This document shows, in pieces, positions 1 through 64,000 of a DNA stretch of 64,000 nt. Both the position numbers and the translations under genes were made by a program. The DNA is taken from NCBI GenBank assembly GCA_018609195.1, contig JAHCSE010000018.1, positions 4,750-68,749 of the forward strand. Reading direction: 5' to 3'. The notes beneath the pieces are model-generated. The model searched no databases, had not been told where the DNA came from, and saw only the letters and a list, made by a program, of their open reading frames with translations. How positions within the stretch are numbered: position 1 is the first letter of the stretch; the number at the start of each line of letters is the position of its first letter. This DNA comes from Patescibacteria group bacterium (lineage in GTDB: Bacteria > Patescibacteriota > Minisyncoccia > Minisyncoccales > RBG-13-36-15).

Positions 1-153
1 GAAATCTTCCTCATGTGCGTCAATGCTTATTGCTCCTGGAAGATGTCGCTTGGCGTATGATATTTTTCCAAGTACATCAATAAGGACGAAATCAGATTCT
101 TGGTCTATCTTCTTTTTGAGAGCATCTCTTGTAATGGTAAAATATTTTTTCAT
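1..153 (-). CDS. rhodanese-like domain protein (N-terminal part; gene runs off window start)
   Basis: ATG at 153..151 (not in ORF track). Translation MKKYFTITRDALKKKIDQESDFVLIDVLGKISYAKRHLPGAISIDAHEEDF resembles a rhodanese-fold N-terminus. Confidence 0.5.
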   Translation of the reverse strand, partial: MKKYFTITRDALKKKIDQESDFVLIDVLGKISYAKRHLPGAISIDAHEEDF

Positions 154-273
154 ATTTTCTCACTAATTTTTAAGTAATAAATATAGAAATCCATCGACCT
201 ATTGAATTCCTATCTCCACATTAATACAAACCTTATTTTCCTGCAGTGATCCTGGTCACAAGGGATATAATAT

Positions 274-1053
274 TTATAAATAATCATATAGTCTCTCATA
301 GTTGATAAATTGAAAAAGCTGAAATCCGTAGGAAATAAGTATACCAAAATTATTTGTAATGAGAAGTATGCCTAAAGCTACAAGAAACACTCCTCCAATA
401 ATCTCAACCCAACGTAAATATTTTGTAATTTTTGACACTTTTGTTGAAAGAGCTCCAAATCCTGCTGCGATTATCAAGAATGGTACCGCCAGCCCCATGG
501 AGAAAACAAACAAGAGAAACCCGCCTTGAAATGCGGTAGTCGAAGTCGAGGCAAGCAGAAGAATAGAACCGAGAATCGGACCTACGCAAGGGGTCCAGCC
601 AAAAGCAAAAGATGAGCCAAGTACCGTAGAACTCAACGGATTCCCTCGCTTGATCCGGAAGGGTAGCTTAATTCTTTTATCGGTGCCAAGCAACGAAGTA
701 AGAAAAGGAATCTTGAGTACGCCAATCATATACAATCCAAAAAATATCACAAATGCTCCTCCAATCCGCGTAAGCCAGATGCGCCATGGGACAAGCGCTT
801 GCCCCAGAAGACCTGCAAGGGTGCCGAACAGAACAAAAACCAAAGTTACTCCGATCATAAAGAATAATCCATTGAGAAAAATTTTTCCCCGCGCTTGTTT
901 CACTTTTTTTGGATCTTTGAGTTCTTCAGCTGAGGTTCCGCTGATAAAACCTAAATAAGCCGGCACAAGAGGAAGAGTGCAAGGGGCAAGGAATGTAATG
1001 AGCCCGGCTATAAAAGCGGGAATAATTAACGCAATTACTGTTAGTTCTGGCAT
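274..1053 (-). CDS. ccdA: cytochrome c biogenesis / thiol-disulfide electron transfer membrane protein CcdA (DsbD family)
   Basis: Polytopic membrane protein with FLAPCTLPLVPAYLGFISG and GWTPCVGPILG motifs, typical of CcdA/DsbD-beta. Confidence 0.85.
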   Translation of the reverse strand: MPELTVIALIIPAFIAGLITFLAPCTLPLVPAYLGFISGTSAEELKDPKKVKQARGKIFLNGLFFMIGVTLVFVLFGTLAGLLGQALVPWRIWLTRIGGAFVIFFGLYMIGVLKIPFLTSLLGTDKRIKLPFRIKRGNPLSSTVLGSSFAFGWTPCVGPILGSILLLASTSTTAFQGGFLLFVFSMGLAVPFLIIAAGFGALSTKVSKITKYLRWVEIIGGVFLVALGILLITNNFGILISYGFQLFQFINYERLYDYL

Positions 1054-1069
1054 AATAAAATAGTTTAAA

Positions 1070-1669
1070 TTAGAGATTAAAAAGTTTTTCTACTTTCTGC
1101 TTCATTTCTTCAAATGTCATGGGGCCCCGCTTATGGAAGAGGATATTTCCTTCTCCATCAACAAAAATTGTCTCTGGCATAGAAAATCCACCTATAGAAC
1201 GGTAAAAAGAGTCACTTGGATCCAGGAGAAATATTAAATCATCTGTGACCCCAAGGTCATCTGTATAGCTCTTGGTTAGCTCAAGAGATTCAGCTCGGTC
1301 AATTGGAATAATGGTGATTTTAGCCCCAAATTCCTGTTGGAGTTTTGCAAAATCTTCGAGTTCCTTGACACAGAACGGACACCAAACTGCCCAGGAATTT
1401 ACAATAATGGATTTGCCCTCAAAATCAGCGAGATTCACTGTGTTGCCATTAGAATCCTTCAAACTAAAATTAGGCGCTTTCCCGAGTGTGGGTGATTGTG
1501 TCTGTTCACTCGTTGAGGAGGACACTTCCTGATTACGATTTTCACCCAACACAACTACACCTATAACGGCAATCATGAGAATACCTCCAAAGATAAGATA
1601 TATTTTGTTCATAATATCGGATGATGTAGCTGAGCCATGCGCTTTCCGTGTATACATGGCCCAGCCCAC
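1070..1669 (-). CDS. membrane-anchored thioredoxin-fold thiol:disulfide oxidoreductase (TlpA/ResA-like)
   Basis: N-terminal TM helix, WAVWCPFC (CxxC) motif, adjacent to ccdA. True start may be the internal MNKIYLIF Met. Confidence 0.8.
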   Translation of the reverse strand: MGWAMYTRKAHGSATSSDIMNKIYLIFGGILMIAVIGVVVLGENRNQEVSSSTSEQTQSPTLGKAPNFSLKDSNGNTVNLADFEGKSIIVNSWAVWCPFCVKELEDFAKLQQEFGAKITIIPIDRAESLELTKSYTDDLGVTDDLIFLLDPSDSFYRSIGGFSMPETIFVDGEGNILFHKRGPMTFEEMKQKVEKLFNL

Positions 1670-1682
1670 AATTAGGTTTTAT

Positions 1683-2045
1683 CTATTCCTTTTTAAGCAT
1701 CTTTGCTAACCTTATAGGCATCATGAAGAGAATAAATACGATAGCCAACAAGGAAAGGAAAATACCTGTCAATATCTTTCCGAGACCTACCAGCTTTAAC
1801 TGCATAAGCTGAGAGGGATATTGCTGAATCCGAGCAAGGTCTTGATTCAACTGGGAGTTCGTTTCGGCTGCATCTCTCACTGCCTTGCTCTGCAAGAAAT
1901 AGGACTCCTGCAACTGATTGAATTTCACCTCTTCTGTTATTACTTGACTGTGCATTCCTGTCCCCTGCAAGACAAACACAATAGATGCGATGGTGAGAAC
2001 CATTAAGATGAGCATTGGCACCATCATTTGTTTCATGTTCTGCAT
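1683..2045 (-). CDS. hypothetical membrane protein
   Basis: 120 aa ORF with N- and C-terminal hydrophobic helices, in the same operon direction as its neighbours. Confidence 0.4.
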   Translation of the reverse strand: MQNMKQMMVPMLILMVLTIASIVFVLQGTGMHSQVITEEVKFNQLQESYFLQSKAVRDAAETNSQLNQDLARIQQYPSQLMQLKLVGLGKILTGIFLSLLAIVFILFMMPIRLAKMLKKE

Positions 2046-2093
2046 AGTTTTTGATTGAAGTTAATTAATAATAATTTCCATCTTTCGACCTTT

Positions 2094-2156
2094 CCCCCCC
2101 CCACACCGAACGGGGACCAAAACTTAACGAAGTCAGTCCCCGATAGGTATGGGGGG
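2094..2156 (-). repeat. GC-rich nested hairpin element in intergenic spacer
   Basis: C9 run pairs with a G-run (CCCCCCA..TGGGGGG). An inner GGGGAC..GTCCCC hairpin is present. Strongly GC-rich against AT-rich flanks. Confidence 0.55.
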
Positions 2157-2176
2157 TTTATTTTTTTTCAAAATTT

Positions 2177-3199
2177 TCATTTATATAGTTCCGTATCAGG
2201 ATGCGCGGCTGCCCAGCTGAACCAAAAGCCAGAAATGGGACTGATGCGTTCCTCCTCTCCATTTGGTAGCTGCCTGAACATTCGAATGACGTCGAGTTCT
2301 GGATCATGCCTCAAGATAATACGTTCACCTTGGAACATATCTTCAACCACTCCTTTTGCCTTCACTGCTTCCGTGGAGTAAGCTTTCGTCTTTCCGTTAA
2401 TCTCGATACCAAATACAAATGCATCGTTAGGAAGCCTGGTATCTGTGGGATTTGCCAAAGAGAGAGAAAGATTCGTGACATCAAAATAATCACCATAGGG
2501 ATTGCTTCCATAACTCCGGAAGGCACCGGTATCTCGAGAGAGAACTTCGCCAGTAGGATGTAACTTCTTCCATTCTCCGTATCGTGCTTGGTCTGATGGC
2601 AACACCTTGAGTTTTGTGCCTGTCATCTCGCCCACCACGGCTTCAGCTAAAACCTGAGGCCATAAACTGTCGGTCTTCCTGTCGTACATTACGAGATTTG
2701 ATTTCCAGAGTAACCCTGAAGTTCCAAATTCAACACGTTCACCTTGTACCAATGGATCTAAAACAAATCCGGTAAGGCAGAGAGGGCAATAAGTCACAAG
2801 AACTCGTTGTCCTTCAACGATGTCGTTCACAATTTCATGCCATACAAGAATTTGATAGGGATAAAAGCGATGAGTATTCCCTCGCGAAAATACAATGCCA
2901 GGATCCTTATCTCCTAACCACTTCTCTGCTTGTTTGACAGAAACAAATTTCGGGTTATCAATAGAAGGAATGCCATCCTTTGGTGGTCCGCCACCTCGCA
3001 GTTCTTCTAAAGGAATACTATGTTTTACACCGTCAGTAATCATAATTTCAATTTCTTTTCCGTCCTCAATAACGATAGCCTCTTTTCTTGTATCTCCACC
3101 TCGCGGCAGATTAAAGTCGTCCCGTGGTAATTGACGAAATATAAAAAATCCAATACCAATAGCAACTATGAGAAGTAAAATAAGGGAATAAGGTTTCAT
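2177..3199 (-). CDS. DUF3179 domain protein
   Basis: N-terminal TM helix; DGIPSIDNPKF and YCPLC motifs characteristic of DUF3179. Confidence 0.7.
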   Translation of the reverse strand: MKPYSLILLLIVAIGIGFFIFRQLPRDDFNLPRGGDTRKEAIVIEDGKEIEIMITDGVKHSIPLEELRGGGPPKDGIPSIDNPKFVSVKQAEKWLGDKDPGIVFSRGNTHRFYPYQILVWHEIVNDIVEGQRVLVTYCPLCLTGFVLDPLVQGERVEFGTSGLLWKSNLVMYDRKTDSLWPQVLAEAVVGEMTGTKLKVLPSDQARYGEWKKLHPTGEVLSRDTGAFRSYGSNPYGDYFDVTNLSLSLANPTDTRLPNDAFVFGIEINGKTKAYSTEAVKAKGVVEDMFQGERIILRHDPELDVIRMFRQLPNGEEERISPISGFWFSWAAAHPDTELYK

Positions 3200-3212
3200 A
3201 TTTGATAAATTG

Positions 3213-4370
3213 TTAAATTATTTTTTTCTGATTATTCCGATGAACGGCCATTGCTTTTTGCACTCTCTCCTGAGCAATATCTATTGCTGCCTTGCGTGGA
3301 TTTATTCCGTACCTTTCTGCATTTTCTAAAATCATTTTTGTATTTCTTGAAATTTTGCGCTTTATCACTCGGAACATATCTTTTGGGTTATATCCACGGT
3401 ATTCTGCATATGACGAAATGACTCCACCTGCATTTGCAATGATATCCGGGACCACAACAATCCCTCTTTCTTGTAGCTTTTTTTCAATATCATGGGGAAT
3501 GGGAATGTTTGCAGCTTCGATAATGATTTTTGCCTCGACCTTTTTATAATTATCGTTAGTAATTACATTTGGAATAGCAGCAGGAATTAAAATATCAACT
3601 GGTAGTTCAAATATTTCCTCATGTAATAACTTTTTTCCTTCTTTGTATTGGGTGACCGAACCTTTCCTTTTAGCTTCAAGAAGTTTTGGAAAATCTAGCC
3701 CATCCGCATCATAAATCGTACCCTTAATATCAGAAGTAGCGACTACTTTTGCACCCATTTCTCTCAAATATTTTGCCGCAAATTCTCCCACATTACCAAA
3801 ACCCTCGATTGCAATGCGCGCTCCTGCAATATCCATACCAATATGATTGGTTGCAACTTTTGTTGCCTCAGCTACCCCAGATCCCGTACTCCCAAACTCA
3901 TGAGGAATGCCGCATTTTTCACCTGGCTTGCCAAAAATTTTCATACAAAGATTTGCTGGTTTACCAGTGGCTGCGTGCCAATTTCCGTTTGCCTCAACAA
4001 ACCATTGCATCTCACGTTCTCCCAAGTTCATATCTGGTGCCGCAATATATTGCTTTGGGGCAAAGGGTTTGAGTGCTCTCGAAAATGCCTGGACTATTTC
4101 TTTTTTTTCTTCTTCGGAATAACTCTTTGGGTCAAAAACAATACCTGCTTTTGCTCCACCAAAAGGTAACTCTGCTAAGGCATTTTTCCAAGTCATGGTA
4201 CGAGCTAGTGTAAAGATCTCCTCCAGTGTTATATCAGGCGTCATGCGGATTCCTCCCTTTCCAGGACCAAGAGTAGTATTATCTATTACTAAAAAACCTC
4301 GCATGCCGTTTTTTGAATCGTAAACCTCTAAAAGATATTCAGGGCCAAATTTATCCTTTTTAATATTCAT
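3213..4370 (-). CDS. gdh: Glu/Leu/Phe/Val dehydrogenase family (glutamate dehydrogenase-like)
   Basis: GPGKGGIRM catalytic-lysine motif and GFGNVG Rossmann motif. Confidence 0.85.
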   Translation of the reverse strand: MNIKKDKFGPEYLLEVYDSKNGMRGFLVIDNTTLGPGKGGIRMTPDITLEEIFTLARTMTWKNALAELPFGGAKAGIVFDPKSYSEEEKKEIVQAFSRALKPFAPKQYIAAPDMNLGEREMQWFVEANGNWHAATGKPANLCMKIFGKPGEKCGIPHEFGSTGSGVAEATKVATNHIGMDIAGARIAIEGFGNVGEFAAKYLREMGAKVVATSDIKGTIYDADGLDFPKLLEAKRKGSVTQYKEGKKLLHEEIFELPVDILIPAAIPNVITNDNYKKVEAKIIIEAANIPIPHDIEKKLQERGIVVVPDIIANAGGVISSYAEYRGYNPKDMFRVIKRKISRNTKMILENAERYGINPRKAAIDIAQERVQKAMAVHRNNQKKII

Positions 4371-4552
4371 GACAACTTGACCATATCATGTGCATATATA
4401 TTTATCAGTGATTTGTGTCACATAAAGAATTACATGGAAGAACCCTAGTTATAATAGAAGAAAGTACCCGTCACTTCATCTCCTAGGCGGAGTGCTATAG
4501 GATTTTTTGAACAAATTTCTTCCAATCTATCTTTATTTTTGATACTCTTATA

Positions 4553-4948
4553 ATGATGTCTCTGAAAAAACAAAATAAACAAAAGAAAGTTATGGTGTTT
4601 GGAGTGTTTGACGGAATTCATGAGGGGCACAGAAATTTTTTAAAGCAAGCGAAACAATACGGGGATTATCTGCTTGTTGTTGTGGCACCAGACGAAGCTG
4701 TACAGCAATTTAAAAATCGGCTAGCACGTTTCAGCTTACCAGAGAGAATAAACTTTCTGAGCAAAGAGGGGATAGTTGATGAAATAGTAGAGGGGGACAG
4801 GGTTCAATATAGTTGGAAAGTGATAAAGAAGCATCAACCCTCGATCATTGCACTCGGTTATGATCAAGGGGCTATACGCAAAGAATTAGAAGCGATTCGG
4901 TATAGTTTTCCTTTCGCTCTCAAAATAAGCACCATGGATGCCTATTGA
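4553..4948 (+). CDS. cytidylyltransferase-like nucleotidyltransferase (FAD synthetase/RibF-N-like)
   Basis: VFGVFDGIHEGHRNFL (HxGH-type motif) near the N-terminus; 131 aa. Confidence 0.5.
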   Translation: MMSLKKQNKQKKVMVFGVFDGIHEGHRNFLKQAKQYGDYLLVVVAPDEAVQQFKNRLARFSLPERINFLSKEGIVDEIVEGDRVQYSWKVIKKHQPSIIALGYDQGAIRKELEAIRYSFPFALKISTMDAY

Positions 4949-5054
4949 CCGAATCTGTACTATTCGAGCTCACTTTAATAAGTTATCGCCCGAGAGTTGT
5001 TGCCTCGGACTTTTTTCTTAGGTATTCAAACCCTCTAAATGATATAATCAACAT

Positions 5055-5771
5055 ATGGAGCATTTTTTCTTTTTCATAATTGCCTTTATTGCTGCAGTAA
5101 TTGGAACTATAGCGGGCTTCGGTACAGCTACTATTTTAACACCATTTAGTTCTCTGGTGATTGATATCAAGGTGGCCATTGTTTTGGTAGCCTTTTTTCA
5201 TTTATTTAGGAATGTATCTACAATTTTTCTTTTTAAAAAAATAAATTGGGGAATATTTTTAAAATTTGGTATTCCCAGTATTGGGGCTTCATTCCTCGGC
5301 GCCAAACTCATAGCCATACTAGATACAGAAACCGTAAAAGTTATTTTTGGTTTATTTTTGATAACTTTTGTTTTTTATTCCTTTACGAAAAAAGTCATTC
5401 AGCTAAGACCAGTCAATTATGTTGCGTTTGGAGGTGGATTGGGTTCAGGATTTTTAGCAGGGCTCATTGGTACAGGCGGAGCCATTCGTTCACTTTTTTT
5501 GAATGCTTTTGGCTTGCCTAAAGAAGTTTATATAGCCACTTCAGCGATGATTGCCATTGTTATTGATTTAACCAGAATACCTGTGTATTTTGCAAGTGGG
5601 ATTATTTTGGATAAAATTTACCTCTATTATATCCCAGCTTTAATTGTAATAGCTTTTTTCGGAGTTATAATCGGGAAAGGGATAGTCAAGAAAATACCAA
5701 CCGAAACTTTTAGAAGAGTGGTGTTAATGGCCTTACTTTTGATTGGGCTAACGTTATTATTCGGAATTTAA
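5055..5771 (+). CDS. TauE/SafE (DUF81) family anion exporter
   Basis: About 8 TM helices and a duplicated G-rich motif (GFGTATILTP / GLIGTGGAIR). Confidence 0.8.
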   Translation: MEHFFFFIIAFIAAVIGTIAGFGTATILTPFSSLVIDIKVAIVLVAFFHLFRNVSTIFLFKKINWGIFLKFGIPSIGASFLGAKLIAILDTETVKVIFGLFLITFVFYSFTKKVIQLRPVNYVAFGGGLGSGFLAGLIGTGGAIRSLFLNAFGLPKEVYIATSAMIAIVIDLTRIPVYFASGIILDKIYLYYIPALIVIAFFGVIIGKGIVKKIPTETFRRVVLMALLLIGLTLLFGI

Positions 5772-5792
5772 ATAAACCAAATCGAAAATCGT

Positions 5793-5935
5793 CTACCCCA
5801 GTACCATTCGGTACGGGGTAGGTATGAACCGGCTGGTTCTGTACCACGACTCCCAGCCACAGCACCATTCGGTGCGTGGCTAGGCACGAACCGTATGGTT
5901 CTGTGCCAGCCCCAGTCACCGAATTAAAACCTTGA
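5793..5935 (+). repeat. about 2.5 tandem copies of a ~56-nt double-hairpin unit (structured RNA candidate)
   Basis: CCCCaGTACCattcGGTACGGGG + GAACCggctGGTTC, then CAGCCACaGCACCattcGGTGCGTGGCT + GCACGAACCgtatGGTTCtGTGC. Stems differ but stay complementary (compensatory changes). Confidence 0.6.
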
Positions 5936-5965
5936 GCGCGGTTCGAGAGACCGAGCAAGTAAAAG

Positions 5966-5995
5966 AATCGCCAAGAAGGCGGTTTTTTGATATGC
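5966..5995 (+). terminator. ATCGCC..GGCGGT hairpin + T-run (member of window-wide hairpin family)
   Basis: aatcgccaagaaggcggttttttgata. Confidence 0.55.
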
Positions 5996-6001
5996 AAAAA
6001 C

Positions 6002-6030
6002 TTGACAAAACGGAAATACGGGCGTATCAT
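6002..6030 (+). promoter_or_regulatory. sigma70-like promoter of the GC-rich ORF
   Basis: TTGACA (6002-6007), 17-nt spacer, TATCAT (6025-6030). Confidence 0.5.
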
Positions 6031-6100
6031 AGAGGTATTGGACAGTAACGATTCCGTAGTTTTACGGGCTCCGAGTAATCTCGGGGAAAGGAGACAAGTC

Positions 6101-6490
6101 ATGAGTGGATACGGATTTGCGGATCGTAGTCAGCCTACTCCTGCACCGCAAGCGCCAAAGATGACTTACAAGCAGATGCTTGAGGTTATCAATTCGGTCA
6201 AGCCTGGTGATAGGCTTCGTATAGTCTTCGCCGATGAGGAGTTCGATGGCGATCTCAAGGGTCGCGTCTATCATATCCTTGCGATGTGTGCCCCGGTCGG
6301 TCGAGCTATAGACATCGGCGAGCTTCCGATGTTCAACCTTCAGGCGGTCGCCGACAGTGGCAGGTGGATAGGATTTCGCACCTACGTCGCCACGATCCTC
6401 GACGGGTTCGATCCCAGACACTTTGTCAGCCGTACAATCGGGCACGACATGCTTGAGAGCATCAACCGAATCGATGGTCCGCTGATCTGA
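6101..6490 (+). CDS. hypothetical protein encoded in GC-rich island (129 aa from MSGYGFADRSQ)
   Basis: ATG 6101 is preceded by GGAGA. Strongly GC-rich compared with flanks. A hairpin + T-run follows (6515-6560). No recognisable domain. Confidence 0.5.
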   Translation: MSGYGFADRSQPTPAPQAPKMTYKQMLEVINSVKPGDRLRIVFADEEFDGDLKGRVYHILAMCAPVGRAIDIGELPMFNLQAVADSGRWIGFRTYVATILDGFDPRHFVSRTIGHDMLESINRIDGPLI

Positions 6491-6638
6491 TTTATCCTTA
6501 CAAGGGCTTCGGCTCAAGAAGGTCTCTTAACAGCCAGTTAGGAGACTTTTGTTTTTAAACAAAATATAGTGAGTTAACGAGTAGGGTAGAATAAGCTAAA
6601 TACTCAAATTTAACTTAAAAAATTTCTCAAAATTCGCT

Positions 6639-6662
6639 TACCCCAGGGTAGGATTCGAACCT
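6639..6662 (-). other. isolated tRNA 3'-end fragment (T-loop + acceptor 3' strand)
   Basis: Minus strand reads AGGTTCGAATCCTACCCTGGGGTA. There is no matching 5' half, D-arm or anticodon arm upstream. Confidence 0.4.
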
Positions 6663-6853
6663 TTATCGTTAAATTAATATTTTTTTATTTGAAAAGACAA
6701 TTTTAATATTGACATATTTTTTAAATATGTTATGTTTAAAGAGTAATAAGGTGGATTTCCCTGCATCATCATAATAAAAAAAAAGGGAAAAAATGTTCGT
6801 TAATAATTGAATATTCTGCACGAAAGAAAAAACAGAGAGGAGAGGAAAAGAAC

Positions 6854-7852
6854 ATGGTAACTCCTGAGATTTCTCGTCCAAAAAGAAGCAGGACATACAC
6901 CAAAAGAATTCAGATTAAGAGGTTCTCTCACAATCCCCTGATAGTTCCTGATCCAAACAGTTCTTGGATGAAAGTCGCCGTATTTAATTGCGGCGTAATC
7001 AAAGATGATAACGATGGTTTGTATAAAATGTTATTTAGAGCCACTTCTCGCAAGGACCACCAATATTCTAATATTGGGCTGGCCCTGAGTGAGGACGGAA
7101 AAAACTGGTCTATCCATGATGAGCCGGTATTACGAAGAGGCTTTAATCAATACTGTGCACGAGGAATTGAAGATCCGAGAATTATTCAATGGGTTGACGG
7201 GTGGTATTATGTCTTTGCCGCCGTCAAATCTGCCACTGCAGAACCTGACAATGTGCGAGTAGGAATTTTCAGAACAAAGGACTTCTTTGAGTATGAATGG
7301 GTAGGTTTTTCTTTTAATCGAATAGACAGGAATACTGTGGTCTTCCCTGAACCAATAGGGAATTGCGCATTTTTACTTCACAGGACGTATCCACATATCT
7401 GGATTTCAAGGAGTGAAGATCTCAGCCTTAATAATAACTGGCAGGACGGTCAGATTCTAATTAAATCAGAAGAATTGTATCCAAATCCACACAACGAAGT
7501 TAAGCCTTGGAAAATCGGAATTGCCTCTCCACCAATCAAAACTCCAAAGGGGTGGTTAGTGCTAATTAATACTTCTAACAAAGAGAGTCGTTATGACGTG
7601 GAGAGGGTATACAGTCTCGGATTTGCGGTTTTGGATCTACACGATCCAACCAAGGTAAACTATATTCATCCTGAGCCCATTTTGTGGCCTGCTGAAGAAT
7701 ACGAAACTATTGGGTGTGTACCCAATGTATGCTTCTGTTGTGCAGCGGTAGATACTGGAGGAGATGACATTTATGTTTACTATGGCGGCGCAGATACCGT
7801 TGTCGCTGGAGGTATACTCCACAAGGAAGAATTGGAAGGAATTTGTTACTAA
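6854..7852 (+). CDS. GH130-family glycoside phosphorylase/hydrolase (DUF377-type beta-propeller)
   Basis: NPLIVPD, VFNCGVI, IGLALSEDGKNW, GIEDPRI and VYYGGAD motifs typical of GH130. Confidence 0.7.
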   Translation: MVTPEISRPKRSRTYTKRIQIKRFSHNPLIVPDPNSSWMKVAVFNCGVIKDDNDGLYKMLFRATSRKDHQYSNIGLALSEDGKNWSIHDEPVLRRGFNQYCARGIEDPRIIQWVDGWYYVFAAVKSATAEPDNVRVGIFRTKDFFEYEWVGFSFNRIDRNTVVFPEPIGNCAFLLHRTYPHIWISRSEDLSLNNNWQDGQILIKSEELYPNPHNEVKPWKIGIASPPIKTPKGWLVLINTSNKESRYDVERVYSLGFAVLDLHDPTKVNYIHPEPILWPAEEYETIGCVPNVCFCCAAVDTGGDDIYVYYGGADTVVAGGILHKEELEGICY

Positions 7853-7860
7853 ATTATTAA

Positions 7861-7890
7861 AGTGGTCCATATCTGGACCACTTTTTATTT
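7861..7890 (+). terminator. intrinsic terminator
   Basis: agtggtccatatctggaccact + ttttatttt. Confidence 0.7.
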
Positions 7891-8064
7891 TATTGAAAAC
7901 ATCATAGGATTTGTAATAATTTCTTCGATTGTTGTAGAATTAACTCAGGATATTTAATCATTTCTACCTAATTTACGGTTCGAAAATTGTCTCATCTGGC
8001 ATTTAGACCCAGCTTGACTTTTCCAAGGCAAAGAATGTGACTATTAGTTTGAGAAAATTAATGT

Positions 8065-9024
8065 ATGATTGAAAGTAAAAAAGGACCATCAGAAGTTAGG
8101 GAAGTAAGTGCGGTTCCATTTATGGTAATTTTAATAGTATTAGGTTTTTTGTTAGCAGCTTTGGTCTTAATATTGCTATTCGTGTTTACTCCAGCCGATA
8201 GACAGGTATTATTATCCAGCCCGAAAAACCTGACTCATGATGGATTGGAACGAACCTACAGAATATATGATCCTGAAAGTGGCGGGAAGAAATCATTAAT
8301 CATTGGGCTTCATGCTCTAGGAGGAAGCAGCCGACGTTTTTCCTACTACACTGGACTTCACAATGTCACCGACGAAAATACAATCGTAGTCTATCCTGAC
8401 GCCGTTCCATCAAATAAGAAAGGGTTGCAAGCAGGTTGGAACTCGACTTACTGCTGTGGAACTGGACTTGAGAACAATATTGATGATGCTGGATTCATTC
8501 TGGCTCTTATAGAGAGGCTTGTTCAGGATTACGATATAGATCAGTCAAAAATTTTTATAACAGGATTTTCTAACGGTGCAACAATGTCTCAATATCTAGC
8601 TACTGAGCAGCCGGACAAATTTGCTGGAGTAGCTGCTATATCTGGATCAGTAGGAGTCGAAAAAAAGGTATTAAAACCATCGACTGCAATTCCAATATTA
8701 CTAGCCCATGGCATGAGGGATGCCAGTATTCCATTCAAGGGCGGAGTCGCGGGTGATGATGGTTTCTTTAATTGGTTAGATTTCGGCACCACCGTAAATA
8801 CTTGGAAAAATGTAAACGGCTGCAGCCAAGAAACTAAGATCATAGAACAGTCTAATACTCGTGAGATTATCGACTATGAAGGATGTGATGCCTTGGTTCG
8901 CAGCGTTATTTATCCAAACCTAGGCCATCAGTGGGATGACTGGCGCATTGGCCAGCTTTGGCGCAGAACACCAAGAGGTTCGAAATTAGTGGTCTCGTTT
9001 TTTGAAGACATTTCTAATAATTAG
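8065..9024 (+). CDS. secreted alpha/beta esterase, PHB-depolymerase (LpqC-like) family
   Basis: TM/signal anchor; GLHALGGSS oxyanion region; GFSNGA (GxSxG) nucleophile elbow. Confidence 0.65.
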   Translation: MIESKKGPSEVREVSAVPFMVILIVLGFLLAALVLILLFVFTPADRQVLLSSPKNLTHDGLERTYRIYDPESGGKKSLIIGLHALGGSSRRFSYYTGLHNVTDENTIVVYPDAVPSNKKGLQAGWNSTYCCGTGLENNIDDAGFILALIERLVQDYDIDQSKIFITGFSNGATMSQYLATEQPDKFAGVAAISGSVGVEKKVLKPSTAIPILLAHGMRDASIPFKGGVAGDDGFFNWLDFGTTVNTWKNVNGCSQETKIIEQSNTREIIDYEGCDALVRSVIYPNLGHQWDDWRIGQLWRRTPRGSKLVVSFFEDISNN

Positions 9025-9060
9025 CTAGGTAAATTATTTCTGCATTGGAACTGACTGAAG

Positions 9061-9116
9061 TTCGAAAATCGTCCACGACTGCCAGCACTTCGACAAGCTC
9101 AATGCAAGCTAATAAA
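9061..9116 (+). repeat. short copy of the 5783-5999 element
   Basis: Shares tcgaaaatcgtc(c/t)ac, cacgact(g/c)ccagc and the terminal atcgccaagRRggcggttttttgata with the long copy. Confidence 0.45.
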
Positions 9117-9149
9117 AAAATCGCCAAGGGGGCGGTTTTTTGATAAAAT
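9117..9149 (+). terminator. ATCGCC..GGCGGT hairpin + T-run fused to extended -10 (TGATAAAAT)
   Basis: aaaaaaatcgccaagggggcggttttttgataaaat. Confidence 0.55.
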
Positions 9150-9182
9150 ACAGGAATATGGAAGAAGATAAGAATTATCTTA

Positions 9183-10532
9183 TTGAAGCAAATGAATATG
9201 ATTGCAAGGAACTCTAAAAGAAAACTTCTATTTATATCAAAAGAAAATCTAAGTGGCGATCTTGCATGGCAACTAAAACGCAACGGTCATGAGGTAAAAG
9301 CTTATATTGAAACAAAGGAGGATGTCGATGTTTATACTGGCTTCATTGAGAGAATAAAATCATGGAAACCTTATAAAAATTGGGCCGATGTCATAATATT
9401 TGATGATGTGGGCTTTGGAGAGATCGCTGATAGCCTTCGTAAACAAGGCAAGCTAGTAATAGGAGGTAGTAAATATACTGACAGATTAGAAAAAGATCGT
9501 AAGTTTGGTCAATTAGAACTCAAAAAATATGGGATAAACATACTGCCAAGTTGGCAGTTCTCTGATTATGATAAAGCCATGTGCTTTATTCGTAAAAATC
9601 CCATGCCCTATATATTCAAGCCAAGTAGTAATAGATTACAGGATGGTGAAAATAAAGAATACGAAAAAGATTTAATTGTTTTGGGAGAAGAAAAAAACGG
9701 CAAAGATCTTCTTGAATTTCTTGAACAAAACAAGATTATTTTACAAAAAAAATGTCCAACTTTTTTAATCCAGAAATTCGTAAGAGGAGTTGAAGTTGCA
9801 GTTGGGGCATTTTTCAACGGAAAAGAGTTTATTTACCCCATCAATATTAATTTTGAACACAAGAGATTTTTCCCCGGCAATATCGGTCCCTTTACGGGTG
9901 AAATGGGAACACTTATGTACTGGAGTTCATCGAATACTTTATTCCGTGCAACACTTAAACGTATGCTGCCCGCACTTAAGGAATCTGGTTATATAGGTTA
10001 TATCGATATTAATTGTATTGTGAATAATGAGGGAATATATCCACTTGAATTTACTTCTCGATTTGGATATCCCACAATTCAAATTCAACTTGAGGGGATA
10101 ACCACACCAACAGCAGAATGGTTATATCGCTTAGCGAGGGGAGAAAAATTTCAGATTCAGACAAAACGAGGTTTTCAGGTCGGTGTAGTAATTTTAGTGC
10201 CTTCATATTTCTCGTATTTTTTTGGAGGAAACAATCGAGAACTTATCAAAACATATAAAAATTTAACAATTATTTTTAAAAATTCATCTAATTTAGGAGG
10301 TGTTCATATTGGGGACGTGAAAAAAGATAAACAAGATGTTTGGCGTATTGCCGGAGGATCAGGTTGGCTTCTTGTTGTGACTGGAAGCGGTGTTACTGTA
10401 AAAAAAGCAAGACAGAAAACCCACAAACTAATAAGGGATATTAAAATTCCACATATGTTTTATCGTACTGATATAGGTAAAAATTGGAGAGTGGATAGTA
10501 AAAAACTTCGCACCTGGGGTTATATTAATTAA
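9183..10532 (+). CDS. ATP-grasp enzyme, phosphoribosylamine-glycine ligase (PurD)-like
   Basis: FEHKRFFPGNIGPFTGEMGT resembles the PurD (N)EHKR..GP.TGGMG motif within an ATP-grasp layout. Start codon uncertain. Confidence 0.55.
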   Translation: MKQMNMIARNSKRKLLFISKENLSGDLAWQLKRNGHEVKAYIETKEDVDVYTGFIERIKSWKPYKNWADVIIFDDVGFGEIADSLRKQGKLVIGGSKYTDRLEKDRKFGQLELKKYGINILPSWQFSDYDKAMCFIRKNPMPYIFKPSSNRLQDGENKEYEKDLIVLGEEKNGKDLLEFLEQNKIILQKKCPTFLIQKFVRGVEVAVGAFFNGKEFIYPININFEHKRFFPGNIGPFTGEMGTLMYWSSSNTLFRATLKRMLPALKESGYIGYIDINCIVNNEGIYPLEFTSRFGYPTIQIQLEGITTPTAEWLYRLARGEKFQIQTKRGFQVGVVILVPSYFSYFFGGNNRELIKTYKNLTIIFKNSSNLGGVHIGDVKKDKQDVWRIAGGSGWLLVVTGSGVTVKKARQKTHKLIRDIKIPHMFYRTDIGKNWRVDSKKLRTWGYIN

Positions 10533-10590
10533 ATTGTAGGTTTAATTAACTAAAAAATATCGCACAAGCTAAAAAATAACTTATCAAATA

Positions 10591-10637
10591 GTGTACCCTA
10601 TAAGGTACACTATAGGGTACACCATAGAGTACCCTAT
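10591..10637. promoter_or_regulatory. cluster of interlocking palindromes/direct repeats (GTGTACC/GGTACAC, GTACCCTATA/TATAGGGTAC)
   Basis: gtgtaccctataaggtacactatagggtacaccatagagtaccctat, about 135 nt upstream of the excisionase-family HTH gene. Confidence 0.45.
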
Positions 10638-10665
10638 TTCGTGGAATAAAAAAATGCCCATCGCT

Positions 10666-10714
10666 GGGACGTAAAGTCCCCGTGGGGACCACGTCCCTTT
10701 ACGGGGCGTTTTTT
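10666..10714 (+). terminator. GC-rich hairpin(s) with T-run; two mutually exclusive pairings are possible
   Basis: GGGACGTaaaGTCCCCgtGGGGACcACGTCCC versus CCCCGT..ACGGGG + cgtttttt. Confidence 0.5.
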
Positions 10715-10717
10715 ATT

Positions 10718-10765
10718 CTGTCAAAAATTGCCAAAATTGACAGAGAAAAGATGAAAAGTTAAAAT
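10718..10765 (+). promoter_or_regulatory. promoter with palindrome over -35
   Basis: CTGTCAA..TTGACAG inverted repeat; TTGACA (10737-10742), 17 nt, TAAAAT (10760-10765). Confidence 0.5.
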
Positions 10766-10772
10766 AAAACAT

Positions 10773-10964
10773 ATGGATAAACTCTTAACCATAAAAGAAG
10801 TTGCCAAATATTTAAGAGTCAGCGAGCGTTCAGTCAACCGTTATATTGAATCTGGCCGGCTTAAAGCCTCCAAAATCGGCCAATGGAGAATCAAACAAAG
10901 CGATTTAGAAAAATTTTTAAAAGAAAACTCAAATGACAAAAGAAGGTTTAAGAAAAAGCTATAA
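10773..10964 (+). CDS. excisionase-family helix-turn-helix DNA-binding protein
   Basis: LTIKEVAKYLRVSERSVNRYIESGRLKASKIG matches the excisionase/MerR-like HTH pattern. Confidence 0.7.
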   Translation: MDKLLTIKEVAKYLRVSERSVNRYIESGRLKASKIGQWRIKQSDLEKFLKENSNDKRRFKKKL

Positions 10965-11631
10965 GATAAAAGATTTACCTAAAGTTGAAAGGCCGAGAGA
11001 GAAATTGATTTCAAAAGGCGCCCAAAACCTAAAAGATGAAGAACTTTTAGCTATTTTACTCCGGACCGGCAGGGAAGGTAAGAATGTTTTAGATTTGGCA
11101 AAACAAATTTTAAATAAATTTTCTAAAAAGAGGTTCTTTAAAATGAAATATGAAGATTTAATAAAGATTGATGGAATAGACCAATCTAAGGCTTGTACAA
11201 TTTTAGCCTCTCAGGAATTGATCCAAAGAGCGTTAAAGGTTAGAGACGAAAGTTTACCTCAAATCAAATCGATTCAAGATGTTTTAGCTCAAGCGGTTTA
11301 TATGAGAGATAAAACTCGTGAGCATTTAATGGCAATTTATCTTAATGCCAGAAATGAGATGGTTTACAAAAAGCCAATGTTTGTTGGCACACTTAATGCT
11401 AATCTTGTTCATCCTCGGGAAATTTTTAATGAAGCTCTGAAACAAAATGCAGCTTCAGTCATTCTAGTCCACAACCATCCTTCTGGAAATCCCGAACCTT
11501 CAGAAGACGATTTAGAAATTACCAAAAGGCTAATTGAAGCTGGTAAAATAATGGGCATTGATGTTTTAGACCACATAATTATTGCCAAAAACAAACCTCC
11601 TTTTAGTTTCAAAGAGAAAAAATTGATTTAA
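10933..11631 (+). CDS. radC: RadC-like JAB/MPN domain protein
   Basis: ERPREKL, ELLAILLRTG and HNHPSGNPEPSEDD (JAMM motif). Confidence 0.85.
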   Translation: MTKEGLRKSYKIKDLPKVERPREKLISKGAQNLKDEELLAILLRTGREGKNVLDLAKQILNKFSKKRFFKMKYEDLIKIDGIDQSKACTILASQELIQRALKVRDESLPQIKSIQDVLAQAVYMRDKTREHLMAIYLNARNEMVYKKPMFVGTLNANLVHPREIFNEALKQNAASVILVHNHPSGNPEPSEDDLEITKRLIEAGKIMGIDVLDHIIIAKNKPPFSFKEKKLI

Positions 11632-11635
11632 AATT

Positions 11636-13345
11636 ATGGCAAAGACTAATAAAAAATCAGAGGTTGAAAAATTGAAAGGCGAAGTTGATCGCCTGAAAAA
11701 GGAATTGAAGAAAAGGAAGAAATACGGCTTGGTTTGGGAAGAAAAACCTGAAGAAGTGGTTGAGATGTGCAAAGAAAAACTGCCAGTGCTAAAAGAAGTA
11801 AAAAATAAAGAAATAATCACCGACAAAGACAAGCCGGTAAATTTACTGATTGAAGGCGACAATTATCACGCCCTTTCAGTTTTGAATTATACCCACGCAA
11901 AAAAAGTTGATGTCATTTACATTGATCCACCGTATAACACCGGTAAGCCAAAGGAATTTAAATATAACGATAAGTGGGTAGATCTTAATGATGGGTATAG
12001 ACATAGTAAGTGGGTTGCTTTTATGGAAAAAAGGATGAAGCTGGCTAAAAATTTACTTAAAGATACTGGACTTATTTTTATTTCTATCGATGATAATGAG
12101 TTGGCCCAGTTGAAGTTGTTGATGGACAGACAGCCAGAATTATTTGGAGAAAATAATAAAATAGGAATTTTTACGATAGAGACTCCGAATCAAACCTCCG
12201 ATGTTAATAAAATAAAGAACTCCGATTTCTTATTAGTATATGGGAAAACATCACAAGCGGCGTTTAAGTTGTTATTTAAAAAACAGGTTGCGAGGTGTAC
12301 TACAGGAAAGGAGAACCAAACACAACCAATTATAGAATTCCCCAAGGGGTTAAAAGTGGTTGGTGTGTCAGATGGGATATATAAAGATACGAGAAAAACA
12401 AATGGTATGGAAGATATTTTTTTAATAAAAGGACCAATAATCGTAAGAAACGGGAAACTGGTTCAATCTATCAGATTAAAAGCCAGATGGGCCAATCCAA
12501 ATGATATGAAACGATTTATAAATAAATTTATCAGCAAAAGCAAGCATCCAATATTTAATAAATTTGGCAAAGAACTTTTAGATCTATATCTGCTAGGCGA
12601 TCGTTTTCAGCCACAAATGGTAAAGCGTGGCTTTGATATACCCCATACAATCTTGTTAGGATTTACTCAAAAAGGAGGAGATTTATTAAAAAATATTTTA
12701 CACAAAGAAACATTACAATATCCCAAGCACCCATCATTTATAAAATATTTATTAAGCATTTCAATAGACAAAAACTCCATCGTGTTAGATTTTATGGCTG
12801 GCTCTGGCACTACTGGCCATGCGGTTTTGGAACTTAATAAAGAAGATGATGGCAATCGCCAATTTATTCTTTGTACCAATAACGAAAACAATATTTGTAC
12901 CGATGTTTGTTATCCAAGGATTAAAAAAGTTATTAGAGGATACAAAAATTCGAAAGGGGAAAAGGTGGAAGGATTAGGCGGTAACCTAAAATATTTCAAA
13001 ACTAATTTTGTCGATGCTGAACCGACCGATAAAAATAAAATTAAACTTACACAGCAAGCTACGGAGATGCTTTGTATTAGAGAAGAAACTTTTGAAAAAG
13101 TTTTAGACAAAAAGGATTTTAAAATTTTCAAAAATAATAATCATTATACCGGCATAATTTTTGACCAATTAGCAATCCCAGGATTTAAAAAGACAATTAA
13201 AAACATCAAGGGTAAGTTTAGCGTCTATGTTTTTTCGCTAAGCGACGAAACTTTTGACGAAGAATTCGCTGATATTAAACAAAAAGTAAAATTATCTCCT
13301 ATACCAGAAGCGATTTTAAGGGTGTATAGGAGAATATTTAGATAG
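11636..13345 (+). CDS. mod: Type III-like (beta-class) N6-adenine/N4-cytosine DNA methyltransferase (Mod)
   Basis: DVIYIDPPYNTG (motif IV) precedes VLDFMAGSGTTGHA (motif I). Gene is 4 nt after radC and 4 nt before the next gene. Confidence 0.85.
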   Translation: MAKTNKKSEVEKLKGEVDRLKKELKKRKKYGLVWEEKPEEVVEMCKEKLPVLKEVKNKEIITDKDKPVNLLIEGDNYHALSVLNYTHAKKVDVIYIDPPYNTGKPKEFKYNDKWVDLNDGYRHSKWVAFMEKRMKLAKNLLKDTGLIFISIDDNELAQLKLLMDRQPELFGENNKIGIFTIETPNQTSDVNKIKNSDFLLVYGKTSQAAFKLLFKKQVARCTTGKENQTQPIIEFPKGLKVVGVSDGIYKDTRKTNGMEDIFLIKGPIIVRNGKLVQSIRLKARWANPNDMKRFINKFISKSKHPIFNKFGKELLDLYLLGDRFQPQMVKRGFDIPHTILLGFTQKGGDLLKNILHKETLQYPKHPSFIKYLLSISIDKNSIVLDFMAGSGTTGHAVLELNKEDDGNRQFILCTNNENNICTDVCYPRIKKVIRGYKNSKGEKVEGLGGNLKYFKTNFVDAEPTDKNKIKLTQQATEMLCIREETFEKVLDKKDFKIFKNNNHYTGIIFDQLAIPGFKKTIKNIKGKFSVYVFSLSDETFDEEFADIKQKVKLSPIPEAILRVYRRIFR

Positions 13346-13349
13346 AAAT

Positions 13350-16109
13350 ATGGCTAATCAAAGTCTATACCAAAGAGGATCGAAATGGAGAAAATGGGAT
13401 TTACAAATCCATTGCCCTGATGATGTTCTCAATAATCAGTTTAATGGTAAGACTTCCGATGAGAAATGGGAGAGTTATATTGCGAAAATAGAAAGAACAG
13501 ATTTAGAAGGTGTGGGGTTAACCAATTATTTTTGTATAAATGGGTACGAAAAAATTTTGAGTTATAAAAAGAAGGGTAGATTGGATAAGATAAAAATTAT
13601 TTTGTCAAATATAGAATTTCGGTTATCGCAGCCGAATCGTAGTGGAGAATACATAAATTTACATGTTATTTTTTCTGACTCGGTAAGTATAAAGAAAATT
13701 AAAGATTTTCTTGCTAGGCTTCCTATCATTGGCACGGATTCTAAAAATAGAAGTCTATTCTGTACAGAAAATGATTTACAGCAAATTGGTTATGATAAGG
13801 CACTAGTTGAATTTAGTGAATTACGAAAAAAATTAAAAGAAAACTTTGTTCATAGAAAAGATTATCTTATTGCTGGAGTTTCAAGAGGTTATGGTTCTTT
13901 TAGACCTTCACCGAATGAAGGTAGGGGAGCATCGTTAGCAATCGAAATTGATAAAATATCCGATTTCTTTTTTGGGAAAATAGAAGATGTTAACTTTTTT
14001 TTAGGTATTGGAAGATATAAAAATGCAAAGCCAAAACCAGTTGTACGAGTTTCTGATGCTCATAGACTAGAAAAGATTGGCTCTGAATTTTCTTGGATTA
14101 AAGCTGACCCCACTTTTGAAGGATTGAAACAAATAATTTACGAACCGGAATTAAGAACTTCTTTAGGAGAAAGACCAGAGCTTTACTTATATCCACAAAT
14201 TATTTCGGTTCAATTGAAAGGGGTCGAAAGATACCAAGGCCAACAGGACATCGAAGATTTCCCGCCTATAAATCTCGGAAAACAAATTTTTTTCAGCTCC
14301 AATTTAACAAATATTGTTGGTCCTCGGGCTTCTGGAAAAACTGTTCTTGTAGAATTACTTAATTATCCATTTAATCAACATCAAAAAGAGGCTAAAAAAG
14401 ATGAGAAATTACCTTTAATTCGCTTCTTATCAAAGAGATTCCCGGGTTTAACTGTTGAGATTTTATATCAGCAAGGAGAAAAAGAAATAGATGGAATAAA
14501 GAGAAAGATTGTTGATTTATTAGACCCGTTTTATACACCGCCTTTAACTATGGAATATTGGTCGCAAGGACAAATAGAGCAAGTGGCTAATAAAAAAGAG
14601 AAGTTAGATGAGTACATAAGAAATAGGTTAGAATCAACTCTTCTTTCGAACCTTTCTCTAAAAATTGATGAATTGAAAGAAAATCTAAAAAAATTGCGTG
14701 AAAAATATCTCCGTAAATTCGAGGTAGAGATTGAACAAAAGAAGCTTTTAGCAGAGAAAAAGCAAATTGAAGAATATTTTGAAAAACTAAAAACCAAAGA
14801 GTACAAAGATTTAATCAAGAAAATCAGAGAAAATAGGACAAACAGCCAACTTTTAGATACATTTATCGAAAATATTCAAACAATAATTAAATTTTTAGAA
14901 GAAGCCAATAAACAGTTTAGTTTTATAAGTCTTCCTGATAAGGGTGAACTTTTAAAATTATTTCCCAAGAGCCCTTCAACATCTCAAGAGATTGAGAATT
15001 TTTATAAATTTATTAAGAGTGATTTTGCAACTATCATTAAAAGATTTCCAAGGCTTCAACAGAACATCAGTAGTTCGGAAGAAAGAAAAAGATTAGCAAA
15101 AGAAGCTACGCTACTTAAAAAAGAGTTCCTTGCTTATTGTAAAAAACACGGAGTCAAGATTACACAATTAGAATATGAGAAACGGACAAAAAGATTAGAC
15201 GCTGTAAATCGCCAGTTAAGAGTATTAGAAGCTAAATTAAAGGAGTACGAAGCAGCAAAAGAAACACATAGTCAGTTTGCACAACAGCTTAATAGAAAAT
15301 TAGCCAAATGGGAAGAAGAAAATAATCGGATACTTAAGAAATTTAACAAACTGTCCTCAAAGACCAATGTCAGAGTAGTTTGGGATAACCCCTTTAAAAG
15401 ACTACCGGAATGGATAAAAAAACAATTTTTAGCTAGTGATTCAGTAGCCAAACCACTAATAAGAAAATATTTTTATATTTTCTCTCCTGTTAAAGAAAAT
15501 TTTATTGAAGAAATTGTAAAAGAATTAGTAGAAAGTAAGAAGTACTCGATAGAAAAGATTATTGAAAATTTGAACAATAAAGAACGACCGGCATTAGTGA
15601 AAAGTGGTGGAAAACAGGAAAATTTAAAATGGTTTTTTCAACGAGATGAAACAGAAATTATGCGCAAGGATTTAATTATGAGACTTCAAGAATATGCCGA
15701 GAGAGGAATTAATCTTATTCAATATAAAGGGAAAATTCTTGGTAAAGACAGCATGTCCTTCGGTGAACGCTGTGGTACTCTTATTGAACTTATTTTACAA
15801 TCAGGAGACCACCCACTTATTATTGATCAGCCTGAGGAACATCTTGACTCAAAGTTTATTGCAGACCGAGTTGTGAATATTATTAGAGGGCAAAAAATAA
15901 AGCGCCAAATAATCATATGTACACATAATGCAAATATTGTAGTATTGGGCGATTCAGAATTAGTTACAGTACTTTCTGCGGATAGACAGGGTACAGATGC
16001 CTATCAAGGTTCTTTGGAAAATTCAAAGCTTAGAAAGCAAATTTATGATGTTTTAGAAGGTGGTCCCGAGGCATTTAAGAAAAGAGAACAAAAATATGGT
16101 TTTAAATAA
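13350..16109 (+). CDS. PHP phosphoesterase domain fused to Rad50/SbcC-like coiled-coil ABC ATPase
   Basis: N-terminus has WDLQIHCPDD, NLHVIF and VSDAHRLE (PHP His/Asp motifs). Walker A GPRASGKT starts at aa 324. A long K/E-rich coiled-coil follows, then signature-like SFGERCG, Walker B LIIDQPEEHLD (D826) and H-loop CTHNANI. Confidence 0.75.
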   Translation: MANQSLYQRGSKWRKWDLQIHCPDDVLNNQFNGKTSDEKWESYIAKIERTDLEGVGLTNYFCINGYEKILSYKKKGRLDKIKIILSNIEFRLSQPNRSGEYINLHVIFSDSVSIKKIKDFLARLPIIGTDSKNRSLFCTENDLQQIGYDKALVEFSELRKKLKENFVHRKDYLIAGVSRGYGSFRPSPNEGRGASLAIEIDKISDFFFGKIEDVNFFLGIGRYKNAKPKPVVRVSDAHRLEKIGSEFSWIKADPTFEGLKQIIYEPELRTSLGERPELYLYPQIISVQLKGVERYQGQQDIEDFPPINLGKQIFFSSNLTNIVGPRASGKTVLVELLNYPFNQHQKEAKKDEKLPLIRFLSKRFPGLTVEILYQQGEKEIDGIKRKIVDLLDPFYTPPLTMEYWSQGQIEQVANKKEKLDEYIRNRLESTLLSNLSLKIDELKENLKKLREKYLRKFEVEIEQKKLLAEKKQIEEYFEKLKTKEYKDLIKKIRENRTNSQLLDTFIENIQTIIKFLEEANKQFSFISLPDKGELLKLFPKSPSTSQEIENFYKFIKSDFATIIKRFPRLQQNISSSEERKRLAKEATLLKKEFLAYCKKHGVKITQLEYEKRTKRLDAVNRQLRVLEAKLKEYEAAKETHSQFAQQLNRKLAKWEEENNRILKKFNKLSSKTNVRVVWDNPFKRLPEWIKKQFLASDSVAKPLIRKYFYIFSPVKENFIEEIVKELVESKKYSIEKIIENLNNKERPALVKSGGKQENLKWFFQRDETEIMRKDLIMRLQEYAERGINLIQYKGKILGKDSMSFGERCGTLIELILQSGDHPLIIDQPEEHLDSKFIADRVVNIIRGQKIKRQIIICTHNANIVVLGDSELVTVLSADRQGTDAYQGSLENSKLRKQIYDVLEGGPEAFKKREQKYGFK

Positions 16110-16123
16110 TTTTTAAATCGTTT

Positions 16124-18352
16124 ATGCGACTAAAAATTTATCAAGAAAACGCAATAGAGGAATTATTAGAGAAAGCCAAGAAACTTTTAGGTTATTCTGG
16201 CGAGAAAAAGCTTGTTTTTAAGGCGCCGACAGGTTCAGGAAAAACAATAATGATGGCAGAATTTTTGAAACAACTGGTTGATGATAGAGAAATAAGGCAA
16301 AACCTTACTTTTATTTGGACGGCGCCAAGACAACTCCATATTCAAAGTAGAGCTAAGTTAGAAAATTATTTTGAAGAAAGCCGAGCGTTAAAATGCTCAT
16401 ATTTTGAGGATTTAGATGACAGGAAAATCGGCGAGAATGAAACTTTGTTTTTTAATTGGGAGAGCATAAACAGAGCTGATAATGTCTATATTCGCGATAA
16501 TGAGCAGGATTTTAATTTATCCAAAGTACTGGAAAGAACGAAAGAAGAGGGTAGAGAAATAATCTTGATTATTGATGAAGCCCATCATCACGCAACAAGC
16601 GAAATTTCTCAAGGATTGATTCAGATGATTGGACCAAAGTTGACGATTGATGTTTCCGCAACGCCGGCTATCATTGATCCTGACGCCGAAAAAGTAAATG
16701 TTCATTTGGAAGAAGTAAAAAGGGAAGGAATGATTAAAAAGGCAGTGGTCTTGAATGAAGAGTTTGTCAATCTTTTGAAAAGAGGAAAGATCGAATCTGA
16801 TTTAAGTGGCAGTAGTGAAGAATTGGTTATTGATGCGGCATTGAAAAAACAAAAAGGATTATTAAAAGCATTTCAAAAAGAGAAGGCAAAAATTAATCCA
16901 TTAATTTTGATTCAACTTCCAGACAGGATTGGACAGCTTGAAGATATAATGAAAGATAGGGTGATTAGAATTTTAAAAGATAAATATAAAATCTCAATCG
17001 AAAATGGCAAGTTAGCAATTTGGCTTTCAGGAGAACATATTAATAAAGAAGATGTTGAGAAAAATGACAGCGAAGTAGAGGTTTTAATTTTCAAGCAGGC
17101 GATTGCTTTAGGTTGGGATTGCCCTCGCGCGCAGATTTTAGTTTTGTTTAGACAATGGCACAGCCCAATATTTTCTATTCAAACAGTGGGTAGAATTATG
17201 AGAATGCCGGAACCAATAAAAGGACATTATGAAAATGATATTTTGAACTACAGCTATGTATATACCAACTTGAGCGATATAGAAATTAAAGAAGATATTG
17301 CTCGCGATTATATTACTATTTACACAAGCAAGAGACGACCTGATTATAAGCCAATAAATTTACTATCTTGTTATTCAAAACGATATCGTGAGAAAACAAG
17401 ATTATCGCCGCTTTTTATAGAGTTGTTTTTGAAGGAGACGAAAAGTTATGGGCTAAAAAAGAAAATAGATACGAAGGCGAAGAAATTGAATATAAAGGTT
17501 TTTAATGATTGGAAAGCTGAAAATATTGATTTATTAGCGGGGAAAACAATCGCTGGCGATAAAGCAATTAAAGTAAGTGGGTTTGATCTACAGAGATTGT
17601 TTGATTTTTTTGTAAGAAATAGTTTGAGAGAGGGCTCTGTTTCATTTTATCCAGAAGACAGGTCGGTTGGTCGTGTTAAAGAAGCAATTTATAAATTTTT
17701 TGAAACAGAATTCAAAATGAAGCGAGGCGAGGGAGAAGATGAGACCGCTCAGATTGTTTTAAGCGATAAAAATATTCAACAATTTGTTAATGTAATTGAT
17801 AAGACTAAAGAAGAATATCAGAAGGAAGTAGTTAAACGCGAACCAGAAATTATTCCTCTTGAAAATTGGGACATGCCAGAATCTTTAACTTTTGGTAGTG
17901 ATTATAAAAAAGAGGAGAGAAAAAAGAGTGTAATGCAGCCGTTTTACAGTGATAATAGATGGAAAACAGAAAAAGTATTCATTGAGTTTTTGGAAAAATC
18001 AGAGAATATTGAATGGTGGTTTAAAAATGGGGATCGAGACAAAATATTTTTCGCTGTGTCATATGATAATGGCGAGCAAAAACCTTTTTACGTTGATTTT
18101 ATCGTTAAGATAAAAGACGGAAGGATTGGCTTATTTGATACCAAGACGGGAATTACATTGCGAGATGCTAAACCGAAAATTGATGGTTTGTATAAGTATA
18201 TTCGAACGCAAAACAAAAAAGGCAAAAAACTTTTTGGTGGCATAGTTACTAACACTGACCAAAGAAATTATCGCGGAAGATGGATTTATTTTGATAAAAA
18301 TTCTAAAGAATTAAGAAACAATTTCAGTAACTGGCAAATTTTAGAATTATAA
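16124..18352 (+). CDS. res: Type III restriction enzyme Res-like helicase-nuclease
   Basis: FKAPTGSGKT (motif I) and IIDEAHH (motif II). C-terminal FYVDFIV..GLFDTKTG is PD-(D/E)XK-like. Confidence 0.8.
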   Translation: MRLKIYQENAIEELLEKAKKLLGYSGEKKLVFKAPTGSGKTIMMAEFLKQLVDDREIRQNLTFIWTAPRQLHIQSRAKLENYFEESRALKCSYFEDLDDRKIGENETLFFNWESINRADNVYIRDNEQDFNLSKVLERTKEEGREIILIIDEAHHHATSEISQGLIQMIGPKLTIDVSATPAIIDPDAEKVNVHLEEVKREGMIKKAVVLNEEFVNLLKRGKIESDLSGSSEELVIDAALKKQKGLLKAFQKEKAKINPLILIQLPDRIGQLEDIMKDRVIRILKDKYKISIENGKLAIWLSGEHINKEDVEKNDSEVEVLIFKQAIALGWDCPRAQILVLFRQWHSPIFSIQTVGRIMRMPEPIKGHYENDILNYSYVYTNLSDIEIKEDIARDYITIYTSKRRPDYKPINLLSCYSKRYREKTRLSPLFIELFLKETKSYGLKKKIDTKAKKLNIKVFNDWKAENIDLLAGKTIAGDKAIKVSGFDLQRLFDFFVRNSLREGSVSFYPEDRSVGRVKEAIYKFFETEFKMKRGEGEDETAQIVLSDKNIQQFVNVIDKTKEEYQKEVVKREPEIIPLENWDMPESLTFGSDYKKEERKKSVMQPFYSDNRWKTEKVFIEFLEKSENIEWWFKNGDRDKIFFAVSYDNGEQKPFYVDFIVKIKDGRIGLFDTKTGITLRDAKPKIDGLYKYIRTQNKKGKKLFGGIVTNTDQRNYRGRWIYFDKNSKELRNNFSNWQILEL

Positions 18353-18453
18353 AGATATTTAATCCCACGTCGCCTCAAAAAAAACAAAAAGAATTATTTG
18401 AAGGAGCAAACAAAAGGTCGAGGAGTTAATAGAGAACGAAGATAGATAGATTC

Positions 18454-18888
18454 ATGGCAAAATCAAATCACAATGCCAAGGGATGGCCTCGAGATAGCTA
18501 CACCGGCCCCGGCGGCGGACTATATACCGACCCAGGGGGAGGGCTTTATACCGGTCCTGGCGGCGGAGCGTATACTGGACCCGGCGGCGGTCTTTACACA
18601 GGGCCTGGAGGAGGTTTGTACACTGGGCCAGGTGGCGGATTATATACCGGACCGGGTGGTGGCCTCTACACTGGCCCCGGTGGTGGATTATCTACGGGTC
18701 CGGGAGGAAGTCTTTATACAGGCCCAGGTGGAGGGCTGTACACTGGACCCGGTGGGGGTCTTTATACTGGACCATGCGAAGAACCTTACTATAGCAATTG
18801 GCCGCCTAGGGAAGTTTTTCTCAAACACTTAAAGGAGCTTGGTATGGATGATATATACCAGCTTCTCAAAGATAGTTGGGGTTTATAA
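18454..18888 (+). CDS. Gly/Tyr-rich octapeptide-repeat protein with small alpha-helical C-terminal domain
   Basis: 15-aa head, 11.5 x (Y-T-G-P-G-G-G-L), 37-aa tail CEEPYYSNWPPREVFLKHLKELGMDDIYQLLKDSWGL. The repeat peptide is conserved only in this frame. Confidence 0.6.
   Translation: MAKSNHNAKGWPRDSYTGPGGGLYTDPGGGLYTGPGGGAYTGPGGGLYTGPGGGLYTGPGGGLYTGPGGGLYTGPGGGLSTGPGGSLYTGPGGGLYTGPGGGLYTGPCEEPYYSNWPPREVFLKHLKELGMDDIYQLLKDSWGL
18499..18774 (+). repeat. 11.5 tandem 24-nt repeats (coding)
   Basis: Units differ mostly at third codon positions (e.g. ggc/ggt/gga/ggg, ctt/ttg/tta/ctc/ctg). Confidence 0.9.
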
Positions 18889-19168
18889 AAAATACTTAAT
18901 TTACTATGGCAAGAAAACGAAAAGCAGACCTGGAAAAAATTGGAAGTTGAATCTGTGGAAGTTTGACTCCCACAGACTCTTCTAATTATTTGAATCAGTT
19001 TTAAATCAATCAATGACAGGCAAGTTGATTAAATGAGTATATACAAGCAAAAACCCCACACTACAGCAAAGCTGAGTACGGGGCAGGCTTTTAGAACACC
19101 CTGAAGTATGCCTCGCGGAGTTTACCCCGTATCAAATTTATTCTGATGCGGGGCTCGGCAACTACAGG

Positions 19169-19243
19169 GCAAGAAAACAAAAACTTCAAGAATTATTCGA
19201 AAGCGTTTTAAATAAAGCATTTAAAGGAGAATTGGTAGAATAA
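19169..19243 (+). pseudogene. possible remnant of a restriction-modification specificity (HsdS-like) gene C-terminus
   Basis: Frame ending at TAA 19241-19243 reads ..ARKQKLQELFESVLNKAFKGELVE*. This resembles the conserved C-terminal helix of S subunits. No start codon or upstream domain is present. Confidence 0.35.
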
Positions 19244-19251
19244 AAAGAAAT

Positions 19252-19884
19252 ATGTTAGTTTTTATTGACGAGTCTGGAGATCCAGGATTAAAAATAGAAA
19301 AAGGATCTAGTCGATATTTCACGGTATCGTTGGTTATATTTGAGGAGAGAGATGAGGCCTTGGCTTGCGATCAGAGAATCAATCTTTTGAGAAAAGAATT
19401 AGGCTGGGAGCCAAATAGCGAATTCCATTTTAAAAGAAACTCCGATAAGGTAAGGCGGGCTTTTTTACAGGCGGTGGCTCCATATAATTTTTTCTATTAT
19501 GGAATTGTTATTAATAAAGACCCCAAAAAGCTTTGGGGTGAGGGTTTTAGAGATAAAAAATCTTTTTATAAATATACTTGTGGTTTAGTATTTGAAAATG
19601 CAAAAGAGAAGTTAGAAAGCGCAATCATCATAATTGATAAAAGCGGAAATTTAGATTTTAGAAGACAGTTGGCAAAATATTTACGAAAGAGAATGAATGA
19701 AAGAGATAAGAAATTAATTAGAAAAGTAAAAATGCAACGATCGAGTGGGAATAATTTATTGCAGTTAGCGGATTATGTTGCGGGTGTGATAAATAGATCT
19801 ATCCAAAAAGGGAAGAAATATGCAGAGGAATACAGAAAAATCATAGCGCATAGAGAAATTTATGTTCAAATTTGGCCAAAATAA
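19252..19884 (+). CDS. DUF3800 domain protein
   Basis: MLVFIDESGDPG N-terminus and C-terminal LLQLADYVAG, typical of DUF3800. Confidence 0.8.
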   Translation: MLVFIDESGDPGLKIEKGSSRYFTVSLVIFEERDEALACDQRINLLRKELGWEPNSEFHFKRNSDKVRRAFLQAVAPYNFFYYGIVINKDPKKLWGEGFRDKKSFYKYTCGLVFENAKEKLESAIIIIDKSGNLDFRRQLAKYLRKRMNERDKKLIRKVKMQRSSGNNLLQLADYVAGVINRSIQKGKKYAEEYRKIIAHREIYVQIWPK

Positions 19885-20042
19885 GAACCTTGCCTTCGGC
19901 AGAACCTTGATTCCTTTGGAATTAAGAACCTCACCTTCGATGAGAACCTTGTTTTCTTGTTTCACTCGAAAATAAAACTTCCGAGCCTATCCCTTTCGGG
20001 AACGCGGCGATAAACGCCACAGTTCAGCTCGGAAGCAATTCC
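19885..20042 (-). ncRNA. candidate structured sRNA convergent on DUF3800 (three-way junction + AGGTTCT/hairpin repeats)
   Basis: Minus-strand TTGACA (20078-20073), 18 nt, TAATAT (20054-20049). Then CUUCCGAGC..GCUCGGAAG closes two hairpins (GUGGCG/CGCCGC, UCCC-GAAA-GGGA) followed by UUUUAUUUU. After that come 4 x AGGUUCU separated by small hairpins. Confidence 0.4.
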
Positions 20043-20165
20043 ATTTCTATATTAGCAAATTTCAAGAAGGGTTGTCAATACTCTAACTTAGTTCTTGAAA
20101 CCCTCCTTTATAGTTTCTCATTTGTCTTATGAATAACTCGTCTTTATTAATTGAATCTCCAAATC

Positions 20166-21452
20166 ATGAAAGAAGAAAATAAGCAAAAAGCTGAGAAAAT
20201 TTTTTCTATTTCTGATTATATTAAAATTGTAAACCAGGGCTTGAAAGATTTTAGAGCAAAAATTATAGGAGAAATTAGCGAGGTTAGTTTTGGTCCCACG
20301 GGCCATGTCTATTTTTCCCTAAAAGACGAAAAAGATGGAAGTATAATAAAATGTATAATTTGGAAATCCAGATATAATATTTATGGCATTGAATTAAAAG
20401 AGGGGCTTAAAATTATTGCTTCCGGGTATCCTGAAATATATCCGCTATCAGGAAGGCTATCTTTTATAGCCGAAGTCATTGAATATGCCGGAGAAGGGAC
20501 TTTGAAAAAAGAGTATGAAAAATTAAAGAAAAAATTAACCACAGAGGGGCTTTTTGAAGAATCTAGAAAGCGGCCAATTCCAAAATATCCGCAGAAAGTC
20601 GGAATGATTACATCACGACAAGGGGCGGTTCTTGCTGATTTTTTAAATAACTTAGGGAGGTTTGGATTTAAAGTTAAAATGATTGATTCTCGAGTAGAAG
20701 GGCAAGCTGCTATTGCCGATTTATTGCTTTCAATTAAAACGTTTAAAAAAGAAGACATAGAAGTATTGGTAATTATGCGCGGGGGAGGTTCTTTAGAATC
20801 AATGCTGGCATTTAATAATGAATTATTGGCTAGGGAAATAGCTAATTTTCCAGTCCCGGTAATTGCGGCAATCGGTCACCATAAAGATGTTCCCCTTGCA
20901 GCATTAGCGGCTGATGTAATGGTTTCTACGCCAAGCATTGCGGCAACCGTTCTTAGCGAGTCGTGGGAACAAGCAGCTTTACTATTAGAGGAATACGAAA
21001 GAGATATTATTAGTTCTTATGAGGATGTATTGGAAAACGCCGATTCATTAATAAATCAATCGGTAGATACAATTCGTGGAATAAATAATTTAATTTTTGA
21101 TAAATACAGAGAGATTGAAACCTCGCTAAAGATTTCTTTTCAAGGATTTAAGAATGCTCTCCAGAATTGTAAAATTAATTTAAAAAGCTCATGGAGAAAA
21201 TCCATATTTGGATTTAAATCATTAGTATCAATAATCAATCAGCAATTAGAGCACTCGGATAAAATTGTTTATCTTCGTAATCCAGAAACCCAACTTAAAC
21301 TTGGGTACAGTATTGCACGATGTAATGGTAGATTGATTAGAAGTATACGAAATACTAAAATAGGAGAAGATGTAGATATCCGTGTAGTGGATGGAACAAT
21401 TATTTCTAAAGTAAAAAATATTAGTAAAATTAATAAAAAGCAAAATGCCTAA
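20166..21452 (+). CDS. xseA: exodeoxyribonuclease VII large subunit
   Basis: N-terminal OB-fold region, IMRGGGSLE motif, long C-terminal helical region. TTG 20151 is an alternative start. Confidence 0.85.
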   Translation: MKEENKQKAEKIFSISDYIKIVNQGLKDFRAKIIGEISEVSFGPTGHVYFSLKDEKDGSIIKCIIWKSRYNIYGIELKEGLKIIASGYPEIYPLSGRLSFIAEVIEYAGEGTLKKEYEKLKKKLTTEGLFEESRKRPIPKYPQKVGMITSRQGAVLADFLNNLGRFGFKVKMIDSRVEGQAAIADLLLSIKTFKKEDIEVLVIMRGGGSLESMLAFNNELLAREIANFPVPVIAAIGHHKDVPLAALAADVMVSTPSIAATVLSESWEQAALLLEEYERDIISSYEDVLENADSLINQSVDTIRGINNLIFDKYREIETSLKISFQGFKNALQNCKINLKSSWRKSIFGFKSLVSIINQQLEHSDKIVYLRNPETQLKLGYSIARCNGRLIRSIRNTKIGEDVDIRVVDGTIISKVKNISKINKKQNA

Positions 21453-21741
21453 AGAAAAACCAGATATTAAAAATTTAAGCAACAATCTTAAACAGCTTTC
21501 TAAAATTACCGAATGGTTTGAAAACCAGGAAGATATTGATATTGAAGAAGGTTTGAAAAAAGTAAAAGAAGCAGCAGTCCTTATTAAAGCCAGTAAAGAA
21601 CGACTTAAAACGATTGAGAATGAATTTAAAGAAATAAAAAAAGAAGTAGACCTCGAAGAAGAAAATAATGAAGACGAGGATAATAATACTGATAAGGAAG
21701 TAGAGGGGGACGACGTAGGCTCAAAAAACATACCACTTTGA
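21445..21741 (+). CDS. xseB: exodeoxyribonuclease VII small subunit
   Basis: Overlaps the xseA stop. L..I..WFE..E.DIEEGLKK..EA motif; acidic tail. Confidence 0.75.
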   Translation: MPKEKPDIKNLSNNLKQLSKITEWFENQEDIDIEEGLKKVKEAAVLIKASKERLKTIENEFKEIKKEVDLEEENNEDEDNNTDKEVEGDDVGSKNIPL

Positions 21742-22101
21742 GACATCCTTAAAAGCCGCCGAAATTCCCCTTAAAAAGCGGGTTCTAGACCGAGGTCGCC
21801 AGCCAGTATCTTTTGTCTTTTTTTTTGAAAGTGAATTGACTTTTACTTCTAAAAGAGTTAGGATTAAAAAGAATATGAGAAAAAGTAAAAAAGCTAGAAG
21901 AAAACAAAGATTAAAAAAAAGATTGTTCAAGAATATCTTTAAAAGAAAAGGATAATGCCTGCTAAAGTAATAAATATCAATTTGACAGAGAAAAACATTT
22001 CCTGTATATTTGAGAATAGCAGTTCTTTTTTCTCAAGGAAGTACTGTAATTTCTAAGTTGAGAACAAGGTCGGTAAAATTTAATTAATCAATTTTCTAGA
22101 A

Positions 22102-22362
22102 ATGAATAAAAAACTTTATATAGGAAGTCTTTCTTTCGATACTACCGAAGATGGTCTTCGCGATCACTTTGCAAAAGCAGGTAAAGTAGAGTCAGCAAGT
22201 ATCATCATAGATAGAACTTCTGGTAGATCAAAAGGATTTGGTTTTGTAGAAATGTCTTCAGAGGACGAAGCGAAAAAGGCAATAGAAATGTTTGATGGAA
22301 AAGAATTAGATGGAAGAACTATTGTAGTAAATGAAGCAAGGCCAATGAAAGAAAGGTTTTAA
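22102..22362 (+). CDS. RRM-type RNA-binding protein
   Basis: LYIGSLSF (RNP-2) and KGFGFVEM (RNP-1). Confidence 0.85.
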   Translation: MNKKLYIGSLSFDTTEDGLRDHFAKAGKVESASIIIDRTSGRSKGFGFVEMSSEDEAKKAIEMFDGKELDGRTIVVNEARPMKERF

Positions 22363-22384
22363 AAAACTCCTAAACTGATGAACA

Positions 22385-22407
22385 AAAAGCCCCTAAGGGG
22401 CTTTTTG
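22385..22407 (+). terminator. intrinsic terminator
   Basis: aaaagcccctaaggggcttttt. Confidence 0.75.
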
Positions 22408-22556
22408 CGTTTAAGAAACAGGAAATTAGGGACGGTTTTGAATTTTCAGAAATAGTGAGTAGTCCTTCACGGTGGCCAGCATTGACGGATTGAGCTCATT
22501 TTATTACCATACAAGTAGCACATTTAAGTAGCATACTCGTAAAAAGGAGGGATTTT

Positions 22557-23552
22557 GTGTCTTTTCAGGTTTTGGTAGCTAAACCCCGGGGATTTTGCAG
22601 TGGTGTAGAAATGGCCATCGATACACTGGAAATCGTGCTTGAGCTCTATGACCCGCCGATTTATATGAAGCACAAAATTGTGCACAATGACCACGTAGTT
22701 CAACATTTTAAGGAAAAAGGGGTAATCTTTGTGGAGAGAATCGAAGAAATTCCCCAGGGAGCTACGGTTGTCTTCTCAGCCCATGGTTCACCTCCTGAGG
22801 ATCATAAGATAGCGAGCTCAAGAAGAATTACGGTCGTTGATACAACATGTCCATTAGTGCTGAAAGTTCACAAAGAAGCTATCTTTTACGCAAAGAAGGA
22901 TAAGGAAAACACCATCATTATTGTCGGCCATCATGATCATGTGGAGCCTCGTGGAGTATTAGGACAAATCCCGAAAGAACAGAGAAGACTGGTTGAGACC
23001 GTTAAAGACGCTGAAACTGTCGAGGTTGCAGATCCAACAAAAGTAGTCCGCCTTACCCAGACCACCCTTTCCGTAGATGATATGAAAGAGGTCACCTCAG
23101 CCCTAAGGCAGCGCTTTCCTCAGCTTTTGGAGCCGGAAGATATCTGCTATGCAACTGATAACCGTCAAGCTGCGGTGAAGAAATTAGTAAGAAAAGCAGA
23201 TGTTGTGCTTGTTGTGGGCTCTGAAGAAAGCTCAAACAGCAAACGGTTGAGAGAAGTTGCTGAAATTTATGGGGCAGAAGCTCATCTTATAGATAGAGCA
23301 AGCGATATTAATCTTGATTGGCTCAAGGATGCAAAAATAGTAGGGGTGACTTCAGGAGCCTCCACTCCAGAAATCCTTGTTAAGGAAGTGTTAACTTCTT
23401 TAGAAAAACATGGAGCAAGTAGTATCGAAGAACTGACAGTTATTGAAGAAGACGTTTCCCCTTTTAAACTGCCAGAGAATGTAGTGCGTAAAGCCAAGGA
23501 AAAAGGGCAAGACCCTGCAAAAATCAGAAGAACCATAGCTCAACAATGGTAA
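22557..23552 (+). CDS. ispH: 4-hydroxy-3-methylbut-2-enyl diphosphate reductase
   Basis: GTG start after GGAGGG. PRGFCSGVEMAI, TTCPLV and HGS motifs of IspH/LytB. Confidence 0.9.
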   Translation: MSFQVLVAKPRGFCSGVEMAIDTLEIVLELYDPPIYMKHKIVHNDHVVQHFKEKGVIFVERIEEIPQGATVVFSAHGSPPEDHKIASSRRITVVDTTCPLVLKVHKEAIFYAKKDKENTIIIVGHHDHVEPRGVLGQIPKEQRRLVETVKDAETVEVADPTKVVRLTQTTLSVDDMKEVTSALRQRFPQLLEPEDICYATDNRQAAVKKLVRKADVVLVVGSEESSNSKRLREVAEIYGAEAHLIDRASDINLDWLKDAKIVGVTSGASTPEILVKEVLTSLEKHGASSIEELTVIEEDVSPFKLPENVVRKAKEKGQDPAKIRRTIAQQW

Positions 23553-23560
23553 GTTCCAAA

Positions 23561-23592
23561 GCGACTCAACAATAGCGAGAGTCGCTTTTTTT
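23561..23592 (+). terminator. intrinsic terminator
   Basis: GCGACTC..GAGTCGC + ttttttt. Confidence 0.7.
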
Positions 23593-23668
23593 ATCATCCT
23601 CATCGGATGATGTGCCGGAGAGGCACATTTCTCTGGACTCAAAATCAGTATCTTGATATATTTTAACT

Positions 23669-24331
23669 ATGTTTCCTCTTTATGATAAATCAGCTCCTCG
23701 TCTAAAGCCTCCCTATGTTACTCTGGCCTTAATTTTTATTAATGTTTTAGTATTTATATTTGTTTTTTTCAGCGGAAATTTCGAAGAAATAATTTTCCAA
23801 TACGGAACAATTCCTAGTCAGATTTTAGAAGGCGAACGACTCTTCACATTATTTACTTCCATATTTTTACATGCAGGTATTTTGCATTTAGTCGGTAACA
23901 TGTGGTTTTTGTGGATTTTTGGAGATAATATTGAGTACAATTTAGGAAAAATAAAATTTTTAATTTTTTATCTGGCAGTAGGCATCTTTGCCAGTCTTTT
24001 TCATGTCTTCGGAGCCCCAGCAGCACAAGCCGGCATCCCGGCAATTGGTGCCTCGGGAGCTATTTCTGGAGTGTTGGGAAGCTATGTAATTCTTTATCCT
24101 AAAAATAGAATTCGAGCTTTTATAATAATTTTTTTTCACCCTATCCTTTTCTGGGTTCCGGCCTATCTTTATGTAGGTGCGTGGTTTTTCTATCAATTAG
24201 CCTACATTGGCCAGCCAACTTCCATTGCTTATTTAGCCCACATTGGAGGGTTCATATCTGGCATTATTTTAATTTTGCTTTTGAGAAGGAAAGGCATTAG
24301 AGGCGTGCCTCTTCGGCACGTCCGCCGATGA
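23669..24331 (+). CDS. rhomboid family intramembrane serine protease
   Basis: HLVGNM, GASGAISGVLG (catalytic Ser) and AHIGGF (catalytic His). Confidence 0.8.
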   Translation: MFPLYDKSAPRLKPPYVTLALIFINVLVFIFVFFSGNFEEIIFQYGTIPSQILEGERLFTLFTSIFLHAGILHLVGNMWFLWIFGDNIEYNLGKIKFLIFYLAVGIFASLFHVFGAPAAQAGIPAIGASGAISGVLGSYVILYPKNRIRAFIIIFFHPILFWVPAYLYVGAWFFYQLAYIGQPTSIAYLAHIGGFISGIILILLLRRKGIRGVPLRHVRR

Positions 24332-24373
24332 GGCGGATTTGACAGAAATTTTCGCTAGTTTTATATTAAGCTA

Positions 24374-25771
24374 ATGGCAAGAAGAGTCTCAAAAAGGAAA
24401 AAAGGATTAAAGAAAAGAAAAAAGATTAAAAAAATCCGAAAATCTCAGGTTCAAGAGAAAGTTTTTGATTTTCAACCAAGGAAAATCAAAATGAAGGTAG
24501 TTGGCATTGGTGGAGGAGGAAGTTCAATTGTTTCAGGAATTGCTCCTAAATTAAAGAAAATAAAATTTGTGGTAGCCAATACCGACCTACAAGCTTTAAA
24601 GAAATCAGCGAAAGGGGTTACAAAATTTCATTTTGGTAAAGATTTTACTCGAGGACTGGGAACGGGAATGAATCCTGAGTTAGCTGAGAGAGCTGCTCTG
24701 GCAGAAATAGAAAAAATTAAAAAAATTTTTCGGGGTCAAGATCTCTCGATTTTAATTTCTTGTCTGGGAGGAGGAACAGGATCAGGAGCTACCCCTATCT
24801 TTGGTCAAGCAGCTAAAGATTTAAAAAATTATACATTAGGTATTTTTACTTTGCCTTTTTTGTTTGAAGGGGAAAAAAGGTTAGCAATAGCATTAAATGC
24901 CCTGGAAAAAATAAGGCCAAATTTAAATTCAATTGTTATTGTTCCCAATGAAAGAGTTTTCCAGTTAATTTCTCAAAAAACGCCAATTAAAGAGGCTTTC
25001 TCTGCTATTAATAAGATTTTAGCTGAAAACTTGGAGGGATTGATTGAAATGTTATATTTAGCAGGTTTAATTAATATTGATTTTGCTGATGTAAAAACTA
25101 TTCTCTCTGGGAAAGGAAGGCTTTCTTATTTACATACAGTTTTGATTCAAGGGGGAAATAAGGTTGAAGAAGAAGCTAAGAAAATCTTGGAAAATCCATT
25201 TTATGAATATACAATGGAAGGGGCAGACAGAATCTTATTTAATATTTCAGGTGGGAAAGATTTGAAAATTACAGAAGTTGAAAAAATTAGTAAACGCATC
25301 GCAGATTCCAATAAAAAAGCAAAAATTATTTTTGGAATATCGGAGAATGAAAAATACAAAAATAAAATAAAAATTACGCTGCTGGCCGTAGGCTGTAGAG
25401 AAAAACCAAAAATTTCTACTCCAGCCAAGAAAAAGATTTCTAAAATTAAAAAAATCACTAAAATTACTCGCCTCGCTCTCGCCTCGCCTCGGCGGAGCGG
25501 GTCGGAGGCGAAGCGGGCTCGCCTCGCTGAAGCTACGGCGAAGCGGGCCAAAAAGTCTAAAAAAAACAAAAAGAAAGAGATTAAATCAGAAGAGTCTAGT
25601 ACTAGTAAAAATCTAGTCTTTTCTCCAGAAATTAAAGAGGAGAAAACGGAGATGAAAACGAGGAGAAATGCTCTGGAACTAAAACAAGAAGCAGAGCAGG
25701 CTGAAAAAGAACACCTATCCAGAGAGGCTGCGTGGGATATTCCTGCTTTTTTAAGAAGGAGAAAAAAATAA
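24374..25771 (+). CDS. ftsZ: cell division GTPase FtsZ with basic N-extension and long C-terminal linker
   Basis: GIGGGGSSIV, GGGTGSGATPI (tubulin signature), and C-terminal DIPAFLRRRK peptide. Confidence 0.85.
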   Translation: MARRVSKRKKGLKKRKKIKKIRKSQVQEKVFDFQPRKIKMKVVGIGGGGSSIVSGIAPKLKKIKFVVANTDLQALKKSAKGVTKFHFGKDFTRGLGTGMNPELAERAALAEIEKIKKIFRGQDLSILISCLGGGTGSGATPIFGQAAKDLKNYTLGIFTLPFLFEGEKRLAIALNALEKIRPNLNSIVIVPNERVFQLISQKTPIKEAFSAINKILAENLEGLIEMLYLAGLINIDFADVKTILSGKGRLSYLHTVLIQGGNKVEEEAKKILENPFYEYTMEGADRILFNISGGKDLKITEVEKISKRIADSNKKAKIIFGISENEKYKNKIKITLLAVGCREKPKISTPAKKKISKIKKITKITRLALASPRRSGSEAKRARLAEATAKRAKKSKKNKKKEIKSEESSTSKNLVFSPEIKEEKTEMKTRRNALELKQEAEQAEKEHLSREAAWDIPAFLRRRKK

Positions 25772-25878
25772 TAAAAATAAAAAATCTCAGAATTATTTCT
25801 AATATAGAATTAAGAGTAGATGAAACTTAAATTTATCTACTCTTTTTTTAAAAATTTATGTTAAAATAAATAAATACT

Positions 25879-26757
25879 ATGGTAGAAATCAAAAAAGCAA
25901 TTATTCCAATCGCTGGTTTAGGAACAAGGTTTTTGCCGCTTAGTAAGGTGGTCCCAAAAGAGTTTTGGCCTTTAGTCGACAAACCCGTGCTTCAATATAT
26001 TGTTGAAGAAGTTAAGAATTCAGGAATCGAGGAGATAATCTTCGTCGTTCCGCCCGAAAAAAAATTTGTTTTGGATTACTTTAAAAAACCTAAAAAACTG
26101 GAAAAAATTTTGAAAGAAAAAAAACAAACTCATCTTTTGCCGGAAATAAAAAATTTACAAGAGCTCTTTAAAAATATTTCCTTTTCCTCTGTCTTTCAGA
26201 AAAAACCCTTAGGTGATGGACAAGCCATTTTGCAGGCGAAAAATAAAATAGGGAAAGAGCCCTGCGCCGTTTTATTCGCAGACGATGTTGTTGATTCAAA
26301 AACACCTTGTATTTCTCAGTTAATGAAAGTGTTCAAAACCTGCCAGAAGCCAGTTATAGCTCTTTTCCGCCTTCCTAAAGAAAAACTATCTGCTTATGGA
26401 ACAGTTAAGATTGAGAAAATTGCGCAGCGTATTTACAAAATTAAGGAAATTGTGGAAAAACCTCCCCTTGAAATCGCTCCTTCTAACTTAGCTATCGTTG
26501 GCAAATATATCATCACCTCTGAAGTTTTTGATTATCTGAAAATAACTCAACCTTCCCCAAGGGGGGAGATTCTACTCGCTGAGGCTTTGTCCAAAATGAT
26601 AAAAGATGGTAAAATAATTTATGGCTATGAATTTGAGGGGAGATGGTTAGAATGTGGAAATAAGCTTGACTGGCTAAAATCTCATTTTTATCTTTCATTA
26701 AATCACCCGGAAATTGGTCCCAAACTTAGGAAATATTTAAAAGAAATACAATTATGA
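25879..26757 (+). CDS. galU: UTP-glucose-1-phosphate uridylyltransferase
   Basis: KAIIPIAGLGTRFLPLSKVVPKE N-terminal motif. Confidence 0.85.
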   Translation: MVEIKKAIIPIAGLGTRFLPLSKVVPKEFWPLVDKPVLQYIVEEVKNSGIEEIIFVVPPEKKFVLDYFKKPKKLEKILKEKKQTHLLPEIKNLQELFKNISFSSVFQKKPLGDGQAILQAKNKIGKEPCAVLFADDVVDSKTPCISQLMKVFKTCQKPVIALFRLPKEKLSAYGTVKIEKIAQRIYKIKEIVEKPPLEIAPSNLAIVGKYIITSEVFDYLKITQPSPRGEILLAEALSKMIKDGKIIYGYEFEGRWLECGNKLDWLKSHFYLSLNHPEIGPKLRKYLKEIQL

Positions 26758-27617
26758 TTGAAGTAACCAAGGAGATCTTAAAAAAGATTTATCCAAAAAG
26801 GCCAAAAGTAGGCAAAAAATATGATTATGGTTTATTAGTGATTATTGGAGGGTCTGAATTTTATTCAGGGTCTCCGGCTTTGGCTGCATTAGCTGCCTTC
26901 CGATCAGGAGTGGATATGGTGAGAATTGTTGCTCCAAAAAGAGCAGCAGATATTATCGCTTCCTTTACTCCAGATTTAGCAGCTTACCCCTTAAAAGGTG
27001 ATTGGTTAACAAAAGAACATTTAGCCACTCTGCTTGGAATGACAGAAGGAGCAAAAGCGGTAGCGAGAGGAAAGACAGCCGTAGTCATTGGAGGAGGAAT
27101 GGGAAGATCTGAGGAAACCCAACAAACTATCTTGGATTTTCTTACTGAACTTTCTGTTCCCTGTATTATTGATGCCGATGCCATTTATGCTATAGCAGAA
27201 AAACCAGAGATAATTTCTGGCAAACCATTTTTAATCACTCCTCATGGGTATGAATTTTTTATCTTAACTAAAAAGGAAGTCACTGGAAAAAGTGATACGG
27301 AGCGAATAAAAATTGTTCAAGAAGAGGCTCAAAGATTGCAAACCACAATTTTGTTAAAAGGCGGGGTAGATATAATTTCTGATGGCAAAGAGGTAGCTTT
27401 AAACAAAACCGGAGTTTCCTTAATGACTGTCGGGGGAACGGGAGATACTTTAGCCGGAATTGCAGGGGCAATTTTAGCTCGAGGTATAAACCCATTTGAA
27501 GCAGGACAGGCTGCAGCCTATATAAATGGTTTAGCTGGTGAGAGAGCTGGTAAACAATTAGGAGAATCAGTAATTGCCACCGATTTAATCGAGAAAATCT
27601 CTGAAGTTTTAAAATAA
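26754..27617 (+). CDS. nnrD: ADP/ATP-dependent NAD(P)H-hydrate dehydratase (YjeF C-terminal family)
   Basis: Ribokinase-like fold with GGTGDTLAGI motif. Confidence 0.8.
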   Translation: MIEVTKEILKKIYPKRPKVGKKYDYGLLVIIGGSEFYSGSPALAALAAFRSGVDMVRIVAPKRAADIIASFTPDLAAYPLKGDWLTKEHLATLLGMTEGAKAVARGKTAVVIGGGMGRSEETQQTILDFLTELSVPCIIDADAIYAIAEKPEIISGKPFLITPHGYEFFILTKKEVTGKSDTERIKIVQEEAQRLQTTILLKGGVDIISDGKEVALNKTGVSLMTVGGTGDTLAGIAGAILARGINPFEAGQAAAYINGLAGERAGKQLGESVIATDLIEKISEVLK

Positions 27618-27632
27618 AATCTCAATCTTAAA

Positions 27633-28946
27633 TTGCAATCTAAAATCGAAAATCTAAAAGCAAGAGAGATTCTTGATTCAAGGGGAGAGCCCACCGTAGA
27701 AGTACAATTAATCACTAATGTTGGTGATTTTTTTTCTTCGGTTCCGTCAGGATCCTCAAAAGGAAAATATGAGGCAGTAGAGATAAGAGATGGCGGAAAG
27801 AGGTATCACGGGAGGGGAGTAGGGAAGGCTGTACGGAATGTTAATGAAATAATATTCCCGCAACTCAAGGGAAAAGATGTTAGAGATCAGAAAACGATTG
27901 ATGAGATTTTAATTCAACTAGATGGAACAAAAAATAAATCAAAATTAGGGGCTAATGCCATTTTACCCGTAAGTATAGCAACCTGCCGAGCTGGAGCTGC
28001 GGCAGAAAATTTACCTCTTTATAAGTACATTCAAAAGATTTTTCAACCAAGATACCCGCCAAAGGCAAGGCTCGCCAGGGGCGGCAAGATACAAGCTACC
28101 CCGAAAGAGAGCAAGCATCCTACGGGGCAAGCACGCTACAAACTCCCTATCCCTTGCTTTAATATCATCAATGGGGGAGTACACGCTGGTAATGAATTGG
28201 CACTTCAAGAGTTTATGATTGTTCCTCAATTTAAATCAATTAAAAAGTCTCTTCAGGCAGCTTCAGAAATTTATCATACTCTTAAGAAAATCTTAATAAA
28301 ACATTTTGGGAGGAAATCTGTGAATGTTGGGGATGAAGGAGGTTTCGCCCCGCCCCTGTCTTACACGAAAGAGGCTCTCAGCTTACTAATGGCAGCGATT
28401 AAAGAAGCAGGCTACAACCAAAAAGTACAAGTTGGTTTAGACGTAGCTGGTTCCCAAATTTTTGAAAAGGGAGTCTATAAGTTAGATAAAACAATTTTTA
28501 TCAGAGCGGGTTTAATAATCTTTTATCAAGACCTTATTAAAAAATATCCGATTGTTTTTATTGAAGATCCCTTTTTTGAAGAAGATTGGGTGGGATTTCA
28601 AGAGATTACTCAAAAGTTAGGCAAGAAAATAACTATTTTTGGTGATGATTTATTAGCTACAAATACGGAAAGGATAAAAACGGCTCAAAATAAGAAAGCT
28701 TGCAACGGTTTGATTTTAAAACCAAATCAGATTGGCACAGTGACGGAAACCATAGAAGCTGCAAAACTATCCAGATCTTTTGGTTGGAAGATAATGGTCT
28801 CGCATCGCTCAGGAGAAACGAGGGACGATTTTATTGCAGATTTAGCAGTAGGAATTTCAGCTGACTTTATTAAAGCCGGAGCCCCAGCCAGAGGGGAAAG
28901 ATTAGCAAAGTATAATAGGCTAGTAAGAATTGAGGAGGAATTATGA
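27633..28946 (+). CDS. eno: enolase (with ~30-aa GC-rich insertion)
   Basis: AREILDSRGEPTVEV, NIINGGVHAGN, SHRSGETRD. TTG start. Confidence 0.9.
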   Translation: MQSKIENLKAREILDSRGEPTVEVQLITNVGDFFSSVPSGSSKGKYEAVEIRDGGKRYHGRGVGKAVRNVNEIIFPQLKGKDVRDQKTIDEILIQLDGTKNKSKLGANAILPVSIATCRAGAAAENLPLYKYIQKIFQPRYPPKARLARGGKIQATPKESKHPTGQARYKLPIPCFNIINGGVHAGNELALQEFMIVPQFKSIKKSLQAASEIYHTLKKILIKHFGRKSVNVGDEGGFAPPLSYTKEALSLLMAAIKEAGYNQKVQVGLDVAGSQIFEKGVYKLDKTIFIRAGLIIFYQDLIKKYPIVFIEDPFFEEDWVGFQEITQKLGKKITIFGDDLLATNTERIKTAQNKKACNGLILKPNQIGTVTETIEAAKLSRSFGWKIMVSHRSGETRDDFIADLAVGISADFIKAGAPARGERLAKYNRLVRIEEEL

Positions 28947-30193
28947 AAATTCTTTTTATTGTCATTGATGGCCTGGGTGATCGGCCAATTTCTGAATTAG
29001 GGGAAAAAACTCCGCTGGAGGCCGCTAAAACTCCAAATTTAGATCGGTTGGCTAAAAATGGAATTTGTGGGCAGATTTCACCTTTTCAATTTCCCTGGCA
29101 GAAATATCCAGTATCAGACACTGCCCATTTAGCTCTATTTGGCTATAACCCAAAAATTCATTATTTAGGCCGAGGACCCTATGAAGCAGCTGGAATTGGA
29201 ATGGAATTAAAGAAAGGAGACGTGATATTAAGAGTAAATTTTGGCACAGTAAACAGGAAGCTTAAGGTAATTGACAGGAGGGCAGGAAGAATAGAAAAGA
29301 CCGAACTTTTCGTAAAAGCTTTAAATGGAATCAAGATTGAAGGAGTTACATTTTTGGTAAAAAAATCTTTTGGCCACCGAGCAGTACTAATCTTGAGAGG
29401 GAAAAATCTATCAGAGAAAATAACCGATTGTGATCCAAAAAAAACAGGGAAGATTATGAAAAAGGCAGTTCCTTCAACAAGCGCGAAGGGAAAGGAGTTA
29501 AGTAAAGCTAAATTTACTGCGGACATTTTGAATAGATTTTTAGAAAAGGCGCATTTTATTTTAAAAAATCACCCTCTGAATAAAAAAAGAATCAAAGAAA
29601 AGAAATTACCCGCAAATTATTTCTTAGTAAGAGGAGCAGGAAAGTTTAAAAAGACAACCAGTTTTTATCAAAAATATAAATTAAACGCTTGTTGTATTGT
29701 AGGAGGAGCCTTATACAAGGGGATAGGAAAGATTTTGGGAATGAAATTGATAAAAGTCAAAGGAGCTACCGGTTTTCCCACTACGAATTTGAAAGGAAAA
29801 TTCCAGGCAGCAAAAAAAGCTTTAAAAAAACCTGCCCCGTACCGAAACGCAGTTTCTGGTGCGGGGTACGATTTTGTTTTTCTTCATATTAAGGCTGCAG
29901 ATACCTTGGGAGAAGATGGAAATTTTCAAGGAAAAAAAGAATTTATTGAAAAAATTGATAAGAATTTAAAAATTTTAATGGATCTAAAGAATGTTTTAAT
30001 TGTAATAACTGGCGATCATTCCACTTGTTCCAAACTCAAAAGCCATTGTTCGGAGCCAGTGCCAATTTTAATATATGGGAATAGGAAAGATAAAGTTCGA
30101 GAATTTGGAGAAAGAGCTTGTAAAAAGGGGAAATTAGGGACGATTGAGGGATTAAATGTAATGCCAAAAATTTTAGCTCTGATGAAATCATAG
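28943..30193 (+). CDS. apgM: 2,3-bisphosphoglycerate-independent phosphoglycerate mutase, archaeal type
   Basis: MKILFIVIDGLGDRP, YDFVFLHIKAAD and ITGDHST motifs of ApgM. Confidence 0.85.
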   Translation: MKILFIVIDGLGDRPISELGEKTPLEAAKTPNLDRLAKNGICGQISPFQFPWQKYPVSDTAHLALFGYNPKIHYLGRGPYEAAGIGMELKKGDVILRVNFGTVNRKLKVIDRRAGRIEKTELFVKALNGIKIEGVTFLVKKSFGHRAVLILRGKNLSEKITDCDPKKTGKIMKKAVPSTSAKGKELSKAKFTADILNRFLEKAHFILKNHPLNKKRIKEKKLPANYFLVRGAGKFKKTTSFYQKYKLNACCIVGGALYKGIGKILGMKLIKVKGATGFPTTNLKGKFQAAKKALKKPAPYRNAVSGAGYDFVFLHIKAADTLGEDGNFQGKKEFIEKIDKNLKILMDLKNVLIVITGDHSTCSKLKSHCSEPVPILIYGNRKDKVREFGERACKKGKLGTIEGLNVMPKILALMKS

Positions 30194-30282
30194 ATTTTAT
30201 TTTGGAAAAGAAATATGGTAAGATAAATATGAAGCTTCAAAGGTCAAAATAATCAAAATAATTAAACAAAAAAATAAAAAAT

Positions 30283-30510
30283 ATGGTTAAAATATTTTCA
30301 ACGCCCGCCTGCGTCTATTGCATCACCTTAAAGAAGTTTTTAAAGGAAAAAAATGTTGAATTTGAAGATATCGATGTATCGCAAGACAAGAAAGCCTTAG
30401 ATGAGATGGTTGAAAAATCCGGTCAGATGGGAGTACCAGTAACTGAAATTGACGGCCAAATCGTGGTAGGGTTTGACAAAGGGAAGATATCAAAACTTTT
30501 AAATCTCTAA
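30283..30510 (+). CDS. glutaredoxin-like (NrdH/YruB-type) small redox protein
   Basis: 75 aa, CVYC active site, GVPV..IDG motif. Confidence 0.75.
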   Translation: MVKIFSTPACVYCITLKKFLKEKNVEFEDIDVSQDKKALDEMVEKSGQMGVPVTEIDGQIVVGFDKGKISKLLNL

Positions 30511-30560
30511 TCAATTACGAATCTGATTCGCGAATAAATTAGAGTTTGATTAGCGTTAAT

Positions 30561-30593
30561 ATGATAAAAGTCGCAATCAATGGTTTTGGCCGT
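30561..30593 (+). pseudogene. orphan N-terminal fragment of a second gap allele (MIKVAINGFGR)
   Basis: atgataaaagtcgcaatcaatggttttggccgt parallels the real start atgccaagaattgcaataaatggatttggtagg (30650). It runs into a GC-rich hairpin and stops. Confidence 0.55.
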
Positions 30594-30649
30594 ACCCCAC
30601 ACCAGAACAGAGTTCGGTACGGGGCAAGTTGGCCGCCCGGTAATAAATT

Positions 30650-31669
30650 ATGCCAAGAATTGCAATAAATGGATTTGGTAGGATTGGGAGACCCACTTTC
30701 AAGAAAATTTTAAAAGACCATTCCGATTTGGAAGTGGTAGCGATTAATGATTTGACAGATACGAAAACCTTGGCTCATCTGTTAAGATATGATTCTGTTT
30801 ATGGAATCTATAATAAACAAGTAAAATCTTCTGAAGATTCCCTTTTAATCGATGGAAAGCGCGATGGAAAAAAAGTTAAGGTTTTAGCTGAGACAGATCC
30901 CGCAAAACTCCCTTGGAAAAATCTGGGAATAGATCTTGTTTTGGAATGCACTGGCAGGTTCACTGAAATTGAGGGAGCAAAAAAGCATTTGGCAGCAGGA
31001 GCTAAAAAAGTGATAATCTCTGCCCCCTGTAAAAGCCCAGGGGTGAAAACTTTTGTTTTGGGAGTAAATGAAGAAATGTATGATCCGAAAGCAGATAATG
31101 TAATTTCAATGGCTTCTTGTACTACCAATTGTTTCGCTAACGTAGTTAAAGTTTTAAATGACAATTTCAAGATAATTCGGGGTTTTATGACCACTGTCCA
31201 TAGTTATACCAATGATCAAAGAGTTCTGGATTTACCCCATAGGGATTTGCGAAGAGCAAGGGCAGCAGCCTTAAATATTATTCCAACTACCACAGGGGCA
31301 GCAAAAGCCATTGGTAGGATTATTCCTGAATTAGAAGGGAAATTAAATGGTATTGCCTTTCGAGTTCCCACTCCCACAGTATCAATTTTAGATTTAATTT
31401 GTGAAGTTGAAAAGAAAACAACTACTGAGGAAGTAAATTATATTTTTAAAAAGGCTTCTGAAAAAAAAGAACTACAGGGAATTTTAGGAATAGAGGACAC
31501 TCCCTTAGTTTCTTCTGATTATATTGGCAATTCTTTCTCTGCAATTGTTGATAGCCCTTTGACTATGGTCAAAGACAATTTGGTCAAAGTTGTCGCCTGG
31601 TACGATAACGAATGGGCATACGCTTGTCGTCTTGCTGAGTTCGCAGAATTTGTTGGAAAGAAACTTTAA
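30650..31669 (+). CDS. gap: type I glyceraldehyde-3-phosphate dehydrogenase
   Basis: INGFGRIGR, SCTTNC and WYDNEW motifs. Confidence 0.9.
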   Translation: MPRIAINGFGRIGRPTFKKILKDHSDLEVVAINDLTDTKTLAHLLRYDSVYGIYNKQVKSSEDSLLIDGKRDGKKVKVLAETDPAKLPWKNLGIDLVLECTGRFTEIEGAKKHLAAGAKKVIISAPCKSPGVKTFVLGVNEEMYDPKADNVISMASCTTNCFANVVKVLNDNFKIIRGFMTTVHSYTNDQRVLDLPHRDLRRARAAALNIIPTTTGAAKAIGRIIPELEGKLNGIAFRVPTPTVSILDLICEVEKKTTTEEVNYIFKKASEKKELQGILGIEDTPLVSSDYIGNSFSAIVDSPLTMVKDNLVKVVAWYDNEWAYACRLAEFAEFVGKKL

Positions 31670-31866
31670 TTTTTGATTAACTAAATAAATAAAGTTAGCG
31701 TATGCCCATTCGCACAGGAGGGGTCGGGAGGATTGGGTATCCTCCCGTGGTGGAAAAATAGGAGGTTGCCGAAGGCAACCGACGTAAGAAACCGAAGGTG
31801 TCTTAGGAGCGGAGCGAAGCGAACCCGAAGGGCGAGCGCCTGAACAAAGTGAAGGAAGAGCGGAGC

Positions 31867-31929
31867 GACGAATGGGCTTACGCCTGCCGTCTAGCTGAAT
31901 TTGCAGAATATGTTGGAAAAAAGCTATAA
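31867..31929 (+). pseudogene. orphan C-terminal fragment of a second gap allele (DEWAYACRLAEFAEYVGKKL*)
   Basis: 20 codons + stop parallel the real C-terminus NEWAYACRLAEFAEFVGKKL* (31607-31669), with mostly synonymous differences. Confidence 0.6.
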
Positions 31930-31953
31930 TCTTGAAAGTTAATGGCGTAATTA

Positions 31954-31977
31954 AGCGAGGCTTCGCCTCGCTTTTTT
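31954..31977 (+). terminator. intrinsic terminator
   Basis: agcgaggcttcgcctcgct + ttttt. Confidence 0.75.
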
Positions 31978-32031
31978 ATTTGGTTTTGCATAGGCTTTTT
32001 ATTTCAGGTATAATAAAATTACAATAAAAAT

Positions 32032-32640
32032 TTGCGTTTCGAAAATATGTCTGGTAAAACTAAAAAATTAATCAGGAAAAGCAAAAAAGTCAATTTTAAA
32101 AAATTTCTTGAGATTGAAAGAAATCTTGATAGAATAGTGAGATTTAGCACGAGTGTTCGAATAAAAGATGAGAGTGTTTCTGAACACTCTTTTCATACTG
32201 CTCTCTATGCTATGATCTTAGCTGATTTGGAGGAACAGTTCGGAAATAAAGTTGATAAAGAAAAAATACTGAGAACCGCTCTCCTGCACGACCTTGAAGA
32301 GAGTTTAACTGGGGATGTAATTTACTCTTTTAAATATAGCGAGGAGGACCTTACCCGAGAAATTAAAAAAATTGGTAGAAATCTATTACAAAAATTGATG
32401 GATAATTTACCAAAGGAAATTTCTCAAAAGTATATGGAACTCTGGATTGGTGCGAAAGATAGAAGAACTTTGGAAGGAAAAATTATAGAAGCTGCAGATA
32501 AATTGGAGGGGTTGATTTACGTAATGAACGAACTGAATCTCGGGAACAAATCTCTGAAAGGAGTTCGAGATAATTATTTTAAGCTGTTAAAAGAACTGAA
32601 ATTAAAGTCGGTTGATACACTCCTCAGACAAATCAAATAA
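32032..32640 (+). CDS. HD-domain phosphohydrolase (YfbR-like 5'-nucleotidase family)
   Basis: ESVSEHSFH..LLHDLEES..GD motif series. ATG at 32047 is the more likely start. Confidence 0.65.
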   Translation: MRFENMSGKTKKLIRKSKKVNFKKFLEIERNLDRIVRFSTSVRIKDESVSEHSFHTALYAMILADLEEQFGNKVDKEKILRTALLHDLEESLTGDVIYSFKYSEEDLTREIKKIGRNLLQKLMDNLPKEISQKYMELWIGAKDRRTLEGKIIEAADKLEGLIYVMNELNLGNKSLKGVRDNYFKLLKELKLKSVDTLLRQIK

Positions 32641-32657
32641 AATTACTAATATTCTTC

Positions 32658-34625
32658 TTGCAATATATGATCAAAAAAGGTAATTTGTATTTTCCAACGA
32701 AAGAATTCAAAAAAAGGGCTTTGATAAAAAGTGCGGCAATCTATAAGACAGCCGCTAAAAATCCAATTAAATTTTGGGAGAAGTTAGCCAAAGAGCTTTT
32801 ATGGCAAAAGAAATGGAAAAAAGTATTTTCCCACCGACCACCCTATTTTAAATGGTTTGTCGGAGGAAAATTAAACATTACCGAGAATTGTCTGGAGAGA
32901 AATCTTGAAAAAAGGAAAAACAAAGTAGCTTTCATTTGGGAACCAGAACCAATAGCCGCTCCAAATGGGCGAGCCTCGCCCAGTAAAACTGGGCGGGAAG
33001 AAAGAGAAAGGTATTTCACATATTATGATTTGTATAGAGAAGTTAATAAATTAGCCAATGCTCTTAAAAAATTAGGGGTGAAAAAAGGAGATCGAGTAGG
33101 AATTTATTTGCCAATGATTCCTGAAGCAATAATTTCAATGTTGGCCTGTGCCAGAATAGGAGCTATTCATACTGTCGTTTTTTCTGCCTTCTCCCCACAA
33201 GCGCTACGGATAAGGCTTCAAGATACTACAGCCAAAATTTTAATCACGGCTGATGGTTACTATCGAAAAGGTAAAATTATTAATTTAAAACAAAATGCAG
33301 ATAAAGGGGTAAAAAGCACTAAAGTGAAGAAGGTAATTGTGGTAAAGCGAGCGAAAAACGAAATTCCCTGGCAAAGAAAACGAGATCTCTGGTGGTCAGA
33401 TTTAATTAAAAATGAAAAAGAATTCTGCAAACCTGCAGCAATGGATAGTGAAGATACTTTATTTATTCTCTACACGTCGGGAAGCACCGGGAAACCAAAA
33501 GGAATAGTTCACACCACAGGTGGCTATATGGTACAAGCCAATTTCACCGGCAAATGGATTTTTGATTTAAAAGAAGATGATATTTTCTGGTCTATGGCAG
33601 ATGTAGGTTGGATTACCGGGCATACGTACAGTTGTTACGGGCCATTACTGACAGGCACCACCTTTTTAATTTTTGAAGGGGCACCAGATTGGCCGACTCC
33701 TGACAGGTGGTGTAAAATCATTGAGAAATATGGAGTCACTACTTTTTATACAGCTCCCACTGCCATTCGGATGTTTGAAAAATACGGGATAAAACTTCTC
33801 AAAAGATATACATTTAATACTTTACAAATTTTAGGCTCAGTAGGAGAACCAATCGATACAGCAGCCTGGCAATGGTATTTTAAAGAAGTTGGGAGAGAAA
33901 AATGCCCAATTGTTGATACTTGGTGGCAAACAGAAACAGGTGGAATTTTAATAACTTCTCTTCCTGGAATCGGGCCCTTTAAACCAGCTTTCACTGGTTT
34001 GCCCTTCCCTGGATTACGAGTTAATATTTTAGACGAAAAGGGGAAATCTCTTCCAGTTCACAAAGAGGGGAACTTGGTGATTTTACCTCCTTTTGCTCCT
34101 GGATTATTAAGAGGAGTGTATAAAAATCCAAAAAAATATTTAGAAACCTATTGGAGTCAATACGGGAAGAGAATCTATTTTACCTCAGATACAGCATACC
34201 GCGATAAAAATGGTCTCATCAGAATTGTGGGAAGAGTAGATGATGTAATTAAAGTAGCTGGTCATAGATTAACTACCGGAGAGCTGGAAAGTGCAATTGC
34301 GAAACATCCAGATATTACTGAATCAGCCGTGGTTGGCATTCCTGATGAGATTAAGGGAGAGGTACCGGTAGCTTTTGTGGTCTCTCATAAAAAAAGGAAA
34401 GCTGAAACAATAGCAAAAGAGGTGAGAGAACAAGTGAGAAAAGAAATTGGCCCCATTGCCCTGCCAAAAAAAGTTTATTTAGTAGAAGATATTCCAAAAA
34501 CTCGCTCAGGAAAAATTATGAGGAGAATTTTAAAGAGATTATTTACTAAAGAAAAGTTAGGAGACCTTTCTACCTTGGCCAACCCAGAAAGCGTCAAAAA
34601 AATTAAAGAAGTAATTGTTAAATGA
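32658..34625 (+). CDS. acs: acetyl-CoA synthetase (AMP-forming)
   Basis: YTSGSTGKPKG, WWQTETGG and the C-terminal PKTRSGKIMRR motif. Confidence 0.9.
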   Translation: MQYMIKKGNLYFPTKEFKKRALIKSAAIYKTAAKNPIKFWEKLAKELLWQKKWKKVFSHRPPYFKWFVGGKLNITENCLERNLEKRKNKVAFIWEPEPIAAPNGRASPSKTGREERERYFTYYDLYREVNKLANALKKLGVKKGDRVGIYLPMIPEAIISMLACARIGAIHTVVFSAFSPQALRIRLQDTTAKILITADGYYRKGKIINLKQNADKGVKSTKVKKVIVVKRAKNEIPWQRKRDLWWSDLIKNEKEFCKPAAMDSEDTLFILYTSGSTGKPKGIVHTTGGYMVQANFTGKWIFDLKEDDIFWSMADVGWITGHTYSCYGPLLTGTTFLIFEGAPDWPTPDRWCKIIEKYGVTTFYTAPTAIRMFEKYGIKLLKRYTFNTLQILGSVGEPIDTAAWQWYFKEVGREKCPIVDTWWQTETGGILITSLPGIGPFKPAFTGLPFPGLRVNILDEKGKSLPVHKEGNLVILPPFAPGLLRGVYKNPKKYLETYWSQYGKRIYFTSDTAYRDKNGLIRIVGRVDDVIKVAGHRLTTGELESAIAKHPDITESAVVGIPDEIKGEVPVAFVVSHKKRKAETIAKEVREQVRKEIGPIALPKKVYLVEDIPKTRSGKIMRRILKRLFTKEKLGDLSTLANPESVKKIKEVIVK

Positions 34626-37045
34626 AAAAGTCCCAAAAAAATATTTTGTGGTTCAAGGAAATTTCCTCTAAAGATGTTCTTTTGGTTGGAGGTAAAAATG
34701 CCTCTTTGGGAGAAATGTTCTCGCAATTACAAAGAAAGGGAATTAATATTCCAGATGGTTTCGCTACCAGTTCTTTTGCGTATCGAAACTTTTTAACTAA
34801 GAACAAAATTTTACCTCAATTAAAAGAAGTTTTTAAAAAACTCAATGTAAAAAATATAAAGAGTTTACAAGCAACTGGCAAGAAAGCGAGAAATCTCATT
34901 TTAAAAGCTGAACTTCCTGAGGATTTAAAGGTAGACATTATCAAGGCCTATCGGATTCTTGGAAGAAAATATGGGCAAAATCCAGATGTAGCAGTAAGAA
35001 GTTCAGCAACGGCAGAAGACCTTCCTCGAGCTTCTTTTGCTGGGTTACACGAAACTTACTTAAATATTAAAGGGAAAAAGGAATTATTAGAGGCTGTCAA
35101 AAAATGCATAGCTTCTTTATTTAATGACCGGGCGATCTCTTATAGGGAGGAGCAGGGATTTGACCATTTTAAAGTGGCTTTGTCAGTCGGGATTCAGAAA
35201 ATGGTCAGGTCAGACCTATCTTCAGCAGGAGTAATTTTCACCTTAGATACAGAAACTGGATTTAAAGATGTGGTGTTAATTAATGGTTCTTGGGGATTAG
35301 GAGAAATGGTGGTGAAAGGAAAGGTTATTCCTGATGAATTTTTGATTTTCAAACCGACTTTAAAAGGGGGCTTCGCCCCCATAATTTCTAAAAATTTAGG
35401 AACAAAGAGAAGAAAACTTATTTACCCTCATTCGCCAAAGCTTCGGAGGGAAAGCACCATTCAAGAAGTTCGAGTACCAGAAAAGGACCAGAAACGATTT
35501 ACTTTAACTGATGCTGAGATTTTGAAATTGTCAAAATGGGCTTTACTTATTGAAGATCACTATTCAAAAAAAGCTAAAAAATGGATGCCTCAAGATATTG
35601 AGTGGGCAAAAGATGGAAAATTGAATCAGTTATTTGTGGTCCAATCAAGACCGGAAACAGTTCATGCCCCAAAAGAAATCAAAACCTATAGCCAATATAT
35701 TTTAAAAGGAGAAAAGGAACCTATTTTAACAGGGGACGCAATTGGTTCAAAAATTACTTCAGGCAAGGTCAATGTGATCCCAGACGTTTCTAAAATAAGA
35801 AGCTTTCGACCAGGAGAAATTTTAGTGACAAGAATTACTGATCCTGATTGGGAGCCAATTATGAAGATTGCGAAAGCCATCATTACTAATTCTGGAGGAA
35901 GAACTTCCCACGCAGCAATTATCTCTCGGGAATTGGGAGTTCCTTGCATTGTTGGAACTAAAAATGCTACCAAAATTTTAAAATCAGGTTCATTAATTAC
36001 TGTAGATTGCTCAGGAGGCCAAAAAGGGAGAGTTTTTTCAGGCCAGTTAAAATTTGAAATTAAAAAATATAATTTAAAAAAAATTCCAAAGACCAGAACC
36101 AAAATTATGATGAATACCAGTTATCCTGATACCGCTTTTTCCCATTCCTTCTTACCCAATTCTGGAATTGGATTAGCTCGAGAAGAATTCATTATTGCTT
36201 CCCAAATTCAAATCCATCCTTTGGCTCTTTACTATTTCCAAAAATTAAAGGGTAAAAAATTAAAAAGCGAGATTTCTAAATTGACTTCCGGTTTTAAAGA
36301 CAAAAAAGAATATTTTATTGACAAACTCACTCAAGGAATAGCCAAAATTACAGCCGCCTTTTACCCGAAACCCGTGATTGTCAGGTTTTCTGATTTTAAA
36401 TCAAATGAATATGCACAATTGCTGGGTGGGGGAATTTTTGAACCAAAAGAGGCAAATCCAATGCTGGGTTGGCGGGGAGCCTCAAGGTACTATGATAAAA
36501 AATTCAAACCAGCCTTTGAGATGGAATGCAAGGCGATAAAAAGAGTGAGGGAAAAATTTGGCCTCAAAAATCTGAAAGTAATGATTCCTTTTTGTCGGAC
36601 TGTTGAAGAGGGAAAAAAAGTGCTAAAATTAATGAGAGAATATGGGTTAGAGAAAAGGAAGGAAGGTTTAGAGGTTTATGTAATGTGTGAAATTCCTTCT
36701 AATGTTATTTTAGCTGGAAAATTCCTGGATATTTTCGATGGAATGAGTATTGGTTCAAATGACTTAACTCAATTAGCCTTGGGATTGGATAGAGATTCAG
36801 CTTTAGTAGCAAAAGTCGCGGATGAAAGAAATTTAACTGTTAAAAACTTAATTAAAACGGTAATTACTGAGTGCAAAAAAAGGAAAAAATATATAGGGAT
36901 TTGTGGAGAAGCCCCAAGTACCTTTTCAGAATTTGCTGAATTTTTAGTTGAGCAGAGAATTGAATCAATATCCCTGAACCCAGATACGGTTATTCCAACC
37001 ACGATAATCATCGCAAAAAAAGAAGAACAACTAAAAGGTCGATAA
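34622..37045 (+). CDS. ppsA: phosphoenolpyruvate synthase (pyruvate, water dikinase)
   Basis: VGGKNASLGEM, GGRTSHAAIISRELGVPCIVG (phospho-His) and a C-terminal PEP-utilising TIM domain. Confidence 0.9.
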   Translation: MKKSQKNILWFKEISSKDVLLVGGKNASLGEMFSQLQRKGINIPDGFATSSFAYRNFLTKNKILPQLKEVFKKLNVKNIKSLQATGKKARNLILKAELPEDLKVDIIKAYRILGRKYGQNPDVAVRSSATAEDLPRASFAGLHETYLNIKGKKELLEAVKKCIASLFNDRAISYREEQGFDHFKVALSVGIQKMVRSDLSSAGVIFTLDTETGFKDVVLINGSWGLGEMVVKGKVIPDEFLIFKPTLKGGFAPIISKNLGTKRRKLIYPHSPKLRRESTIQEVRVPEKDQKRFTLTDAEILKLSKWALLIEDHYSKKAKKWMPQDIEWAKDGKLNQLFVVQSRPETVHAPKEIKTYSQYILKGEKEPILTGDAIGSKITSGKVNVIPDVSKIRSFRPGEILVTRITDPDWEPIMKIAKAIITNSGGRTSHAAIISRELGVPCIVGTKNATKILKSGSLITVDCSGGQKGRVFSGQLKFEIKKYNLKKIPKTRTKIMMNTSYPDTAFSHSFLPNSGIGLAREEFIIASQIQIHPLALYYFQKLKGKKLKSEISKLTSGFKDKKEYFIDKLTQGIAKITAAFYPKPVIVRFSDFKSNEYAQLLGGGIFEPKEANPMLGWRGASRYYDKKFKPAFEMECKAIKRVREKFGLKNLKVMIPFCRTVEEGKKVLKLMREYGLEKRKEGLEVYVMCEIPSNVILAGKFLDIFDGMSIGSNDLTQLALGLDRDSALVAKVADERNLTVKNLIKTVITECKKRKKYIGICGEAPSTFSEFAEFLVEQRIESISLNPDTVIPTTIIIAKKEEQLKGR

Positions 37046-37092
37046 GTTCGTTGATTATAAATTAAATTTTGGTAGTATAAAAATAGCGCTTT

Positions 37093-38196
37093 ATGAAAAT
37101 CACTTTATCAATAATCAAAGCAGATATTGGCAGTATTGCCGGACATATCAAGCCCAGTCAAAAATTATTGGAGACAGTGGAGAATTATGTCAAACAAAAG
37201 AGCAAGGGTCTTTTCATTGATTCTTATATTGGCTTTACTGGGGACGATATCGCCATTTTGAGCACTCATAAGAAAGGGGTTTTAGCAGAGCCAGTTCACA
37301 AACTTTGCTGGGATGCCTTTATTGCAGGAACTAAGGTGGCAAAGTCACAGGGGCTTTACGGAGCAGGCCAAGATTTACTGAAAACGGCTTTTTCGGGGAA
37401 CGTGAAAGGGATGGGGCCAGCTGTGGCTGAAATGGAAATTGAAGAACGACCAGGTGAACCATTTTTGTTCTTTGCTGCAGATAAAACTGATCCTGGGGCT
37501 TATAATCTACCCTTATACCTCACCTTTACGGATCCTATGCATACCCCTGGTTTCATGTTAGCTCCTCAAATCAAAAAAGGCTTCAAGTTTATAATCATGG
37601 ATGTGAGTTTTACCAAGGCTGATAAAATTATTGAATTGGTATCACCCGAAGAAATTTATGATATCGCAGCTCTCCTTCGTGATCCAGAAAGATTTGTGGT
37701 GGATTCAATCTGGTCAAGAGCAACGAAGGAACAGGTGGTAGTAGTGAGCACCACAAGACTCCACAATATCGCAGGGAAATATGTAGGAAAAGATGATCCC
37801 GTGATGCTCGTGAGGTCTCAGAAAAACTTTCCTGCAACCGGTGAAATTCTTTCTCCCTACATAATCTCTCCTTATGTTGGAGGAGACTTAAGAGGTTCTC
37901 ACAACCTTCCTTTGATGCCGGTAAAGAAAAACTCTTCCATTCCCTATTTCGATGGCCCCCCTATCGTTTCTTGTTTGGGTTTTTGCGTCCACGAGGGAAA
38001 ATTGACAGAACCTGCAGACATCTTTGGTCAGCCCTTCTGGGATTATGTGAGAGATAAAGCTGCAAGGAAAACAGAGGAAATGAGGCGTCAAGGATTTTTC
38101 GGAGCGGCAATGTTGCCTTATGCAGAACTGGAATACGGAGGAATTGTGAAAACCTTAAAGGAGCTTGAGAAAAGATTTATTGTTAGAAAAAAATAA
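37093..38196 (+). CDS. fbp: bifunctional fructose-1,6-bisphosphate aldolase/phosphatase (class V FBPase)
   Basis: MKITLSIIKADIGSIAGH N-terminus and overall length typical of archaeal-type FBP A/P. Confidence 0.85.
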   Translation: MKITLSIIKADIGSIAGHIKPSQKLLETVENYVKQKSKGLFIDSYIGFTGDDIAILSTHKKGVLAEPVHKLCWDAFIAGTKVAKSQGLYGAGQDLLKTAFSGNVKGMGPAVAEMEIEERPGEPFLFFAADKTDPGAYNLPLYLTFTDPMHTPGFMLAPQIKKGFKFIIMDVSFTKADKIIELVSPEEIYDIAALLRDPERFVVDSIWSRATKEQVVVVSTTRLHNIAGKYVGKDDPVMLVRSQKNFPATGEILSPYIISPYVGGDLRGSHNLPLMPVKKNSSIPYFDGPPIVSCLGFCVHEGKLTEPADIFGQPFWDYVRDKAARKTEEMRRQGFFGAAMLPYAELEYGGIVKTLKELEKRFIVRKK

Positions 38197-38264
38197 CCCT
38201 GCGCTGTCGTCGAAAGCGACTCTCCTAAGGGTTGATTACGAATATACGAATTCGTAGGTGGTTT

Positions 38265-38717
38265 ATGAATAAGTTATTAATTTTGATTGTTGCAATAATC
38301 TTACTGGTTATTTTACTGTTTTCTTTTTTAGCCTGGAAGGGTTATCAAATATCAAAAGAGCGGGCACTTTCTGTTTCCACTGACCAAAAAGAATATCAAG
38401 TAGAAGAAAATCCAAAAGTAAAAATTAAGAACAATTCAAAAGAAACTGTTTGTTTTTCCTCTTGTTATCCTTATTATTTGGAGAGAAATAATGGCTCTCT
38501 CAAATCCTATAGTTATGGCAGCTGCCCCGATCCTGATGTGGCTGAAACCTGCATTGATCCCAGAGAGCTTAAAACCTTTGAAATTTTATTAGTAGATAGA
38601 ATGAAATTAGAGAAAGGTATCCACCGAATAGCTATTCCTGCTTGTATTGGCTGCACCTTGCAGGAAAATTTCAGAAAGGATAAGTTCTTTTACTCCAACG
38701 AATTCCTTATTAAATAG
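38265..38717 (+). CDS. hypothetical membrane-anchored Cys-containing protein
   Basis: MNKLLILIVAIILLVILLF signal anchor and 6 Cys in the ectodomain. The ORF-track start at 38232 is less likely. Confidence 0.45.
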   Translation: MNKLLILIVAIILLVILLFSFLAWKGYQISKERALSVSTDQKEYQVEENPKVKIKNNSKETVCFSSCYPYYLERNNGSLKSYSYGSCPDPDVAETCIDPRELKTFEILLVDRMKLEKGIHRIAIPACIGCTLQENFRKDKFFYSNEFLIK

Positions 38718-38721
38718 AGAT

Positions 38722-39441
38722 ATGCTGACCTTACCTGTTAAAATTCGCCAAACTTTTGGAAAGGAAACAAAAACCCTTAGAAATAAGGGTCTTTTACCTG
38801 CTATAGTTTATGGCCCAAAAATAAAATCTCTGCCCTTAGAATTGGATTACAAAATCTTTGAAAAAGTTTACAAAGAAGCTGGAGAAAGCTCTCTCATCTC
38901 TCTTGAGATTGAAAATCAAGGAGAAAAGCCTTCAGTTTTAATTCACGAAATTCAAAAAGATCCTCTATCTGATAAAATAATCCATGTTGATTTTTACCAG
39001 GTTCCTGTAGATAAAGAGGTGGAAGCAAAAGTTTCTTTAATTTTTGAAGGAGAGACAAAAGCAATTAAAGAATTAGGAGGAACCTTAATTAAAAATATTT
39101 CTGAATTGGAAGTTAAAGCCCTTCCTCAAAATTTGCCAAAAGAAATTAAAGTGGGAATTTCACAGCTGAAAACTTTTGAGGATAATATTTTAATTAAAGA
39201 TCTGAAGATACCTAAAGGGGTGAAAATTTTACGAGACCCAGAAGAAATCGTAGCGAATGTCGTTCCCCCTGAAAAAGTTGAAGAGGAATTAGAAAAACCA
39301 ATTACTGAGGCAGTGGAAGAAGTAGAAAAGGTAGCCGCCAAAGGCGAGCCTCGCCAAGAGCGGGAAGAAAAGAAAGAAGAGGAAGAGGTGAAAGAAGAAA
39401 AAGAGGGAAAGAAAGAAGAAGAAAGTGCTAAAGAGAAATAG
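38722..39441 (+). CDS. rplY: ribosomal protein L25/Ctc with K/E-rich tail
   Basis: MLTLPVKIRQTFGKETKTLRNKGLLPAIVYG. The ORF-track N-extension (38647) overlaps the previous gene and is rejected. Confidence 0.85.
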   Translation: MLTLPVKIRQTFGKETKTLRNKGLLPAIVYGPKIKSLPLELDYKIFEKVYKEAGESSLISLEIENQGEKPSVLIHEIQKDPLSDKIIHVDFYQVPVDKEVEAKVSLIFEGETKAIKELGGTLIKNISELEVKALPQNLPKEIKVGISQLKTFEDNILIKDLKIPKGVKILRDPEEIVANVVPPEKVEEELEKPITEAVEEVEKVAAKGEPRQEREEKKEEEEVKEEKEGKKEEESAKEK

Positions 39442-39458
39442 TTAATTGTTAATAGCTA

Positions 39459-40796
39459 ATGGTTACTCGGTTTTTAAAATTTGTTTTGCTTTTTACTCTC
39501 CTGTTGGCTTTCATTTTGCCAAATTTGGAGAGTTTTGCTCTTACCCCAACAGAAGAAAGAGAGGCGCTGGAGGCAGAATTAAGAGAATTAGAGGAACAAA
39601 TTGCGAAATATGAAACAGATATTACCAAGACTCAACAAGAGAAGAAAACTCTACAAAATCAAATTTATATTTTAAAAAGGAAAATCGGAAAATTGAATCT
39701 TCAAATTCAAGGATCAAATGTGATGATTCGCGATGTAACTCTCCAAGCTAAAGACACTGAAAGTTCAATTGAAACTACCTCCTTGAAAATCGGGGATTCT
39801 AAGACGCAGCTAGGAAATTTGTTAAGAAAAATTTATGAAGAAGATCAAAAGACCCTTTTTGAGATATTAATTTCTGAAGAGAGTATTTCTGATTTTTTTG
39901 CAAATTTAGTCTATCTCGAAAATTTAAGTGAAAATTCATTTCAACTCCTCCAAAATATTAAAAGCCTAAAATCGAAACTTCAAACTCAGAAAGAAACCCT
40001 AAGTACAGAAAAAGAAGACTTAGAGAGAATTCTTAAAATACAAATTTTGCAAAAAAGAGAAGCTGATGTGACAAAATTCGAAACAGATATACTTTTGAAA
40101 AAAACTAAAGGTGAAGAGGCCCTCTACCAAAAATATCTCAAAGAAACTCAAGCAGAGGCAGCTGAAATCAGGGCAAGAATTTTTGAATTAATCGGGGTAC
40201 CTAAAGCTCCAACTTTTGGGGAGGCCTTAGAAATTGCAAGATATGTGGAAAGTATCACCGGAGTGAGACCGGCTCTTTTACTGGCGGTTTTAACCCAGGA
40301 GTCAAATATCGGAAAGAATGTTGGCCAGTGTTATTTAAAAGATCCTGCTACGGGAACGGGGGTTGTTATTGCAACTGGAAAATCGATTTCAAGGGTGATG
40401 AAACCTTCTCGTGATGTGCAACCGTTCTTGCAAATCACCCAGGCTTTGGGCAGAGACCCTTATAATACGCCGGTGTCTTGTCCAATGTCCTTTGGGTGGG
40501 GAGGGGCAATGGGACCTGCCCAATTTATCCCTTCTACCTGGAATTTGTACAAGGACAAAGTAGCAGCTATCACCGGAAAAACAGCCGATCCCTGGGACAT
40601 CAGAGATGCCTTTTTAGCAGCAGCCGTTTATCTAAAAGATTTTGGAGCAGCTTCCCAGAATCCGAATGATGAATGGCGAGCAGCTATGATTTACTTCTCC
40701 GGCTCCACCAATACCAGATATCGATTTTACGGAGACTCAGTTTTGGCTATTGCTTCTCGCTATCAACGAGATATTGAGACACTTGAAGGAGTATAA
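39459..40796 (+). CDS. secreted coiled-coil protein with C-terminal lytic-transglycosylase-like domain
   Basis: Signal peptide, ~230-aa coiled-coil, and GAMGPAQFIPSTW (SLT/MltB-like). Confidence 0.6.
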   Translation: MVTRFLKFVLLFTLLLAFILPNLESFALTPTEEREALEAELRELEEQIAKYETDITKTQQEKKTLQNQIYILKRKIGKLNLQIQGSNVMIRDVTLQAKDTESSIETTSLKIGDSKTQLGNLLRKIYEEDQKTLFEILISEESISDFFANLVYLENLSENSFQLLQNIKSLKSKLQTQKETLSTEKEDLERILKIQILQKREADVTKFETDILLKKTKGEEALYQKYLKETQAEAAEIRARIFELIGVPKAPTFGEALEIARYVESITGVRPALLLAVLTQESNIGKNVGQCYLKDPATGTGVVIATGKSISRVMKPSRDVQPFLQITQALGRDPYNTPVSCPMSFGWGGAMGPAQFIPSTWNLYKDKVAAITGKTADPWDIRDAFLAAAVYLKDFGAASQNPNDEWRAAMIYFSGSTNTRYRFYGDSVLAIASRYQRDIETLEGV

Positions 40797-41890
40797 CCTA
40801 ACTTAGTATTCAAAGTCTCAATGATCTTATCCAAGTTCCCGGCTAAAATCCTATCTAAATTTTTCCAGGACTTTTTAATCCGGTGGTCAGTTAATCTATC
40901 TTGGGGGAAATTATAAGTTCTAATTTTTTCTGCTCTCTTTGCCCAACCAATCTGGGCTTTTCTTTTTCCGTGAATTTTCTCTTCTGACTCTCTCTCTTTT
41001 TTCTCCAAAAACCTAGCTTCTAAAATCGAGAGAGCATTTTCTTTATTTTGTAATTGATTTCTTTCAGTTTGAGAAGTAACCACAATACCTGAGGGGGAGT
41101 GAGTAATTCTCACTGCAGTTTCCCTGCGATTTACATATTGGCCCCCTGGGCCTGAAGCCCGGTAAAAATCAATTTTTAAATCTTCTGGATTTATTTTAAT
41201 TTTCGCCTTCTTTGGTTTAGGTAGAATGGCAACTGAAGCCGTAGAAGTATGAACTCTTCCCCCCTTCTCGGTTATGGGAATTCTCTGAACTCGATGGACG
41301 CCTCCTTCATATTTCATTTTCGAGAAAACATTTCCATTTGATAACTCAAAGATTACTTCTTTAAAACCTCCGATCGAACTTTCCCTTGAATCTAAAGTTT
41401 TTTGCCTCCAGCCTTGAGACTGGGCATATTTTAAATACATTCTAAATAAATCTCCGGCAAAGAGCGCAGCTTCTTCCCCACCTGTACCTGCTCGAATCTC
41501 AACAATTACTGATTTTGGGCTTCGACTGAGTCCTTCGGCAGTGAGCTTAGGGCCGAACTGCTCAGTCAAACGTCCCTCCTCTGGTTCTTTATTTTGTATA
41601 AGTTCTTGGATCTCTCTCTCTAAATTTTTTTCTCTGGATTTAAGTCGAGTAATTTCCTCCTCAGCTAAAGAAGATAGCTGAGGATCTTCTCCGGCATTTA
41701 ATATTGTTTTGTTTTCTTCAATTTGGTTTCTCAAATTTTTTATTTCAGTATTTTTTTCAATAATTTTTTCTAATCGGTTTTTTCTTTTCGTTAAAGCTTC
41801 AAATCCTTCCCAGTGAGAAATTAGCCCAGGATCTGAGAGCTTTTGGAGAATGTTGTTGTATTCCTTTTGGATTTCTTCGGGATTTACCAT
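40763..41890 (-). CDS. prfA: peptide chain release factor 1
   Basis: GGQ motif (SGPGGQYVN); RIPITE (PxT-type tripeptide); EIRAGTGGEEAALFAGDL. Confidence 0.85.
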   Translation of the reverse strand: MVNPEEIQKEYNNILQKLSDPGLISHWEGFEALTKRKNRLEKIIEKNTEIKNLRNQIEENKTILNAGEDPQLSSLAEEEITRLKSREKNLEREIQELIQNKEPEEGRLTEQFGPKLTAEGLSRSPKSVIVEIRAGTGGEEAALFAGDLFRMYLKYAQSQGWRQKTLDSRESSIGGFKEVIFELSNGNVFSKMKYEGGVHRVQRIPITEKGGRVHTSTASVAILPKPKKAKIKINPEDLKIDFYRASGPGGQYVNRRETAVRITHSPSGIVVTSQTERNQLQNKENALSILEARFLEKKERESEEKIHGKRKAQIGWAKRAEKIRTYNFPQDRLTDHRIKKSWKNLDRILAGNLDKIIETLNTKLGYTPSSVSISR

Positions 41891-41908
41891 GTTTTTTCGC
41901 TGTTATAA

Positions 41909-42118
41909 TTATTTTCTTTTTTTTGCTAATCTCTTTCTAAATTTTTCTACTCTTCCCATCGTATCTAAAATCCTCGTTTTCCCAGTATAAAAAGGGTGGC
42001 ATTTTGAGCAAATCTCAACTTCAATAAATTCTTGAGTTGAACCTACAGTAAAAGTATTTCCACAGGCGCAATGGACCCTTGCTTCTGAGAAATATTGTGG
42101 ATGTATGTTTTTTTTCAT
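41909..42118 (-). CDS. rpmE: ribosomal protein L31
   Basis: [20 protein letters not shown]. Confidence 0.9.
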
Positions 42119-42167
42119 GCTATTTTATTTCTTTATCAATCTGATTCCTAAACCAGAAAGAGGAAAA

Positions 42168-42269
42168 TTAAGGTATTAAAGTTGGAATTAAAGTATCCCA
42201 AGAATTCACCATATACCAGCCAATAATTGCAACGGCAATTATAACAGTGAGAATATCAAATTTACTCAT
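42168..42269 (-). CDS. possible 33-aa single-TM mini-protein
   Basis: Not in ORF track. MSKFDILTVIIAVAIIGWYMVNSWDTLIPTLIP*. No other support. Confidence 0.25.
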   Translation of the reverse strand: MSKFDILTVIIAVAIIGWYMVNSWDTLIPTLIP

Positions 42270-42314
42270 ATATTCCGATTTTACTCAAAATCTAAATAAA
42301 ATCAAGGGAGTATA

Positions 42315-43064
42315 TTATTTTAATCTCTTTGGATAATTTTCAATTTGAGATAATAAATCTCGATTTACTAACTCCCAAAGTTTTTTTGCTGTTAAAAACA
42401 TCTCAAGATAAATTTGGTGGTTGTTTACTTCTTTTAATTCACATATTCCTTTTGCCAGAGACCATTTATGGGGGCAAGTTGTATCTCCTTCTTTAATATC
42501 AGGCTCACCTCCTTTTTCTCTTTTTTTAGCCCCACATAGACTGCACTCTTGATACTGATCGATTCTCAAAATCCAATGAGTTTCAGCTTTTCTCAAATCT
42601 CCTTCATTATGAGCTTGGAAATAAGCTGCGGTTTGGATAAATTGATCATCCCAGACTCTATCGGTCGTCTTTAAATCCAAAACTCCAAAATTTCCATCTA
42701 TTTCAGTTAAAACATCAAGGGTACCTGTATAAAAATGTTTATTACTTACCACCCTCCTTTCAACATCAAAGGCTTTCACTTTGTGCGCCTTTAACCAATG
42801 AGAAAAAGCGTCTACGGAAGGTGAAATGAGAGGGTCTACTTCAGGGGCTTCGCCCATAAGCATTTTTTCTATTGTATCGTGGACTAAATTACCAAAATCA
42901 AATATTTTTCTCCTCTTTTCTGTCATAGCAGCAACACTTCCGTGTTTCGCAAACCACTTTTCTAAACCAGGTTTCCCAATGATTTTACAGATAGCAGTAA
43001 CTCTTGGGTACCAAATTCCTCCAACCTTATATCCGTTTATTGACTTAAAAAATTGTAAATCCAT
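42315..43064 (-). CDS. PD-(D/E)XK nuclease family protein (RecB/Cas4-like) with C-terminal Cys cluster
   Basis: GTLDVLTEIDGNFGVLDLKTT (D..DxK) and C-terminal CSLC..C..C. Confidence 0.6.
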   Translation of the reverse strand: MDLQFFKSINGYKVGGIWYPRVTAICKIIGKPGLEKWFAKHGSVAAMTEKRRKIFDFGNLVHDTIEKMLMGEAPEVDPLISPSVDAFSHWLKAHKVKAFDVERRVVSNKHFYTGTLDVLTEIDGNFGVLDLKTTDRVWDDQFIQTAAYFQAHNEGDLRKAETHWILRIDQYQECSLCGAKKREKGGEPDIKEGDTTCPHKWSLAKGICELKEVNNHQIYLEMFLTAKKLWELVNRDLLSQIENYPKRLK

Positions 43065-43101
43065 ATATTGGAAAAATAGGAAAGATTACTTTTTTCATTA
43101 T

Positions 43102-43131
43102 ATTATAACAAAAAATCGCCAAAAAGGCGAG
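43102..43131 (-). terminator. ATCGCC..GGCGA hairpin + extended -10 (TGTTATAAT) module
   Basis: Minus strand: ctcgcctttttggcgattttttgttataat. Confidence 0.5.
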
Positions 43132-43156
43132 ATCTTCTTTAGATAATCTATGTACC

Positions 43157-43996
43157 TTACAAGTCCTCCCCAACAAAATATAATTCTCTATTCATTTTTC
43201 TATCAAAACCGACATATTCTGCTTTATTGGAAATTACTTTTTCATATTTCTCACATTTAAAGCACTTCCCCGATGGGTGTTTACAGCGCAATTCTTCCTT
43301 ATCTATTGCCTTTTTGATCTCCAATGCCTTTTCTTGAATGATTGGAATATAAAATTGGGGAGTATTTAATTTTCTCAAAACAGGATGGCCATCTTTTTCC
43401 AGATACCAGTAACTCGTCTTTTCAATCGGCTTTTTAAAATTATAATTTCCTAAAATCAGATAAATTGGCAATTGCAAAGAGCTCTTCTCTTCCTCGGATT
43501 TACCAGTTTTGAAATCTATGATATGAAGCGATCCTGTGGGTAATATCTCAACCCAATCAATGCCTCCGACTAAAACAATATCTCTATCCGGGAACAATCT
43601 AACTTTTGGCAAATCACCTCCTATTGTATAAGATTGATTGTGAATTATTTGAGAATTCTCCAATTTCTCTATCATTTTCCTTCCTCTCGCATAAAAAATT
43701 TTCTCTTTTTTAAGTGGGGAAAAACCTCCTCTTTTTCCGCTAAAGAATTGCCATATTCTCTCAAACCTATCTAATAGGGGAATATCTTTTCGCTTTTCAG
43801 GTTCCAAATTATAAATCTCGTCCACGGATCTGTGAACTACCGTTCCTAAAGTTAAATAAGGATCTACCACCTGAATTTTTCTTTCTGTTACTGGAGTGTG
43901 GTATAAATTCTTTAAATAATACAATCTCGGGCAATTCTTAAAATCTGAAATTCCTGAATAAGAAATCCAAAGGGTCCGCTTTAATTGATAATTCAT
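43157..43996 (-). CDS. Cas4/AddB-type PD-(D/E)XK nuclease with putative 4-Cys cluster
   Basis: N-terminal FKNCPRLYYL, GGIDWVE..IIDFKTGK, and C-terminal CKHPSGKCFKC. Confidence 0.65.
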   Translation of the reverse strand: MNYQLKRTLWISYSGISDFKNCPRLYYLKNLYHTPVTERKIQVVDPYLTLGTVVHRSVDEIYNLEPEKRKDIPLLDRFERIWQFFSGKRGGFSPLKKEKIFYARGRKMIEKLENSQIIHNQSYTIGGDLPKVRLFPDRDIVLVGGIDWVEILPTGSLHIIDFKTGKSEEEKSSLQLPIYLILGNYNFKKPIEKTSYWYLEKDGHPVLRKLNTPQFYIPIIQEKALEIKKAIDKEELRCKHPSGKCFKCEKYEKVISNKAEYVGFDRKMNRELYFVGEDL

Positions 43997-44016
43997 AATA
44001 ATTTTGTTATTTCGAT

Positions 44017-44736
44017 TTAACCTAAGAATTGACCAATTGCAACAACAAAAATAATACCCAATAAAACCAAGAATATATTCAAGAAGTTATATTTTTTATG
44101 GATTTCTGGCACTAAATCAGAAGCCCCAATATAGATAAAGCTGCCGGCGGCGGCTGCCAGTAACCAACCCAAAACGAAAGGCGAAATTCCTTGGATGAAT
44201 AAAAAGGTTATAATAGCTCCAAAAGGAGTAGCCAAAGCTACAATCCATGCATAGAATAGGGCTTTGCTTCGGAAAGCTTGGTCGTGCATTAATAATGTAT
44301 AAATAAAAACTCCTTCGGCGGTCTCGTGGAGAATAACAGCTAAAGAAGTGATTAATCCCACAGTAAAACTGACCCCGAAACCAACACCAATAATAATTCC
44401 ATCAATCAATGAATGCAAAGCTATGCCTAAAAAACTGGTTGTACCTAAAGCGTGAGCGTGGTATTCTTCTTCACGACAGGAGTGAATGATAATTAAATGC
44501 TCAACCAGGAAAAGAAAGAAAATTGAGCCTAGTGTCCAGTAAAACCAGGTAGGATTTTTTTCAATTGCTTCTGGTAATAGTTGAAAAAAAGCATTGGCGA
44601 GTAATACTCCAATTGCAAAACTGAGCAGAAAAATAGCATTGCGTTTTGTCCAGTTTTCAAAACGCCTGACAAGATAAACTCCGAAGATTGTCGAAAGTCC
44701 AGCTATAAAACTGTAAATGATGACATTGATTAACAT
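44017..44736 (-). CDS. ZIP family divalent metal (zinc) transporter
   Basis: HSLIDGIIIG and HETAEGV motifs; 8 TM helices. Confidence 0.85.
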   Translation of the reverse strand: MLINVIIYSFIAGLSTIFGVYLVRRFENWTKRNAIFLLSFAIGVLLANAFFQLLPEAIEKNPTWFYWTLGSIFFLFLVEHLIIIHSCREEEYHAHALGTTSFLGIALHSLIDGIIIGVGFGVSFTVGLITSLAVILHETAEGVFIYTLLMHDQAFRSKALFYAWIVALATPFGAIITFLFIQGISPFVLGWLLAAAAGSFIYIGASDLVPEIHKKYNFLNIFLVLLGIIFVVAIGQFLG

Positions 44737-44754
44737 AATTTATTCGGCATGAGA

Positions 44755-45378
44755 TTATTTCGAATTTTGGGTACGCTCAAGGATGAAGTGGAGAAGATGG
44801 GCAGGAGCTAAAGTAGGGTAGGGGTCTTGGCTAGCAGAAAGAATGCGAAAATACTGGCCAAATAATTCTTTGATTAATTCTGGAGTAAAACGTTCGCCAA
44901 TACCTTCTGGGTTTTTGGTGGAAAAGACAGAAAGGTAAACTAAGCTTTTTGGTTTAAGAACTTTGAGTATGTTTTGAAAATAAAGCGTTCGATTTGCAGG
45001 TAAAATGTGGTGGAATAAACCCCGATCGATTGCAGCTTCAAAAAACTCTTTTTCGTAAGGCAGATTCAAAGCATCGCCAACTTGGAAATGGATGGTATTA
45101 GCTACTCCTGCGGCTTTGGCAGCCTCTTTCGCTTCCTCAATAGCAGTCTCTGAAGAATCAATACCCCAGACGACATTACCTTCTTTTACAGCACGAATTG
45201 AAATCCAGCCGTCACCACAACCAATATCGAGGATTTTAGCTTTAGGGTATTTTTGCGAAAGTACACGAAAGAAATCATCTAAAGCAGGTTCCGCTCCATG
45301 TTTAACCCAGGGTTTTTCTCCTGCCTGATACATTCCTTCAAAATGCTCTTTTATTTGTTTTTGCCTCTCAAGATCCAT
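44755..45378 (-). CDS. class I SAM-dependent methyltransferase
   Basis: ILDIGCGDGW (motif I). Start taken at MDLERQKQ. The ORF-track N-extension to 45537 overlaps a better small ORF. Confidence 0.75.
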   Translation of the reverse strand: MDLERQKQIKEHFEGMYQAGEKPWVKHGAEPALDDFFRVLSQKYPKAKILDIGCGDGWISIRAVKEGNVVWGIDSSETAIEEAKEAAKAAGVANTIHFQVGDALNLPYEKEFFEAAIDRGLFHHILPANRTLYFQNILKVLKPKSLVYLSVFSTKNPEGIGERFTPELIKELFGQYFRILSASQDPYPTLAPAHLLHFILERTQNSK

Positions 45379-45391
45379 TATTGGATGATTG

Positions 45392-45571
45392 CTATTTCTC
45401 AGTTTCGGTTTCCGACGCACTATCTTCTTTTTCAAAAGCCCCGCCGTGCTTATCATCCGTACAGTTGCATTCTTTGAGTGGCTGATTATTTTTAGGACAA
45501 TCTGACGCTTGGCAGGTGCCAGGATTATCCGAAACACCTTTACATCCGCCAGTGCAAATATAATGTGCCAT
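45392..45571 (-). CDS. 59-aa Cys-rich (6 Cys) small protein, possible metal-binding
   Basis: Not in ORF track. MAHYICTGGCKGVSDNPGTCQASDCPKNNQPLKECNCTDDKHGGAFEKEDSASETETEK*. Sits just downstream of the hairpin/-10 module at 45625-45658. Confidence 0.5.
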   Translation of the reverse strand: MAHYICTGGCKGVSDNPGTCQASDCPKNNQPLKECNCTDDKHGGAFEKEDSASETETEK

Positions 45572-45624
45572 ATGTTTTTACCTTTTCATTATTATTTAAA
45601 ATTGATCGACCATTTTTATCTTCC

Positions 45625-45658
45625 ATTCTACCAAAAACCGCCTTCTTGGCGATTTTTT
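45625..45658 (-). terminator. hairpin + extended -10 (TGGTAGAAT) module
   Basis: Minus strand: aaaaaatcgccaagaaggcggtttttggtagaat. Confidence 0.55.
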
Positions 45659-45680
45659 GTGTTGTGTAGATATACACAGC

Positions 45681-46439
45681 TCATTCTTGCGGAAATACAG
45701 CCTTCAAATCTGCCCGTGCGCTTTCTAACTCTGATTTAAAATCTTCAATTGCTTTTTTGATTGCTTCTCTTCTCGCAGCAATAAGCGTCTCCTTCGGAGT
45801 CTTTAGTTTCTCAATCTCTTGCCGATCGCTTGCAAGCTTTTCTCGAGCTGCTCTCAGATCGGCGCGCAAATTCTCGCGGGCAGTTCTTGGATCGACGCCG
45901 TTTTCACAATCAGAAGTAGCTTTTCCAAAAGCAGATTGAATGGAATTTCTAAAGGTACTGACCACTGTATCAACAGACAATTTGTGTGAAGCAATCGCTT
46001 CTTTTACGCCTTCACGAAAATCCTGAATTGCTTCATCAATTGCAGCCCGACGAGTTGCTATTGACGCATTAATTGTTTCTTTAAACGCCACTACTGCCTG
46101 TTGTTGTTCATCAGTTTGTGCCCTTTCTTCCAACTTTGCAAAATGTTCAGCGCGATTGGCATCCCATTTCGCTCTCTTCTCTAAAATCCTTGCATCACGC
46201 TCACCCTGGCGTGTCTCAATCCTATTAGCTATCTCCGTACGTTTAGCTTCCAGCCTTGAATCACGATTGGCAATTCTCTGGTCAATATTTGAAGAAAGTG
46301 TTGAAAGTCGCGCACAGTAACCTTTTGCCTTCTCCTCGGCATTATCATGACCAGCAAAAATCAGAACGGGTACCAAAATACCCATTATTATTGCCGCCCC
46401 AAGTCCAGTTGTAAATATTTTTCTAGAGTTCACTTTCAT
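45681..46439 (-). CDS. hypothetical secreted all-alpha (A/R/E-rich) protein
   Basis: Signal anchor FTTGLGAAIIMGILVPVLIFAG followed by repetitive helical sequence. GC higher than the genome background. Confidence 0.5.
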   Translation of the reverse strand: MKVNSRKIFTTGLGAAIIMGILVPVLIFAGHDNAEEKAKGYCARLSTLSSNIDQRIANRDSRLEAKRTEIANRIETRQGERDARILEKRAKWDANRAEHFAKLEERAQTDEQQQAVVAFKETINASIATRRAAIDEAIQDFREGVKEAIASHKLSVDTVVSTFRNSIQSAFGKATSDCENGVDPRTARENLRADLRAAREKLASDRQEIEKLKTPKETLIAARREAIKKAIEDFKSELESARADLKAVFPQE

Positions 46440-46725
46440 TGATGGATTGACCAAAATCACCAACCTCTTGACTATCGGTGGTTATTAATGCTGCATCATT
46501 CTCTCCTTCTGTAAGTACTGCCCCTTCATCAAGTAATTCTTTCAGTAAAGCATCTACTACATCATCAATGTTACCGGTTGCAGGAGGCGGAACAATTTCC
46601 TCCTCCTCTATCGGGCTTATTGGCGAGGGTTTTGGCGCAGGGGAATAAAAAGCAAAAATGGCAACAAGCACCGCTACCACGATTACCACAATCACGAGAG
46701 CTATTACCTTATTCTGCGTTGTCAT
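46423..46725 (-). CDS. hypothetical membrane-anchored acidic protein
   Basis: N-terminal TM VIALVIVVIVVAVLVAIFAF and an acidic C-terminus. Confidence 0.45.
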   Translation of the reverse strand: MTTQNKVIALVIVVIVVAVLVAIFAFYSPAPKPSPISPIEEEEIVPPPATGNIDDVVDALLKELLDEGAVLTEGENDAALITTDSQEVGDFGQSINESEL

Positions 46726-46937
46726 AAGATTGTGAATTTGATTTGTTATGTTAATAACAAAGATTCGACCTTTTTGAACACCTTTCTATAATGGCTAATT
46801 TCGTTATTTGAGGTGCTCCTATTTTATCAATTCTAGCAAAAAACTTCTCCTTTGTCGATTGTTATCTAAAAAAAAGACCCCCAGGCATTGCATTGATGCT
46901 TTGCCTGAGGGCTCAGAAAGGGGGGAAATCGGCTGGG

Positions 46938-47162
46938 TTAGTCGTGGTCTGCGATCCATCTTTGAAGCTGGGCGATCCGTTCTAGGACCTGGACGTGACA
47001 GGTCCCGATTGCCTTGATTTCTCCGAACTCCTGCGGGGACATCCCGAGCCCAAGGGCCTCCTTTTCGAGGAACCAGAGTTCCTCTTCTGGAGTACGCTGC
47101 GTCTCAGCCGGTACCTCCCGAACCGGTGCTTTCCTAACCGGTGCCTCCACAGTCAATACCAT
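46938..47162 (-). CDS. 74-aa protein in GC-rich mini-island
   Basis: AAGGAGGT RBS 7 nt upstream of ATG. Own TTGACA-17-TAGAGT promoter (about 47196-47224). Long terminator hairpin at 46868-46915. Confidence 0.5.
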   Translation of the reverse strand: MVLTVEAPVRKAPVREVPAETQRTPEEELWFLEKEALGLGMSPQEFGEIKAIGTCHVQVLERIAQLQRWIADHD

Positions 47163-47238
47163 CTCGACACCTCCTTTCTTTTGAACTAATGCTACTCTAT
47201 CAAATTATCAACAAAATGTCAATTTAAATATTGTGTGC

Positions 47239-48138
47239 TTATCCGGCGACACACGCATTAAACGCCTTGGCTTGATTATTGTATTCAATAACGAGCACTT
47301 GAGTCGCTTCAGAAAGATTATTATATTGAAAAACTAAAGCATTGTACTCCTCAACCTTTCTATTGTATCTAGGCCCCCATTTGGGGCGTGCCCTTTGCAG
47401 TTCCCGTTTCTTTACAGCTAACTCTTTCTCAAGTTCTTGAAGTTGAGTCGCGTTACTCTCAATCTGCGCTTTTAACGATTCATCTAATTCTGGGCATGCG
47501 GATATGGGCAGGCCGAATTCTTGAACCGCAACCCAGGTCGACTTCCCCTCAAAAACACCTTTTGCTACTCCAACCCCTATTTCTGCATAGCGAGAATTTA
47601 GGATATTAGCCCTATGTCCAGGGCTATCCATCCAGGCTCGTATCAAGGTTTTATCATCCTCAAAATTACCGAGTGCTAAATTTTCACCAATTGCAATGAA
47701 TTGATACCCGACACTTTCAGCCAAATCTCCAGCATCAACGCCTGATGGTGAAACATGAGCAAAATATTGTTTCTCAAACATATCCTGCATCTTGAGGGCA
47801 GCAGCGATATTCAGTTGTTTATCTTCTGTTAATTGTAAGAATCCCTGAGCGCTTCTCTGAACGTTGGTCCAGGTAATTATTCCAGATTGAGTGAGAAAAG
47901 AGTCGGGAACTTCTTTTGCTGCCCGAAGGGGTGGGGGAGAAGAAATGTCTTTGCTGATTTTTTCAATCGTAAATTCTGATGGCACTTCTTGAACTAACTG
48001 TTCAATTTTCGAAAACTGAGGAAAAAGACGCAGAATATCCGCCCAGAAAAAATACAAAACCAAAAAAACAAGAACTAAAACTAAAATATATTTAAGATTT
48101 TTTATACTTAGATGCGTGTAGATATTTAACATCTGCAC
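47239..48138 (-). CDS. CAP (SCP/PR-1-like) domain secreted protein
   Basis: YFAHVSPSG, GENLA and WMDSPGHRANIL motifs. Confidence 0.75.
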   Translation of the reverse strand: MQMLNIYTHLSIKNLKYILVLVLVFLVLYFFWADILRLFPQFSKIEQLVQEVPSEFTIEKISKDISSPPPLRAAKEVPDSFLTQSGIITWTNVQRSAQGFLQLTEDKQLNIAAALKMQDMFEKQYFAHVSPSGVDAGDLAESVGYQFIAIGENLALGNFEDDKTLIRAWMDSPGHRANILNSRYAEIGVGVAKGVFEGKSTWVAVQEFGLPISACPELDESLKAQIESNATQLQELEKELAVKKRELQRARPKWGPRYNRKVEEYNALVFQYNNLSEATQVLVIEYNNQAKAFNACVAG

Positions 48139-48146
48139 AGGTAAAA

Positions 48147-48878
48147 TTATTTGCCGAAAAGTTCGAGGGCGAAAGCGTAGGCAGCCATTACCTCTCCTTC
48201 GGTGAGTTCCATTCCATTGGCACCTCTGAACATCAAGCGGTTTATTGATTCGTCGGTATGGGAAAGCGAAAGAAGATGGCCTATCTCGTGGGCTGTGGCC
48301 CGAAAATCATACACGGTTGTAAAATCAGCAACAGCTAAGCTTTTGATACCAGAAAAAGCAATGCCATTGATGCCGCCAAGGCTTCGTACCAAAAATAAAT
48401 TAAAGGACGTTCGGTCAAATTGGGGAATATCCTTTGCCAAAAGACTAGGTGTTTTGAAAAATTGAGAAATAGTCTCGTCACTCGTCTCAATTGAATAAAC
48501 GACTCTGATAGAAAGGGTGATATCGGCCTGGGCCCAAATACGCGAAGCATTCTCAACAAGCAGTACAATATTTGCTGCGTCTCTTTGGCTTCCAAGATTC
48601 CCTGTATTTCGAAAAACAATGATATTAAGTGGCACTACGATTTTTTCAGCCTCTAGTATGCTTTGAAGCTCCTTTTCTTTTATTGGAGGGGTCTTTCGAT
48701 AAAAAAAAGCCTGACGCCCCCCAGACAACCAAAGCAAACCAAGGATCACCATTATAGCAACGCCTGTTAAGAGTAAGGTTTGCCAAATTGGCCTTGGCTT
48801 TTGCTCTTCAATATATTCTTCTTCCGGCAGAATATCATTAAAGTCTGGGTCTAATCCTTTTTTGTTTTCTTTTTCCAT
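48147..48878 (-). CDS. membrane-anchored zinc metalloprotease (HExxHxxxxxH)
   Basis: AHEIGHLLSLSH motif; N-terminal TM helix. Confidence 0.65.
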   Translation of the reverse strand: MEKENKKGLDPDFNDILPEEEYIEEQKPRPIWQTLLLTGVAIMVILGLLWLSGGRQAFFYRKTPPIKEKELQSILEAEKIVVPLNIIVFRNTGNLGSQRDAANIVLLVENASRIWAQADITLSIRVVYSIETSDETISQFFKTPSLLAKDIPQFDRTSFNLFLVRSLGGINGIAFSGIKSLAVADFTTVYDFRATAHEIGHLLSLSHTDESINRLMFRGANGMELTEGEVMAAYAFALELFGK

Positions 48879-48884
48879 CTTCTC

Positions 48885-48920
48885 ATCTTATCAAAAAATC
48901 GCCTTTAAGGCGATTTTTTG
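48885..48920 (-). terminator. hairpin + extended -10 (TGATAAGAT) module
   Basis: Minus strand: aaaaaatcgccttaaaggcgattttttgataagat. Confidence 0.55.
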
Positions 48921-48991
48921 GTTATTCTTACGACTCCACTCTTTACAGACTTATGACACCGGGTCTTCAACGGTGCTTGTAACAAGGAGGT

Positions 48992-50728
48992 TCATGTGGG
49001 TTGTTGTTGTTCGATTATTTCTTTGACTTTTTGACTTATCGGCAAAGTAAGGAAAAAGGTTGATCCCGCGCCCTCTTTGGATTCAAACCATATCTTCCCT
49101 TTATGTCCCACAATGACATTTTTTGCGATATACAGGCTCAGTCCCGTCCCTTCCGTGTTAAGCCGCATGGCAAGATTCCCTCGGAAGAATTTCTGAAAAA
49201 TCTTATCCCGTTCATTATCTGGAATTCCAACCCCTGTATCAGATATAGCAATCTCAACTGCATCACCAACTTTTCTAATACGAAGTTCAACTCTTCCTTT
49301 GGGGTATGTGTACCAAAAGGCGTTATCGAGAATACCATAGAGAACAACCCCGATTTTCACTTTATCCATATCTACTTCAGGAAGCTTGGCTTCGATTTGC
49401 ACACTAAAATTGATCTTTTTTGACTCAAATCGCTTTATAAAACTCTTTGCGGTCTCTTCAACAACCCACCGAGGAATAACTCGAGAGAATTGATATCCGA
49501 ATTTTCCTTCTTCGATACTTACTGCATCTAGCAGCTCACTGATCAACTTTGTCAACCGATCCACTGATCCAAATCCCTGGCCAACGGCACTTTTCTGCTC
49601 AGGAGATAGATGATCTAATGATCCAGCTAATAATTCACTGAAGAGCCACTTCATTTCTGAAAGGGGCGTGCGGATCTTATGAGAAGCAATTTTCACAAAA
49701 CTTGATCGCATTTTATCGATCTCCTTCTCTCGAGTGATATCATGTAAGACAATGATGTATCCAGCCTCCTTTTTGTCCTGAAGAAGAGGTATTTTGGTAA
49801 TCCCGAGGATACGCTCGCGGTCGTATTGATCGGCAACAGATATTTCATATTTCTCAAGCGGTTGAGGCGCTCGAGAAAATTCTGAAATTTTCTCGAGGTT
49901 AAGATGAGAAAAGTGGGCAGAGATCTTCTTCCCGAGGATTTCTTCACTGGAAAGATCAAGAAGTTCTCGGGCTCGAGGATTGACGAATACAACCTGCTCC
50001 TCCTCGTTAATCAAAAAGAGGCCGTCAGTAAGATTCTCAATGAGCGCACGGAGGTGATTACGTTCATTACGAAGCCTGCTGCGCCCAGTTCGAATGCTTC
50101 GGACAAACAGTCCTCCGTGATACCCGATATAAACCAGCAGAACTAAACTTAACGGAAGAAAGATCGCGAGGTATTGAGGATTCTGGAAAAAGCCGGCATC
50201 CAATGAAACAATCGGCGTAGGAACAATGATACGAAAATATTCAAGCAAGGTTGTAGCGAAAAGGAAAACAATGGTCTCAGTAATAAGAACCGACACTTGC
50301 CACAGATACGGCAAATATCGAAAAGCAGACACGATATACAGCGGAAAAACGAAGAGTCCTCCGACGCTGTAACTCCCGGACAAAAAAACTAACGGGATAA
50401 CAACAGCTGCATCAACAAGCAAAAAAACCGTGTACACTATACTCAATCTTCTAAAATTCTGGAGATACGACAAAGGAAAAATTAATAAATAAAAAAAGGC
50501 TGTATAGAAAAAAAGCCAACCGAAGAGTAAGAAAGCGGCTGTTGGGATATGGACTTGAAAAATAGGAGGAATAACAAATGCAAGAATTGTAATGATTAAG
50601 CTCACTACCATTCTAGAACGAGAGTCGCTTGCAAGAACATTACGTAATGCTTGAAGCTCTTCTGCTTCTTGGATCCTTTCAAAGTAGGAATTCCTCCGCC
50701 TCTTTTGTGTAAAAATATTGATGGGCAT
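48992..50728 (-). CDS. membrane sensor histidine kinase with PAS domain
   Basis: Multi-TM N-terminus, PAS-like region, H-box ASHKIRTPL, N-box, G-boxes DTGVGI / GTGLSL. Confidence 0.85.
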   Translation of the reverse strand: MPINIFTQKRRRNSYFERIQEAEELQALRNVLASDSRSRMVVSLIITILAFVIPPIFQVHIPTAAFLLFGWLFFYTAFFYLLIFPLSYLQNFRRLSIVYTVFLLVDAAVVIPLVFLSGSYSVGGLFVFPLYIVSAFRYLPYLWQVSVLITETIVFLFATTLLEYFRIIVPTPIVSLDAGFFQNPQYLAIFLPLSLVLLVYIGYHGGLFVRSIRTGRSRLRNERNHLRALIENLTDGLFLINEEEQVVFVNPRARELLDLSSEEILGKKISAHFSHLNLEKISEFSRAPQPLEKYEISVADQYDRERILGITKIPLLQDKKEAGYIIVLHDITREKEIDKMRSSFVKIASHKIRTPLSEMKWLFSELLAGSLDHLSPEQKSAVGQGFGSVDRLTKLISELLDAVSIEEGKFGYQFSRVIPRWVVEETAKSFIKRFESKKINFSVQIEAKLPEVDMDKVKIGVVLYGILDNAFWYTYPKGRVELRIRKVGDAVEIAISDTGVGIPDNERDKIFQKFFRGNLAMRLNTEGTGLSLYIAKNVIVGHKGKIWFESKEGAGSTFFLTLPISQKVKEIIEQQQPT

Positions 50729-50757
50729 AAAGAAGACGATGTTGTTGAATCAACTCC

Positions 50758-50791
50758 ATCCTACCAAAAAATCGCCTTTAAGGCGATTTTT
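50758..50791 (-). terminator. hairpin + extended -10 (TGGTAGGAT) module
   Basis: Minus strand: aaaaatcgccttaaaggcgattttttggtaggat. Confidence 0.55.
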
Positions 50792-50798
50792 ATTTCCT

Positions 50799-51101
50799 TC
50801 AACTGAGCTCCTCTAAAATCTTCTTTATTCTTTCTGCTTCTCCTTCAACTACCTCACCCGTGTATTCTCCGCTGTGAGCTCGGCTTCCCGAATAAGAAGG
50901 TCTTTTCTGGTCCAAATGTAAATTAAAAGTAAATTCATCTTTTTTTCTATCTTCTTTGATATAAAGATGAAACCTGGGATATTCAGCTCCCAGATATCTT
51001 ACGCAATTGAACTCTTCCTCGGTCCTTAGCAACGGCCGATATCCTAATTTTCTGATTAAAGTCACAATACTTTCTTTTGGGCTCCTCACAACAAATTTCA
51101 T
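50799..51101 (-). CDS. hypothetical protein
   Basis: 100-aa ORF with compact spacing; no recognisable motif. Confidence 0.45.
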   Translation of the reverse strand: MKFVVRSPKESIVTLIRKLGYRPLLRTEEEFNCVRYLGAEYPRFHLYIKEDRKKDEFTFNLHLDQKRPSYSGSRAHSGEYTGEVVEGEAERIKKILEELS

Positions 51102-51116
51102 ATATTTTTTAGTAGT

Positions 51117-52310
51117 TCATTTTATATTTTCATTTGCTGGAAAAAGAGCTTCCTTTGTATAAATATTTTTTGAGTTCCACAACATAAAACCTGAAAAATT
51201 CTCTCCTAATGCCTCAGATACAGCATCAATTTCTGCTCGAACCTGCTCTTCATCGTACGTAGCTCCTAAATCAAAATCCTGAAGCCAGGGTCGCAATTTG
51301 GCCTTTGTTGGATTAAGCTGGTTAAGAAGATTTAATTTCTTTAAAGCACTCTCCATTGAATGTTTCACTACTTCATAGGGATATTCGGCAGGATTTTGGT
51401 ATCCTAAAAATCCCTCAGCATAATGAGAAGGATAAACCATTGGGGAGACAAAATCAAAGTATTGGTAAGCATTTTCAATAACCTGACCTACGCCCAAATC
51501 AGAATTAACGGTGGAAAGCCCAAAAAGATCAATTGAAAGAACAGCTTGGGGAAGTTTTTCCCGAAGATATTTATAAAACTCTTTAATGATTACATTTCTT
51601 GGAGTGGTTTCATCCCAAAGAGGAAAATTCATATCTTGCAAATTACCATCTGAGGGGAATCTCACATAATCAAAGTTCAATTCATCAAAACCTCGATTCA
51701 AGACATCCCTTGCAATGGCAATATTATAATCCCAAGCATCTTTCGCTGCTGGATCAATCCAAGCCAATCCTGATTTATCCAGCCATAACAAAGATTTATC
51801 TGATTTTTGATGAACTGCCAGATCTGGTCTGGCTAAAGCCAAGACCGGATCTTGAAAAACAGTAATTCTGGCAATCACGTATATTCCTTCTTTGTGAAAT
51901 CTTTCCACAAATGCCTCAATATCCGGAATTAATGCTCTTTCAGCATTATATTGTTCAGCTTCAAGAACCTGGGTATCGTAGGTGATATAGCCTGACCAAT
52001 CTTTAATATCAATTACTACCGCATTAATCTCTGTATTTTTGGCAATATCAACTGCATAATCAACAACCCTGGGATTGGCAGCTGACCAGTTAGTTAAATA
52101 AACAGCTCTTACTATTTCTGGTGGCTGAAAGGTTGATTTTTGAGATTCAATATCAACAGCAGGAGTAATGTCAGTTGTAATGCTAGGGGAAAATTCTTTT
52201 TCAATAAAATTATTCTCTTTTTGAGGCAAAAAGATAGATTTTTGAAGAAAAATAAAAAAACCTCCAACTATGATGATTATTATTAAAATTAAAAAACTGC
52301 GAGGTATCAT
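51117..52310 (-). CDS. putative TIM-barrel glycoside hydrolase (DUF4015-like)
   Basis: TM anchor; RAVYLTNW..AVVIDIKD..FDYVRFP pattern as in the DUF4015/GHL family. Confidence 0.55.
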   Translation of the reverse strand: MIPRSFLILIIIIIVGGFFIFLQKSIFLPQKENNFIEKEFSPSITTDITPAVDIESQKSTFQPPEIVRAVYLTNWSAANPRVVDYAVDIAKNTEINAVVIDIKDWSGYITYDTQVLEAEQYNAERALIPDIEAFVERFHKEGIYVIARITVFQDPVLALARPDLAVHQKSDKSLLWLDKSGLAWIDPAAKDAWDYNIAIARDVLNRGFDELNFDYVRFPSDGNLQDMNFPLWDETTPRNVIIKEFYKYLREKLPQAVLSIDLFGLSTVNSDLGVGQVIENAYQYFDFVSPMVYPSHYAEGFLGYQNPAEYPYEVVKHSMESALKKLNLLNQLNPTKAKLRPWLQDFDLGATYDEEQVRAEIDAVSEALGENFSGFMLWNSKNIYTKEALFPANENIK

Positions 52311-52326
52311 CCGCTAAAAATTTTAG

Positions 52327-52605
52327 TTATTTTATTATCTCATCTTCATATTCGGGAAAGTAGTTGCTAATCACCCGGAGATTAAATTCTCTTAAAATAG
52401 ATTCTTTTAGCTCCCTCGCCAATAAAAATTCAAAAGATTTTTCTACCAACTCAGCAGGTGTGTGTTTCCCATCGGTTAGCTTCTGGTAATATTCTTTATC
52501 CAACGTTACTGAATACTCAATTTTATCCTCATTATCACCAACTTCAACCAAAAAATTCCACCCATTTTCAGTCTGTTCCTCTTTTTTAATTTTGATATTC
52601 TTCAT
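52327..52605 (-). CDS. hypothetical protein
   Basis: 92-aa ORF preceded by TGGTAGAAT at 52610-52618. Confidence 0.45.
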   Translation of the reverse strand: MKNIKIKKEEQTENGWNFLVEVGDNEDKIEYSVTLDKEYYQKLTDGKHTPAELVEKSFEFLLARELKESILREFNLRVISNYFPEYEDEIIK

Positions 52606-52732
52606 ATTGCAATTCTACCAAAAAACATACCCCATATAAAGCCCCGAACCAGAAACTTCGTTTCAGTTCGGGACTAGTCCAGCACCGTGCTCTGCTCTGG
52701 TGCTGGGCTTAGTTTTTGTGCGGGGTCGCCAC

Positions 52733-52963
52733 AAAAAAAAGAGCCCCCAAGCATTACATCAATGCTTTGCCTGGGGGCTTGGTGGTGGCCCTGAAGGGGC
52801 CTTGGCAAAAAGGGCTAATGGGGGAGAGGGAAAGCGATCCCGGGGTGAGACACCCCGCCGAGGTCATAAAGGAAGGTTACCGGTTTGGCGCATCGCCATG
52901 GAGCCAACTTCCATCCTTCCCGCTTCGAGACCTCTGGTTGAAGAGAACCACCTTCCCTCTCCC
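52733..52963 (-). ncRNA. GC-rich structured RNA, paralog A (unknown class)
   Basis: TTGACT (52997-52992), 16 nt, TATAAT (52975-52970). Transcript starts GGGAGAGGGAAGG and pairs with UUCCCUCUCCC (52821-52833). There are several internal hairpins. It ends in a 17-bp hairpin + U8 (52733-52780). Confidence 0.5.
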
Positions 52964-53021
52964 AAATTAATTATAATTTTTTCAGAACTTGAGTCAAGAG
53001 GAAGGCTAAATAAAAACTCTC

Positions 53022-53056
53022 ATTCTACCAAAAATCGCCCACAAGGCGATTTTTTG
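53022..53056 (-). terminator. hairpin + extended -10 (TGGTAGAAT) module
   Basis: Minus strand: aaaaaatcgccttgtgggcgatttttggtagaat. Confidence 0.55.
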
Positions 53057-53079
53057 GGTTCTCTTTATTCTTGGTTCAC

Positions 53080-53562
53080 TTAATAAAGTAAAGAAAAAGT
53101 AATTATACCAAAGGCGACTGCTACGTTGAGGGATTCTTTCTTGCCCCTCATTGGAATTTCTAATATTTTATCAGCTCTTTGAAGAATTGATGAGGGTAAA
53201 CCTTTTATTTCGTTACCTACTACCAATGCTGCTCTCTCTAAATTTGATTTTGATAGTTTCACTTTGTAGTAGGGGATTGATTTCTTACTTTGCTCAATGG
53301 CAAAAATTTTATAACCTCTGCCAGCAGGTCCATTTTTGATTTTATCAATAAGGCGGGCAGTAGATTTCACTTTCTCCCACGGAACAGATTTTTCTGCTCC
53401 CAAAGATACTTTTATTAATTGCTGGCGAGGGCGACCGAGTTCATCAAAAGGGGCAGGTGTAATTCCGCAAAGATAGATTTTTTCAACACCGGCAGCATCA
53501 GCTGTTCGAAAAATCGAACCCACATTATGCAAACTCCGAATATTATAAAGCAAAACTATCAT
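53080..53562 (-). CDS. SpoU/TrmH family RNA 2'-O-methyltransferase
   Basis: NVGSIFRTADAAG, and C-terminal IPMRG..ESLNVAVA knot motifs. Confidence 0.8.
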   Translation of the reverse strand: MIVLLYNIRSLHNVGSIFRTADAAGVEKIYLCGITPAPFDELGRPRQQLIKVSLGAEKSVPWEKVKSTARLIDKIKNGPAGRGYKIFAIEQSKKSIPYYKVKLSKSNLERAALVVGNEIKGLPSSILQRADKILEIPMRGKKESLNVAVAFGIITFSLLY

Positions 53563-53572
53563 AGATTTTTAT

Positions 53573-53767
53573 TTATTTTCTTTTTGGCGGCTCTATACCA
53601 AGATCTTGGCAAATTTTCTTTGCTAAAAAATTATCAATTTCTTTGTGGCGAGAAACAGTGGATGTTTTTTTCATTAGGGAATTAAAAAAGACGCTATGTC
53701 TTGCGCCTTCCCTTATACAAATACATCTATTTTTAATAAGGTGCTTAATTAAATCCCTTCACTTCAT
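53573..53767 (-). pseudogene. hicA: HicA-family toxin with in-frame TGA at codon 3
   Basis: ATG AAG TGA AGG.. reads MK*RDLIKHLIKNRCICIREGARHSVFFNSLMKKTSTVSRHKEIDNFLAKKICQDLGIEPPKRK*. The ATG overlaps the hicB stop (ATGA). Confidence 0.6.
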
Positions 53768-53988
53768 TTTAAAGAAATTGAGAGTGGCTCCCGAATAACT
53801 TTCCCTTTGGCAATTTCTTTTTTATTAAGAGTCCGATTAGTCTCCAGAATTAACAAAAGCGCGTCTTTCAGATTCTCTTTTACCTCTTTAAGGGTTTTTC
53901 CCTGGGTATTAACTCCTGGAATTTCTTCTACCCAGCCCAAATACCATTTTCCATGTTTTTTGTAAATTGCGGTAAATTGCCTCATCAT
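53764..53988 (-). CDS. hicB: HicB-family (UPF0150) antitoxin
   Basis: FTAIYKKHGKWYLGWVEEIPGVNTQGKTLKEVKENLKDAL pattern. Confidence 0.7.
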   Translation of the reverse strand: MMRQFTAIYKKHGKWYLGWVEEIPGVNTQGKTLKEVKENLKDALLLILETNRTLNKKEIAKGKVIREPLSISLK

Positions 53989-54043
53989 ATATTTTAATTA
54001 TAGATTCCTCAAAAATTATGTCAAATCCGGCTTTTATTTTCTC

Positions 54044-54078
54044 ATCCTACCAAAAAATCGCCGTTTCGGCGATTTTTA
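54044..54078 (-). terminator. hairpin + extended -10 (TGGTAGGAT) module
   Basis: Minus strand: aaaaatcgccgaaacggcgattttttggtaggat. Confidence 0.55.
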
Positions 54079-54090
54079 GCTTCTCAGGAT

Positions 54091-54936
54091 TCACACAGTC
54101 TTGCATCCTTGGAGCAGTTCATCAATATCGTTTCCCACATTTTTACCGACATACCCTCCCTCCAAAACAAAAAACGTAGGTTTTCTCAATTTTGCAAGCT
54201 CTTCTCCTATTTTCCGATAAGATTTTCCTGTCAACCCCAAAGAAGCCAAATCCCTTTCATGAGCATCAAACCCAGCTGACACAGCGATAATTTCTATCTT
54301 CTTAAAATCTATTTTTCTCAAAGCCTCTTGTAAAGTTTTCAAATAAATTTCCTCACCACAGTCAGCCTCTAATGGGAAATTAAAATAATTCCCTTTTGAT
54401 TCAAAACCAGTTCCTGGATAATAAGGGGATCTGTGAAGAGAGAAATAAATTACCTTGGAATCTTCAAAGAAAATTTCTTCTGTGCCGTTGCCATGATGGC
54501 CATCGATATCTAAAATTAATGCCGGCTTTCCCAAATATTTAACAGCAATAGCGACATTGTTGAAATAACAAAATCCTCTGGTTGGAACGCCGAGAGCAAA
54601 ACCTGCTCTTCCGGCATGATGGCCGGGAGGTCGCATTAAAGAAAAGCCGCTAACTTTAGCAGCTAAAATTGCACCTCCCGCAGAAAGCATTGCATATTCG
54701 TAAATATTTTCATAGGCTGGCGTATCTGTGTCTTCTATCTTTCCTTTTTTGAGTTTTTCAATGTAATCTGTTTCGTGAACTAAAAGAAGATCTTTTTCAG
54801 AAGCTAATTCAGGTTTTAAAAACTCATATCCTTTCTCTTTAAGAATTTTGGCAGCTATTTTGACCCTCTCTGGACTCTCAATATACCCCTTCCCATACTT
54901 CAAACACCTTTCATCAAAAATTATTTTCCTTTTCAC
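54091..54936 (-). CDS. histone deacetylase-family (AcuC/Aph-like) deacetylase
   Basis: RPPGHHA, DIDGHHGNGT and EGGY motifs. Confidence 0.85.
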   Translation of the reverse strand: MKRKIIFDERCLKYGKGYIESPERVKIAAKILKEKGYEFLKPELASEKDLLLVHETDYIEKLKKGKIEDTDTPAYENIYEYAMLSAGGAILAAKVSGFSLMRPPGHHAGRAGFALGVPTRGFCYFNNVAIAVKYLGKPALILDIDGHHGNGTEEIFFEDSKVIYFSLHRSPYYPGTGFESKGNYFNFPLEADCGEEIYLKTLQEALRKIDFKKIEIIAVSAGFDAHERDLASLGLTGKSYRKIGEELAKLRKPTFFVLEGGYVGKNVGNDIDELLQGCKTV

Positions 54937-54942
54937 TGGATT

Positions 54943-54972
54943 ATTCTACCAAAAAATCGCCTTTTTGGCGAT
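54943..54972 (-). terminator. hairpin + extended -10 (TGGTAGAAT) module
   Basis: Minus strand: atcgccaaaaaggcgattttttggtagaat. Confidence 0.55.
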
Positions 54973-54976
54973 TAAA

Positions 54977-55171
54977 CAAAAAAGCCCAGAGGGGGCCTTT
55001 TGGCGAAAAGAGCTGGAAAGAGCTGAAGGGAGAGGGGAGGCGATTCTGTCTGAGGTGAGCCTCCCGTATCTGACCACGATGAGGTAGAGAGGTACCGTTC
55101 TGCATCGCGCCACGTCTGAGTCCCCAAGGAGGGGAACGTTTGAGGGTCCGGAGAACCACCTGCCCTCTCCC
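54977..55171 (-). ncRNA. GC-rich structured RNA, paralog B (unknown class)
   Basis: TTGAAT (55205-55200) + TATAAT promoter, nearly identical to paralog A. The 5' end GGGAGAGGGCAGGUGGUUCUC pairs with CCUCCCCUCUCCC (55028-55040). The interior has diverged but keeps hairpins. Confidence 0.5.
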
Positions 55172-55286
55172 AAGTTAATTATAGTTTTTCCAGAACTTGA
55201 TTCAACCCCCACACCTATTTTTAGGTAGTGGCGGGCTTGCCATTCCATAGCTTTAGCGAAGGATGGGCTAAAAGTTGGCTGACTTT

Positions 55287-55859
55287 TTATTTTAGTTTTT
55301 TTAATTTAATGTCGTATATAATATTTTCTATTTTTCTTAGATTTCTTTCTGTTTCATCATATTTTCGCCTTAATTTTCCCGTAAAACCAATCTTAGTAAG
55401 TTCCTCGCTAATATTTTCAATTACTTTTTTATACGAAAGTAACTGTTCAAGATTCTCTGCGCTTGCTATAGTTATTGCTCTTCTTATAAGCTCACCCGTA
55501 AAATCACAGATTCCAGAAATTATCTCCTCTGGCCCCACTTTAATAAAATCAGGAGTTTCTTTTTCAGGTTTGGTTAGAAAGTTATAAAAGGTTATGGCTT
55601 CAATATATTCTTCGACCGCTTCTCTATAAGAAACTTGATTTACCAAATCTTTATTTTTCTTAATTATTTTGTTAATTAATCTAAAAAGATTTTCTACTTT
55701 TTCAATTATCTTTTCACTTTCTTTTATATTATCTCTGCGCAATAAGGCAATCGCTTTTTTAGATGCAACTCTAATTTCATTAGAAATTTTTTGAATCTCG
55801 TATATTAATTCCTGGGTTTCTTGATGCTCTTTAATCGATTTTTTTAATAAATTATTCAT
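55287..55859 (-). CDS. possible translin-family nucleic-acid-binding protein
   Basis: All-alpha 190 aa. GICDFTGELIRRAI resembles the translin/TRAX G..D..GEL.R motif. Weak call. Confidence 0.4.
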   Translation of the reverse strand: MNNLLKKSIKEHQETQELIYEIQKISNEIRVASKKAIALLRRDNIKESEKIIEKVENLFRLINKIIKKNKDLVNQVSYREAVEEYIEAITFYNFLTKPEKETPDFIKVGPEEIISGICDFTGELIRRAITIASAENLEQLLSYKKVIENISEELTKIGFTGKLRRKYDETERNLRKIENIIYDIKLKKLK

Positions 55860-55918
55860 ACTTTTAGTTAAATTCTTCTACGGGATTTGCCCCCATCCTT
55901 ATTTAGGCAGTGGTGGGG

Positions 55919-56638
55919 CTAAAATTTGGCTGCTTGGTCAAACCACTTGCCAAATTGGCAGTCTTGACGGTGGGCAGGCGGTGTATTTTTTCTCAAAACA
56001 GCCACTGCTTCTTCAAAAAGTCCCTGGACATACGCAGGGTCTGTCTCTATCTCATGAAGTTCTTTTCGAAAAGGTAATCTATCACCAAAACCGTTTTCCT
56101 TATCAACGATATAAAAAGCTAGATAACCCTTTCTTGGGGTTAAAAATCCATTTTTTTCCAACAAGTAAGTATAAACATCCATTTGCAGCTGAAAACGATC
56201 ATATACAGTAGGCACCTTGCTACCAGTAGATTTATAATCAAGAGGAGATAATTTGCCATCTGGAAATTCTAAAATATCATCAACCGCTCCAAAAATAGTT
56301 GCTTTAAGCTCTGAATCATAATAACGTATCCCTGCAAAATTACTGCGCCATTGATTTAACTTATCTTGATTAGGAAAGAGTTTTGCCTTGATATTATTCT
56401 CCAAAAGCAAAGGATGAGGTTCTCCTTTCGCCCGATAATCATCAAACTCCTTTTTTAAAAGAGTATCTACAGCCATGTTTAAAGCATAGGGATAGGGCGG
56501 TGGCCTTTTAATTCCTTTACGCTTTCCCAGCCAAAAACAAAGTTGACACTCTAAGAATAAATTTAGGCTCGTCGGCGAAAGTTTAACCTGCCCCGTAGGG
56601 AACTTGTTCTCCTTCGGGGTTTGATTATTATTGCTCAT
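55919..56638 (-). CDS. PD-(D/E)XK nuclease family protein (Cas4/RecB-like)
   Basis: N-terminal SLNLFLECQLCFW; GAVDDILEF..LSPLDYKSTG (D..DxK). Confidence 0.6.
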   Translation of the reverse strand: MSNNNQTPKENKFPTGQVKLSPTSLNLFLECQLCFWLGKRKGIKRPPPYPYALNMAVDTLLKKEFDDYRAKGEPHPLLLENNIKAKLFPNQDKLNQWRSNFAGIRYYDSELKATIFGAVDDILEFPDGKLSPLDYKSTGSKVPTVYDRFQLQMDVYTYLLEKNGFLTPRKGYLAFYIVDKENGFGDRLPFRKELHEIETDPAYVQGLFEEAVAVLRKNTPPAHRQDCQFGKWFDQAAKF

Positions 56639-56725
56639 TTTTTATTTCAGCTTCGGCTTTGTCATCCATAGCTTTAGCGAAGGATGGGCTAAATTTTGGT
56701 TTTTTTAGGATTTTTGTAAGGATAA

Positions 56726-58060
56726 CTATGGCGTTTCCGATTGTAGACTGTTCATATAATCAACGATTCGATCATCAACAAATATATCGTTTGGGTAAAG
56801 TTCTTTTGTGACAGTAAGCCCCTCTAAAGTACGGCAACGACTGAGAGCAACATATGTTTGTCCGCCTACAAAAGGAGATCGAGTGTAATCAATATTGATA
56901 CGATCAAAAGTCATTCCTTGGCCCTTGTGAATAGTAATTGCCCAGGCAAGACGAAGCGGGAATTGTTCTAATTCCCCAATAATTTCCGTCGTAATGGTAT
57001 TTGAATCCGGATCAATGCCATAACGAATATTCTCCCATTTTTCACGTAGCACGATAAATTCTTCCCCACTTGAATCTAATTTGATAAGAATATTTCTTTT
57101 ATCCAATTTCGTTACAATCCCCATATCTCCGTTATTAAACTTTCCCGTGTTCTTCAAAATCATCACACGTGCACCTTTGCGTAATAATAGACTTCGAGGA
57201 ACAATCGTATCTTTTTCTTCAGGAAATTCACCTATGATATTGGCTTCAAATTCATATTCAGGGCCAGAGAGTTTTAATAACTCTGTCTGATTGATAGTAT
57301 CTGCCACTCTGTTCGTCGTCGTAAGAGTAACGCCTTGATCCTTATAAGAGTGTGTATAGAAAGGCTTAACAAGCCGATCGTTAATTGGCTGGAGGATTCG
57401 CATATTCACGCTTCCGTGGCGAATTAAGTTCAAGAGTTCAATGAACTCCGCATCATGTTGTCGATGAAATTCTGTCAATTCTAACAGTCGAAAATTACCA
57501 TGATTATACGCTTCTGTACTGAAAAAATATGGCGTTTTGTAGATTCTCGATATTACCGGTTCCTCTGCGGAAGTCACAACGGGTGGTAGTTGATAGGGAT
57601 CCCCAACTAAGATAATCTGAGCACCACCAAATGGTAATCTACTATCCCGCCCCTTTAATCTCATAAAGTTGTCTATACCATCAAGGACATCGGCTCGAAC
57701 CATTGAGACCTCATCGATGATAATAGTGTCGACGACCTTGTAAATTCTGTCATTCGAATGTAACTCGTCAATAACCTGAGGTGTTATGATACGGGGTGGA
57801 AAATGAAAAAAAGAATGTATCGTTTTTCCCCCGACATTAAAAGCAGCGATACCAGTTGGAGCTAAAACAACTATTCTTTTTTTCGTTTTATCTCGAAACT
57901 GTTGGATAAGAGTAGTTTTTCCTGTGCCCGCATTGCCGGTTAAAAACCAATTGTCGTTGGAGTTTTCAAATAAAGACAATACGGAACGAAATTCATCAGT
58001 TAATACGATTCGCGATGAGCTGGTTATTTTTTTATTTGAGAATGGCCAGAAGAGACCCAT
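56726..58060 (-). CDS. Pif1/RecD-like SF1B DNA helicase
   Basis: GNAGTGKTTL (Walker A), IIIDEVSMV (Walker B), and C-terminal TIHKGQGMTF. Confidence 0.8.
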   Translation of the reverse strand: MGLFWPFSNKKITSSSRIVLTDEFRSVLSLFENSNDNWFLTGNAGTGKTTLIQQFRDKTKKRIVVLAPTGIAAFNVGGKTIHSFFHFPPRIITPQVIDELHSNDRIYKVVDTIIIDEVSMVRADVLDGIDNFMRLKGRDSRLPFGGAQIILVGDPYQLPPVVTSAEEPVISRIYKTPYFFSTEAYNHGNFRLLELTEFHRQHDAEFIELLNLIRHGSVNMRILQPINDRLVKPFYTHSYKDQGVTLTTTNRVADTINQTELLKLSGPEYEFEANIIGEFPEEKDTIVPRSLLLRKGARVMILKNTGKFNNGDMGIVTKLDKRNILIKLDSSGEEFIVLREKWENIRYGIDPDSNTITTEIIGELEQFPLRLAWAITIHKGQGMTFDRINIDYTRSPFVGGQTYVALSRCRTLEGLTVTKELYPNDIFVDDRIVDYMNSLQSETP

Positions 58061-58173
58061 AAATTATTTACTTACTATTTAAAGTCCTTTTGATTCATGG
58101 TTTTCGATTAAATTTTTCTCAACTTCGGACTAAATTTTGGAGATTTTTATGAGATTTAAATAACGCGTCTCGG

Positions 58174-58401
58174 TCAAGAGGTTAAAACCCAAACATCCCG
58201 CATCTCTAGTCTGTCTGGTGGAGTCACAATTCTGTACTTTGTGTCTTCACTTTTCAAATCGGCACAAATTTGTTCTAAAGTAGGGTTTTTATGGTTAAGA
58301 GAATAACGGTGCTTAAAGCCCTCATTCTCTAGTGCTTTATTATCATAGTTATAAGTTGTAGGACGCTCCTGACTTACTAGATCAGGATATTCTTTTTTCA
58401 T
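58174..58401 (-). CDS. hypothetical small protein
   Basis: 75-aa ORF in the operon direction; no motif. Confidence 0.4.
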   Translation of the reverse strand: MKKEYPDLVSQERPTTYNYDNKALENEGFKHRYSLNHKNPTLEQICADLKSEDTKYRIVTPPDRLEMRDVWVLTS

Positions 58402-58454
58402 ATTATTTCACTAATTCTCCCTTAAATGCTTTGTCTAAAATTGATTGCTTCTAT

Positions 58455-58682
58455 TTATTTAATTTCTTCTAAAAATATCCAGCGTTGTTTTTCCTTTTCA
58501 TTTAACTTATCAAAGCATTCTCCGCACATCTTAGCATAATCTAGTTTATAATCACCTTTTTCATCTACTTCTCCTTTGCCTGTCTGTATACCAAGATTAT
58601 AGTACCACCGACCAGAATCCCTGGGGTATACTTTATTACAATTTAATCCATTGCAAGTTTGTTCCATAAATTTATTTCTCAA
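58455..58682 (-). CDS. hypothetical small protein with CxxxxC..CxxC (zinc-ribbon-like)
   Basis: CNGLNC ... CGEC. Confidence 0.4.
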   Translation of the reverse strand: MRNKFMEQTCNGLNCNKVYPRDSGRWYYNLGIQTGKGEVDEKGDYKLDYAKMCGECFDKLNEKEKQRWIFLEEIK

Positions 58683-58776
58683 TTAATTCTTCGATCTTTT
58701 GTTTGGCCTCTTCTAATAATTCTTTTGCTTTTTTGTGGAGGGGTGGACCACAAACTATTATATTGCTACTGCTTGT

Positions 58777-59460
58777 TTAATTTTCTGAGGAGGAGGTGTT
58801 TTTGTAACCACTTTCTAAAAATTTTTTAATTTCTAATTCTCTGAGTTTCCAGCAATCATTTTTCAAATTTCCAAGTTCTTCACCGTTTAAATTTTTCCCA
58901 CCTGATTCTGAAATCTGCCAAACATCTATAGGAAAGCCTAGTCCATATGCCCCAATTTCAATTGCTTCTTCTATTACTTTAAACGCGAGGAGAGTTCCTT
59001 TTCCAATATCAATTTTCGTAGGGATTAACTCTTGATATTTTTGCAATAGCGCATGAACAAATGTACGTCCTATTCCTATTCCGAATGGTCCTGTTTTTAT
59101 CCATTCTGGGGTGCCACTCGCTGTTATATGGAGAATACGAGGGACCTTATGATATTCCACAAAAATAAATTCTTCTTGAGGCGGTTGTTGGTCTATCCCA
59201 AATAACTCGATGGAACAATTCTTTACAGTTTGAGCTAAATTATCTCGAATATTTCCTAACGGATTTTCTTTATTAGGTAAATTAACAATTTTTTCTTCCA
59301 CTCGCTGAATTAATGATTCTCTGCCAGCCGCCGCCCAAAGACAATTTTTATTTAATTGTTTAATTTTTTTACCAGGAGCCCGAATTTCTCCGGAGGTAAT
59401 CTGACCATCTGATGCTAAAATTATGCCGTTTTTTGTAGGAATAGCTAAAATAATTGTCAT
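58777..59460 (-). CDS. proteasome beta/HslV-like Ntn-hydrolase
   Basis: Taken from MTIILAIPTKNGIILASDGQ, with Thr directly after the initiator Met and the Asp17/Lys33-equivalent pattern. The ORF-track start at 59508 would bury the Thr. Confidence 0.55.
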   Translation of the reverse strand: MTIILAIPTKNGIILASDGQITSGEIRAPGKKIKQLNKNCLWAAAGRESLIQRVEEKIVNLPNKENPLGNIRDNLAQTVKNCSIELFGIDQQPPQEEFIFVEYHKVPRILHITASGTPEWIKTGPFGIGIGRTFVHALLQKYQELIPTKIDIGKGTLLAFKVIEEAIEIGAYGLGFPIDVWQISESGGKNLNGEELGNLKNDCWKLRELEIKKFLESGYKNTSSSEN

Positions 59461-59471
59461 AATTTTAAAAT

Positions 59472-59798
59472 CTAAGAAAATCGGCATCCTATTACGGGGC
59501 ATCTCCAATTCATTCCAAGGGGAGCCGCTGGATGATTTACATTGTCTTTTGGATTATATTTATGATAATAATCGCATTCTTTTAGATAGGCATCTTTTGA
59601 TGAACTTGTATATTCAAACCAAAAATAAGTATGTCCTAACCCTTCCTGTACTGATTGTTTAATTCGCGAGTTTAAATCTGTGTCTGATCTACCCACATAA
59701 GCCGCGGTTTTACCATCACGTGAAAAAAGATAAACCCCTGGTGATTGTTGTGTTACATAAACATCTACCCTAGTTATTGGGAATGGTCCTAATAACAT
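59472..59798 (-). CDS. GIY-YIG-like nuclease domain protein
   Basis: PGVYLFSRDGKTAAYVGRSDTDLNSRIKQ ... E..YHKYNPKDN. Confidence 0.5.
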   Translation of the reverse strand: MLLGPFPITRVDVYVTQQSPGVYLFSRDGKTAAYVGRSDTDLNSRIKQSVQEGLGHTYFWFEYTSSSKDAYLKECDYYHKYNPKDNVNHPAAPLGMNWRCPVIGCRFS

Positions 59799-59848
59799 AA
59801 TTTTATTCTAATTTAGATTTTTATTCCGATCAACTTATTTGTATCATT

Positions 59849-59977
59849 TCAGAATATATCTTCGACCCTTTCGTTTGGTCCCGGTTTGAGATTTTGGACT
59901 ATTTCATCACTTACCCGCGATGTAAAATAATCCTGCCCGAATGATTCTTTTATTGAATTAAAAGTTTCGTAGAGCAT
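59849..59977 (-). CDS. mosaic mini-ORF L1 (42 aa; module A + unique tail)
   Basis: Not in ORF track. MLYETFNSIKESFGQDYFTSRVSDEIVQNLKPGPNERVEDIF*. It differs from L3 module A at 8 nt, 7 of them synonymous. Confidence 0.55.
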   Translation of the reverse strand: MLYETFNSIKESFGQDYFTSRVSDEIVQNLKPGPNERVEDIF

Positions 59978-59979
59978 AG

Positions 59980-60648
59980 TTAGAATTTCTTTATAATGTC
60001 AGTAATGATTTTTTCTAATTGATAGTAATCTTCATAATAATCGACATAAACATCAAACGCTCTTTCAGTGTCAGGCTTATGAATATGAATTTCTAAACGA
60101 GAATCTGTAGCACCCAGACTCCATATTTTTGGGTCTATTTGTAAGTCTAACCCATATGGATTGTAATTATGTTCAATTAGTTTGTTTCTCATTTCGTTAA
60201 ATTTTGTCAAAAATTCCCAATCATTATGGTTCTCATCAATGAGTTTTAGTGCTTTCAATAAATCAATACATTTTTTACCATGATGATACATCCCGTATAA
60301 ACTAACCCCGGTTAGCTCATTAAGATGTAACATTTTCAATCTATTTCCAAAAGATTCATTGATGCATGCCACTTTATTAAATCTTAATTGTTCAAAACTG
60401 AAATAGAAGAGCTTAAATGAATCGTATAAAAAACGATAATTTTGTCTTTCCTCATTCCAATTATTACCAAACGATTTCCATTTATTGTTCCAATTATTTT
60501 CAAAATCGTTTAAATTAACTTGTTGCCCCTGATCGTTTTGAAATCTACTAACAAAGTATTCGTCTCCAAAAATTGTTTGACGAGACATATTATCATCCAC
60601 TTTAACAATTGTTGTTAAATCTATTAGTTTTTGTATGTCAGCATCCAT
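59980..60648 (-). CDS. hypothetical protein with HEPN-like Rx5H motif
   Basis: 222 aa; FNEMRNKLIEHN (R-x5-H) in a predicted helical region. Functional call is weak. Confidence 0.45.
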   Translation of the reverse strand: MDADIQKLIDLTTIVKVDDNMSRQTIFGDEYFVSRFQNDQGQQVNLNDFENNWNNKWKSFGNNWNEERQNYRFLYDSFKLFYFSFEQLRFNKVACINESFGNRLKMLHLNELTGVSLYGMYHHGKKCIDLLKALKLIDENHNDWEFLTKFNEMRNKLIEHNYNPYGLDLQIDPKIWSLGATDSRLEIHIHKPDTERAFDVYVDYYEDYYQLEKIITDIIKKF

Positions 60649-60769
60649 AAAATTCCCTATTTAACTTCTTGTCCTTCTCTTTCAGCCCATACTCCTCATC
60701 ATCAATCCGTTGAGTAAAATAATCTTGTCCAAACGATTCTTTTATTGAATTAAATGTTTTGTAAAGCAT
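60638..60769 (-). CDS. mosaic mini-ORF L3 (43 aa; module A + module B)
   Basis: Not in ORF track. MLYKTFNSIKESFGQDYFTQRIDDEEYGLKEKDKKLNREFYGC*. Overlaps the previous gene's stop and the next gene's start. Confidence 0.55.
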   Translation of the reverse strand: MLYKTFNSIKESFGQDYFTQRIDDEEYGLKEKDKKLNREFYGC

Positions 60770-61532
60770 AAATTTTTTCTATAATAGTGCTGAACATCCT
60801 ATCTATCCACTCAAAACCGAACAAGGAATTTACTACACTGATCAGCGTAATAATTAGCGTCAATCCTGCAATAACGAGGACCCATTTGGTTAATTTACTA
60901 GCACTTTTTTGCTCGTTTAATATATTCTTTTGAACTTTCAAAGAAGTGTTTGATACGCTCAATAGCTCAGCGTGCCGTTCCCAGTTATTTTCTTCCTGTA
61001 TAACAGATATCGGCTTGAAGGACATCGATTCAGAAGAAGCCATATCAAAAACTTTAGGTAAAGTAATTTTAGGCATGGTTTTTTGTATATTTTCTACGGT
61101 ACTACGCACTTTCTCTAATGCTTCTCGCGCTATCTCTTTCATTGGTTCAATGTGTCTATCAAGATATTCCTCAACGCCTACTCGAAAATCTTTAAAAAAG
61201 TTTCCGGTTTCTTTGTAGTTTTCGAAAAATGACTCCTCGTTTTTAATAAAAGCTCTTGCAATCTCAATTATCTCTTTTTCACTAATTTTTTGAAATTCTG
61301 CAAAGTTTATTTTAGGTTTCAGTAACTGATTGTATAAAACCTTTAAAGTGAAATCTTTACTTGTTAATTCATCTTTTCTTTCTAGCTTAAACTTTTCATC
61401 AATCTCCTTCAACTCCCCCATTAATTCCATAAATTTATGTATATCACCACCAGAAATATATTTAAGCTCAACTTCGTCCAATGAAGAAGTTTTTAATCTT
61501 GTATTATAGTCGTTGTAATTAAGCTTAGGCAT
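60750..61532 (-). CDS. hypothetical helical protein with C-terminal TM helix
   Basis: MPKLNYND.. start (ATG 61532; TTG 61538 in track). WVLVIAGLTLIITLISVV near the C-terminus. Confidence 0.55.
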   Translation of the reverse strand: MPKLNYNDYNTRLKTSSLDEVELKYISGGDIHKFMELMGELKEIDEKFKLERKDELTSKDFTLKVLYNQLLKPKINFAEFQKISEKEIIEIARAFIKNEESFFENYKETGNFFKDFRVGVEEYLDRHIEPMKEIAREALEKVRSTVENIQKTMPKITLPKVFDMASSESMSFKPISVIQEENNWERHAELLSVSNTSLKVQKNILNEQKSASKLTKWVLVIAGLTLIITLISVVNSLFGFEWIDRMFSTIIEKIYALQNI

Positions 61533-61554
61533 AATCAAAATCTTCGTAGAGCAT
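61525..61554 (-). pseudogene. truncated module-A mini-ORF L2 (MLYEDFDYA*)
   Basis: ATGCTCTACGAAGATTTTGAT matches the first ~20 nt of L1/L3, then runs into the next gene's start. Confidence 0.35.
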
Positions 61555-61564
61555 AATTTAAAAA

Positions 61565-62473
61565 TTAGGGCTCAATTTTTTTAATTTCTAAGCCATTCTC
61601 CTTATATTCTGCCCTCCATTGTTGTAAAAACGAAAAGATGTCTAAGTCTATTGGAAATTTAGCCCTTGGATTGTATACCATTATACAATCTGAGCCCATA
61701 ACTTCCGGATGATTTAAGACAGTTTCGGTTGAATAAATAACAGCGCTGACAATATTATGATTTTCTTCTTCAAAAAATTTCATTGAAACTTTTTCTCCGT
61801 CTTTCTTTTTAATATAGTCCCTTCTTGTCCAGCCCGCATAAACTAAATGGTCGTTAACTTTTTTAAAGTGTTCGTATCCGAAACCAAGTAAACATTTTAA
61901 GATTAGTGGAATTTGAGGGTCAGGATGTTCTAACCCTCCTTTATTAACGGCAATAATATACGGTTTCTTTTTATTTTCTATAAAATCTTTATACTTTTTA
62001 TATTTTGTATCTAGCGAGTTAGTTAATCTAAGTAACATTTCATCGTGTGGGATATCCTGTACTACCATTTCTTCCGGGCTTCTCGCTACAAACATTTCAG
62101 GAACTGCATCTTCGGTTGTTCCCTTTTCACAAGCAACTGCCTCAATAAAAATCTCATTTTCTTTATCTTTGTTAATAATAAAATCCGGGCCTTTATCTGG
62201 AGAAAAAACATCAAGGTTATTTTTGATAAAAACAACACCTAAATACATCTCCCATGTTCTCTGATGAAAATGCTTTTTAACATCCGATAAAAAATTACTA
62301 TCAGCTAATGATCTATAAATTTTCCATAGTTTATCAAAATTTTCTCTTCTTTCTTTTATACAACCGCTCACAATGTAGTAAGAGTCGTAATCAGGATATA
62401 ATGCCTTCACCCGTTCTAATCCTCCATTATTATTTATCAATGGAAGTTCAACAGTAAAAATTGAATTTTGCAT
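61565..62473 (-). CDS. hypothetical protein, possibly restriction-endonuclease-like fold
   Basis: 302 aa. GPDFII..IFIEAVACEK loosely resembles a PD-(D/E)XK core. Weak call. Confidence 0.45.
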   Translation of the reverse strand: MQNSIFTVELPLINNNGGLERVKALYPDYDSYYIVSGCIKERRENFDKLWKIYRSLADSNFLSDVKKHFHQRTWEMYLGVVFIKNNLDVFSPDKGPDFIINKDKENEIFIEAVACEKGTTEDAVPEMFVARSPEEMVVQDIPHDEMLLRLTNSLDTKYKKYKDFIENKKKPYIIAVNKGGLEHPDPQIPLILKCLLGFGYEHFKKVNDHLVYAGWTRRDYIKKKDGEKVSMKFFEEENHNIVSAVIYSTETVLNHPEVMGSDCIMVYNPRAKFPIDLDIFSFLQQWRAEYKENGLEIKKIEP

Positions 62474-62476
62474 AAT

Positions 62477-62617
62477 TTAATTTTTATAAAATTCTTTATT
62501 CAACTTCTTATCCTCCTCGTTCACTCCATACTCCTCATCATCAATCTCGCTGTAGTTGACATAGAGATGATTTTTATCTAAACACTCCAGTAAAAATTTC
62601 TTTTGATCTTCCAACAT
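62477..62617 (-). CDS. mosaic mini-ORF L4 (46 aa; unique head + module B)
   Basis: Not in ORF track. MLEDQKKFLLECLDKNHLYVNYSEIDDEEYGVNEEDKKLNKEFYKN*. Its stop is 3 nt before the next ATG. Confidence 0.5.
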   Translation of the reverse strand: MLEDQKKFLLECLDKNHLYVNYSEIDDEEYGVNEEDKKLNKEFYKN

Positions 62618-62679
62618 TAAATCCCTAAACTCTTTAGTATTTTTTATTGATTTCCCTCAGCTTCAGCTAAATTTTCTTT

Positions 62680-62708
62680 ATTTTACCTCATTTCGCCCAT
62701 TTTTTCAA
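62680..62708 (-). promoter_or_regulatory. candidate promoter of the mini-ORF/effector operon
   Basis: Minus strand TTGAAA (62708-62703), 17 nt, TAAAAT (62685-62680). Divergent from the MTase gene. Confidence 0.45.
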
Positions 62709-62771
62709 TCTCCGATCTCATCTTGTCTTTTTCCAAAAATCGCGGTAATTTGAAGGTAGGGAATACTATTT

Positions 62772-63596
62772 ATGAAAGGAAATCAAAAAATATTATCTTC
62801 TGTCAAAGAAAAACCTCACTTTTCTGAAGGAAATTTTGTGCTCTATCATTCAGATTGCTTGAAAATATTAGAGCAATTACCAGATAACTCAATCCATATG
62901 ATATTCGCTGATCCCCCCTACAACCTTTCTAATGATGGATTCACTGTTCATGCTGGCAGAAGGGTTAGCGTAAATAAAGGAGAATGGGATGTCAGTAGAG
63001 GATTAAAAAAAGATTTTGAATTTCATTTTAACTGGATAAAGGCTTGTAAGAGAGTTTTAAAACCAAATGGGACTATCTGGATAAGCGGCACTTATCACTC
63101 CATACATGAATGCGGTTTTGCCTTGCAGGTAGCAGGCTTTCATATTTTAAATGATATAACATGGTACAAGCCTAACGCTTCCCCAAATCTCAGTGGGAGG
63201 TATTTTACTGCTAGCCATGAAACTCTTATTTGGGCAAGGAAAGATAAAAAAGCCAAACACTTATTTAACTATAAATTAATGAAAATGGGGGATTGGCCAT
63301 CTGATTTTTTAAAAAAACCTGGCAAACAAATGAGATCTGTTTGGGCTATAAACACACCCCAAGTATGGGAAAAGAAGTTTAAAAAACATCCCACTCAAAA
63401 ACCATTTGAACTATTAAGGCGTGTTGTTTTAGCAAGTACTAAGAAAGGAGATATTGTATTAGATCCGTTTACTGGGAGTTCAACCACTGGTTTAGCGGCA
63501 ATAAAATTTGGGTGCAAATTTGTTGGAGTTGATACAAAGAAAAAATATTTAGATTTATCAAAAAAAAGATTTAACGATTTAAATAAAAATAAATAA
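62772..63596 (+). CDS. Type II beta-class N6A/N4C DNA methyltransferase
   Basis: IFADPPYNL (motif IV) precedes VLDPFTGSSTTGLAA (motif I). Confidence 0.85.
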   Translation: MKGNQKILSSVKEKPHFSEGNFVLYHSDCLKILEQLPDNSIHMIFADPPYNLSNDGFTVHAGRRVSVNKGEWDVSRGLKKDFEFHFNWIKACKRVLKPNGTIWISGTYHSIHECGFALQVAGFHILNDITWYKPNASPNLSGRYFTASHETLIWARKDKKAKHLFNYKLMKMGDWPSDFLKKPGKQMRSVWAINTPQVWEKKFKKHPTQKPFELLRRVVLASTKKGDIVLDPFTGSSTTGLAAIKFGCKFVGVDTKKKYLDLSKKRFNDLNKNK

Positions 63597-63600
63597 ATTT

Positions 63601-64000
63601 ATGGAGATTATTTCCCGAAAACAAGCCGTTGGACAGCTGCAAAAACTTATTGGTAAAGATTTAAGAAAATTAGCGGATAAATATAAGGTCACCGTTTTTA
63701 AAAATGGAAGGCTTAATAAGGGATGGGCTGGACATACCCTAGAGCGTTACTTAGGCTTAGATCTCAGTTCAAAACAAGCACCAAATAGCGAATTTTGGGA
63801 ATTGAAAGTTGTTCCACTAAAGAGACAGGGTAATTCTTATATTCCAAAAGAAACTATGGCAATTACAATGATTAATGCAAAAGATGTAGCTACAACCGAC
63901 TTTGAAAACAGTCATCTATTAAAAAAGTTGCAGAGTTTGATTATCTGTGGAAGAGAATTTGAAAGCAAAGAAGAAAGATATTCAATTTTAATTAGCGTTG
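63601..64000 (+). CDS. MutH/Sau3AI-family restriction endonuclease (N-terminal part; runs off window)
   Basis: NKGWAGHTLERYLGL ... FWELKVVP matches the MutH KGW.G..LE..LG / ..ELK catalytic pattern. Confidence 0.7.
   Translation, partial: MEIISRKQAVGQLQKLIGKDLRKLADKYKVTVFKNGRLNKGWAGHTLERYLGLDLSSKQAPNSEFWELKVVPLKRQGNSYIPKETMAITMINAKDVATTDFENSHLLKKLQSLIICGREFESKEERYSILISV

Follow-up and report, generated by a model that had tools for sequence, protein, structure and literature searches.

The five co-directional genes at 10773-18352 of the window (the 64,000-nucleotide stretch of DNA analysed here; ORF coordinates) appear, at a rough probability of 0.6, to be one version of a widespread mosaic Type III-like cassette, in which a small HTH gene, radC, and mod are followed by cargo and then by res. 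The mod-res junction of such cassettes would serve as a slot for interchangeable anti-phage modules, in this case a TrlF-family protein. The genes, and the domains of the TrlF-family product, are as follows:

10773-10964, + strand, HTH_17 regulator, 63 aa, first gene of the operon
10933-11631, + strand, RadC, full-length, overlaps the HTH gene by 32 nt
11636-13345, + strand, Mod, Type III beta-class, 4-nt gap after RadC
13350-16109, + strand, TrlF-family protein, 919 aa, 4-nt gap after Mod
13350-14234, + strand, PHP domain of TrlF
14235-16109, + strand, SMC/Rad50-like ABC ATPase of TrlF
16124-18352, + strand, Res, compact, 742 aa, 14-nt gap after TrlF

The five-gene operon is confirmed: its ORFs have exactly the positions given in the original prediction, with spacers of 4, 4, and 14 nt and one 32-nt overlap, and the domain calls of that prediction (HTH, RadC, Mod, PHP plus ABC ATPase, and Res) were all found to be right by profile and structure matches; gene content and family memberships are established. 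Since the identical locus is present in two independent assemblies (JGI 3300010931 and Logan SRR12068623), it is not an assembly artefact.

The product of the first gene is an excisionase-type HTH protein (HTH_17, 3.9e-19 in a profile search); in related cassettes, an unrelated XRE-type HTH protein of 68-70 aa is encoded at this position. RadC contains the RadC and UPF0758_N domains (NF000642, 240 bits against a 180-bit cut-off), with a UPF0758 HhH N-domain and a JAB domain whose JAMM motif, HNHPSGNPEPSEDD (aa 180-193), is intact. When RadC identity was compared by protein thirds, the JAB core was conserved in every pair, a pattern compatible with RadC being either a resident gene or part of the mobile unit.

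Mod has an N6_N4_Mtase domain and matches the PADLOC MTase_III model (4.7e-84); the best 25 of its 27 PADLOC matches are all to MTase models. The protein belongs to the beta class, because its DPPY (motif IV, aa 97-100, 11924-11935) precedes FMAGSGTT (motif I, FxAGSGTT, aa 386-393, 12791-12814). Res is an SF2 helicase (ResIII, PF04851, 8.6e-22), with GSGKT at 16232-16246, DEAHH at 16574-16588, and SAT and QxxGR motifs present. In its C-terminal part, FYVDFIV...FDTKTG (aa 655-676; YVDFIV at 18089-18106 and FDTKTG at 18134-18151) forms a putative D...DxK nuclease motif, the counterpart in alignments of YxPDF...E(T/S)K in longer Type III Res proteins. Res residues 401-742 gave no Pfam match even at E <= 5, RE_endonuc (PF19778) included, and a sequence comparison of Res with solved structures gave no match, EcoP15I Res included; a partial match to the C-terminus of the BPTD_3080 restriction endonuclease was obtained (8.5e-9). 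The Res family is very conserved: among the matches listed, at least 120 homologues, from several phyla, are 74-83% identical. Viral contigs searched with Res yielded only two loci, and plasmids only distant helicase-domain matches.

The Type III-like nature proposed for the mod/res pair is thus upheld by a beta-class Mod and an SF2 helicase Res. As in the canonical Type III systems EcoP15I and EcoP1I, mod lies upstream of res, Mod is of the beta class, and Res combines SF2 helicase motifs with an apparent D...(D/E)xK motif in its C-terminal part. However, canonical Res proteins are ~850-1000 aa long, as opposed to 742 aa here, and their motif reads P-D where the window Res has V-D; moreover, canonical mod is directly followed by, and translationally coupled to, res, whereas in the window a 2.76-kb gene stands between the two. 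Mod would methylate an asymmetric site, and Mod and Res together would cut unmethylated DNA, as Type III enzymes do.

The intervening 919-aa protein, which had been taken for a new single-chain SbcCD-like protein, is instead a member of the named TrlF family (NF045780, 464.5 bits against a 350-bit cut-off, aa 9-917 corresponding to model positions 1-944). Its AF2 model has a pLDDT of 88.9, and the ATPase part matches the heads, with coiled coil, of JetC, Smc, MukB, Rad50, and LmuB. The N-terminal 295 aa were modelled apart (pLDDT 90.5), and in a Foldseek search of this model against the PDB the top 25 matches are all PHP domains (TM0559, 7.6e-7; the PHP domain of Pol III alpha; RNase AM). The Pfam PHP profile (PF02811), which is on record for many homologues, was not reached by the window TrlF sequence. 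Sequence searches of TrlF against solved structures returned only generic SMC/Rad50/ABC heads, and no Ppl or TrlF structure. The ABC head is complete (Walker A GPRASGKT, Q-loop, signature SFGER, Walker B IIDQPE, and H-loop), and is split by an insert of ~350 aa, mainly helical coiled coil. SbcCD and Mre11-Rad50 likewise combine a coiled-coil ABC ATPase with a phosphoesterase, which is an analogy only: the window protein consists of one polypeptide, has a PHP fold, and its coiled coil is much shorter. An Mre11-type nuclease was rejected, the fold being PHP and not calcineurin-like.

The PHP domain of the window TrlF retains the ligands H21, E89, H105, D236, and H238, and carries two substitutions, H19Q and D59N; the usual family residues at these positions are H (104 of 126 members) and D (111 of 126). 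The Q19/N59 variant is retained in a clade of full-length TrlF proteins (P0002-P0005 and L083). The loss of conserved metal ligands weakens the earlier suggestion that the protein supplies a second cleavage activity. Judged by sequence identity, the window TrlF is a chimera with a swapped PHP domain, since this domain is 69% identical to the L083 type and only 32% identical to L087, while the ATPase part is 87-91% identical to the L087 TrlF.

Two characterised systems provide points of comparison. The family was named after trlF of the temperature restriction locus trlR-trlF-trlG of Photorhabdus laumondii, a gene to which no mutations have been mapped (PMC7554251). The window protein shares the PHP plus ABC ATPase architecture of Photorhabdus TrlF, and in both cases a small HTH gene heads the operon; in contrast, the window has no TrlG (AlbA_2/HATPase_c_4) partner, the gene lies between mod and res, and the PHP domain is of the Q19/N59 variety. 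The same PHP plus ATPase domain logic is found in Ppl, a single-gene anti-phage system of E. coli P2-like prophage hotspots, which is described as a 3'-5' ssDNA exonuclease that is inhibited by NTPs and senses 3'-OH ends (reviewed in PMC12904381). The window TrlF matches the PADLOC Ppl model (1.5e-27) and, in two stretches, NF042955, the better one covering aa 431-912 in the C-terminal half. At 110.7 bits against an equivalog cut-off of 1000 bits, it was rejected as a true Ppl orthologue, and is by sequence a distant relative of Ppl. By analogy with Ppl, TrlF may act on DNA ends or ssDNA under the control of ATP. Unlike Ppl, it lacks two PHP ligands. In view of H19Q, D59N, and the missed PF02811 profile, the nuclease activity of the window TrlF, and hence a Ppl-like mechanism, is uncertain.

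The slot was delineated by comparing ten distinct cassettes, whose Res proteins are 62-81% identical to the window Res; in this small sample, which was not systematically drawn, the space between mod and res is filled in nine cases:

TrlF, 2 of 10 cassettes (window, L087)
RosmerTA-like, RmrA-like M78 peptidase plus DUF4411, 2 of 10 (L166, L168)
OLD nuclease, 2 of 10 (L171-176, L179-182)
CBASS, complete pair of cyclase and 2TM effector, 1 of 10 (L177/178)
171-aa protein, 1 of 10 (L167)
171-aa protein plus DUF3800, 1 of 10 (L183)
empty slot, mod stop overlapping the res ATG, 1 of 10 (L169)

Cargo was identified by PADLOC matches (Old, 8.9e-58; Cyclase, 2.2e-112; 2TM effector, 1.3e-78; RmrA, 1.8e-22). 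The last ~25 nt of mod, which carry an AGGAG ribosome-binding site for whichever gene comes next, and the start of res, ATGC[AG]ACTAAAA, show nucleotide-level conservation in all cassettes, with unrelated sequence in between. The cargo is placed exactly between these two ends; both the conserved flanks and the diversity of what they enclose are direct observations. Res identity does not follow cargo: the L166 (81%) and L177 (80%) cassettes contain other cargo, and the L087 cassette (70%) contains TrlF, with a TrlF/res junction near-identical to that of the window. RadC is encoded upstream of mod in six of the ten cassettes. Nucleotide sequences were read for four of the RadC/mod junctions, and three of them (window, L171, and L177) share an identical, conserved 4-nt spacer. 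The pattern of embedded cargo is present in full, i.e., a nested co-oriented gene, homologues outside the hosts, and other cargo at the same place. Exchange between cassettes could proceed via recombination in the conserved mod 3' end and res 5' end. Together with the chimeric TrlF, the comparison suggests swapping at two levels, that of cargo by conserved-flank recombination and that of domains inside the cargo itself.

TrlF is by no means confined to such cassettes. No mod or res is present within 5 kb of the gene in 68 of 80 species loci, stand-alone copies occur on plasmids of E. coli and Pantoea, and TrlF is found in 1114 plasmid records. Distant TrlF relatives are most often partnered by a TrlG-like AlbA_2/HATPase_c_4 protein; R-M genes of Types I, II, IIL, III, and IV come next. 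The PHP-ATPase homologues are nevertheless linked to mod/res elsewhere, so that the absence of linkage named in advance as refuting the original proposal does not hold: the Mod-TrlF-Res sandwich recurs in L083, L086, L087, L102, L111, and L150. The same gene order is found in L106, L108/L109, and L142, with up to 2 kb extra between TrlF and Res, and in other loci TrlF adjoins a Mod or a Res. Neighbouring Mod and Res proteins were detected with iterated HMMs, since BLAST searches with the window proteins missed divergent ones, such as the L083 Res. The sandwiched TrlF proteins are diverse (21-61% identity in their N-terminal regions), as are their very divergent Mod and Res partners. Of seven sandwiched TrlF proteins, five have Q in place of the first His of the PHP HxH motif, compared to 12 of 115 others (Fisher p = 5e-4, uncorrected for phylogeny), which hints that the sandwiched copies have become specialised for an existence within R-M operons.

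One alternative to a cargo slot is that TrlF is a physical partner of Mod and Res in an integrated three-component restriction enzyme, whose SMC-like ATPase senses or clamps DNA and either licenses Res cleavage or adds a second nuclease. Translational coupling is suggested by the 4-14 nt gaps; the Mod-TrlF-Res order is found again in divergent Type III families, more than would be expected of random cargo; and the enrichment of PHP ligand loss in sandwiched copies agrees with a non-catalytic role in which TrlF depends on the nuclease of Res. We nevertheless consider such an enzyme improbable. Res proteins 70-81% identical to that of the window are found beside unrelated cargo or none, the slot accommodates complete known systems (CBASS and OLD), most TrlF genes have no mod/res neighbour, and the window TrlF has gained a foreign PHP domain while Mod and Res remained unchanged. 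Thus, of the composite system with an added activity that had originally been proposed, the linkage to mod/res stands; integration is unsupported, since the closest Res relatives carry unrelated defence modules, or nothing, in the same slot, and an extra subunit is not the simplest reading.

The neighbourhood of R-M genes could also be explained if TrlF guarded them, being inactive while the Type III enzyme works and unleashed by a phage anti-restriction protein or by collapse of the nucleotide pool. A precedent is PrrC in EcoprrI, an ABC-ATPase effector that sits within an R-M locus and is set off when this R-M system is inhibited (PMC12707154); PARIS offers another parallel, and Ppl is reportedly held in check by NTPs and switched on when nucleotides are depleted (PMC12904381). 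R-M systems of several types are, TrlG excepted, the commonest neighbours of TrlF. Such a role is nonetheless quite unlikely, stand-alone TrlF genes being common and other cargoes of the slot (CBASS, OLD, and RosmerTA-like) having sensors of their own and not being known as R-M guardians. Less probable still is that the window TrlF has lost its function and is simply carried along as a remnant whose PHP site has degenerated. H19Q and D59N fall at family-conserved positions and Pfam PHP misses the N-terminal domain, but the 919-aa ORF is intact, all ABC motifs and H21, E89, H105, D236, and H238 are conserved, a clade of full-length proteins shares the Q19/N59 variant, and the AF2 model is confident. 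A bolder view, which we hold only tentatively and regard as rather doubtful, is that RadC-Mod-[X]-Res serves specifically to carry defence cargo and is driven by recombination, RadC being one of its working parts, and that the Q19/N59 TrlF is not an autonomous exonuclease but a dependent Type III partner, an SMC-like DNA sensor or guardian that uses the Res nuclease. Under the preferred reading of a slot with interchangeable cargo, TrlF would act as a separate second layer of defence, co-expressed with the R-M genes.

BrxU in BREX and PrrC in EcoprrI are examples of defence genes embedded in other systems. Autonomous defences inside multi-gene methylation systems are an established pattern, termed 'guilt-by-embedding' (Payne et al. 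2024, bioRxiv 10.1101/2024.01.29.577857), and TgvAB is embedded in a Type I R-M system of V. cholerae (PMC11411939). The window operon shares with published cases co-oriented genes nested in an R-M-like host and diverse cargo, with many ABC ATPases, OLD/TOPRIM proteins, and nucleases. Published surveys of embedding, in contrast, deal with Hma, BREX, DISARM, and Type I R-M, and not with a Type III-like mod/res host such as this one, in which the cargo occupies one slot with exact boundaries and RadC is conserved upstream. No embedded defence described for Type III R-M was found in the literature. The window operon itself was rejected as Hma, BREX, or DISARM, no signature matches being listed for the five proteins (PADLOC, E <= 0.01; for Mod, among the best 25 of 27 matches), and as MADS (mad1-mad8): only the HTH protein matches mad1 (5.4e-12), TrlF matches mad8 weakly through its generic ABC N-terminus (3.7e-5), and no mad models are among the PADLOC matches listed for Mod, Res, and RadC.

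Should the slot prove general, Type III-like mod/res would be added to the known hosts of embedded defence (Hma, BREX, DISARM, and Type I R-M), and the conserved mod 3' end and res 5' end would become a handle to mine metagenomes for anti-phage genes; the 171-aa protein and the DUF3800 cargo are immediate candidates. The recurrent RadC-mod junction offers a concrete genetic setting to probe the role of RadC, and if RadC is a working part, this would be the first defined functional context for this enigmatic, near-universal JAB protein. For annotation purposes, the large ATPase is best labelled not as a new R-M subunit but as a candidate defence protein of the TrlF family, encoded inside an R-M operon.

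The region upstream of the operon contains the following elements:

10588-10637, no strand assigned, four tandem 12-nt units, consensus ATAGGGTACACT, each partly palindromic around GTAC
10643-10719, + strand, long hairpin between an A-run and a T-run, -39.7 kcal/mol, z = -5.86
10712-10724 and 10737-10749, no strand assigned, inverted repeat with arms TTTATTCTGTCAA and TTGACAGAGAAAA, 13-nt arms, 12-nt spacer
10737-10765, + strand, promoter-like site TTGACA-17-TAAAAT, 11/12 matches

The hairpin looks like a bidirectional intrinsic terminator that ends the upstream ATP-grasp gene and insulates the operon. Both the dense palindromes and the palindrome-overlapped promoter predicted earlier are present; the former, which are confined to this spacer, are unlikely to be the operator because they lie upstream of the terminator, and are probably outside the operon's own control region. 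No operator motif common to the window and the upstream regions of the L168, L171, and L177 cassettes was found. The −35 hexamer sits in the right arm of the inverted repeat at 10712-10749, which is a plausible candidate operator for the HTH protein, and all five genes would be transcribed from the promoter at 10737-10765 under HTH control. The −10 element is separated by 7 nt from the start codon at 10773, which has no visible Shine-Dalgarno sequence in front of it, so the operon transcript may be leaderless.

The five-gene packed operon of the original prediction is present at 10773-18352; its ORFs are all co-directional, with gaps of 4, 4, and 14 nt and one 32-nt overlap:

10773-10964, + strand, HTH protein, first gene of the operon
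10933-11631, + strand, RadC, overlapping the HTH gene by 32 nt
11636-13345, + strand, Mod, 4 nt after RadC
13350-16109, + strand, 919-aa protein (TrlF), 4 nt after Mod
16124-18352, + strand, Res, 14 nt after TrlF

All domain calls made earlier (HTH, RadC, beta-class Mod, PHP plus coiled-coil ABC ATPase, and Res) were upheld. Two independent assemblies contain identical operon DNA, and the records of the protein include a contig of up to 750 kb. The island has a G+C content of 0.31-0.34, slightly below its flanks, and is flanked by housekeeping genes; no integrase or tRNA was found near it.

The HTH protein belongs to the HTH_17/excisionase family (3.9e-19; TIGR01764, 5.9e-13). RadC is the full-length form, with a UPF0758 HhH N-domain (NF000642, 240 bits vs. 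a cut-off of 180) and an intact JAMM motif. In Mod, DPPY (aa 97) precedes FxAGSGTT (aa 386), as in the beta class, and PADLOC MTase_III is matched at 4.7e-84. Res contains ResIII helicase motifs. A Pfam search of its C-terminus gave no match; FYVDFIV...FDTKTG in this part lines up with YxPDF...E(T/S)K, the nuclease motif seen in longer Type III Res proteins encoded beside other TrlF genes, and the C-terminal part of the BPTD_3080 restriction endonuclease family is matched at 8.5e-9. The Res family is unusually conserved, at 74-83% identity in all 120 homologues listed of 7576 matches; these come from Omnitrophota, Nitrospira, Paceibacterota, and others.

The 919-aa protein is a member of NCBIfam NF045780, "TrlF family AAA-like ATPase" (464.5 bits vs. 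a cut-off of 350). The name derives from trlF ("histidinol phosphatase") in the temperature restriction locus of Photorhabdus laumondii, an operon of trlR (small regulator), trlF, and trlG (AlbA_2 + HATPase_c_4) that halts growth at 36 °C; no mutations mapped to trlF itself (PMC7554251). The family is large, with >1300 database clusters and 1114 plasmid records, chiefly enterobacterial conjugative plasmids. Ppl is a distant relative (PADLOC, 1.5e-27; NF042955, 110.7 bits, far under the 1000-bit cut-off); a recent review describes it as an NTP-inhibited 3'-5' ssDNA exonuclease sensing 3'-OH ends (PMC12904381). In a confident full-length AF2 model (pLDDT 88.9), the ATPase part resembles the JetC, Smc, MukB, Rad50, LmuB, and AriA heads with coiled coil; a sequence profile search also matched Rad50 and SMC, and the complete set of ABC motifs is intact. 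When the N-terminal 295 aa were modelled separately (pLDDT 90.5), the top 25 PDB matches were PHP domains only.

Alignment of 126 distinct TrlF N-termini revealed two substitutions at the window's PHP site: position 19 is Q (H in 104 of the 126), and position 59 is N (D in 111). Residues H21, E89, H105, D236, and H238 are kept. Of the seven TrlFs encoded between mod and res, five have Q19; among the other 115, 12 do (Fisher p = 5e-4, kinship not corrected for), and the N-termini of these sandwiched TrlFs are mutually 21-61% identical. The Q19/N59 pattern makes nuclease activity uncertain, and we do not read it as a sign of decay. Residues 296-919 are 87-91% identical to TrlF of homologous locus L087, while the PHP domain (13350-14234) is 32% identical to that of L087 (1952-2836) and 69% to the type found in locus L083 (6617-7500). 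Judged by these identities, the window TrlF is a chimera with a swapped PHP domain.

The decisive result for interpretation is the context on the Res side. Ten distinct cassettes, a small, opportunistic sample with Res 62-81% identical to that of the window, differ in what they carry at the mod/res junction, and one carries nothing there.

Cassettes with related Res (locus; Res identity to the window; gene order)
Window; reference; HTH_17-RadC-Mod-TrlF-Res
L087; 70%; 80-aa ORF-Mod-TrlF-Res
L166; 81%; AbiEii, Mod-M78 peptidase-DUF4411-Res
L168; 76%; HTH_3-RadC-Mod-M78-DUF4411-Res
L167; 75%; Mod-171 aa-Res
L171-176; 74%; HTH_3-RadC-Mod-OLD-Res
L177/178; 80%; RadC-Mod-CD-NTase-Cap15-Res
L179-182; 75%; RadC-NYN-Mod-OLD-Res-Mrr
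L183; 75%; HTH_3-RadC-Mod-(split 171-aa homologue)-DUF3800-Res
L169; 63%; HTH-Mod-Res, res ATG overlapped by the mod stop

PADLOC identified cargo as Old (8.9e-58), CBASS cyclase (2.2e-112), 2TM effector (1.3e-78), and RmrA of RosmerTA (1.8e-22). The slot is bounded by the final ~25 nt of mod, GGTGTATAGGAGRATWTTTAGRTAR, with an AGGAG ribosome-binding site, and by the res start, ATGC[AG]ACTAAAA, each conserved in 10 of 10 cassettes; the sequence between is unrelated except where two cassettes share cargo. Cargo does not track the Res tree, since the TrlF/res junction is near-identical in the window and L087 despite Res proteins only 70% identical, with cassettes of other cargo closer. Mod identities change blockwise, as would be expected from TRD exchange. 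The three groups formed by RadC are not congruent with Res, and the leading HTH proteins come from two unrelated families.

Several cassettes merit separate mention. L177 (5564-6998; GCA_023659895.1) and L178 have a two-gene CBASS, complete with CD-NTase and Cap15-type 2TM effector, exactly between mod and res. The 171-aa protein, intact in L167 (6481-6996) but in two pieces of 114 and 50 aa in L183 (4644-5143), has no family match, and its embedding makes it a candidate new defence gene. The mod/res junction may not be the sole insertion point, because in L179 an NYN-domain gene (1863-2567) separates RadC from mod, and an Mrr-type Type IV nuclease gene directly follows res (8337-8858). In L171, the RadC-Mod-OLD-Res cassette is followed after a few kb by mreB, mreC, a PBP2-like gene, and rodA (11364-16226). 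This brings to mind the synteny of radC with mreBCD found in many bacteria and suggests that the R-M module may have landed beside a resident radC; alternatively, RadC may belong to the mobile unit.

On the TrlF side, iterated HMMs for Mod and Res were run over 165 loci. Linkage to mod/res, whose absence elsewhere would have counted against the original prediction, was found repeatedly. Mod-TrlF-Res sandwiches recur in L083 (TrlF homologue P0005), L086 (P0033), L087, L102, L111, and L150; the Mod of L086 carries a fused GIY-YIG nuclease domain (5872-7998). The order is the same in L106, L108/L109, and L142, but with 0.6-2 kb between TrlF and Res. Other arrangements are Mod-Res-TrlF (L004, L046, L064, and L078), TrlF-Mod...Res (L029), and TrlF downstream of a Type II Tsp45I/MTase pair (P0028). 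A Type III-like Mod or Res lies within 5 kb of TrlF in only 12 of 80 species-level loci. The commonest Pfam families among same-strand neighbours of distant TrlFs are AlbA_2/HATPase_c_4 (TrlG-like); next in frequency are lone Type II enzymes and the genes of Type I, IIL, III, and IV R-M systems. TrlF is a stand-alone gene on plasmids of E. coli and Pantoea.

Our favoured reading (probability about 0.6) is that TrlF occupies the cargo slot of a Type III-like R-M cassette and provides an autonomous second layer of defence. TrlF would act separately, expressed alongside the R-M genes, and cargo would be swapped by recombination in the conserved slot flanks. Three other readings stay in play on account of the repeated sandwiches and the pattern of PHP ligands. 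TrlF is unlikely to be an integrated third subunit of the R-M enzyme, and a role in guarding the R-M system, as for PrrC or PARIS, seems just as doubtful; that it is a decaying passenger is more improbable still. Both the TrlF family and the embedding principle are already known: embedded defences occur in Hma, BREX, DISARM, and Type I R-M (Payne et al. 2024, bioRxiv 10.1101/2024.01.29.577857), with TgvAB inside Type I R-M as an experimental example (PMC11411939). The literature searched, with most subscription-journal papers outside it, described neither defences embedded in Type III mod/res pairs nor this RadC-Mod-X-Res cassette, nor any link of RadC to Type III systems.

The ATP-grasp gene upstream of the operon ends at 10532, and is followed by two features:

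10588-10637, head-to-tail array of four 12-nt units (ATAGGGTACACT), all near-palindromic around GTAC, between the upstream stop and the terminator
10643-10719, highly stable hairpin with an A-run and a T-run (probable terminator)

The dense palindromes predicted ahead of the operon are present, as an array found nowhere else in the window, but probably do not control the operon, because they lie upstream of the terminator. The right arm of an inverted repeat contains the -35 element of a TTGACA-17-TAAAAT site, and the HTH ATG lies 7 nt past the -10 element, with no Shine-Dalgarno sequence. A leaderless, HTH-autoregulated operon transcript is plausible, of the kind known from R-M controller-protein genes.

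Downstream of the operon, a putative 144-aa ORF (18454-18888, +) consists of a 24-nt unit, which encodes GPGGGLYT, repeated ~8.5 times, at a local G+C peak of 0.42. It had no match in Pfam, PADLOC, or NCBIfam, the exact protein is absent from a 15-billion-sequence collection, and it may not be coding, since an ORF in another frame overlaps. A DUF3800 gene (19252-19884, +), whose product matches PADLOC candidate PDC-M04A (7.2e-9), has the Rfam DUF3800-IX RNA motif just downstream on the opposite strand (19973-20036, -; 58.3 bits vs. a gathering score of 36.8); a distant homologue of the protein (24% identity) is the DUF3800 cargo of L183. The window has turning points of cumulative GC skew, which may reflect gene orientation or a replication landmark, near 4 kb (minimum) and near 41 kb (maximum); AT skew also changes sign there.

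Follow-up and report, generated by a model that had tools for sequence, protein, structure and literature searches.

A TrlF-family PHP and SMC-like ATPase gene carried between mod and res of a Type III restriction-modification operon

In Photorhabdus laumondii, trlF belongs to the founding trlF-trlG-trlR operon. All temperature-tolerant mutations at this temperature-restriction locus mapped to trlG, leaving trlF without a demonstrated function, and the Photorhabdus paper was the only literature on "TrlF" that we found. The only relative that has been characterised is Ppl, a single-gene anti-phage system (Gao et al. 2020; Xu et al. Mol Cell 2026), which is reported to be an NTP-inhibited ssDNA 3′-5′ exonuclease sensing 3′-OH ends, with 3′-OH ends made by an endonuclease as the trigger. 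A 2025 review of restriction-modification (R-M) systems names PrrC as an accessory gene lying within an R-M locus and never mentions PHP-domain proteins, and nothing specific on Type III operons with cargo embedded between mod and res was found in the accessible literature.

Here, we analyzed a 64,000-nucleotide stretch of DNA from a Patescibacteria group bacterium (hereafter the window), in which a gene of the TrlF family, trlF (13350..16109, + strand), lies inside a Type III R-M operon. The protein adds a new mosaic member to a named family whose one studied relative, Ppl, was characterised very recently, and its locus shows that variable cargo can lie between the mod and res genes of a Type III R-M operon.

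Family membership and domain architecture of TrlF

A sequence-only reading of the same DNA had proposed that a single polypeptide combines a PHP phosphoesterase with a Rad50/SbcC-like ATPase. The open reading frame proved genuine and encodes 919 aa. The protein matched the NCBIfam model NF045780, "TrlF family AAA-like ATPase", at 464.5 bits (curated cutoff 350) and from end to end (TrlF residues 9–917 to model positions 1–944), which bears out a family link that the reading had raised as a possibility. Its suggested link to Ppl also held, as a more distant homology. The NCBIfam Ppl model NF042955 scored 110.7 bits (E = 5e-32) and thus stayed below its curated cutoff of 1000, and the PADLOC Ppl profile scored 94.1 bits (E = 1.5e-27), the best stretch being profile positions 441–888 of 894 in the C-terminal half of TrlF. 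By these profile comparisons, the gene is a TrlF-family member and a homologue of Ppl, outside the Ppl family itself. The best TrlF homologue was 56–69% identical to the window protein. A known multi-gene defence system was also considered and rejected, the PADLOC scan of the region having returned only the Type III MTase/REase and a weak Ppl hit, with mad8 and PDC-M01A marginal.

The domain order of the TrlF family, a PHP fold at the N-terminus and then an ABC-type ATPase bearing a helical insert, was recovered for the window protein by structure models and Foldseek searches. These fold assignments rest on the full-length NCBIfam match, on PF02811 matches in many homologues and on Foldseek. 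The predicted PHP-fold domain covers aa 9–270 (13374..14159, + strand; domain model pLDDT 87.2). When the isolated N-terminal domain model was searched with Foldseek, the top 24 matches were all PHP-fold proteins, the best being TM0559 (2anu_A, E = 6.3e-7, TMt 0.61), and other matches included Pol III alpha PHP domains and RNase AM. The Pfam PHP profile PF02811, which matches many TrlF homologues, was silent on the window sequence itself (no match at E ≤ 10 on residues 1–300), PHP_C being the sole Pfam PHP-type match in that segment (13.9 bits, E = 0.039).

The PHP motifs quoted in the sequence-only reading were all placed exactly (WDLQIHCPDD at 16–25, NLHVIF at 103–108 and VSDAH at 234–238). 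Homologue column statistics assign motif I to WDLQIH (D17, Q19, H21), motif II to LTNYF (N59, Y60) and motif IV to SDAH (D236, H238), together with E89 and H105, all within 13374..14159 (+ strand). The metal-ligand positions H21, E89, H105, D236 and H238 are kept, while the first His of HxH is replaced by Q19 and the motif II Asp by N59, so the nuclease competence of the window TrlF is uncertain. Of 120 homologues, 99 have His at the Q19 position and 17 show the DQH state, the latter over an identity range of 32–56%. A comparison by segment showed that the PHP domain is only 27% identical to that of the closest relative, L089, against 85–92% for the rest of the protein, and that it is 71–72% identical to the PHP of P0002/P0005. 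Judged from these identities, the window TrlF is a mosaic with a swapped PHP domain, which points to a testable design of a sensor chassis with an exchangeable effector.

The remainder of the protein folds, in the models, into an ABC/SMC-type ATPase head whose lobes are parted by an antiparallel coiled coil. Motifs and structure alignment place the N-lobe at aa 280–415 (14187..14594, + strand), with Walker A, GPRASGKT, at aa 324–331 (nt 14319–14342) and the Q-loop residue Q406, and the C-lobe at aa 785–919 (15702..16106, + strand). The C-lobe carries the signature MSFGER (aa 802–807, nt 15753–15770), the Walker B and catalytic Glu segment HPLIIDQPE (aa 821–829, with D826 and E829, nt 15810–15836), the D-loop EHLDS with L832/D833, and the H-loop IICTHNA (aa 855–861, nt 15912–15932); Walker A, signature, Walker B and H-loop all lie where the reading had put them. 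Walker A, the Q-loop, the signature, Walker B/E829 and the D-loop were invariant in 46 homologues. Foldseek matched this part of the protein to the heads, with coiled coils, of SMC, JetC, MukB, Rad50 and LmuB (best match 5xei, E = 4e-10), and Pfam SMC_N reached 31.1 bits, under its gathering score of 40. Since Foldseek places both halves, an SMC-type head and a PHP-fold N-terminus, the proposal of a split SMC/Rad50-type head joined to a nuclease-type domain other than that of Mre11 was right. "AAA-like" in the family name is a misnomer, because the ATPase is of the ABC/SMC type.

The AlphaFold2 model of the full protein (pLDDT 86.8, pTM 0.70) shows two helical arms joined by a 17-residue apex, FISLPDKGELLKLFPKS, and so provides the antiparallel hairpin that had been expected. 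By the model, the heptads and the 5xei alignment, this hairpin spans 14595..15353 (+ strand), with arm 1 at 416–524, apex at 525–541 and arm 2 at 542–668. Neither a zinc hook (CxxC) nor an SMC hinge was found at the apex, and residues 500–560 contain no Cys. Between the coiled coil and the C-lobe, the model further places an extra helical insert of aa 681–780 (15390..15689, + strand). A periodicity of 3.5 residues was detected in the long helices (z = 3.5–5.5 against shuffles), and the same comparison gave no signal within the PHP domain, the head domains or the 681–780 insert. The helical spacer of about 450 aa claimed from the sequence is thus real in its heptads and overstated in its length, the true coiled coil being about 250 aa. 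Four features had been absent from that account: the embedding between mod and res, the non-canonical PHP site, the hookless and hingeless apex, and the misnomer in the family name.

The host operon and its cassette slot

The operon may start at a sigma-70-like promoter, TTGACA-17-TAAAAT (10737..10765, + strand), which is a consensus match only (11/12), the total of promoter-like matches in the region being no higher than the shuffle expectation; a terminator-like hairpin lies just upstream (10691–10709). The first gene (10773..10964, + strand) encodes a 63-aa HTH_17 protein of the MerR/excisionase type (Pfam E = 3.9e-19), a putative operon regulator, and the related operons L179, L177 and L087 are likewise headed by an HTH gene. 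It is followed by a gene for a 232-aa RadC-like JAB-domain protein (10933..11631, + strand; Pfam RadC E = 1e-43, NCBIfam RadC 240.6 bits), the end of which lies 4 nt upstream of mod. In L176 and L179–L188, too, Mod is preceded by RadC, and nucleotide homology to these loci begins inside the 3′ part of radC.

The mod gene (11636..13345, + strand) encodes a Type III DNA methyltransferase of 569 aa (PADLOC MTase_III 280.9 bits; Pfam N6_N4_Mtase) with a beta-class motif order, DPPY at aa 97 and F-x-G-x-G downstream. Homology of mod to its relatives is lost only in the variable central target-recognition region (about nt 12120–12735). The res gene (16124..18352, + strand) encodes a Type III-like Res of 742 aa (Pfam ResIII E = 8.6e-22; PADLOC REase_III; C-terminal similarity to NCBIfam BPTD_3080) with the SF2 helicase motifs GSGKT at aa 37, DEAH at 151 and SAT at 178, and with a PD-(D/E)xK-like C-terminal motif, D658...D674-T-K676 (nt 18095–18151), at the level of motif evidence. 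More than 120 Res homologues at 74–83% identity were found, against 56–69% for the best TrlF homologue, close Res relatives coming from MAGs of Omnitrophota, Paceibacterota and Nitrospira. A Gly-rich repeat ORF downstream of Res was rejected as a member of the unit, as it is not conserved across related loci. By gene order and sequence similarity, the host unit is a widely disseminated Type III operon of the form HTH-RadC-Mod-[X]-Res.

In the window, mod and res are neither adjacent nor overlapping but separated by 2,778 nt, and trlF occupies this interval with a left junction where 4 nt separate the mod stop from the trlF ATG (13346..13349, + strand) and a right junction where the trlF stop is 14 nt away from the res ATG (16110..16123, + strand). 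Both junctions were defined by blastn and junction alignment. In blastn comparisons of the window with L174, L175, L176 and L179, homology ended at 13344–13355 and returned at 16122–16123, and the junction alignment showed a conserved Mod C-terminus and a conserved Res N-terminus with unrelated sequence in between. Among the close Res relatives (74–83%), the same position held a CBASS cyclase and 2TM effector in L176, a RosmerTA-like pair of an M78/RmrA-like peptidase and DUF4411 in L175, an Old nuclease in L179–L188, and a PDC-M48B-like protein with an unknown one in L174. In the more distant relatives L177, L178, L189, L191 and L192 the slot was empty, with mod abutting res, and IMG/VR gave five distinct relatives, each with an empty slot. 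The occupancy sample is small, with 6 distinct occupied operons and 5 empty ones. Across these alignments, TrlF occupies a swappable cassette slot bounded by the mod stop and the res start.

Signals of site-specific insertion were looked for and not found, the window containing no tRNA genes and the cassette having no meaningful direct or inverted repeats at its flanks. No integrase is present at the cassette, and the junction alignment gave no conserved sequence at the junctions beyond the coding flanks.

That TrlF can be exchanged for CBASS, Old and RosmerTA-like systems at one precisely bounded site is positional evidence for a defence module. The evidence leans towards an autonomous, Ppl-like defence effector that a Type III R-M operon carries as its cargo. 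We infer for TrlF a defence function, nuclease activity, regulation by ATP/NTP and a benefit from the slot. The N-terminal PHP metal-dependent phosphoesterase would be the likely nuclease effector, and TrlF, by homology with Ppl, most likely acts alone as a nucleotide-regulated, DNA-end-sensing nuclease. In this genome it would be cargo and no subunit of the restriction enzyme, adding a second layer of protection against phages or plasmids. In the slot it may be transcribed and horizontally transferred together with the R-M genes, and R-M addiction probably stabilises it. For practical use, genes between the conserved mod and res of this Type III family can be taken as candidate defence systems, uncharacterised ones included.

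Distribution of TrlF and competing readings

Among 90 de-replicated TrlF loci, a strong Mod- or Res-like gene lay at most 3 genes away in 17 (19%), mostly of Type III, with L086 of Type II. Such genes made up 23 of 354 at offsets ±1–2 and 2 of 557 at offsets of at least 5 (odds ratio 19, p = 3e-8), and the enrichment around TrlF formed a sharp peak at gene offset ±1. The arrangement Mod-TrlF-Res recurs in L083, L173, L104, L113, L152 and L144, the TrlFs being only 27–55% identical, and across divergent lineages TrlF was the most frequent Type III occupant. Type II R-M pairs adjoin TrlF in L086 and L006. Pairs of the TrlF-TrlG type were found in L081, L108 and L144 among the sampled relatives, so that L144 carries TrlG as well as Mod-TrlF-Res. 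TrlF also stands alone on IncF plasmids, on Pantoea plasmids and in a Tn3-like context, and occurs in defence islands adjoining CBASS, Mrr, AbiE, GmrSD and R-M genes. Of 1,114 plasmid records with TrlF, 805 were conjugative, and the family was near-absent from phages. As a counterpoint to mere carriage, a functional link could be read from the gaps of 4 and 14 nt and from the way in which Type III operons of very divergent lineages have repeatedly captured TrlF in particular.

In a mirror-tree test on 10 Mod/TrlF/Res triplets, the divergence of Mod tracked that of Res (Mantel rho 0.37, p = 0.004), while TrlF showed no co-divergence with Mod (rho −0.05) or Res (rho −0.03). TrlF as a co-evolved third R-M subunit was therefore rejected. 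P0064, which had been considered as a Rosetta-stone fusion of Mod and TrlF, was also set aside: it joins the N-half of TrlF to a Mod N-terminus, lacks the ATPase C-lobe and is probably a rearrangement.

A bolder, joint reading, which we advance tentatively as a possibility, takes the HTH-RadC-Mod-[X]-Res Type III family to be a dedicated mobile carrier of defence cassettes, with TrlF also triggered by DNA ends. The nucleotides from the mod stop to the res start would then be an exchange site, and recombination within the conserved flanks would swap the cargo. The site could take up any defence module, which would be co-expressed with the R-M genes and held by R-M addiction, and TrlF would in addition respond to the DNA ends that restriction makes. 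If true, R-M loci would gain a new organising principle, and the slot would offer a positional handle on defence genes still to be found, the unknown pair of L174 being an example.

A functional coupling of TrlF to the restriction enzyme seems doubtful. TrlF might bind and degrade the ends made by Res, so that cut phage DNA could be neither repaired nor rescued by recombination, or it might be a latent back-up effector set free by phage inhibition of the Type III enzyme, in the way that PrrC is on inhibition of EcoprrI. Such coupling would fit the tight operon spacing (4 and 14 nt), the enrichment peak at ±1 and the recurrence of Mod-TrlF-Res in lineages whose TrlFs are so divergent, with Type II pairs adjoining as well; for Ppl, a trigger by endonuclease-generated 3′-OH ends is reported, and PrrC and RloC offer precedents of ABC-ATPase nucleases embedded in R-M loci. 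It is opposed by the missing co-divergence with Mod or Res, by the roughly 80% of TrlF loci that have no such R-M gene nearby, many of them stand-alone on plasmids, and by the mechanistically unrelated CBASS, Old and RosmerTA-like pairs held in the same slot, given which the position requires no link specific to TrlF.

It is unlikely that the window PHP is catalytically impaired, leaving a protein that is mainly an SMC-like ATPase (a DNA sensor, clamp or regulator) or is decaying. Q19 and N59 do alter 2 of 7 core metal-ligand or active-site positions, and clearly degenerate sites exist in the family (DQY..DG in L152, DQY..DR in L003 and L156, AQ-..DE in L081). Yet the DQH state recurs among the homologues while H21, E89, D236 and H238 are kept, which suggests a maintained functional variant, and the ORF is intact with all ATPase motifs perfect. 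Seven of the 11 Q19-type loci of known context are R-M-embedded, the window included, in a post hoc tally that is suggestive but clusters by phylogeny; against it, non-canonical ligands were not significantly associated with R-M embedding (4 of 17 R-M-embedded against 12 of 73 other de-replicated loci, p = 0.49), and embedding, which the raw table had made plausible as the source of PHP degeneracy, is at most a possible explanation.

That TrlF serves only in housekeeping DNA repair, in the manner of SbcCD or Mre11-Rad50, and plays no part in defence is most improbable: the fusion of a nuclease-type domain with an SMC/Rad50-like head and its coiled coil would suit this, as would the automatic RefSeq GO term "double-strand break repair" on a plasmid homologue, but the distribution is patchy and mobile (plasmids, transposons, defence islands), the slot is shared with bona fide defence systems, a zinc hook or hinge is lacking, and the nearest characterised relative, Ppl, is an anti-phage protein.

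Comparison with known systems

The autonomous, Ppl-like effector remains our preferred reading, and the locus can be set beside several known systems. With TrlF of P. laumondii the window protein shares the architecture of PHP and ABC ATPase in a collinear, full-length match; the founding locus is a trlF-trlG-trlR operon, whereas the window gene lies inside a Type III R-M operon, and Pfam and NCBIfam profiles detected no trlG (AlbA_2 and HATPase_c_4) or trlR neighbour within the window. Ppl is likewise one polypeptide of PHP and ATPase and is the sole characterised TrlF relative. It differs in standing alone, whereas the window gene sits between mod and res and has Gln in place of the first His of HxH.

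Rad50, SbcC and SMC proteins (JetC, MukB, LmuB) gave the best structural and profile matches and resemble TrlF in having an ABC head split by an antiparallel coiled coil. In contrast to them, the arms of the window protein are only about 110–125 residues long and its apex has no zinc hook or hinge; compared with canonical SMC/Rad50 heads it has the extra 100-aa helical insert before the C-lobe; and its nuclease-type domain is a fused PHP instead of a separate Mre11/SbcD or Toprim partner.

PrrC and RloC are similar in being fusions of an ABC-type ATPase and a nuclease that are encoded within or next to an R-M locus and serve as its second defence line, and RloC also has a Rad50-like coiled coil. 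In these proteins, however, the ABC ATPase is followed by a C-terminal tRNA anticodon nuclease, whereas in the window protein PHP precedes the ATPase, and no anticodon-nuclease family match was obtained with Pfam, NCBIfam and PADLOC profiles. PrrC moreover belongs to Type IC loci and is specifically silenced by its R-M enzyme, while the window locus is of Type III with no evident coupling; the lack of co-divergence of TrlF with Mod or Res is a weak argument against a specific interface of the PrrC type.

Finally, the locus resembles defence hotspots, such as E. coli hotspots 36/37 and P2/P4, in combining fixed, conserved flanks with interchangeable defence cargo. It differs from them in having no integrase, tRNA gene or flanking repeats, and in that the flanks are two genes of one R-M operon, with the mod stop and the res start as its boundaries.

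Identity and architecture of the trlF product

The open reading frame at 13350-16109 (+), which a sequence-only reading had taken to encode a PHP phosphoesterase fused to a Rad50/SbcC-like ATPase, proved to be real, with a product of 919 aa in which each motif quoted there was found in place. Three motifs are of the PHP type, WDLQIHCPDD (aa 16-25), NLHVIF (103-108) and VSDAH (234-238); the ATPase has GPRASGKT (324-331) as Walker A, MSFGER (802-807) as signature, Walker B and the catalytic Glu within HPLIIDQPE (821-829), and IICTHNA (855-861) as H-loop. Across 46 aligned homologues, G324, G329, K330, Q406 (Q-loop), G805, D826, E829, L832 and D833 were invariant, and S803 was almost so.

Two families had been suggested as possible relatives in the same reading. 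The "TrlF family AAA-like ATPase" was confirmed by an end-to-end match to the NCBIfam model NF045780 (464.5 bits, cutoff 350), and the label "AAA-like" is a misnomer, because the ATPase is of the ABC/SMC type. For the single-gene anti-phage protein Ppl, the homology held and the family membership did not: the NCBIfam score was 110.7 bits against a cutoff of 1000, and the PADLOC Ppl profile (94 bits) covered only the C-terminal half of TrlF. The score for Spaf_1101, a related PHP-ATPase family, was also well below its cutoff (127.7 against 475). The protein belongs to the TrlF family and is related to Ppl without belonging to that family. Pfam SMC_N reached 31.1 bits, under its gathering score of 40, and PF02811 (PHP), which is present in many TrlF homologues, was absent from the Pfam search of the window TrlF sequence.

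An AlphaFold2 model built from a 46-sequence alignment was confident (pLDDT 86.8, pTM 0.70) and contained the anticipated coiled coil, with helical arms at 416-524 and 542-668 linked by an apex of 17 residues without Cys, together with an additional helical insert at 681-780. The long helices showed significant heptad periodicity (z = 3.5-5.5); the rest of the protein showed none. In the PDB the model best matched SMC heads that carry coiled coil (5xei, E = 4e-10), and then JetC, MukB, Rad50, LmuB, AriA and RecF. A profile search of PDB sequences concurred (Smc 7e-12, Rad50 2e-9) and found no solved PHP-ATPase fusion. When residues 1-300 were modelled separately (pLDDT 87.2, pTM 0.86), the top 24 structural matches were all PHP-fold proteins, including TM0559, Pol III alpha PHP domains, RNase AM and PsfC.

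A variably loaded slot between mod and res

The trlF gene is the fourth of five in a tightly packed + strand set, where it is preceded by HTH_17 (10773-10964), RadC (10933-11631) and a Type III Mod (11636-13345; PADLOC MTase_III 281 bits, DPPY then FxGxG) and followed by a Res-type SF2 helicase (16124-18352) with GSGKT, DEAH and SAT motifs and a C-terminal D658...D674-T-K676. The gaps are 4 nt (RadC/Mod), 4 nt (Mod/TrlF) and 14 nt (TrlF/Res), and a candidate promoter with a near-consensus match (10737-10765, +) lies directly after a terminator-like hairpin. A RadC-like JAB-domain gene also directly precedes Mod in the related loci L176 and L179-L188, often with a small HTH gene ahead.

More than 120 homologues of the window Res were found at 74-83% identity in Omnitrophota, Paceibacterota, Nitrospira and other MAGs, much nearer to it than any TrlF homologue is to the window TrlF. 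In the closest of these relatives the slot, that is, the space between the mod stop and res start codons, holds other cargo: a full-length CBASS cyclase (373 bits) with a 2TM effector (261 bits) after RadC and Mod in L176 (Res 80% identical), an M78 peptidase (RmrA-like, 78 bits) with DUF4411 after Mod in L175 (81%), and an Old nuclease (194 bits) after HTH, RadC and Mod in L179-L188 (74%), whose Res protein occurs in 79 blocks of the collection. In five further loci (L177, L189, L191, L192 and L178; Res 63%, 58%, 37%, 35% and 35%) Mod abuts or overlaps Res, and the slot is empty. The sample is small: there were six distinct occupied operons, among which five types of cargo occur, and five operons with an empty slot. 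The slot of the closest Res relative (L174, 83%; 414-1908) holds, after the Mod C-terminus, an uncharacterised pair, a candidate new defence system given its position. One partner is an MBL-fold protein of 304 aa (PDC-M48B-like, 68 bits), the other a small membrane protein of 209 aa without clear family.

The slot boundaries were located by blastn of the window against occupied loci. Homology ran through the Mod N-terminus, dropped out across the target-recognition region in the centre (about 12120-12735) and came back up to 13344-13355, at the Mod stop (13345). It was absent across the entire trlF gene, resumed at 16122-16123, just before the Res ATG (16124), and continued to the Res stop. 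The junction alignment showed that the Mod C-terminus (LSPIPEAILRVYRRIFR, then the stop) and the Res N-terminus (MxLKIYQE...) are conserved and that the sequence between them is unrelated. Cargo genes begin 2-7 nt past the Mod stop, except in L175 (47 nt), and cargo GC equals that of the flanks. No flanking repeats were found at the aligned junctions, and the window has no tRNA genes.

Other genes lie close to the operon. Directly downstream of Res, a 144-aa ORF (18454-18888, +) with a local GC rise (0.42-0.44) carries about 12 tandem octapeptides YTGPGGGL, encoded by 24-nt repeats (18499-18810); it has no family match and is not conserved downstream of Res in related loci. PDC-M04A, a candidate defence family of PADLOC, has a match (E = 7e-9) in a DUF3800 protein (19252-19884, +), possibly the product of a further defence gene. 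A PurD-like ATP-grasp ORF (9183-10532, +) scored 101.5 bits against the purD cutoff of 288 and may not be a true PurD; its GC (0.34) is the same low GC as that of the R-M element.

Our preferred reading, held with slightly better than even confidence, is that TrlF works on its own as a Ppl-like nuclease-ATPase under nucleotide control, and that its gene is cargo that a mobile Type III operon carries in its mod-res slot. Its putative nuclease activity and regulation would serve defence, as a second layer. The slot position would be advantageous, and the operon would supply transcription and co-transfer, and probably stabilisation.

R-M association and the PHP module

Relatives were surveyed in 80 genome and 79 metagenome loci, plus individual contigs. 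The nearest, L089, has the order Mod-TrlF-Res (TrlF 69%, Mod 58% and Res 70% identical), as do L083 (protein P0005), L173 (P0033), L104, L113 and L152. Other orders are Mod-TrlF-TrlG-like-Res (L144), TrlF-x-Res (L108, L110), Mod-Res-TrlF (L005, L062), TrlF ahead of Mod (L042, L075) and TrlF after a Type II R-M pair (L086, L006). De-replication at 90% identity left 90 usable loci. In 17 of them (19%), a strong Mod- or Res-like gene lies no more than three genes away, mostly Type III (L086 has a Type II pair). Mod/Res-like genes made up 23/354 genes at offsets of 1-2 on either side against 2/557 at offsets of at least 5 (odds ratio 19, p = 3e-8).

This adjacency would suit a TrlF functionally coupled to restriction, in end processing after Res cleavage or as a PrrC-like guard. 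We consider such coupling rather unlikely: over 10 Mod/TrlF/Res triplets, Mantel tests gave no co-divergence of TrlF with Mod (rho -0.05) or Res (-0.03), Mod and Res co-diverge (0.37, p = 0.004), and the majority of family members have no R-M genes nearby. The TrlFs of the window and L083 are 55% identical, yet the flanking Mod and Res are nearly unrelated.

Two further variants were also seen. In the Mod-TrlF-Res operon of L173 (TrlF 43% identical), Mod (4872-6998) has an extra GIY-YIG nuclease domain. P0064 (810 aa, from an 8.9-kb JGI contig) is a chimera: its residues 5-404 correspond to a TrlF N-half (47% identical), and its residues 585-790 align with window Mod residues 10-216 (62%). It lacks the ATPase C-lobe and probably arose when a TrlF-then-Mod locus underwent deletion or rearrangement.

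The PHP domain of the window TrlF is 27% identical to that of L089, against 85-92% for the ATPase, coiled coil and insert; with P0002/P0005 the values are 71-72% and 38-52% (C-lobe 72-75%). These contrasts show that recombination has swapped the PHP module. At the core PHP positions (family norm D17, H19, H21, D59, E89, D236, H238) the window TrlF departs with Q19 and N59, as would suit a PHP-impaired sensor or regulator. We regard that role as improbable. Of 120 homologues, 99 have DHH at motif I and 17 have DQH; the spread of the DQH copies over 32-56% identity to the window TrlF suggests a maintained variant rather than random decay.

Outside R-M loci, TrlF stands alone on IncF and Pantoea plasmids, lies inside a Tn3-like element in Fluviispira, or adjoins CBASS, Mrr, AbiE, GmrSD or AAA_15 genes. 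The family occurs on 1,114 plasmid records (805 predicted conjugative) and is rare in phages (7 of 50,697 records); for all its SMC-like head, a housekeeping repair protein is a very improbable reading of such a gene. The plasmid records are mostly from Escherichia and Klebsiella (e.g. NC_014382.1 pEC_B24, 46426-49107), with trlF usually stand-alone near resistance and colicin genes. In Helicobacter pylori (CP094135.1; L170, 5659-9622), a TrlF homologue and DUF2130 form a pair flanked by housekeeping genes, and DUF2130 was seen once more among downstream neighbours in the genome census.

Relation to known systems

TrlF is named after trlF-trlG-trlR, the temperature-restriction locus of Photorhabdus laumondii, where it was annotated as a histidinol phosphatase; the temperature-tolerant mutations were all in trlG, and a role of trlF was not demonstrated there (PMC7554251). 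A TrlG-like protein (SLFN_AlbA_2 + HATPase_c_4) follows TrlF in L144 (6986-14754), L108 (6908-14604) and L081 (7694-11581), an order resembling the Photorhabdus locus. A Type III Res directly follows this pair in L144 and L108, which ties "temperature restriction locus" genes to R-M operons.

Ppl is the sole characterised relative of TrlF. Its primary study is reportedly that of Xu et al., Mol Cell 2026. Ppl gives protection from T7, and Bas63 gp130 counteracts it (PMC11482910). A 2025 review of R-M systems gives PrrC as an accessory gene lying within an R-M locus and does not mention PHP-domain proteins. None of the other literature searched describes cargo genes between a Type III mod and res, and the point for specialists is the precisely bounded, variably loaded slot in a Type III operon. 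With PrrC and RloC, TrlF shares only the combination of an ABC ATPase with a putative nuclease and the position inside an R-M locus. It is like SMC/Rad50 in its head and coiled coil, but differs in having neither hook nor hinge and no Mre11-type partner.

Follow-up and report, generated by a model that had tools for sequence, protein, structure and literature searches.

A DUF3800 gene with a convergent DUF3800-IX RNA and a lineage-specific AGGUUCU array in a Patescibacteria genome

A DUF3800 gene in a Patescibacteria genome is faced, tail to tail, by a gene for a structured RNA, and between the two lies a short array of AGGUUCU repeats. The locus raises the question of what this RNA is and whether the repeats belong to its function. 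The sequence-only reading, made from the 64,000-nt stretch of DNA analysed here (the window), had proposed a promoter-driven three-way junction on the minus strand, either one of the DUF3800 RNA motifs of Weinberg and colleagues or a new one, followed by single-stranded heptamers that would titrate a protein in the manner of CsrB or RsmZ. Overall, we consider the locus likely to be an unexceptional example of a known cassette with two parts, a DUF3800 gene and a convergent DUF3800-IX RNA that would act as partner of a nuclease, with an array that is private to this lineage.

The RNA convergent on the DUF3800 gene

The cassette in the window consists of the following elements.

19252-19884 (+): DUF3800 gene, 210 aa (PF12686, E = 2e-15)
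20049-20078 (-): sigma-70-type promoter of the RNA, matching 10/12 consensus positions
20036-20042 (-): 5' leader GGAAUUG, of which the last G is the first P1 base and the other six bases lie outside the Rfam model
19973-20036 (-): DUF3800-IX core, a three-way junction identified by the RF02968 match, covariation and folding
20036-20026 with 19987-19977 (-): helix P1, GCUUCCGAGCU with GGCUCGGAAGU
20021-20015 with 20009-20003 (-): helix P2, UGUGGCG with CGCCGCG
20001-19998 with 19993-19990 (-): helix P3, UCCC-GAAA-GGGA (whole arm 20001-19990)
19969-19977 (-): U-tract UUUUAUUUU, directly after P1, its trailing U's belonging to the Rfam model

The sequence-only reading had asked for an Rfam scan, which returned DUF3800-IX (RF02968) as the sole above-threshold match to Rfam 15 in the 64-kb window. 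It lies on the minus strand at 19973-20036, reaches 58.3 bits where the gathering threshold is 36.8, and spans model positions 1-67 of 67 without truncation, with E = 4.4e-10 for the entire window; no other DUF3800-associated RNA family matched at the locus at E values up to 10. The core RNA is DUF3800-IX, an already catalogued family, and the match thus decides for one of the motifs of Weinberg and colleagues and rules out a new one. The ~65-nt three-way junction drawn from the letters alone is present in full length, the Rfam alignment gives back the same helices, and this junction is the minimum-free-energy structure of the window sequence (-33.6 kcal/mol). Its conserved junction segments are GAAC, which together with the adjoining P2-opening UGU makes up GAACUGU, and the UA within GAUAGG.

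The promoter, read earlier as TTGACA-18-TAATAT, was borne out as well. A -35 element TTGACA (20078-20073) and a -10 element TAATAT (20054-20049) are separated by an 18-nt spacer, with a TG at 20057-20056 forming an extended -10, and together they are the best promoter-like site within 19000-21000. Among 96 distinct homologous loci, 69 carry TTGAC 34-37 nt upstream of the conserved GGAATTG. A DnaA box adjoins the RNA promoter in 42% of loci, and in relatives such as L045 and L048 the putative box reads TTATCCACA.

Both ends of the RNA can be placed provisionally from these signals. GGAAUUG begins 7 nt past the -10 hexamer and is at least 90% conserved at 6/7 positions in 97 distinct homologues, which makes it the probable transcription start, near 20042. 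The U-tract UUUUAUUUU, which nearly all homologues have at a position overlapping the DUF3800 stop codon, is the presumed tail of an intrinsic terminator and the presumed 3' end of the RNA, with the stem of the three-way junction as the putative terminator stem. An RNA made from its own strong sigma-70 promoter would then fold into P1, P2 and P3 and most likely end at P1 plus UUUUAUUUU, near 19969, at a length of ~75 nt. If read-through were substantial, the array would belong to a longer isoform.

The DUF3800 protein and its cassette in homologous loci

The gene on which the RNA converges is, as proposed, a DUF3800 gene on the plus strand opposite a minus-strand RNA. A sequence search of its product against solved structures gave no meaningful match, and only the fold comparison was informative. 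With an AlphaFold2 model (pLDDT 87.4, pTM 0.87), the best solved matches in Foldseek were RNase HII 1eke (E = 1.5e-4, TM 0.51) and 4py5 (E = 1.9e-3), an RNase H3 bound to an RNA/DNA duplex. All 43 sequences compared share residues D6 and E7 (in FIDESGD), D129 and D174 (in LQLADY). In its model the protein has a fold like those of RNase HII and HIII, the D-E-D-D set is intact, and the protein is a predicted nuclease, in agreement with published descriptions of DUF3800 as RNase H2-like (PMC7736814, PMC10910872, PMC12669027). PADLOC gave weak matches to the candidate defence protein PDC-M04A (7e-9) and to retron DUF3800_VII (4e-5). In the window, genes for RadC, an N6/N4 DNA methylase, an SMC-like ATPase and a ResIII helicase lie upstream of the cassette, and xseA, xseB and a gene for an RRM protein lie downstream.

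Conservation of the arrangement was examined in ~125 loci, 42 from genomes and 80 from metagenomes, plus the closest relatives found by exact look-up. The DUF3800 protein has 1766 database relatives, the best 120 of which are 73-92% identical to it. For the window itself, the nearest relatives and a G+C content of 37% indicate Patescibacteria. Hosts of the collected loci are mostly Patescibacteria and also include Nitrospirota, Thermodesulfobacteriota, Gammaproteobacteria, Planctomycetota, Omnitrophota and Elusimicrobiota; across these host phyla, protein identity in the collected loci is 52-92%, a spread that argues for horizontal transfer of the cassette. In a single-sequence nhmmer search, the RNA was found on the opposite strand directly 3' of the DUF3800 stop in 114/122 loci. 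The other eight comprise contigs ending at that point and the divergent variants L038-L041, three of which pass the Rfam threshold at 62-66 bits. Tested with Rfam itself, 19 of 20 related loci gave a full-length DUF3800-IX match above threshold.

Covariation, the other check proposed along with conservation, was equally clear. In an alignment of 97 distinct copies (A1), 97.7% of cells are paired and 19 of the 22 pairs have changed on both sides; 0/500 shuffles did as well, and sliding the partners left at most 53% paired. Of the 97 sequences, 87 retain the wobble pair U26.G46 and 93 retain U28.G44, and this fixes the strand as minus, since both would be A.C mismatches on the opposite one. Outside the helices, the junction and loop bases A22, A23, G26, C42, U44 and U57 of the core are invariant.

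The two genes are joined very closely. Only 1-2 nt separate the end of P1 from the stop codon in 52/114 loci, and the distance is at most 39 nt in all except the window, L047 and L097, and in nearly all relatives the U-tract is the complement of the last Lys codon and stop of DUF3800. Because one stretch serves both, the genes meet end to end and move as a unit from phylum to phylum. No conservation across loci was seen ahead of the DUF3800 start codon, so the conserved cassette extends from the ATG to the RNA promoter. We also looked for complementarity to a conserved trans-antisense target in the DUF3800 5' UTR, which is unlikely given that these upstream regions are unconserved. Flanking genes vary between loci and often belong to type III restriction-modification systems or encode helicases; in relatives the cassette adjoins methylase, ResIII or UvrD genes, or sits at unrelated sites such as a glycosyltransferase cluster. 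The cassette behaves as a self-contained insert.

The AGGUUCU array

Between the U-tract and the DUF3800 stop, the window carries additional sequence with the following features.

19885-19968 (-): lineage-specific 84-nt insertion with the AGGUUCU array
19949-43, 19931-25, 19907-01 and 19890-84 (-): four exact copies of AGGTTCT, numbered 1 to 4
19924-19950 (-): predicted imperfect hairpin A, copies 1 and 2 pairing around CUCAUC-GAA-GGUGAG (-9.2 kcal/mol alone)
19910-19922 (-): hairpin AUUCC-AAA-GGAAU, between copies 2 and 3
19876-19908 (-): predicted terminator-like hairpin C followed by AUUUUGG, copies 3 and 4 pairing around UGCC-GAA-GGCA

The array itself had been described accurately: four AGGUUCU copies alternate with three small hairpins, all of which exist, and end at the stop codon, copy 4 sharing base 19884 with the DUF3800 TAA. 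Although Tandem Repeats Finder reported nothing in this region and the word itself is not enriched (14 copies of AGGTTCT in the 64-kb window versus ~10 expected), the cluster is not due to chance, because nowhere else in the window does any 7-mer occur four times within 70 nt, and 0/200 shuffles contained such a place.

The insertion is flanked by a 7-nt direct repeat, TTATTTT (19975-19969 and 19884-19878), and lengthens the gap from P1 to the stop to 92 nt. Its array is absent from 112/114 measured loci, including relatives with 86-92% identical proteins; in the relatives at 92, 90, 88, 87 and 86% identity, GGAAGUUUUAUUUU runs straight into the stop or is followed by a short unrelated spacer. 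None of 130 collected loci has two AGGTTCT copies downstream of the DUF3800 gene, and the single pair in L067 sits elsewhere. A scan of viral contigs for AGGTTCT-N(8-20)-AGGTTCT gave 120 unrelated matches and was uninformative. Only L047 (85% protein identity, gap 86 nt) has a part of the array in common with the window, namely the distal unit GAAACAAGGTTCTGCCGAAGGCAGATTCTTATTTTGG, with an alignment score of 44 versus 16.9 +/- 3.3 for shuffled sequence. The L047 unit forms an 11-position stem with one U.U mismatch (-12.6 kcal/mol), then AUUUU, and looks like a typical intrinsic terminator. Hairpin C of the window is its homologue, with a tail that overlaps the DUF3800 stop and last two codons; at -6.8 kcal/mol it is weaker as a terminator than the L047 version. 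As a whole, the window array looks as if two further units had been added to the L047 state. At this site L065, L069, L088 and L097 carry short insertions of unrelated sequence (in the last, a 59-nt gap), and those of L065 and L069 are GC-rich hairpins followed by U-runs.

Two origins of the array from the core RNA were considered and rejected. A decayed second copy of the RNA left no second partial Rfam match at E values up to 10. Amplification of P3 was suggested by a resemblance seen by eye between the array units and P3 plus UAGG of the core (UUCU-GCC-GAA-GGC-AAGG against UUCCC-GAAA-GGGA-UAGG); the likeness is statistically unsupported, with a score of 19 versus 15.4 +/- 2.8 (p = 0.12), and for the L047 unit p = 0.73.

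The heptamers had been read as single-stranded, which predicted folding contradicts. AGGUUCU is a wobble quasi-palindrome, so copies 1 and 2, and likewise copies 3 and 4, are predicted to pair with each other around the small hairpins, both in the minimum-free-energy structure and in the ensemble; the first of these hairpins extends to the 6 bp of CUCAUC-GAA-GGUGAG. The predicted unpaired probability of the heptamer bases is at most 0.15, except for the central U of each copy and the first A of copy 4 (0.56), and forcing the heptamers open raises the free energy from -19.6 to -8.6 kcal/mol, at a cost of ~11 kcal/mol. Hairpin A has no homologue in other loci, and the hairpin at 19908-19883 followed by AUUUU is weak and bulged; a pattern scan for terminators flagged the first hairpin, at 19945-19929, instead. 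Compared with shuffles, the minus-strand fold of the array lacks significance (z = -1.35). The plus-strand fold reaches -20.6 kcal/mol with z = -3.05, 1/200 shuffles being as stable, and in it the middle hairpin lengthens to 9 bp, since the A.C mismatch of the minus strand becomes a G.U pair. The three small hairpins differ in stem sequence and all still pair, which hints at selection for structure.

These observations bear on several readings of the array. That it is a set of CsrB/RsmZ-style sites titrating DUF3800 or another RNA-binding protein, on an RNA that runs past the U-tract, draws on the four exact copies within 66 nt, their alternation with hairpins that keep pairing, an RRM-type RNA-binding protein encoded 2 kb away, and the resemblance to P3. 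We regard this reading as very improbable, as the array is unconserved, an outcome that the sequence-only reading had itself named as refuting, lies past the stem and U-tract at which the family RNA presumably ends, presents its heptamers paired, holds no GGA-in-loop motif, folds no better than shuffles and is not significantly similar to the core. Equally improbable is a gained 3' domain, in which a ~165-nt read-through isoform would bind extra DUF3800 or another protein through P3-like hairpins and AGGUUCU; the only hint of it is the pairing kept by the three differing stems, and if true, it would alter the dosage or regulation of the cassette. The stable plus-strand fold and 9-bp middle hairpin, at the end of a DUF3800 gene otherwise without a visible terminator, could instead mark a structured 3' UTR or terminator of the DUF3800 mRNA (4 x AGAACCU plus hairpins). 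This too is unlikely, given that the first hairpin and all heptamer pairs need G.U pairs available only on the minus strand, that no U-tract directly follows any plus-strand hairpin, and that conservation is missing. A coding function can be set aside almost entirely: a 66-aa minus-strand ORF at 19765-19965 has a GTG start, and spacings of 18 and 24 nt hold the first three heptamers in frame as (K/E)-V-L, but the fourth copy is out of frame, the nearest Shine-Dalgarno-like GGAAG is not free but lies inside P1, the frame runs antisense through the conserved DUF3800 C-terminus, and the segment is missing in relatives; we rejected it. Far more weight goes to a neutral by-product of slippage or illegitimate recombination in the U-rich tail, functionless on both strands, which we hold to be a serious if doubtful possibility. 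The TTATTTT repeats flanking the insertion, its patchy occurrence in the window and, in rudimentary form, in L047 rather than in closer relatives, the unrelated insertions at the same site and the non-significant minus-strand fold all suit it. Against it stand the preserved pairing of the three hairpins and the GC-rich hairpins with U-runs of L065 and L069, which suggest repeated selection for extra terminators.

The core RNA could also act purely as a cis-antisense, either by transcriptional interference or by forming a duplex for RNase III with the DUF3800 mRNA at its 3' end, after the manner of convergent type I toxin-antitoxin pairs. The two genes abut convergently with almost no exception, the RNA is driven by a strong promoter of its own, and no space is left for an mRNA terminator ahead of the RNA gene, so that this gene also lies antisense to the DUF3800 transcript at its 3' end. 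As the whole explanation, however, we think antisense action rather unlikely: complementarity alone would account neither for the strong compensatory covariation nor for the invariant junction and loop bases, which argue that the fold itself matters.

A proposed role and comparison with known systems

Under the preferred reading, a nuclease with its RNA partner, the conserved fold of the RNA would make it the cognate partner of the RNase HII-like enzyme, which it would either restrain or direct, and the pair may constitute a mobile defence or addiction-type module. The array would be a private insertion into the U-tract, common in rudimentary form only to L047, that grew to three units by local amplification of one terminator-like hairpin together with the AGGUUCU beside it. 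It might at most back up termination or insulate the two convergent transcripts from each other; it is probably no protein-binding platform, because the insertion is seen only in this genome. In a Legionella Tn-seq study, a strain-specific DUF3800 gene scored as essential, alongside antitoxins (PMC7811196). By analogy, such essentiality would fit an addiction module, in which the harmful partner could be either one.

Relative to DUF3800-IX in Rfam, the window copy has the same three-way junction, the same GAACUGU and GAUAGG bases, the trailing U-run and the adjacency to DUF3800; its core is identical in kind, with nothing that differs. This is a re-discovery of a textbook member of the family and not of a new RNA class. 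What sets the copy apart is the 84-nt insertion of 4 x AGGUUCU past the U-tract, which is absent from the family. The GGAAUUG leader, the overlap of U-tract and stop codon, and the frequent DnaA box by the -35 element in relatives are features that the Rfam model does not contain. DUF3800-IX is one of eleven unrelated DUF3800-associated RNA structures, several of them followed by terminators, that were described with no functional hypothesis offered (PMC5737381). The other members of that report (I to XI, drum and skipping-rope) are likewise structured and tied to one protein domain, some with terminators, and presumably all play the same role alongside DUF3800, although their structures are unrelated (PMC5737381). 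Our literature search for later functional work on DUF3800 RNAs, drum, skipping-rope or PDC-M04 found none beyond the 2017 description, and the role of DUF3800-associated RNAs is a niche question standing since then. The cassette offers experimental handles on it: a tail-to-tail arrangement in at least seven phyla, a D-E-D-D RNase HII-like protein, a GGAAUUG 5' end and the DnaA box (42%).

The likeness to CsrB and RsmZ, which led to the titration proposal, is superficial and consists of a short motif repeated among small hairpins in a promoter-driven non-coding region. Csr/Rsm sponges carry GGA in their hairpin loops and are conserved together with their CsrA/RsmA partner. In the window, AGGUUCU contains no GGA, the loops read GAA, AAA and GAA, and the motif, which is predicted to be paired, is unconserved and lies beyond the presumed terminator, so the proposed sponge function was not supported.

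Compact, mobile pairs of a protein gene and an RNA gene are also known from type III toxin-antitoxin systems (ToxIN) and from convergent type I systems (txpA/RatA, bsrG/SR4). The convergent 3' overlap resembles the Bacillus type I pairs, and an RNA restraining a nuclease would resemble type III. In type III systems the antitoxin consists of tandem repeats that precede the toxin gene on its own strand and that the toxin cleaves, and type I toxins are small membrane peptides. Here, by contrast, a 210-aa RNase H-like enzyme is paired with a single three-way junction RNA, and toxicity is a candidate property only. Measured against ToxI, the RNA is single-copy, convergent and 3' of the gene, and the tandem units of the array are not copies of it (p = 0.12).

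DUF3800 nucleases turn up beside retrons and beside Cas12a2/a3 and Cas13 systems. Type VII retrons are defence-type modules in which, likewise, an RNase H2-like DUF3800 protein acts with a non-coding nucleic acid of its own (PMC7736814). Among the ORFs examined around our locus, none has a reverse-transcriptase domain. Moreover, the DUF3800 proteins of the retron clade reportedly lack the Q of the QxxD motif, whereas the window protein keeps it (LQLAD).

5′ leader and shared 3′ end of the RNA gene

The DUF3800-IX RNA is preceded by a heptamer that the Rfam model largely leaves out: directly 5′ of P1 lies GGAAUUG, six of whose seven positions are at least 90% conserved among 97 homologues, and the model takes in only its last G, the other bases falling outside. 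Transcription probably begins at GGAAUUG, and the heptamer is likely to serve the RNA as a functional 5′ tail.

20036-20042, minus strand: GGAAUUG leader, at the same position in 97 homologues
19882-19884: DUF3800 stop codon
19765-19965, minus strand: 66-aa antisense ORF, with a GTG start inside the insertion that carries the AGGUUCU copies

At the opposite end, compared across 114 loci, the DUF3800 and RNA genes overlap tail to tail in most relatives, where the last Lys codon and the TAA of DUF3800 encode the U-tract of the RNA and the gap at the stop codon is just 1-2 nt. The DUF3800 mRNA of most relatives has no space there for a terminator of its own. Within the insertion of the window, AGGTTCT copies 1-3 are in frame in the 66-aa antisense ORF (spacings of 18 and 24 nt), each encoding (K/E)-V-L. 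Since this ORF is unconserved and lacks a free ribosome-binding site, it is probably spurious.

Surroundings of the DUF3800 gene

Across 95 distinct loci, no common promoter or Shine-Dalgarno sequence was found in the 60 nt before the DUF3800 ATG (about 19190-19251 in the window), a segment that in many copies is simply A/T-rich. Expression of DUF3800 may depend on read-through from the upstream neighbour, whatever that is. Immediately upstream of the cassette, the window holds a run of genes resembling a defence island (10933-18352, plus strand), and a comparable methylase/ResIII neighbourhood was found again in relatives.

10933-11631, plus strand: RadC
11636-13345, plus strand: N6/N4 DNA methylase
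13350-16109, plus strand: SMC_N-like ATPase, 919 aa
16124-18352, plus strand: ResIII helicase
18454-18888, plus strand: 144-aa GPGGGLYT-repeat ORF, located after the ResIII helicase gene and before DUF3800

The last of these is made up of GPGGGLYT repeated in tandem about 11 times and a short C-terminal tail, and Pfam and PADLOC searches returned no match to it. One relative, L254, encodes an additional DUF3800 paralogue of 212 aa (3921-4559), 2.4 kb from the first; an Rfam search gave no RNA match alongside it.

DnaA boxes beside the RNA promoter

A DnaA box, defined as TTATCCACA with at most one mismatch and counted in both orientations, lies just upstream of the -35 element of the DUF3800-IX promoter at 40 of 96 distinct loci, against a background rate of 3.6% in 100-nt windows. 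The window itself has no DnaA box at this promoter.

44-54 nt before the GGAATTG of the RNA, forward: DnaA box, e.g. L045, L048, L064, L075, L127
44-54 nt before the GGAATTG of the RNA, reverse: DnaA box, e.g. L006, L029, L069

The box is exact at 21 of the 40 loci; all loci together (467 kb) contain 34 exact boxes, at least 21 of them at this promoter-adjacent spot. The arrangement appeared to be restricted to Patescibacteria-type loci.
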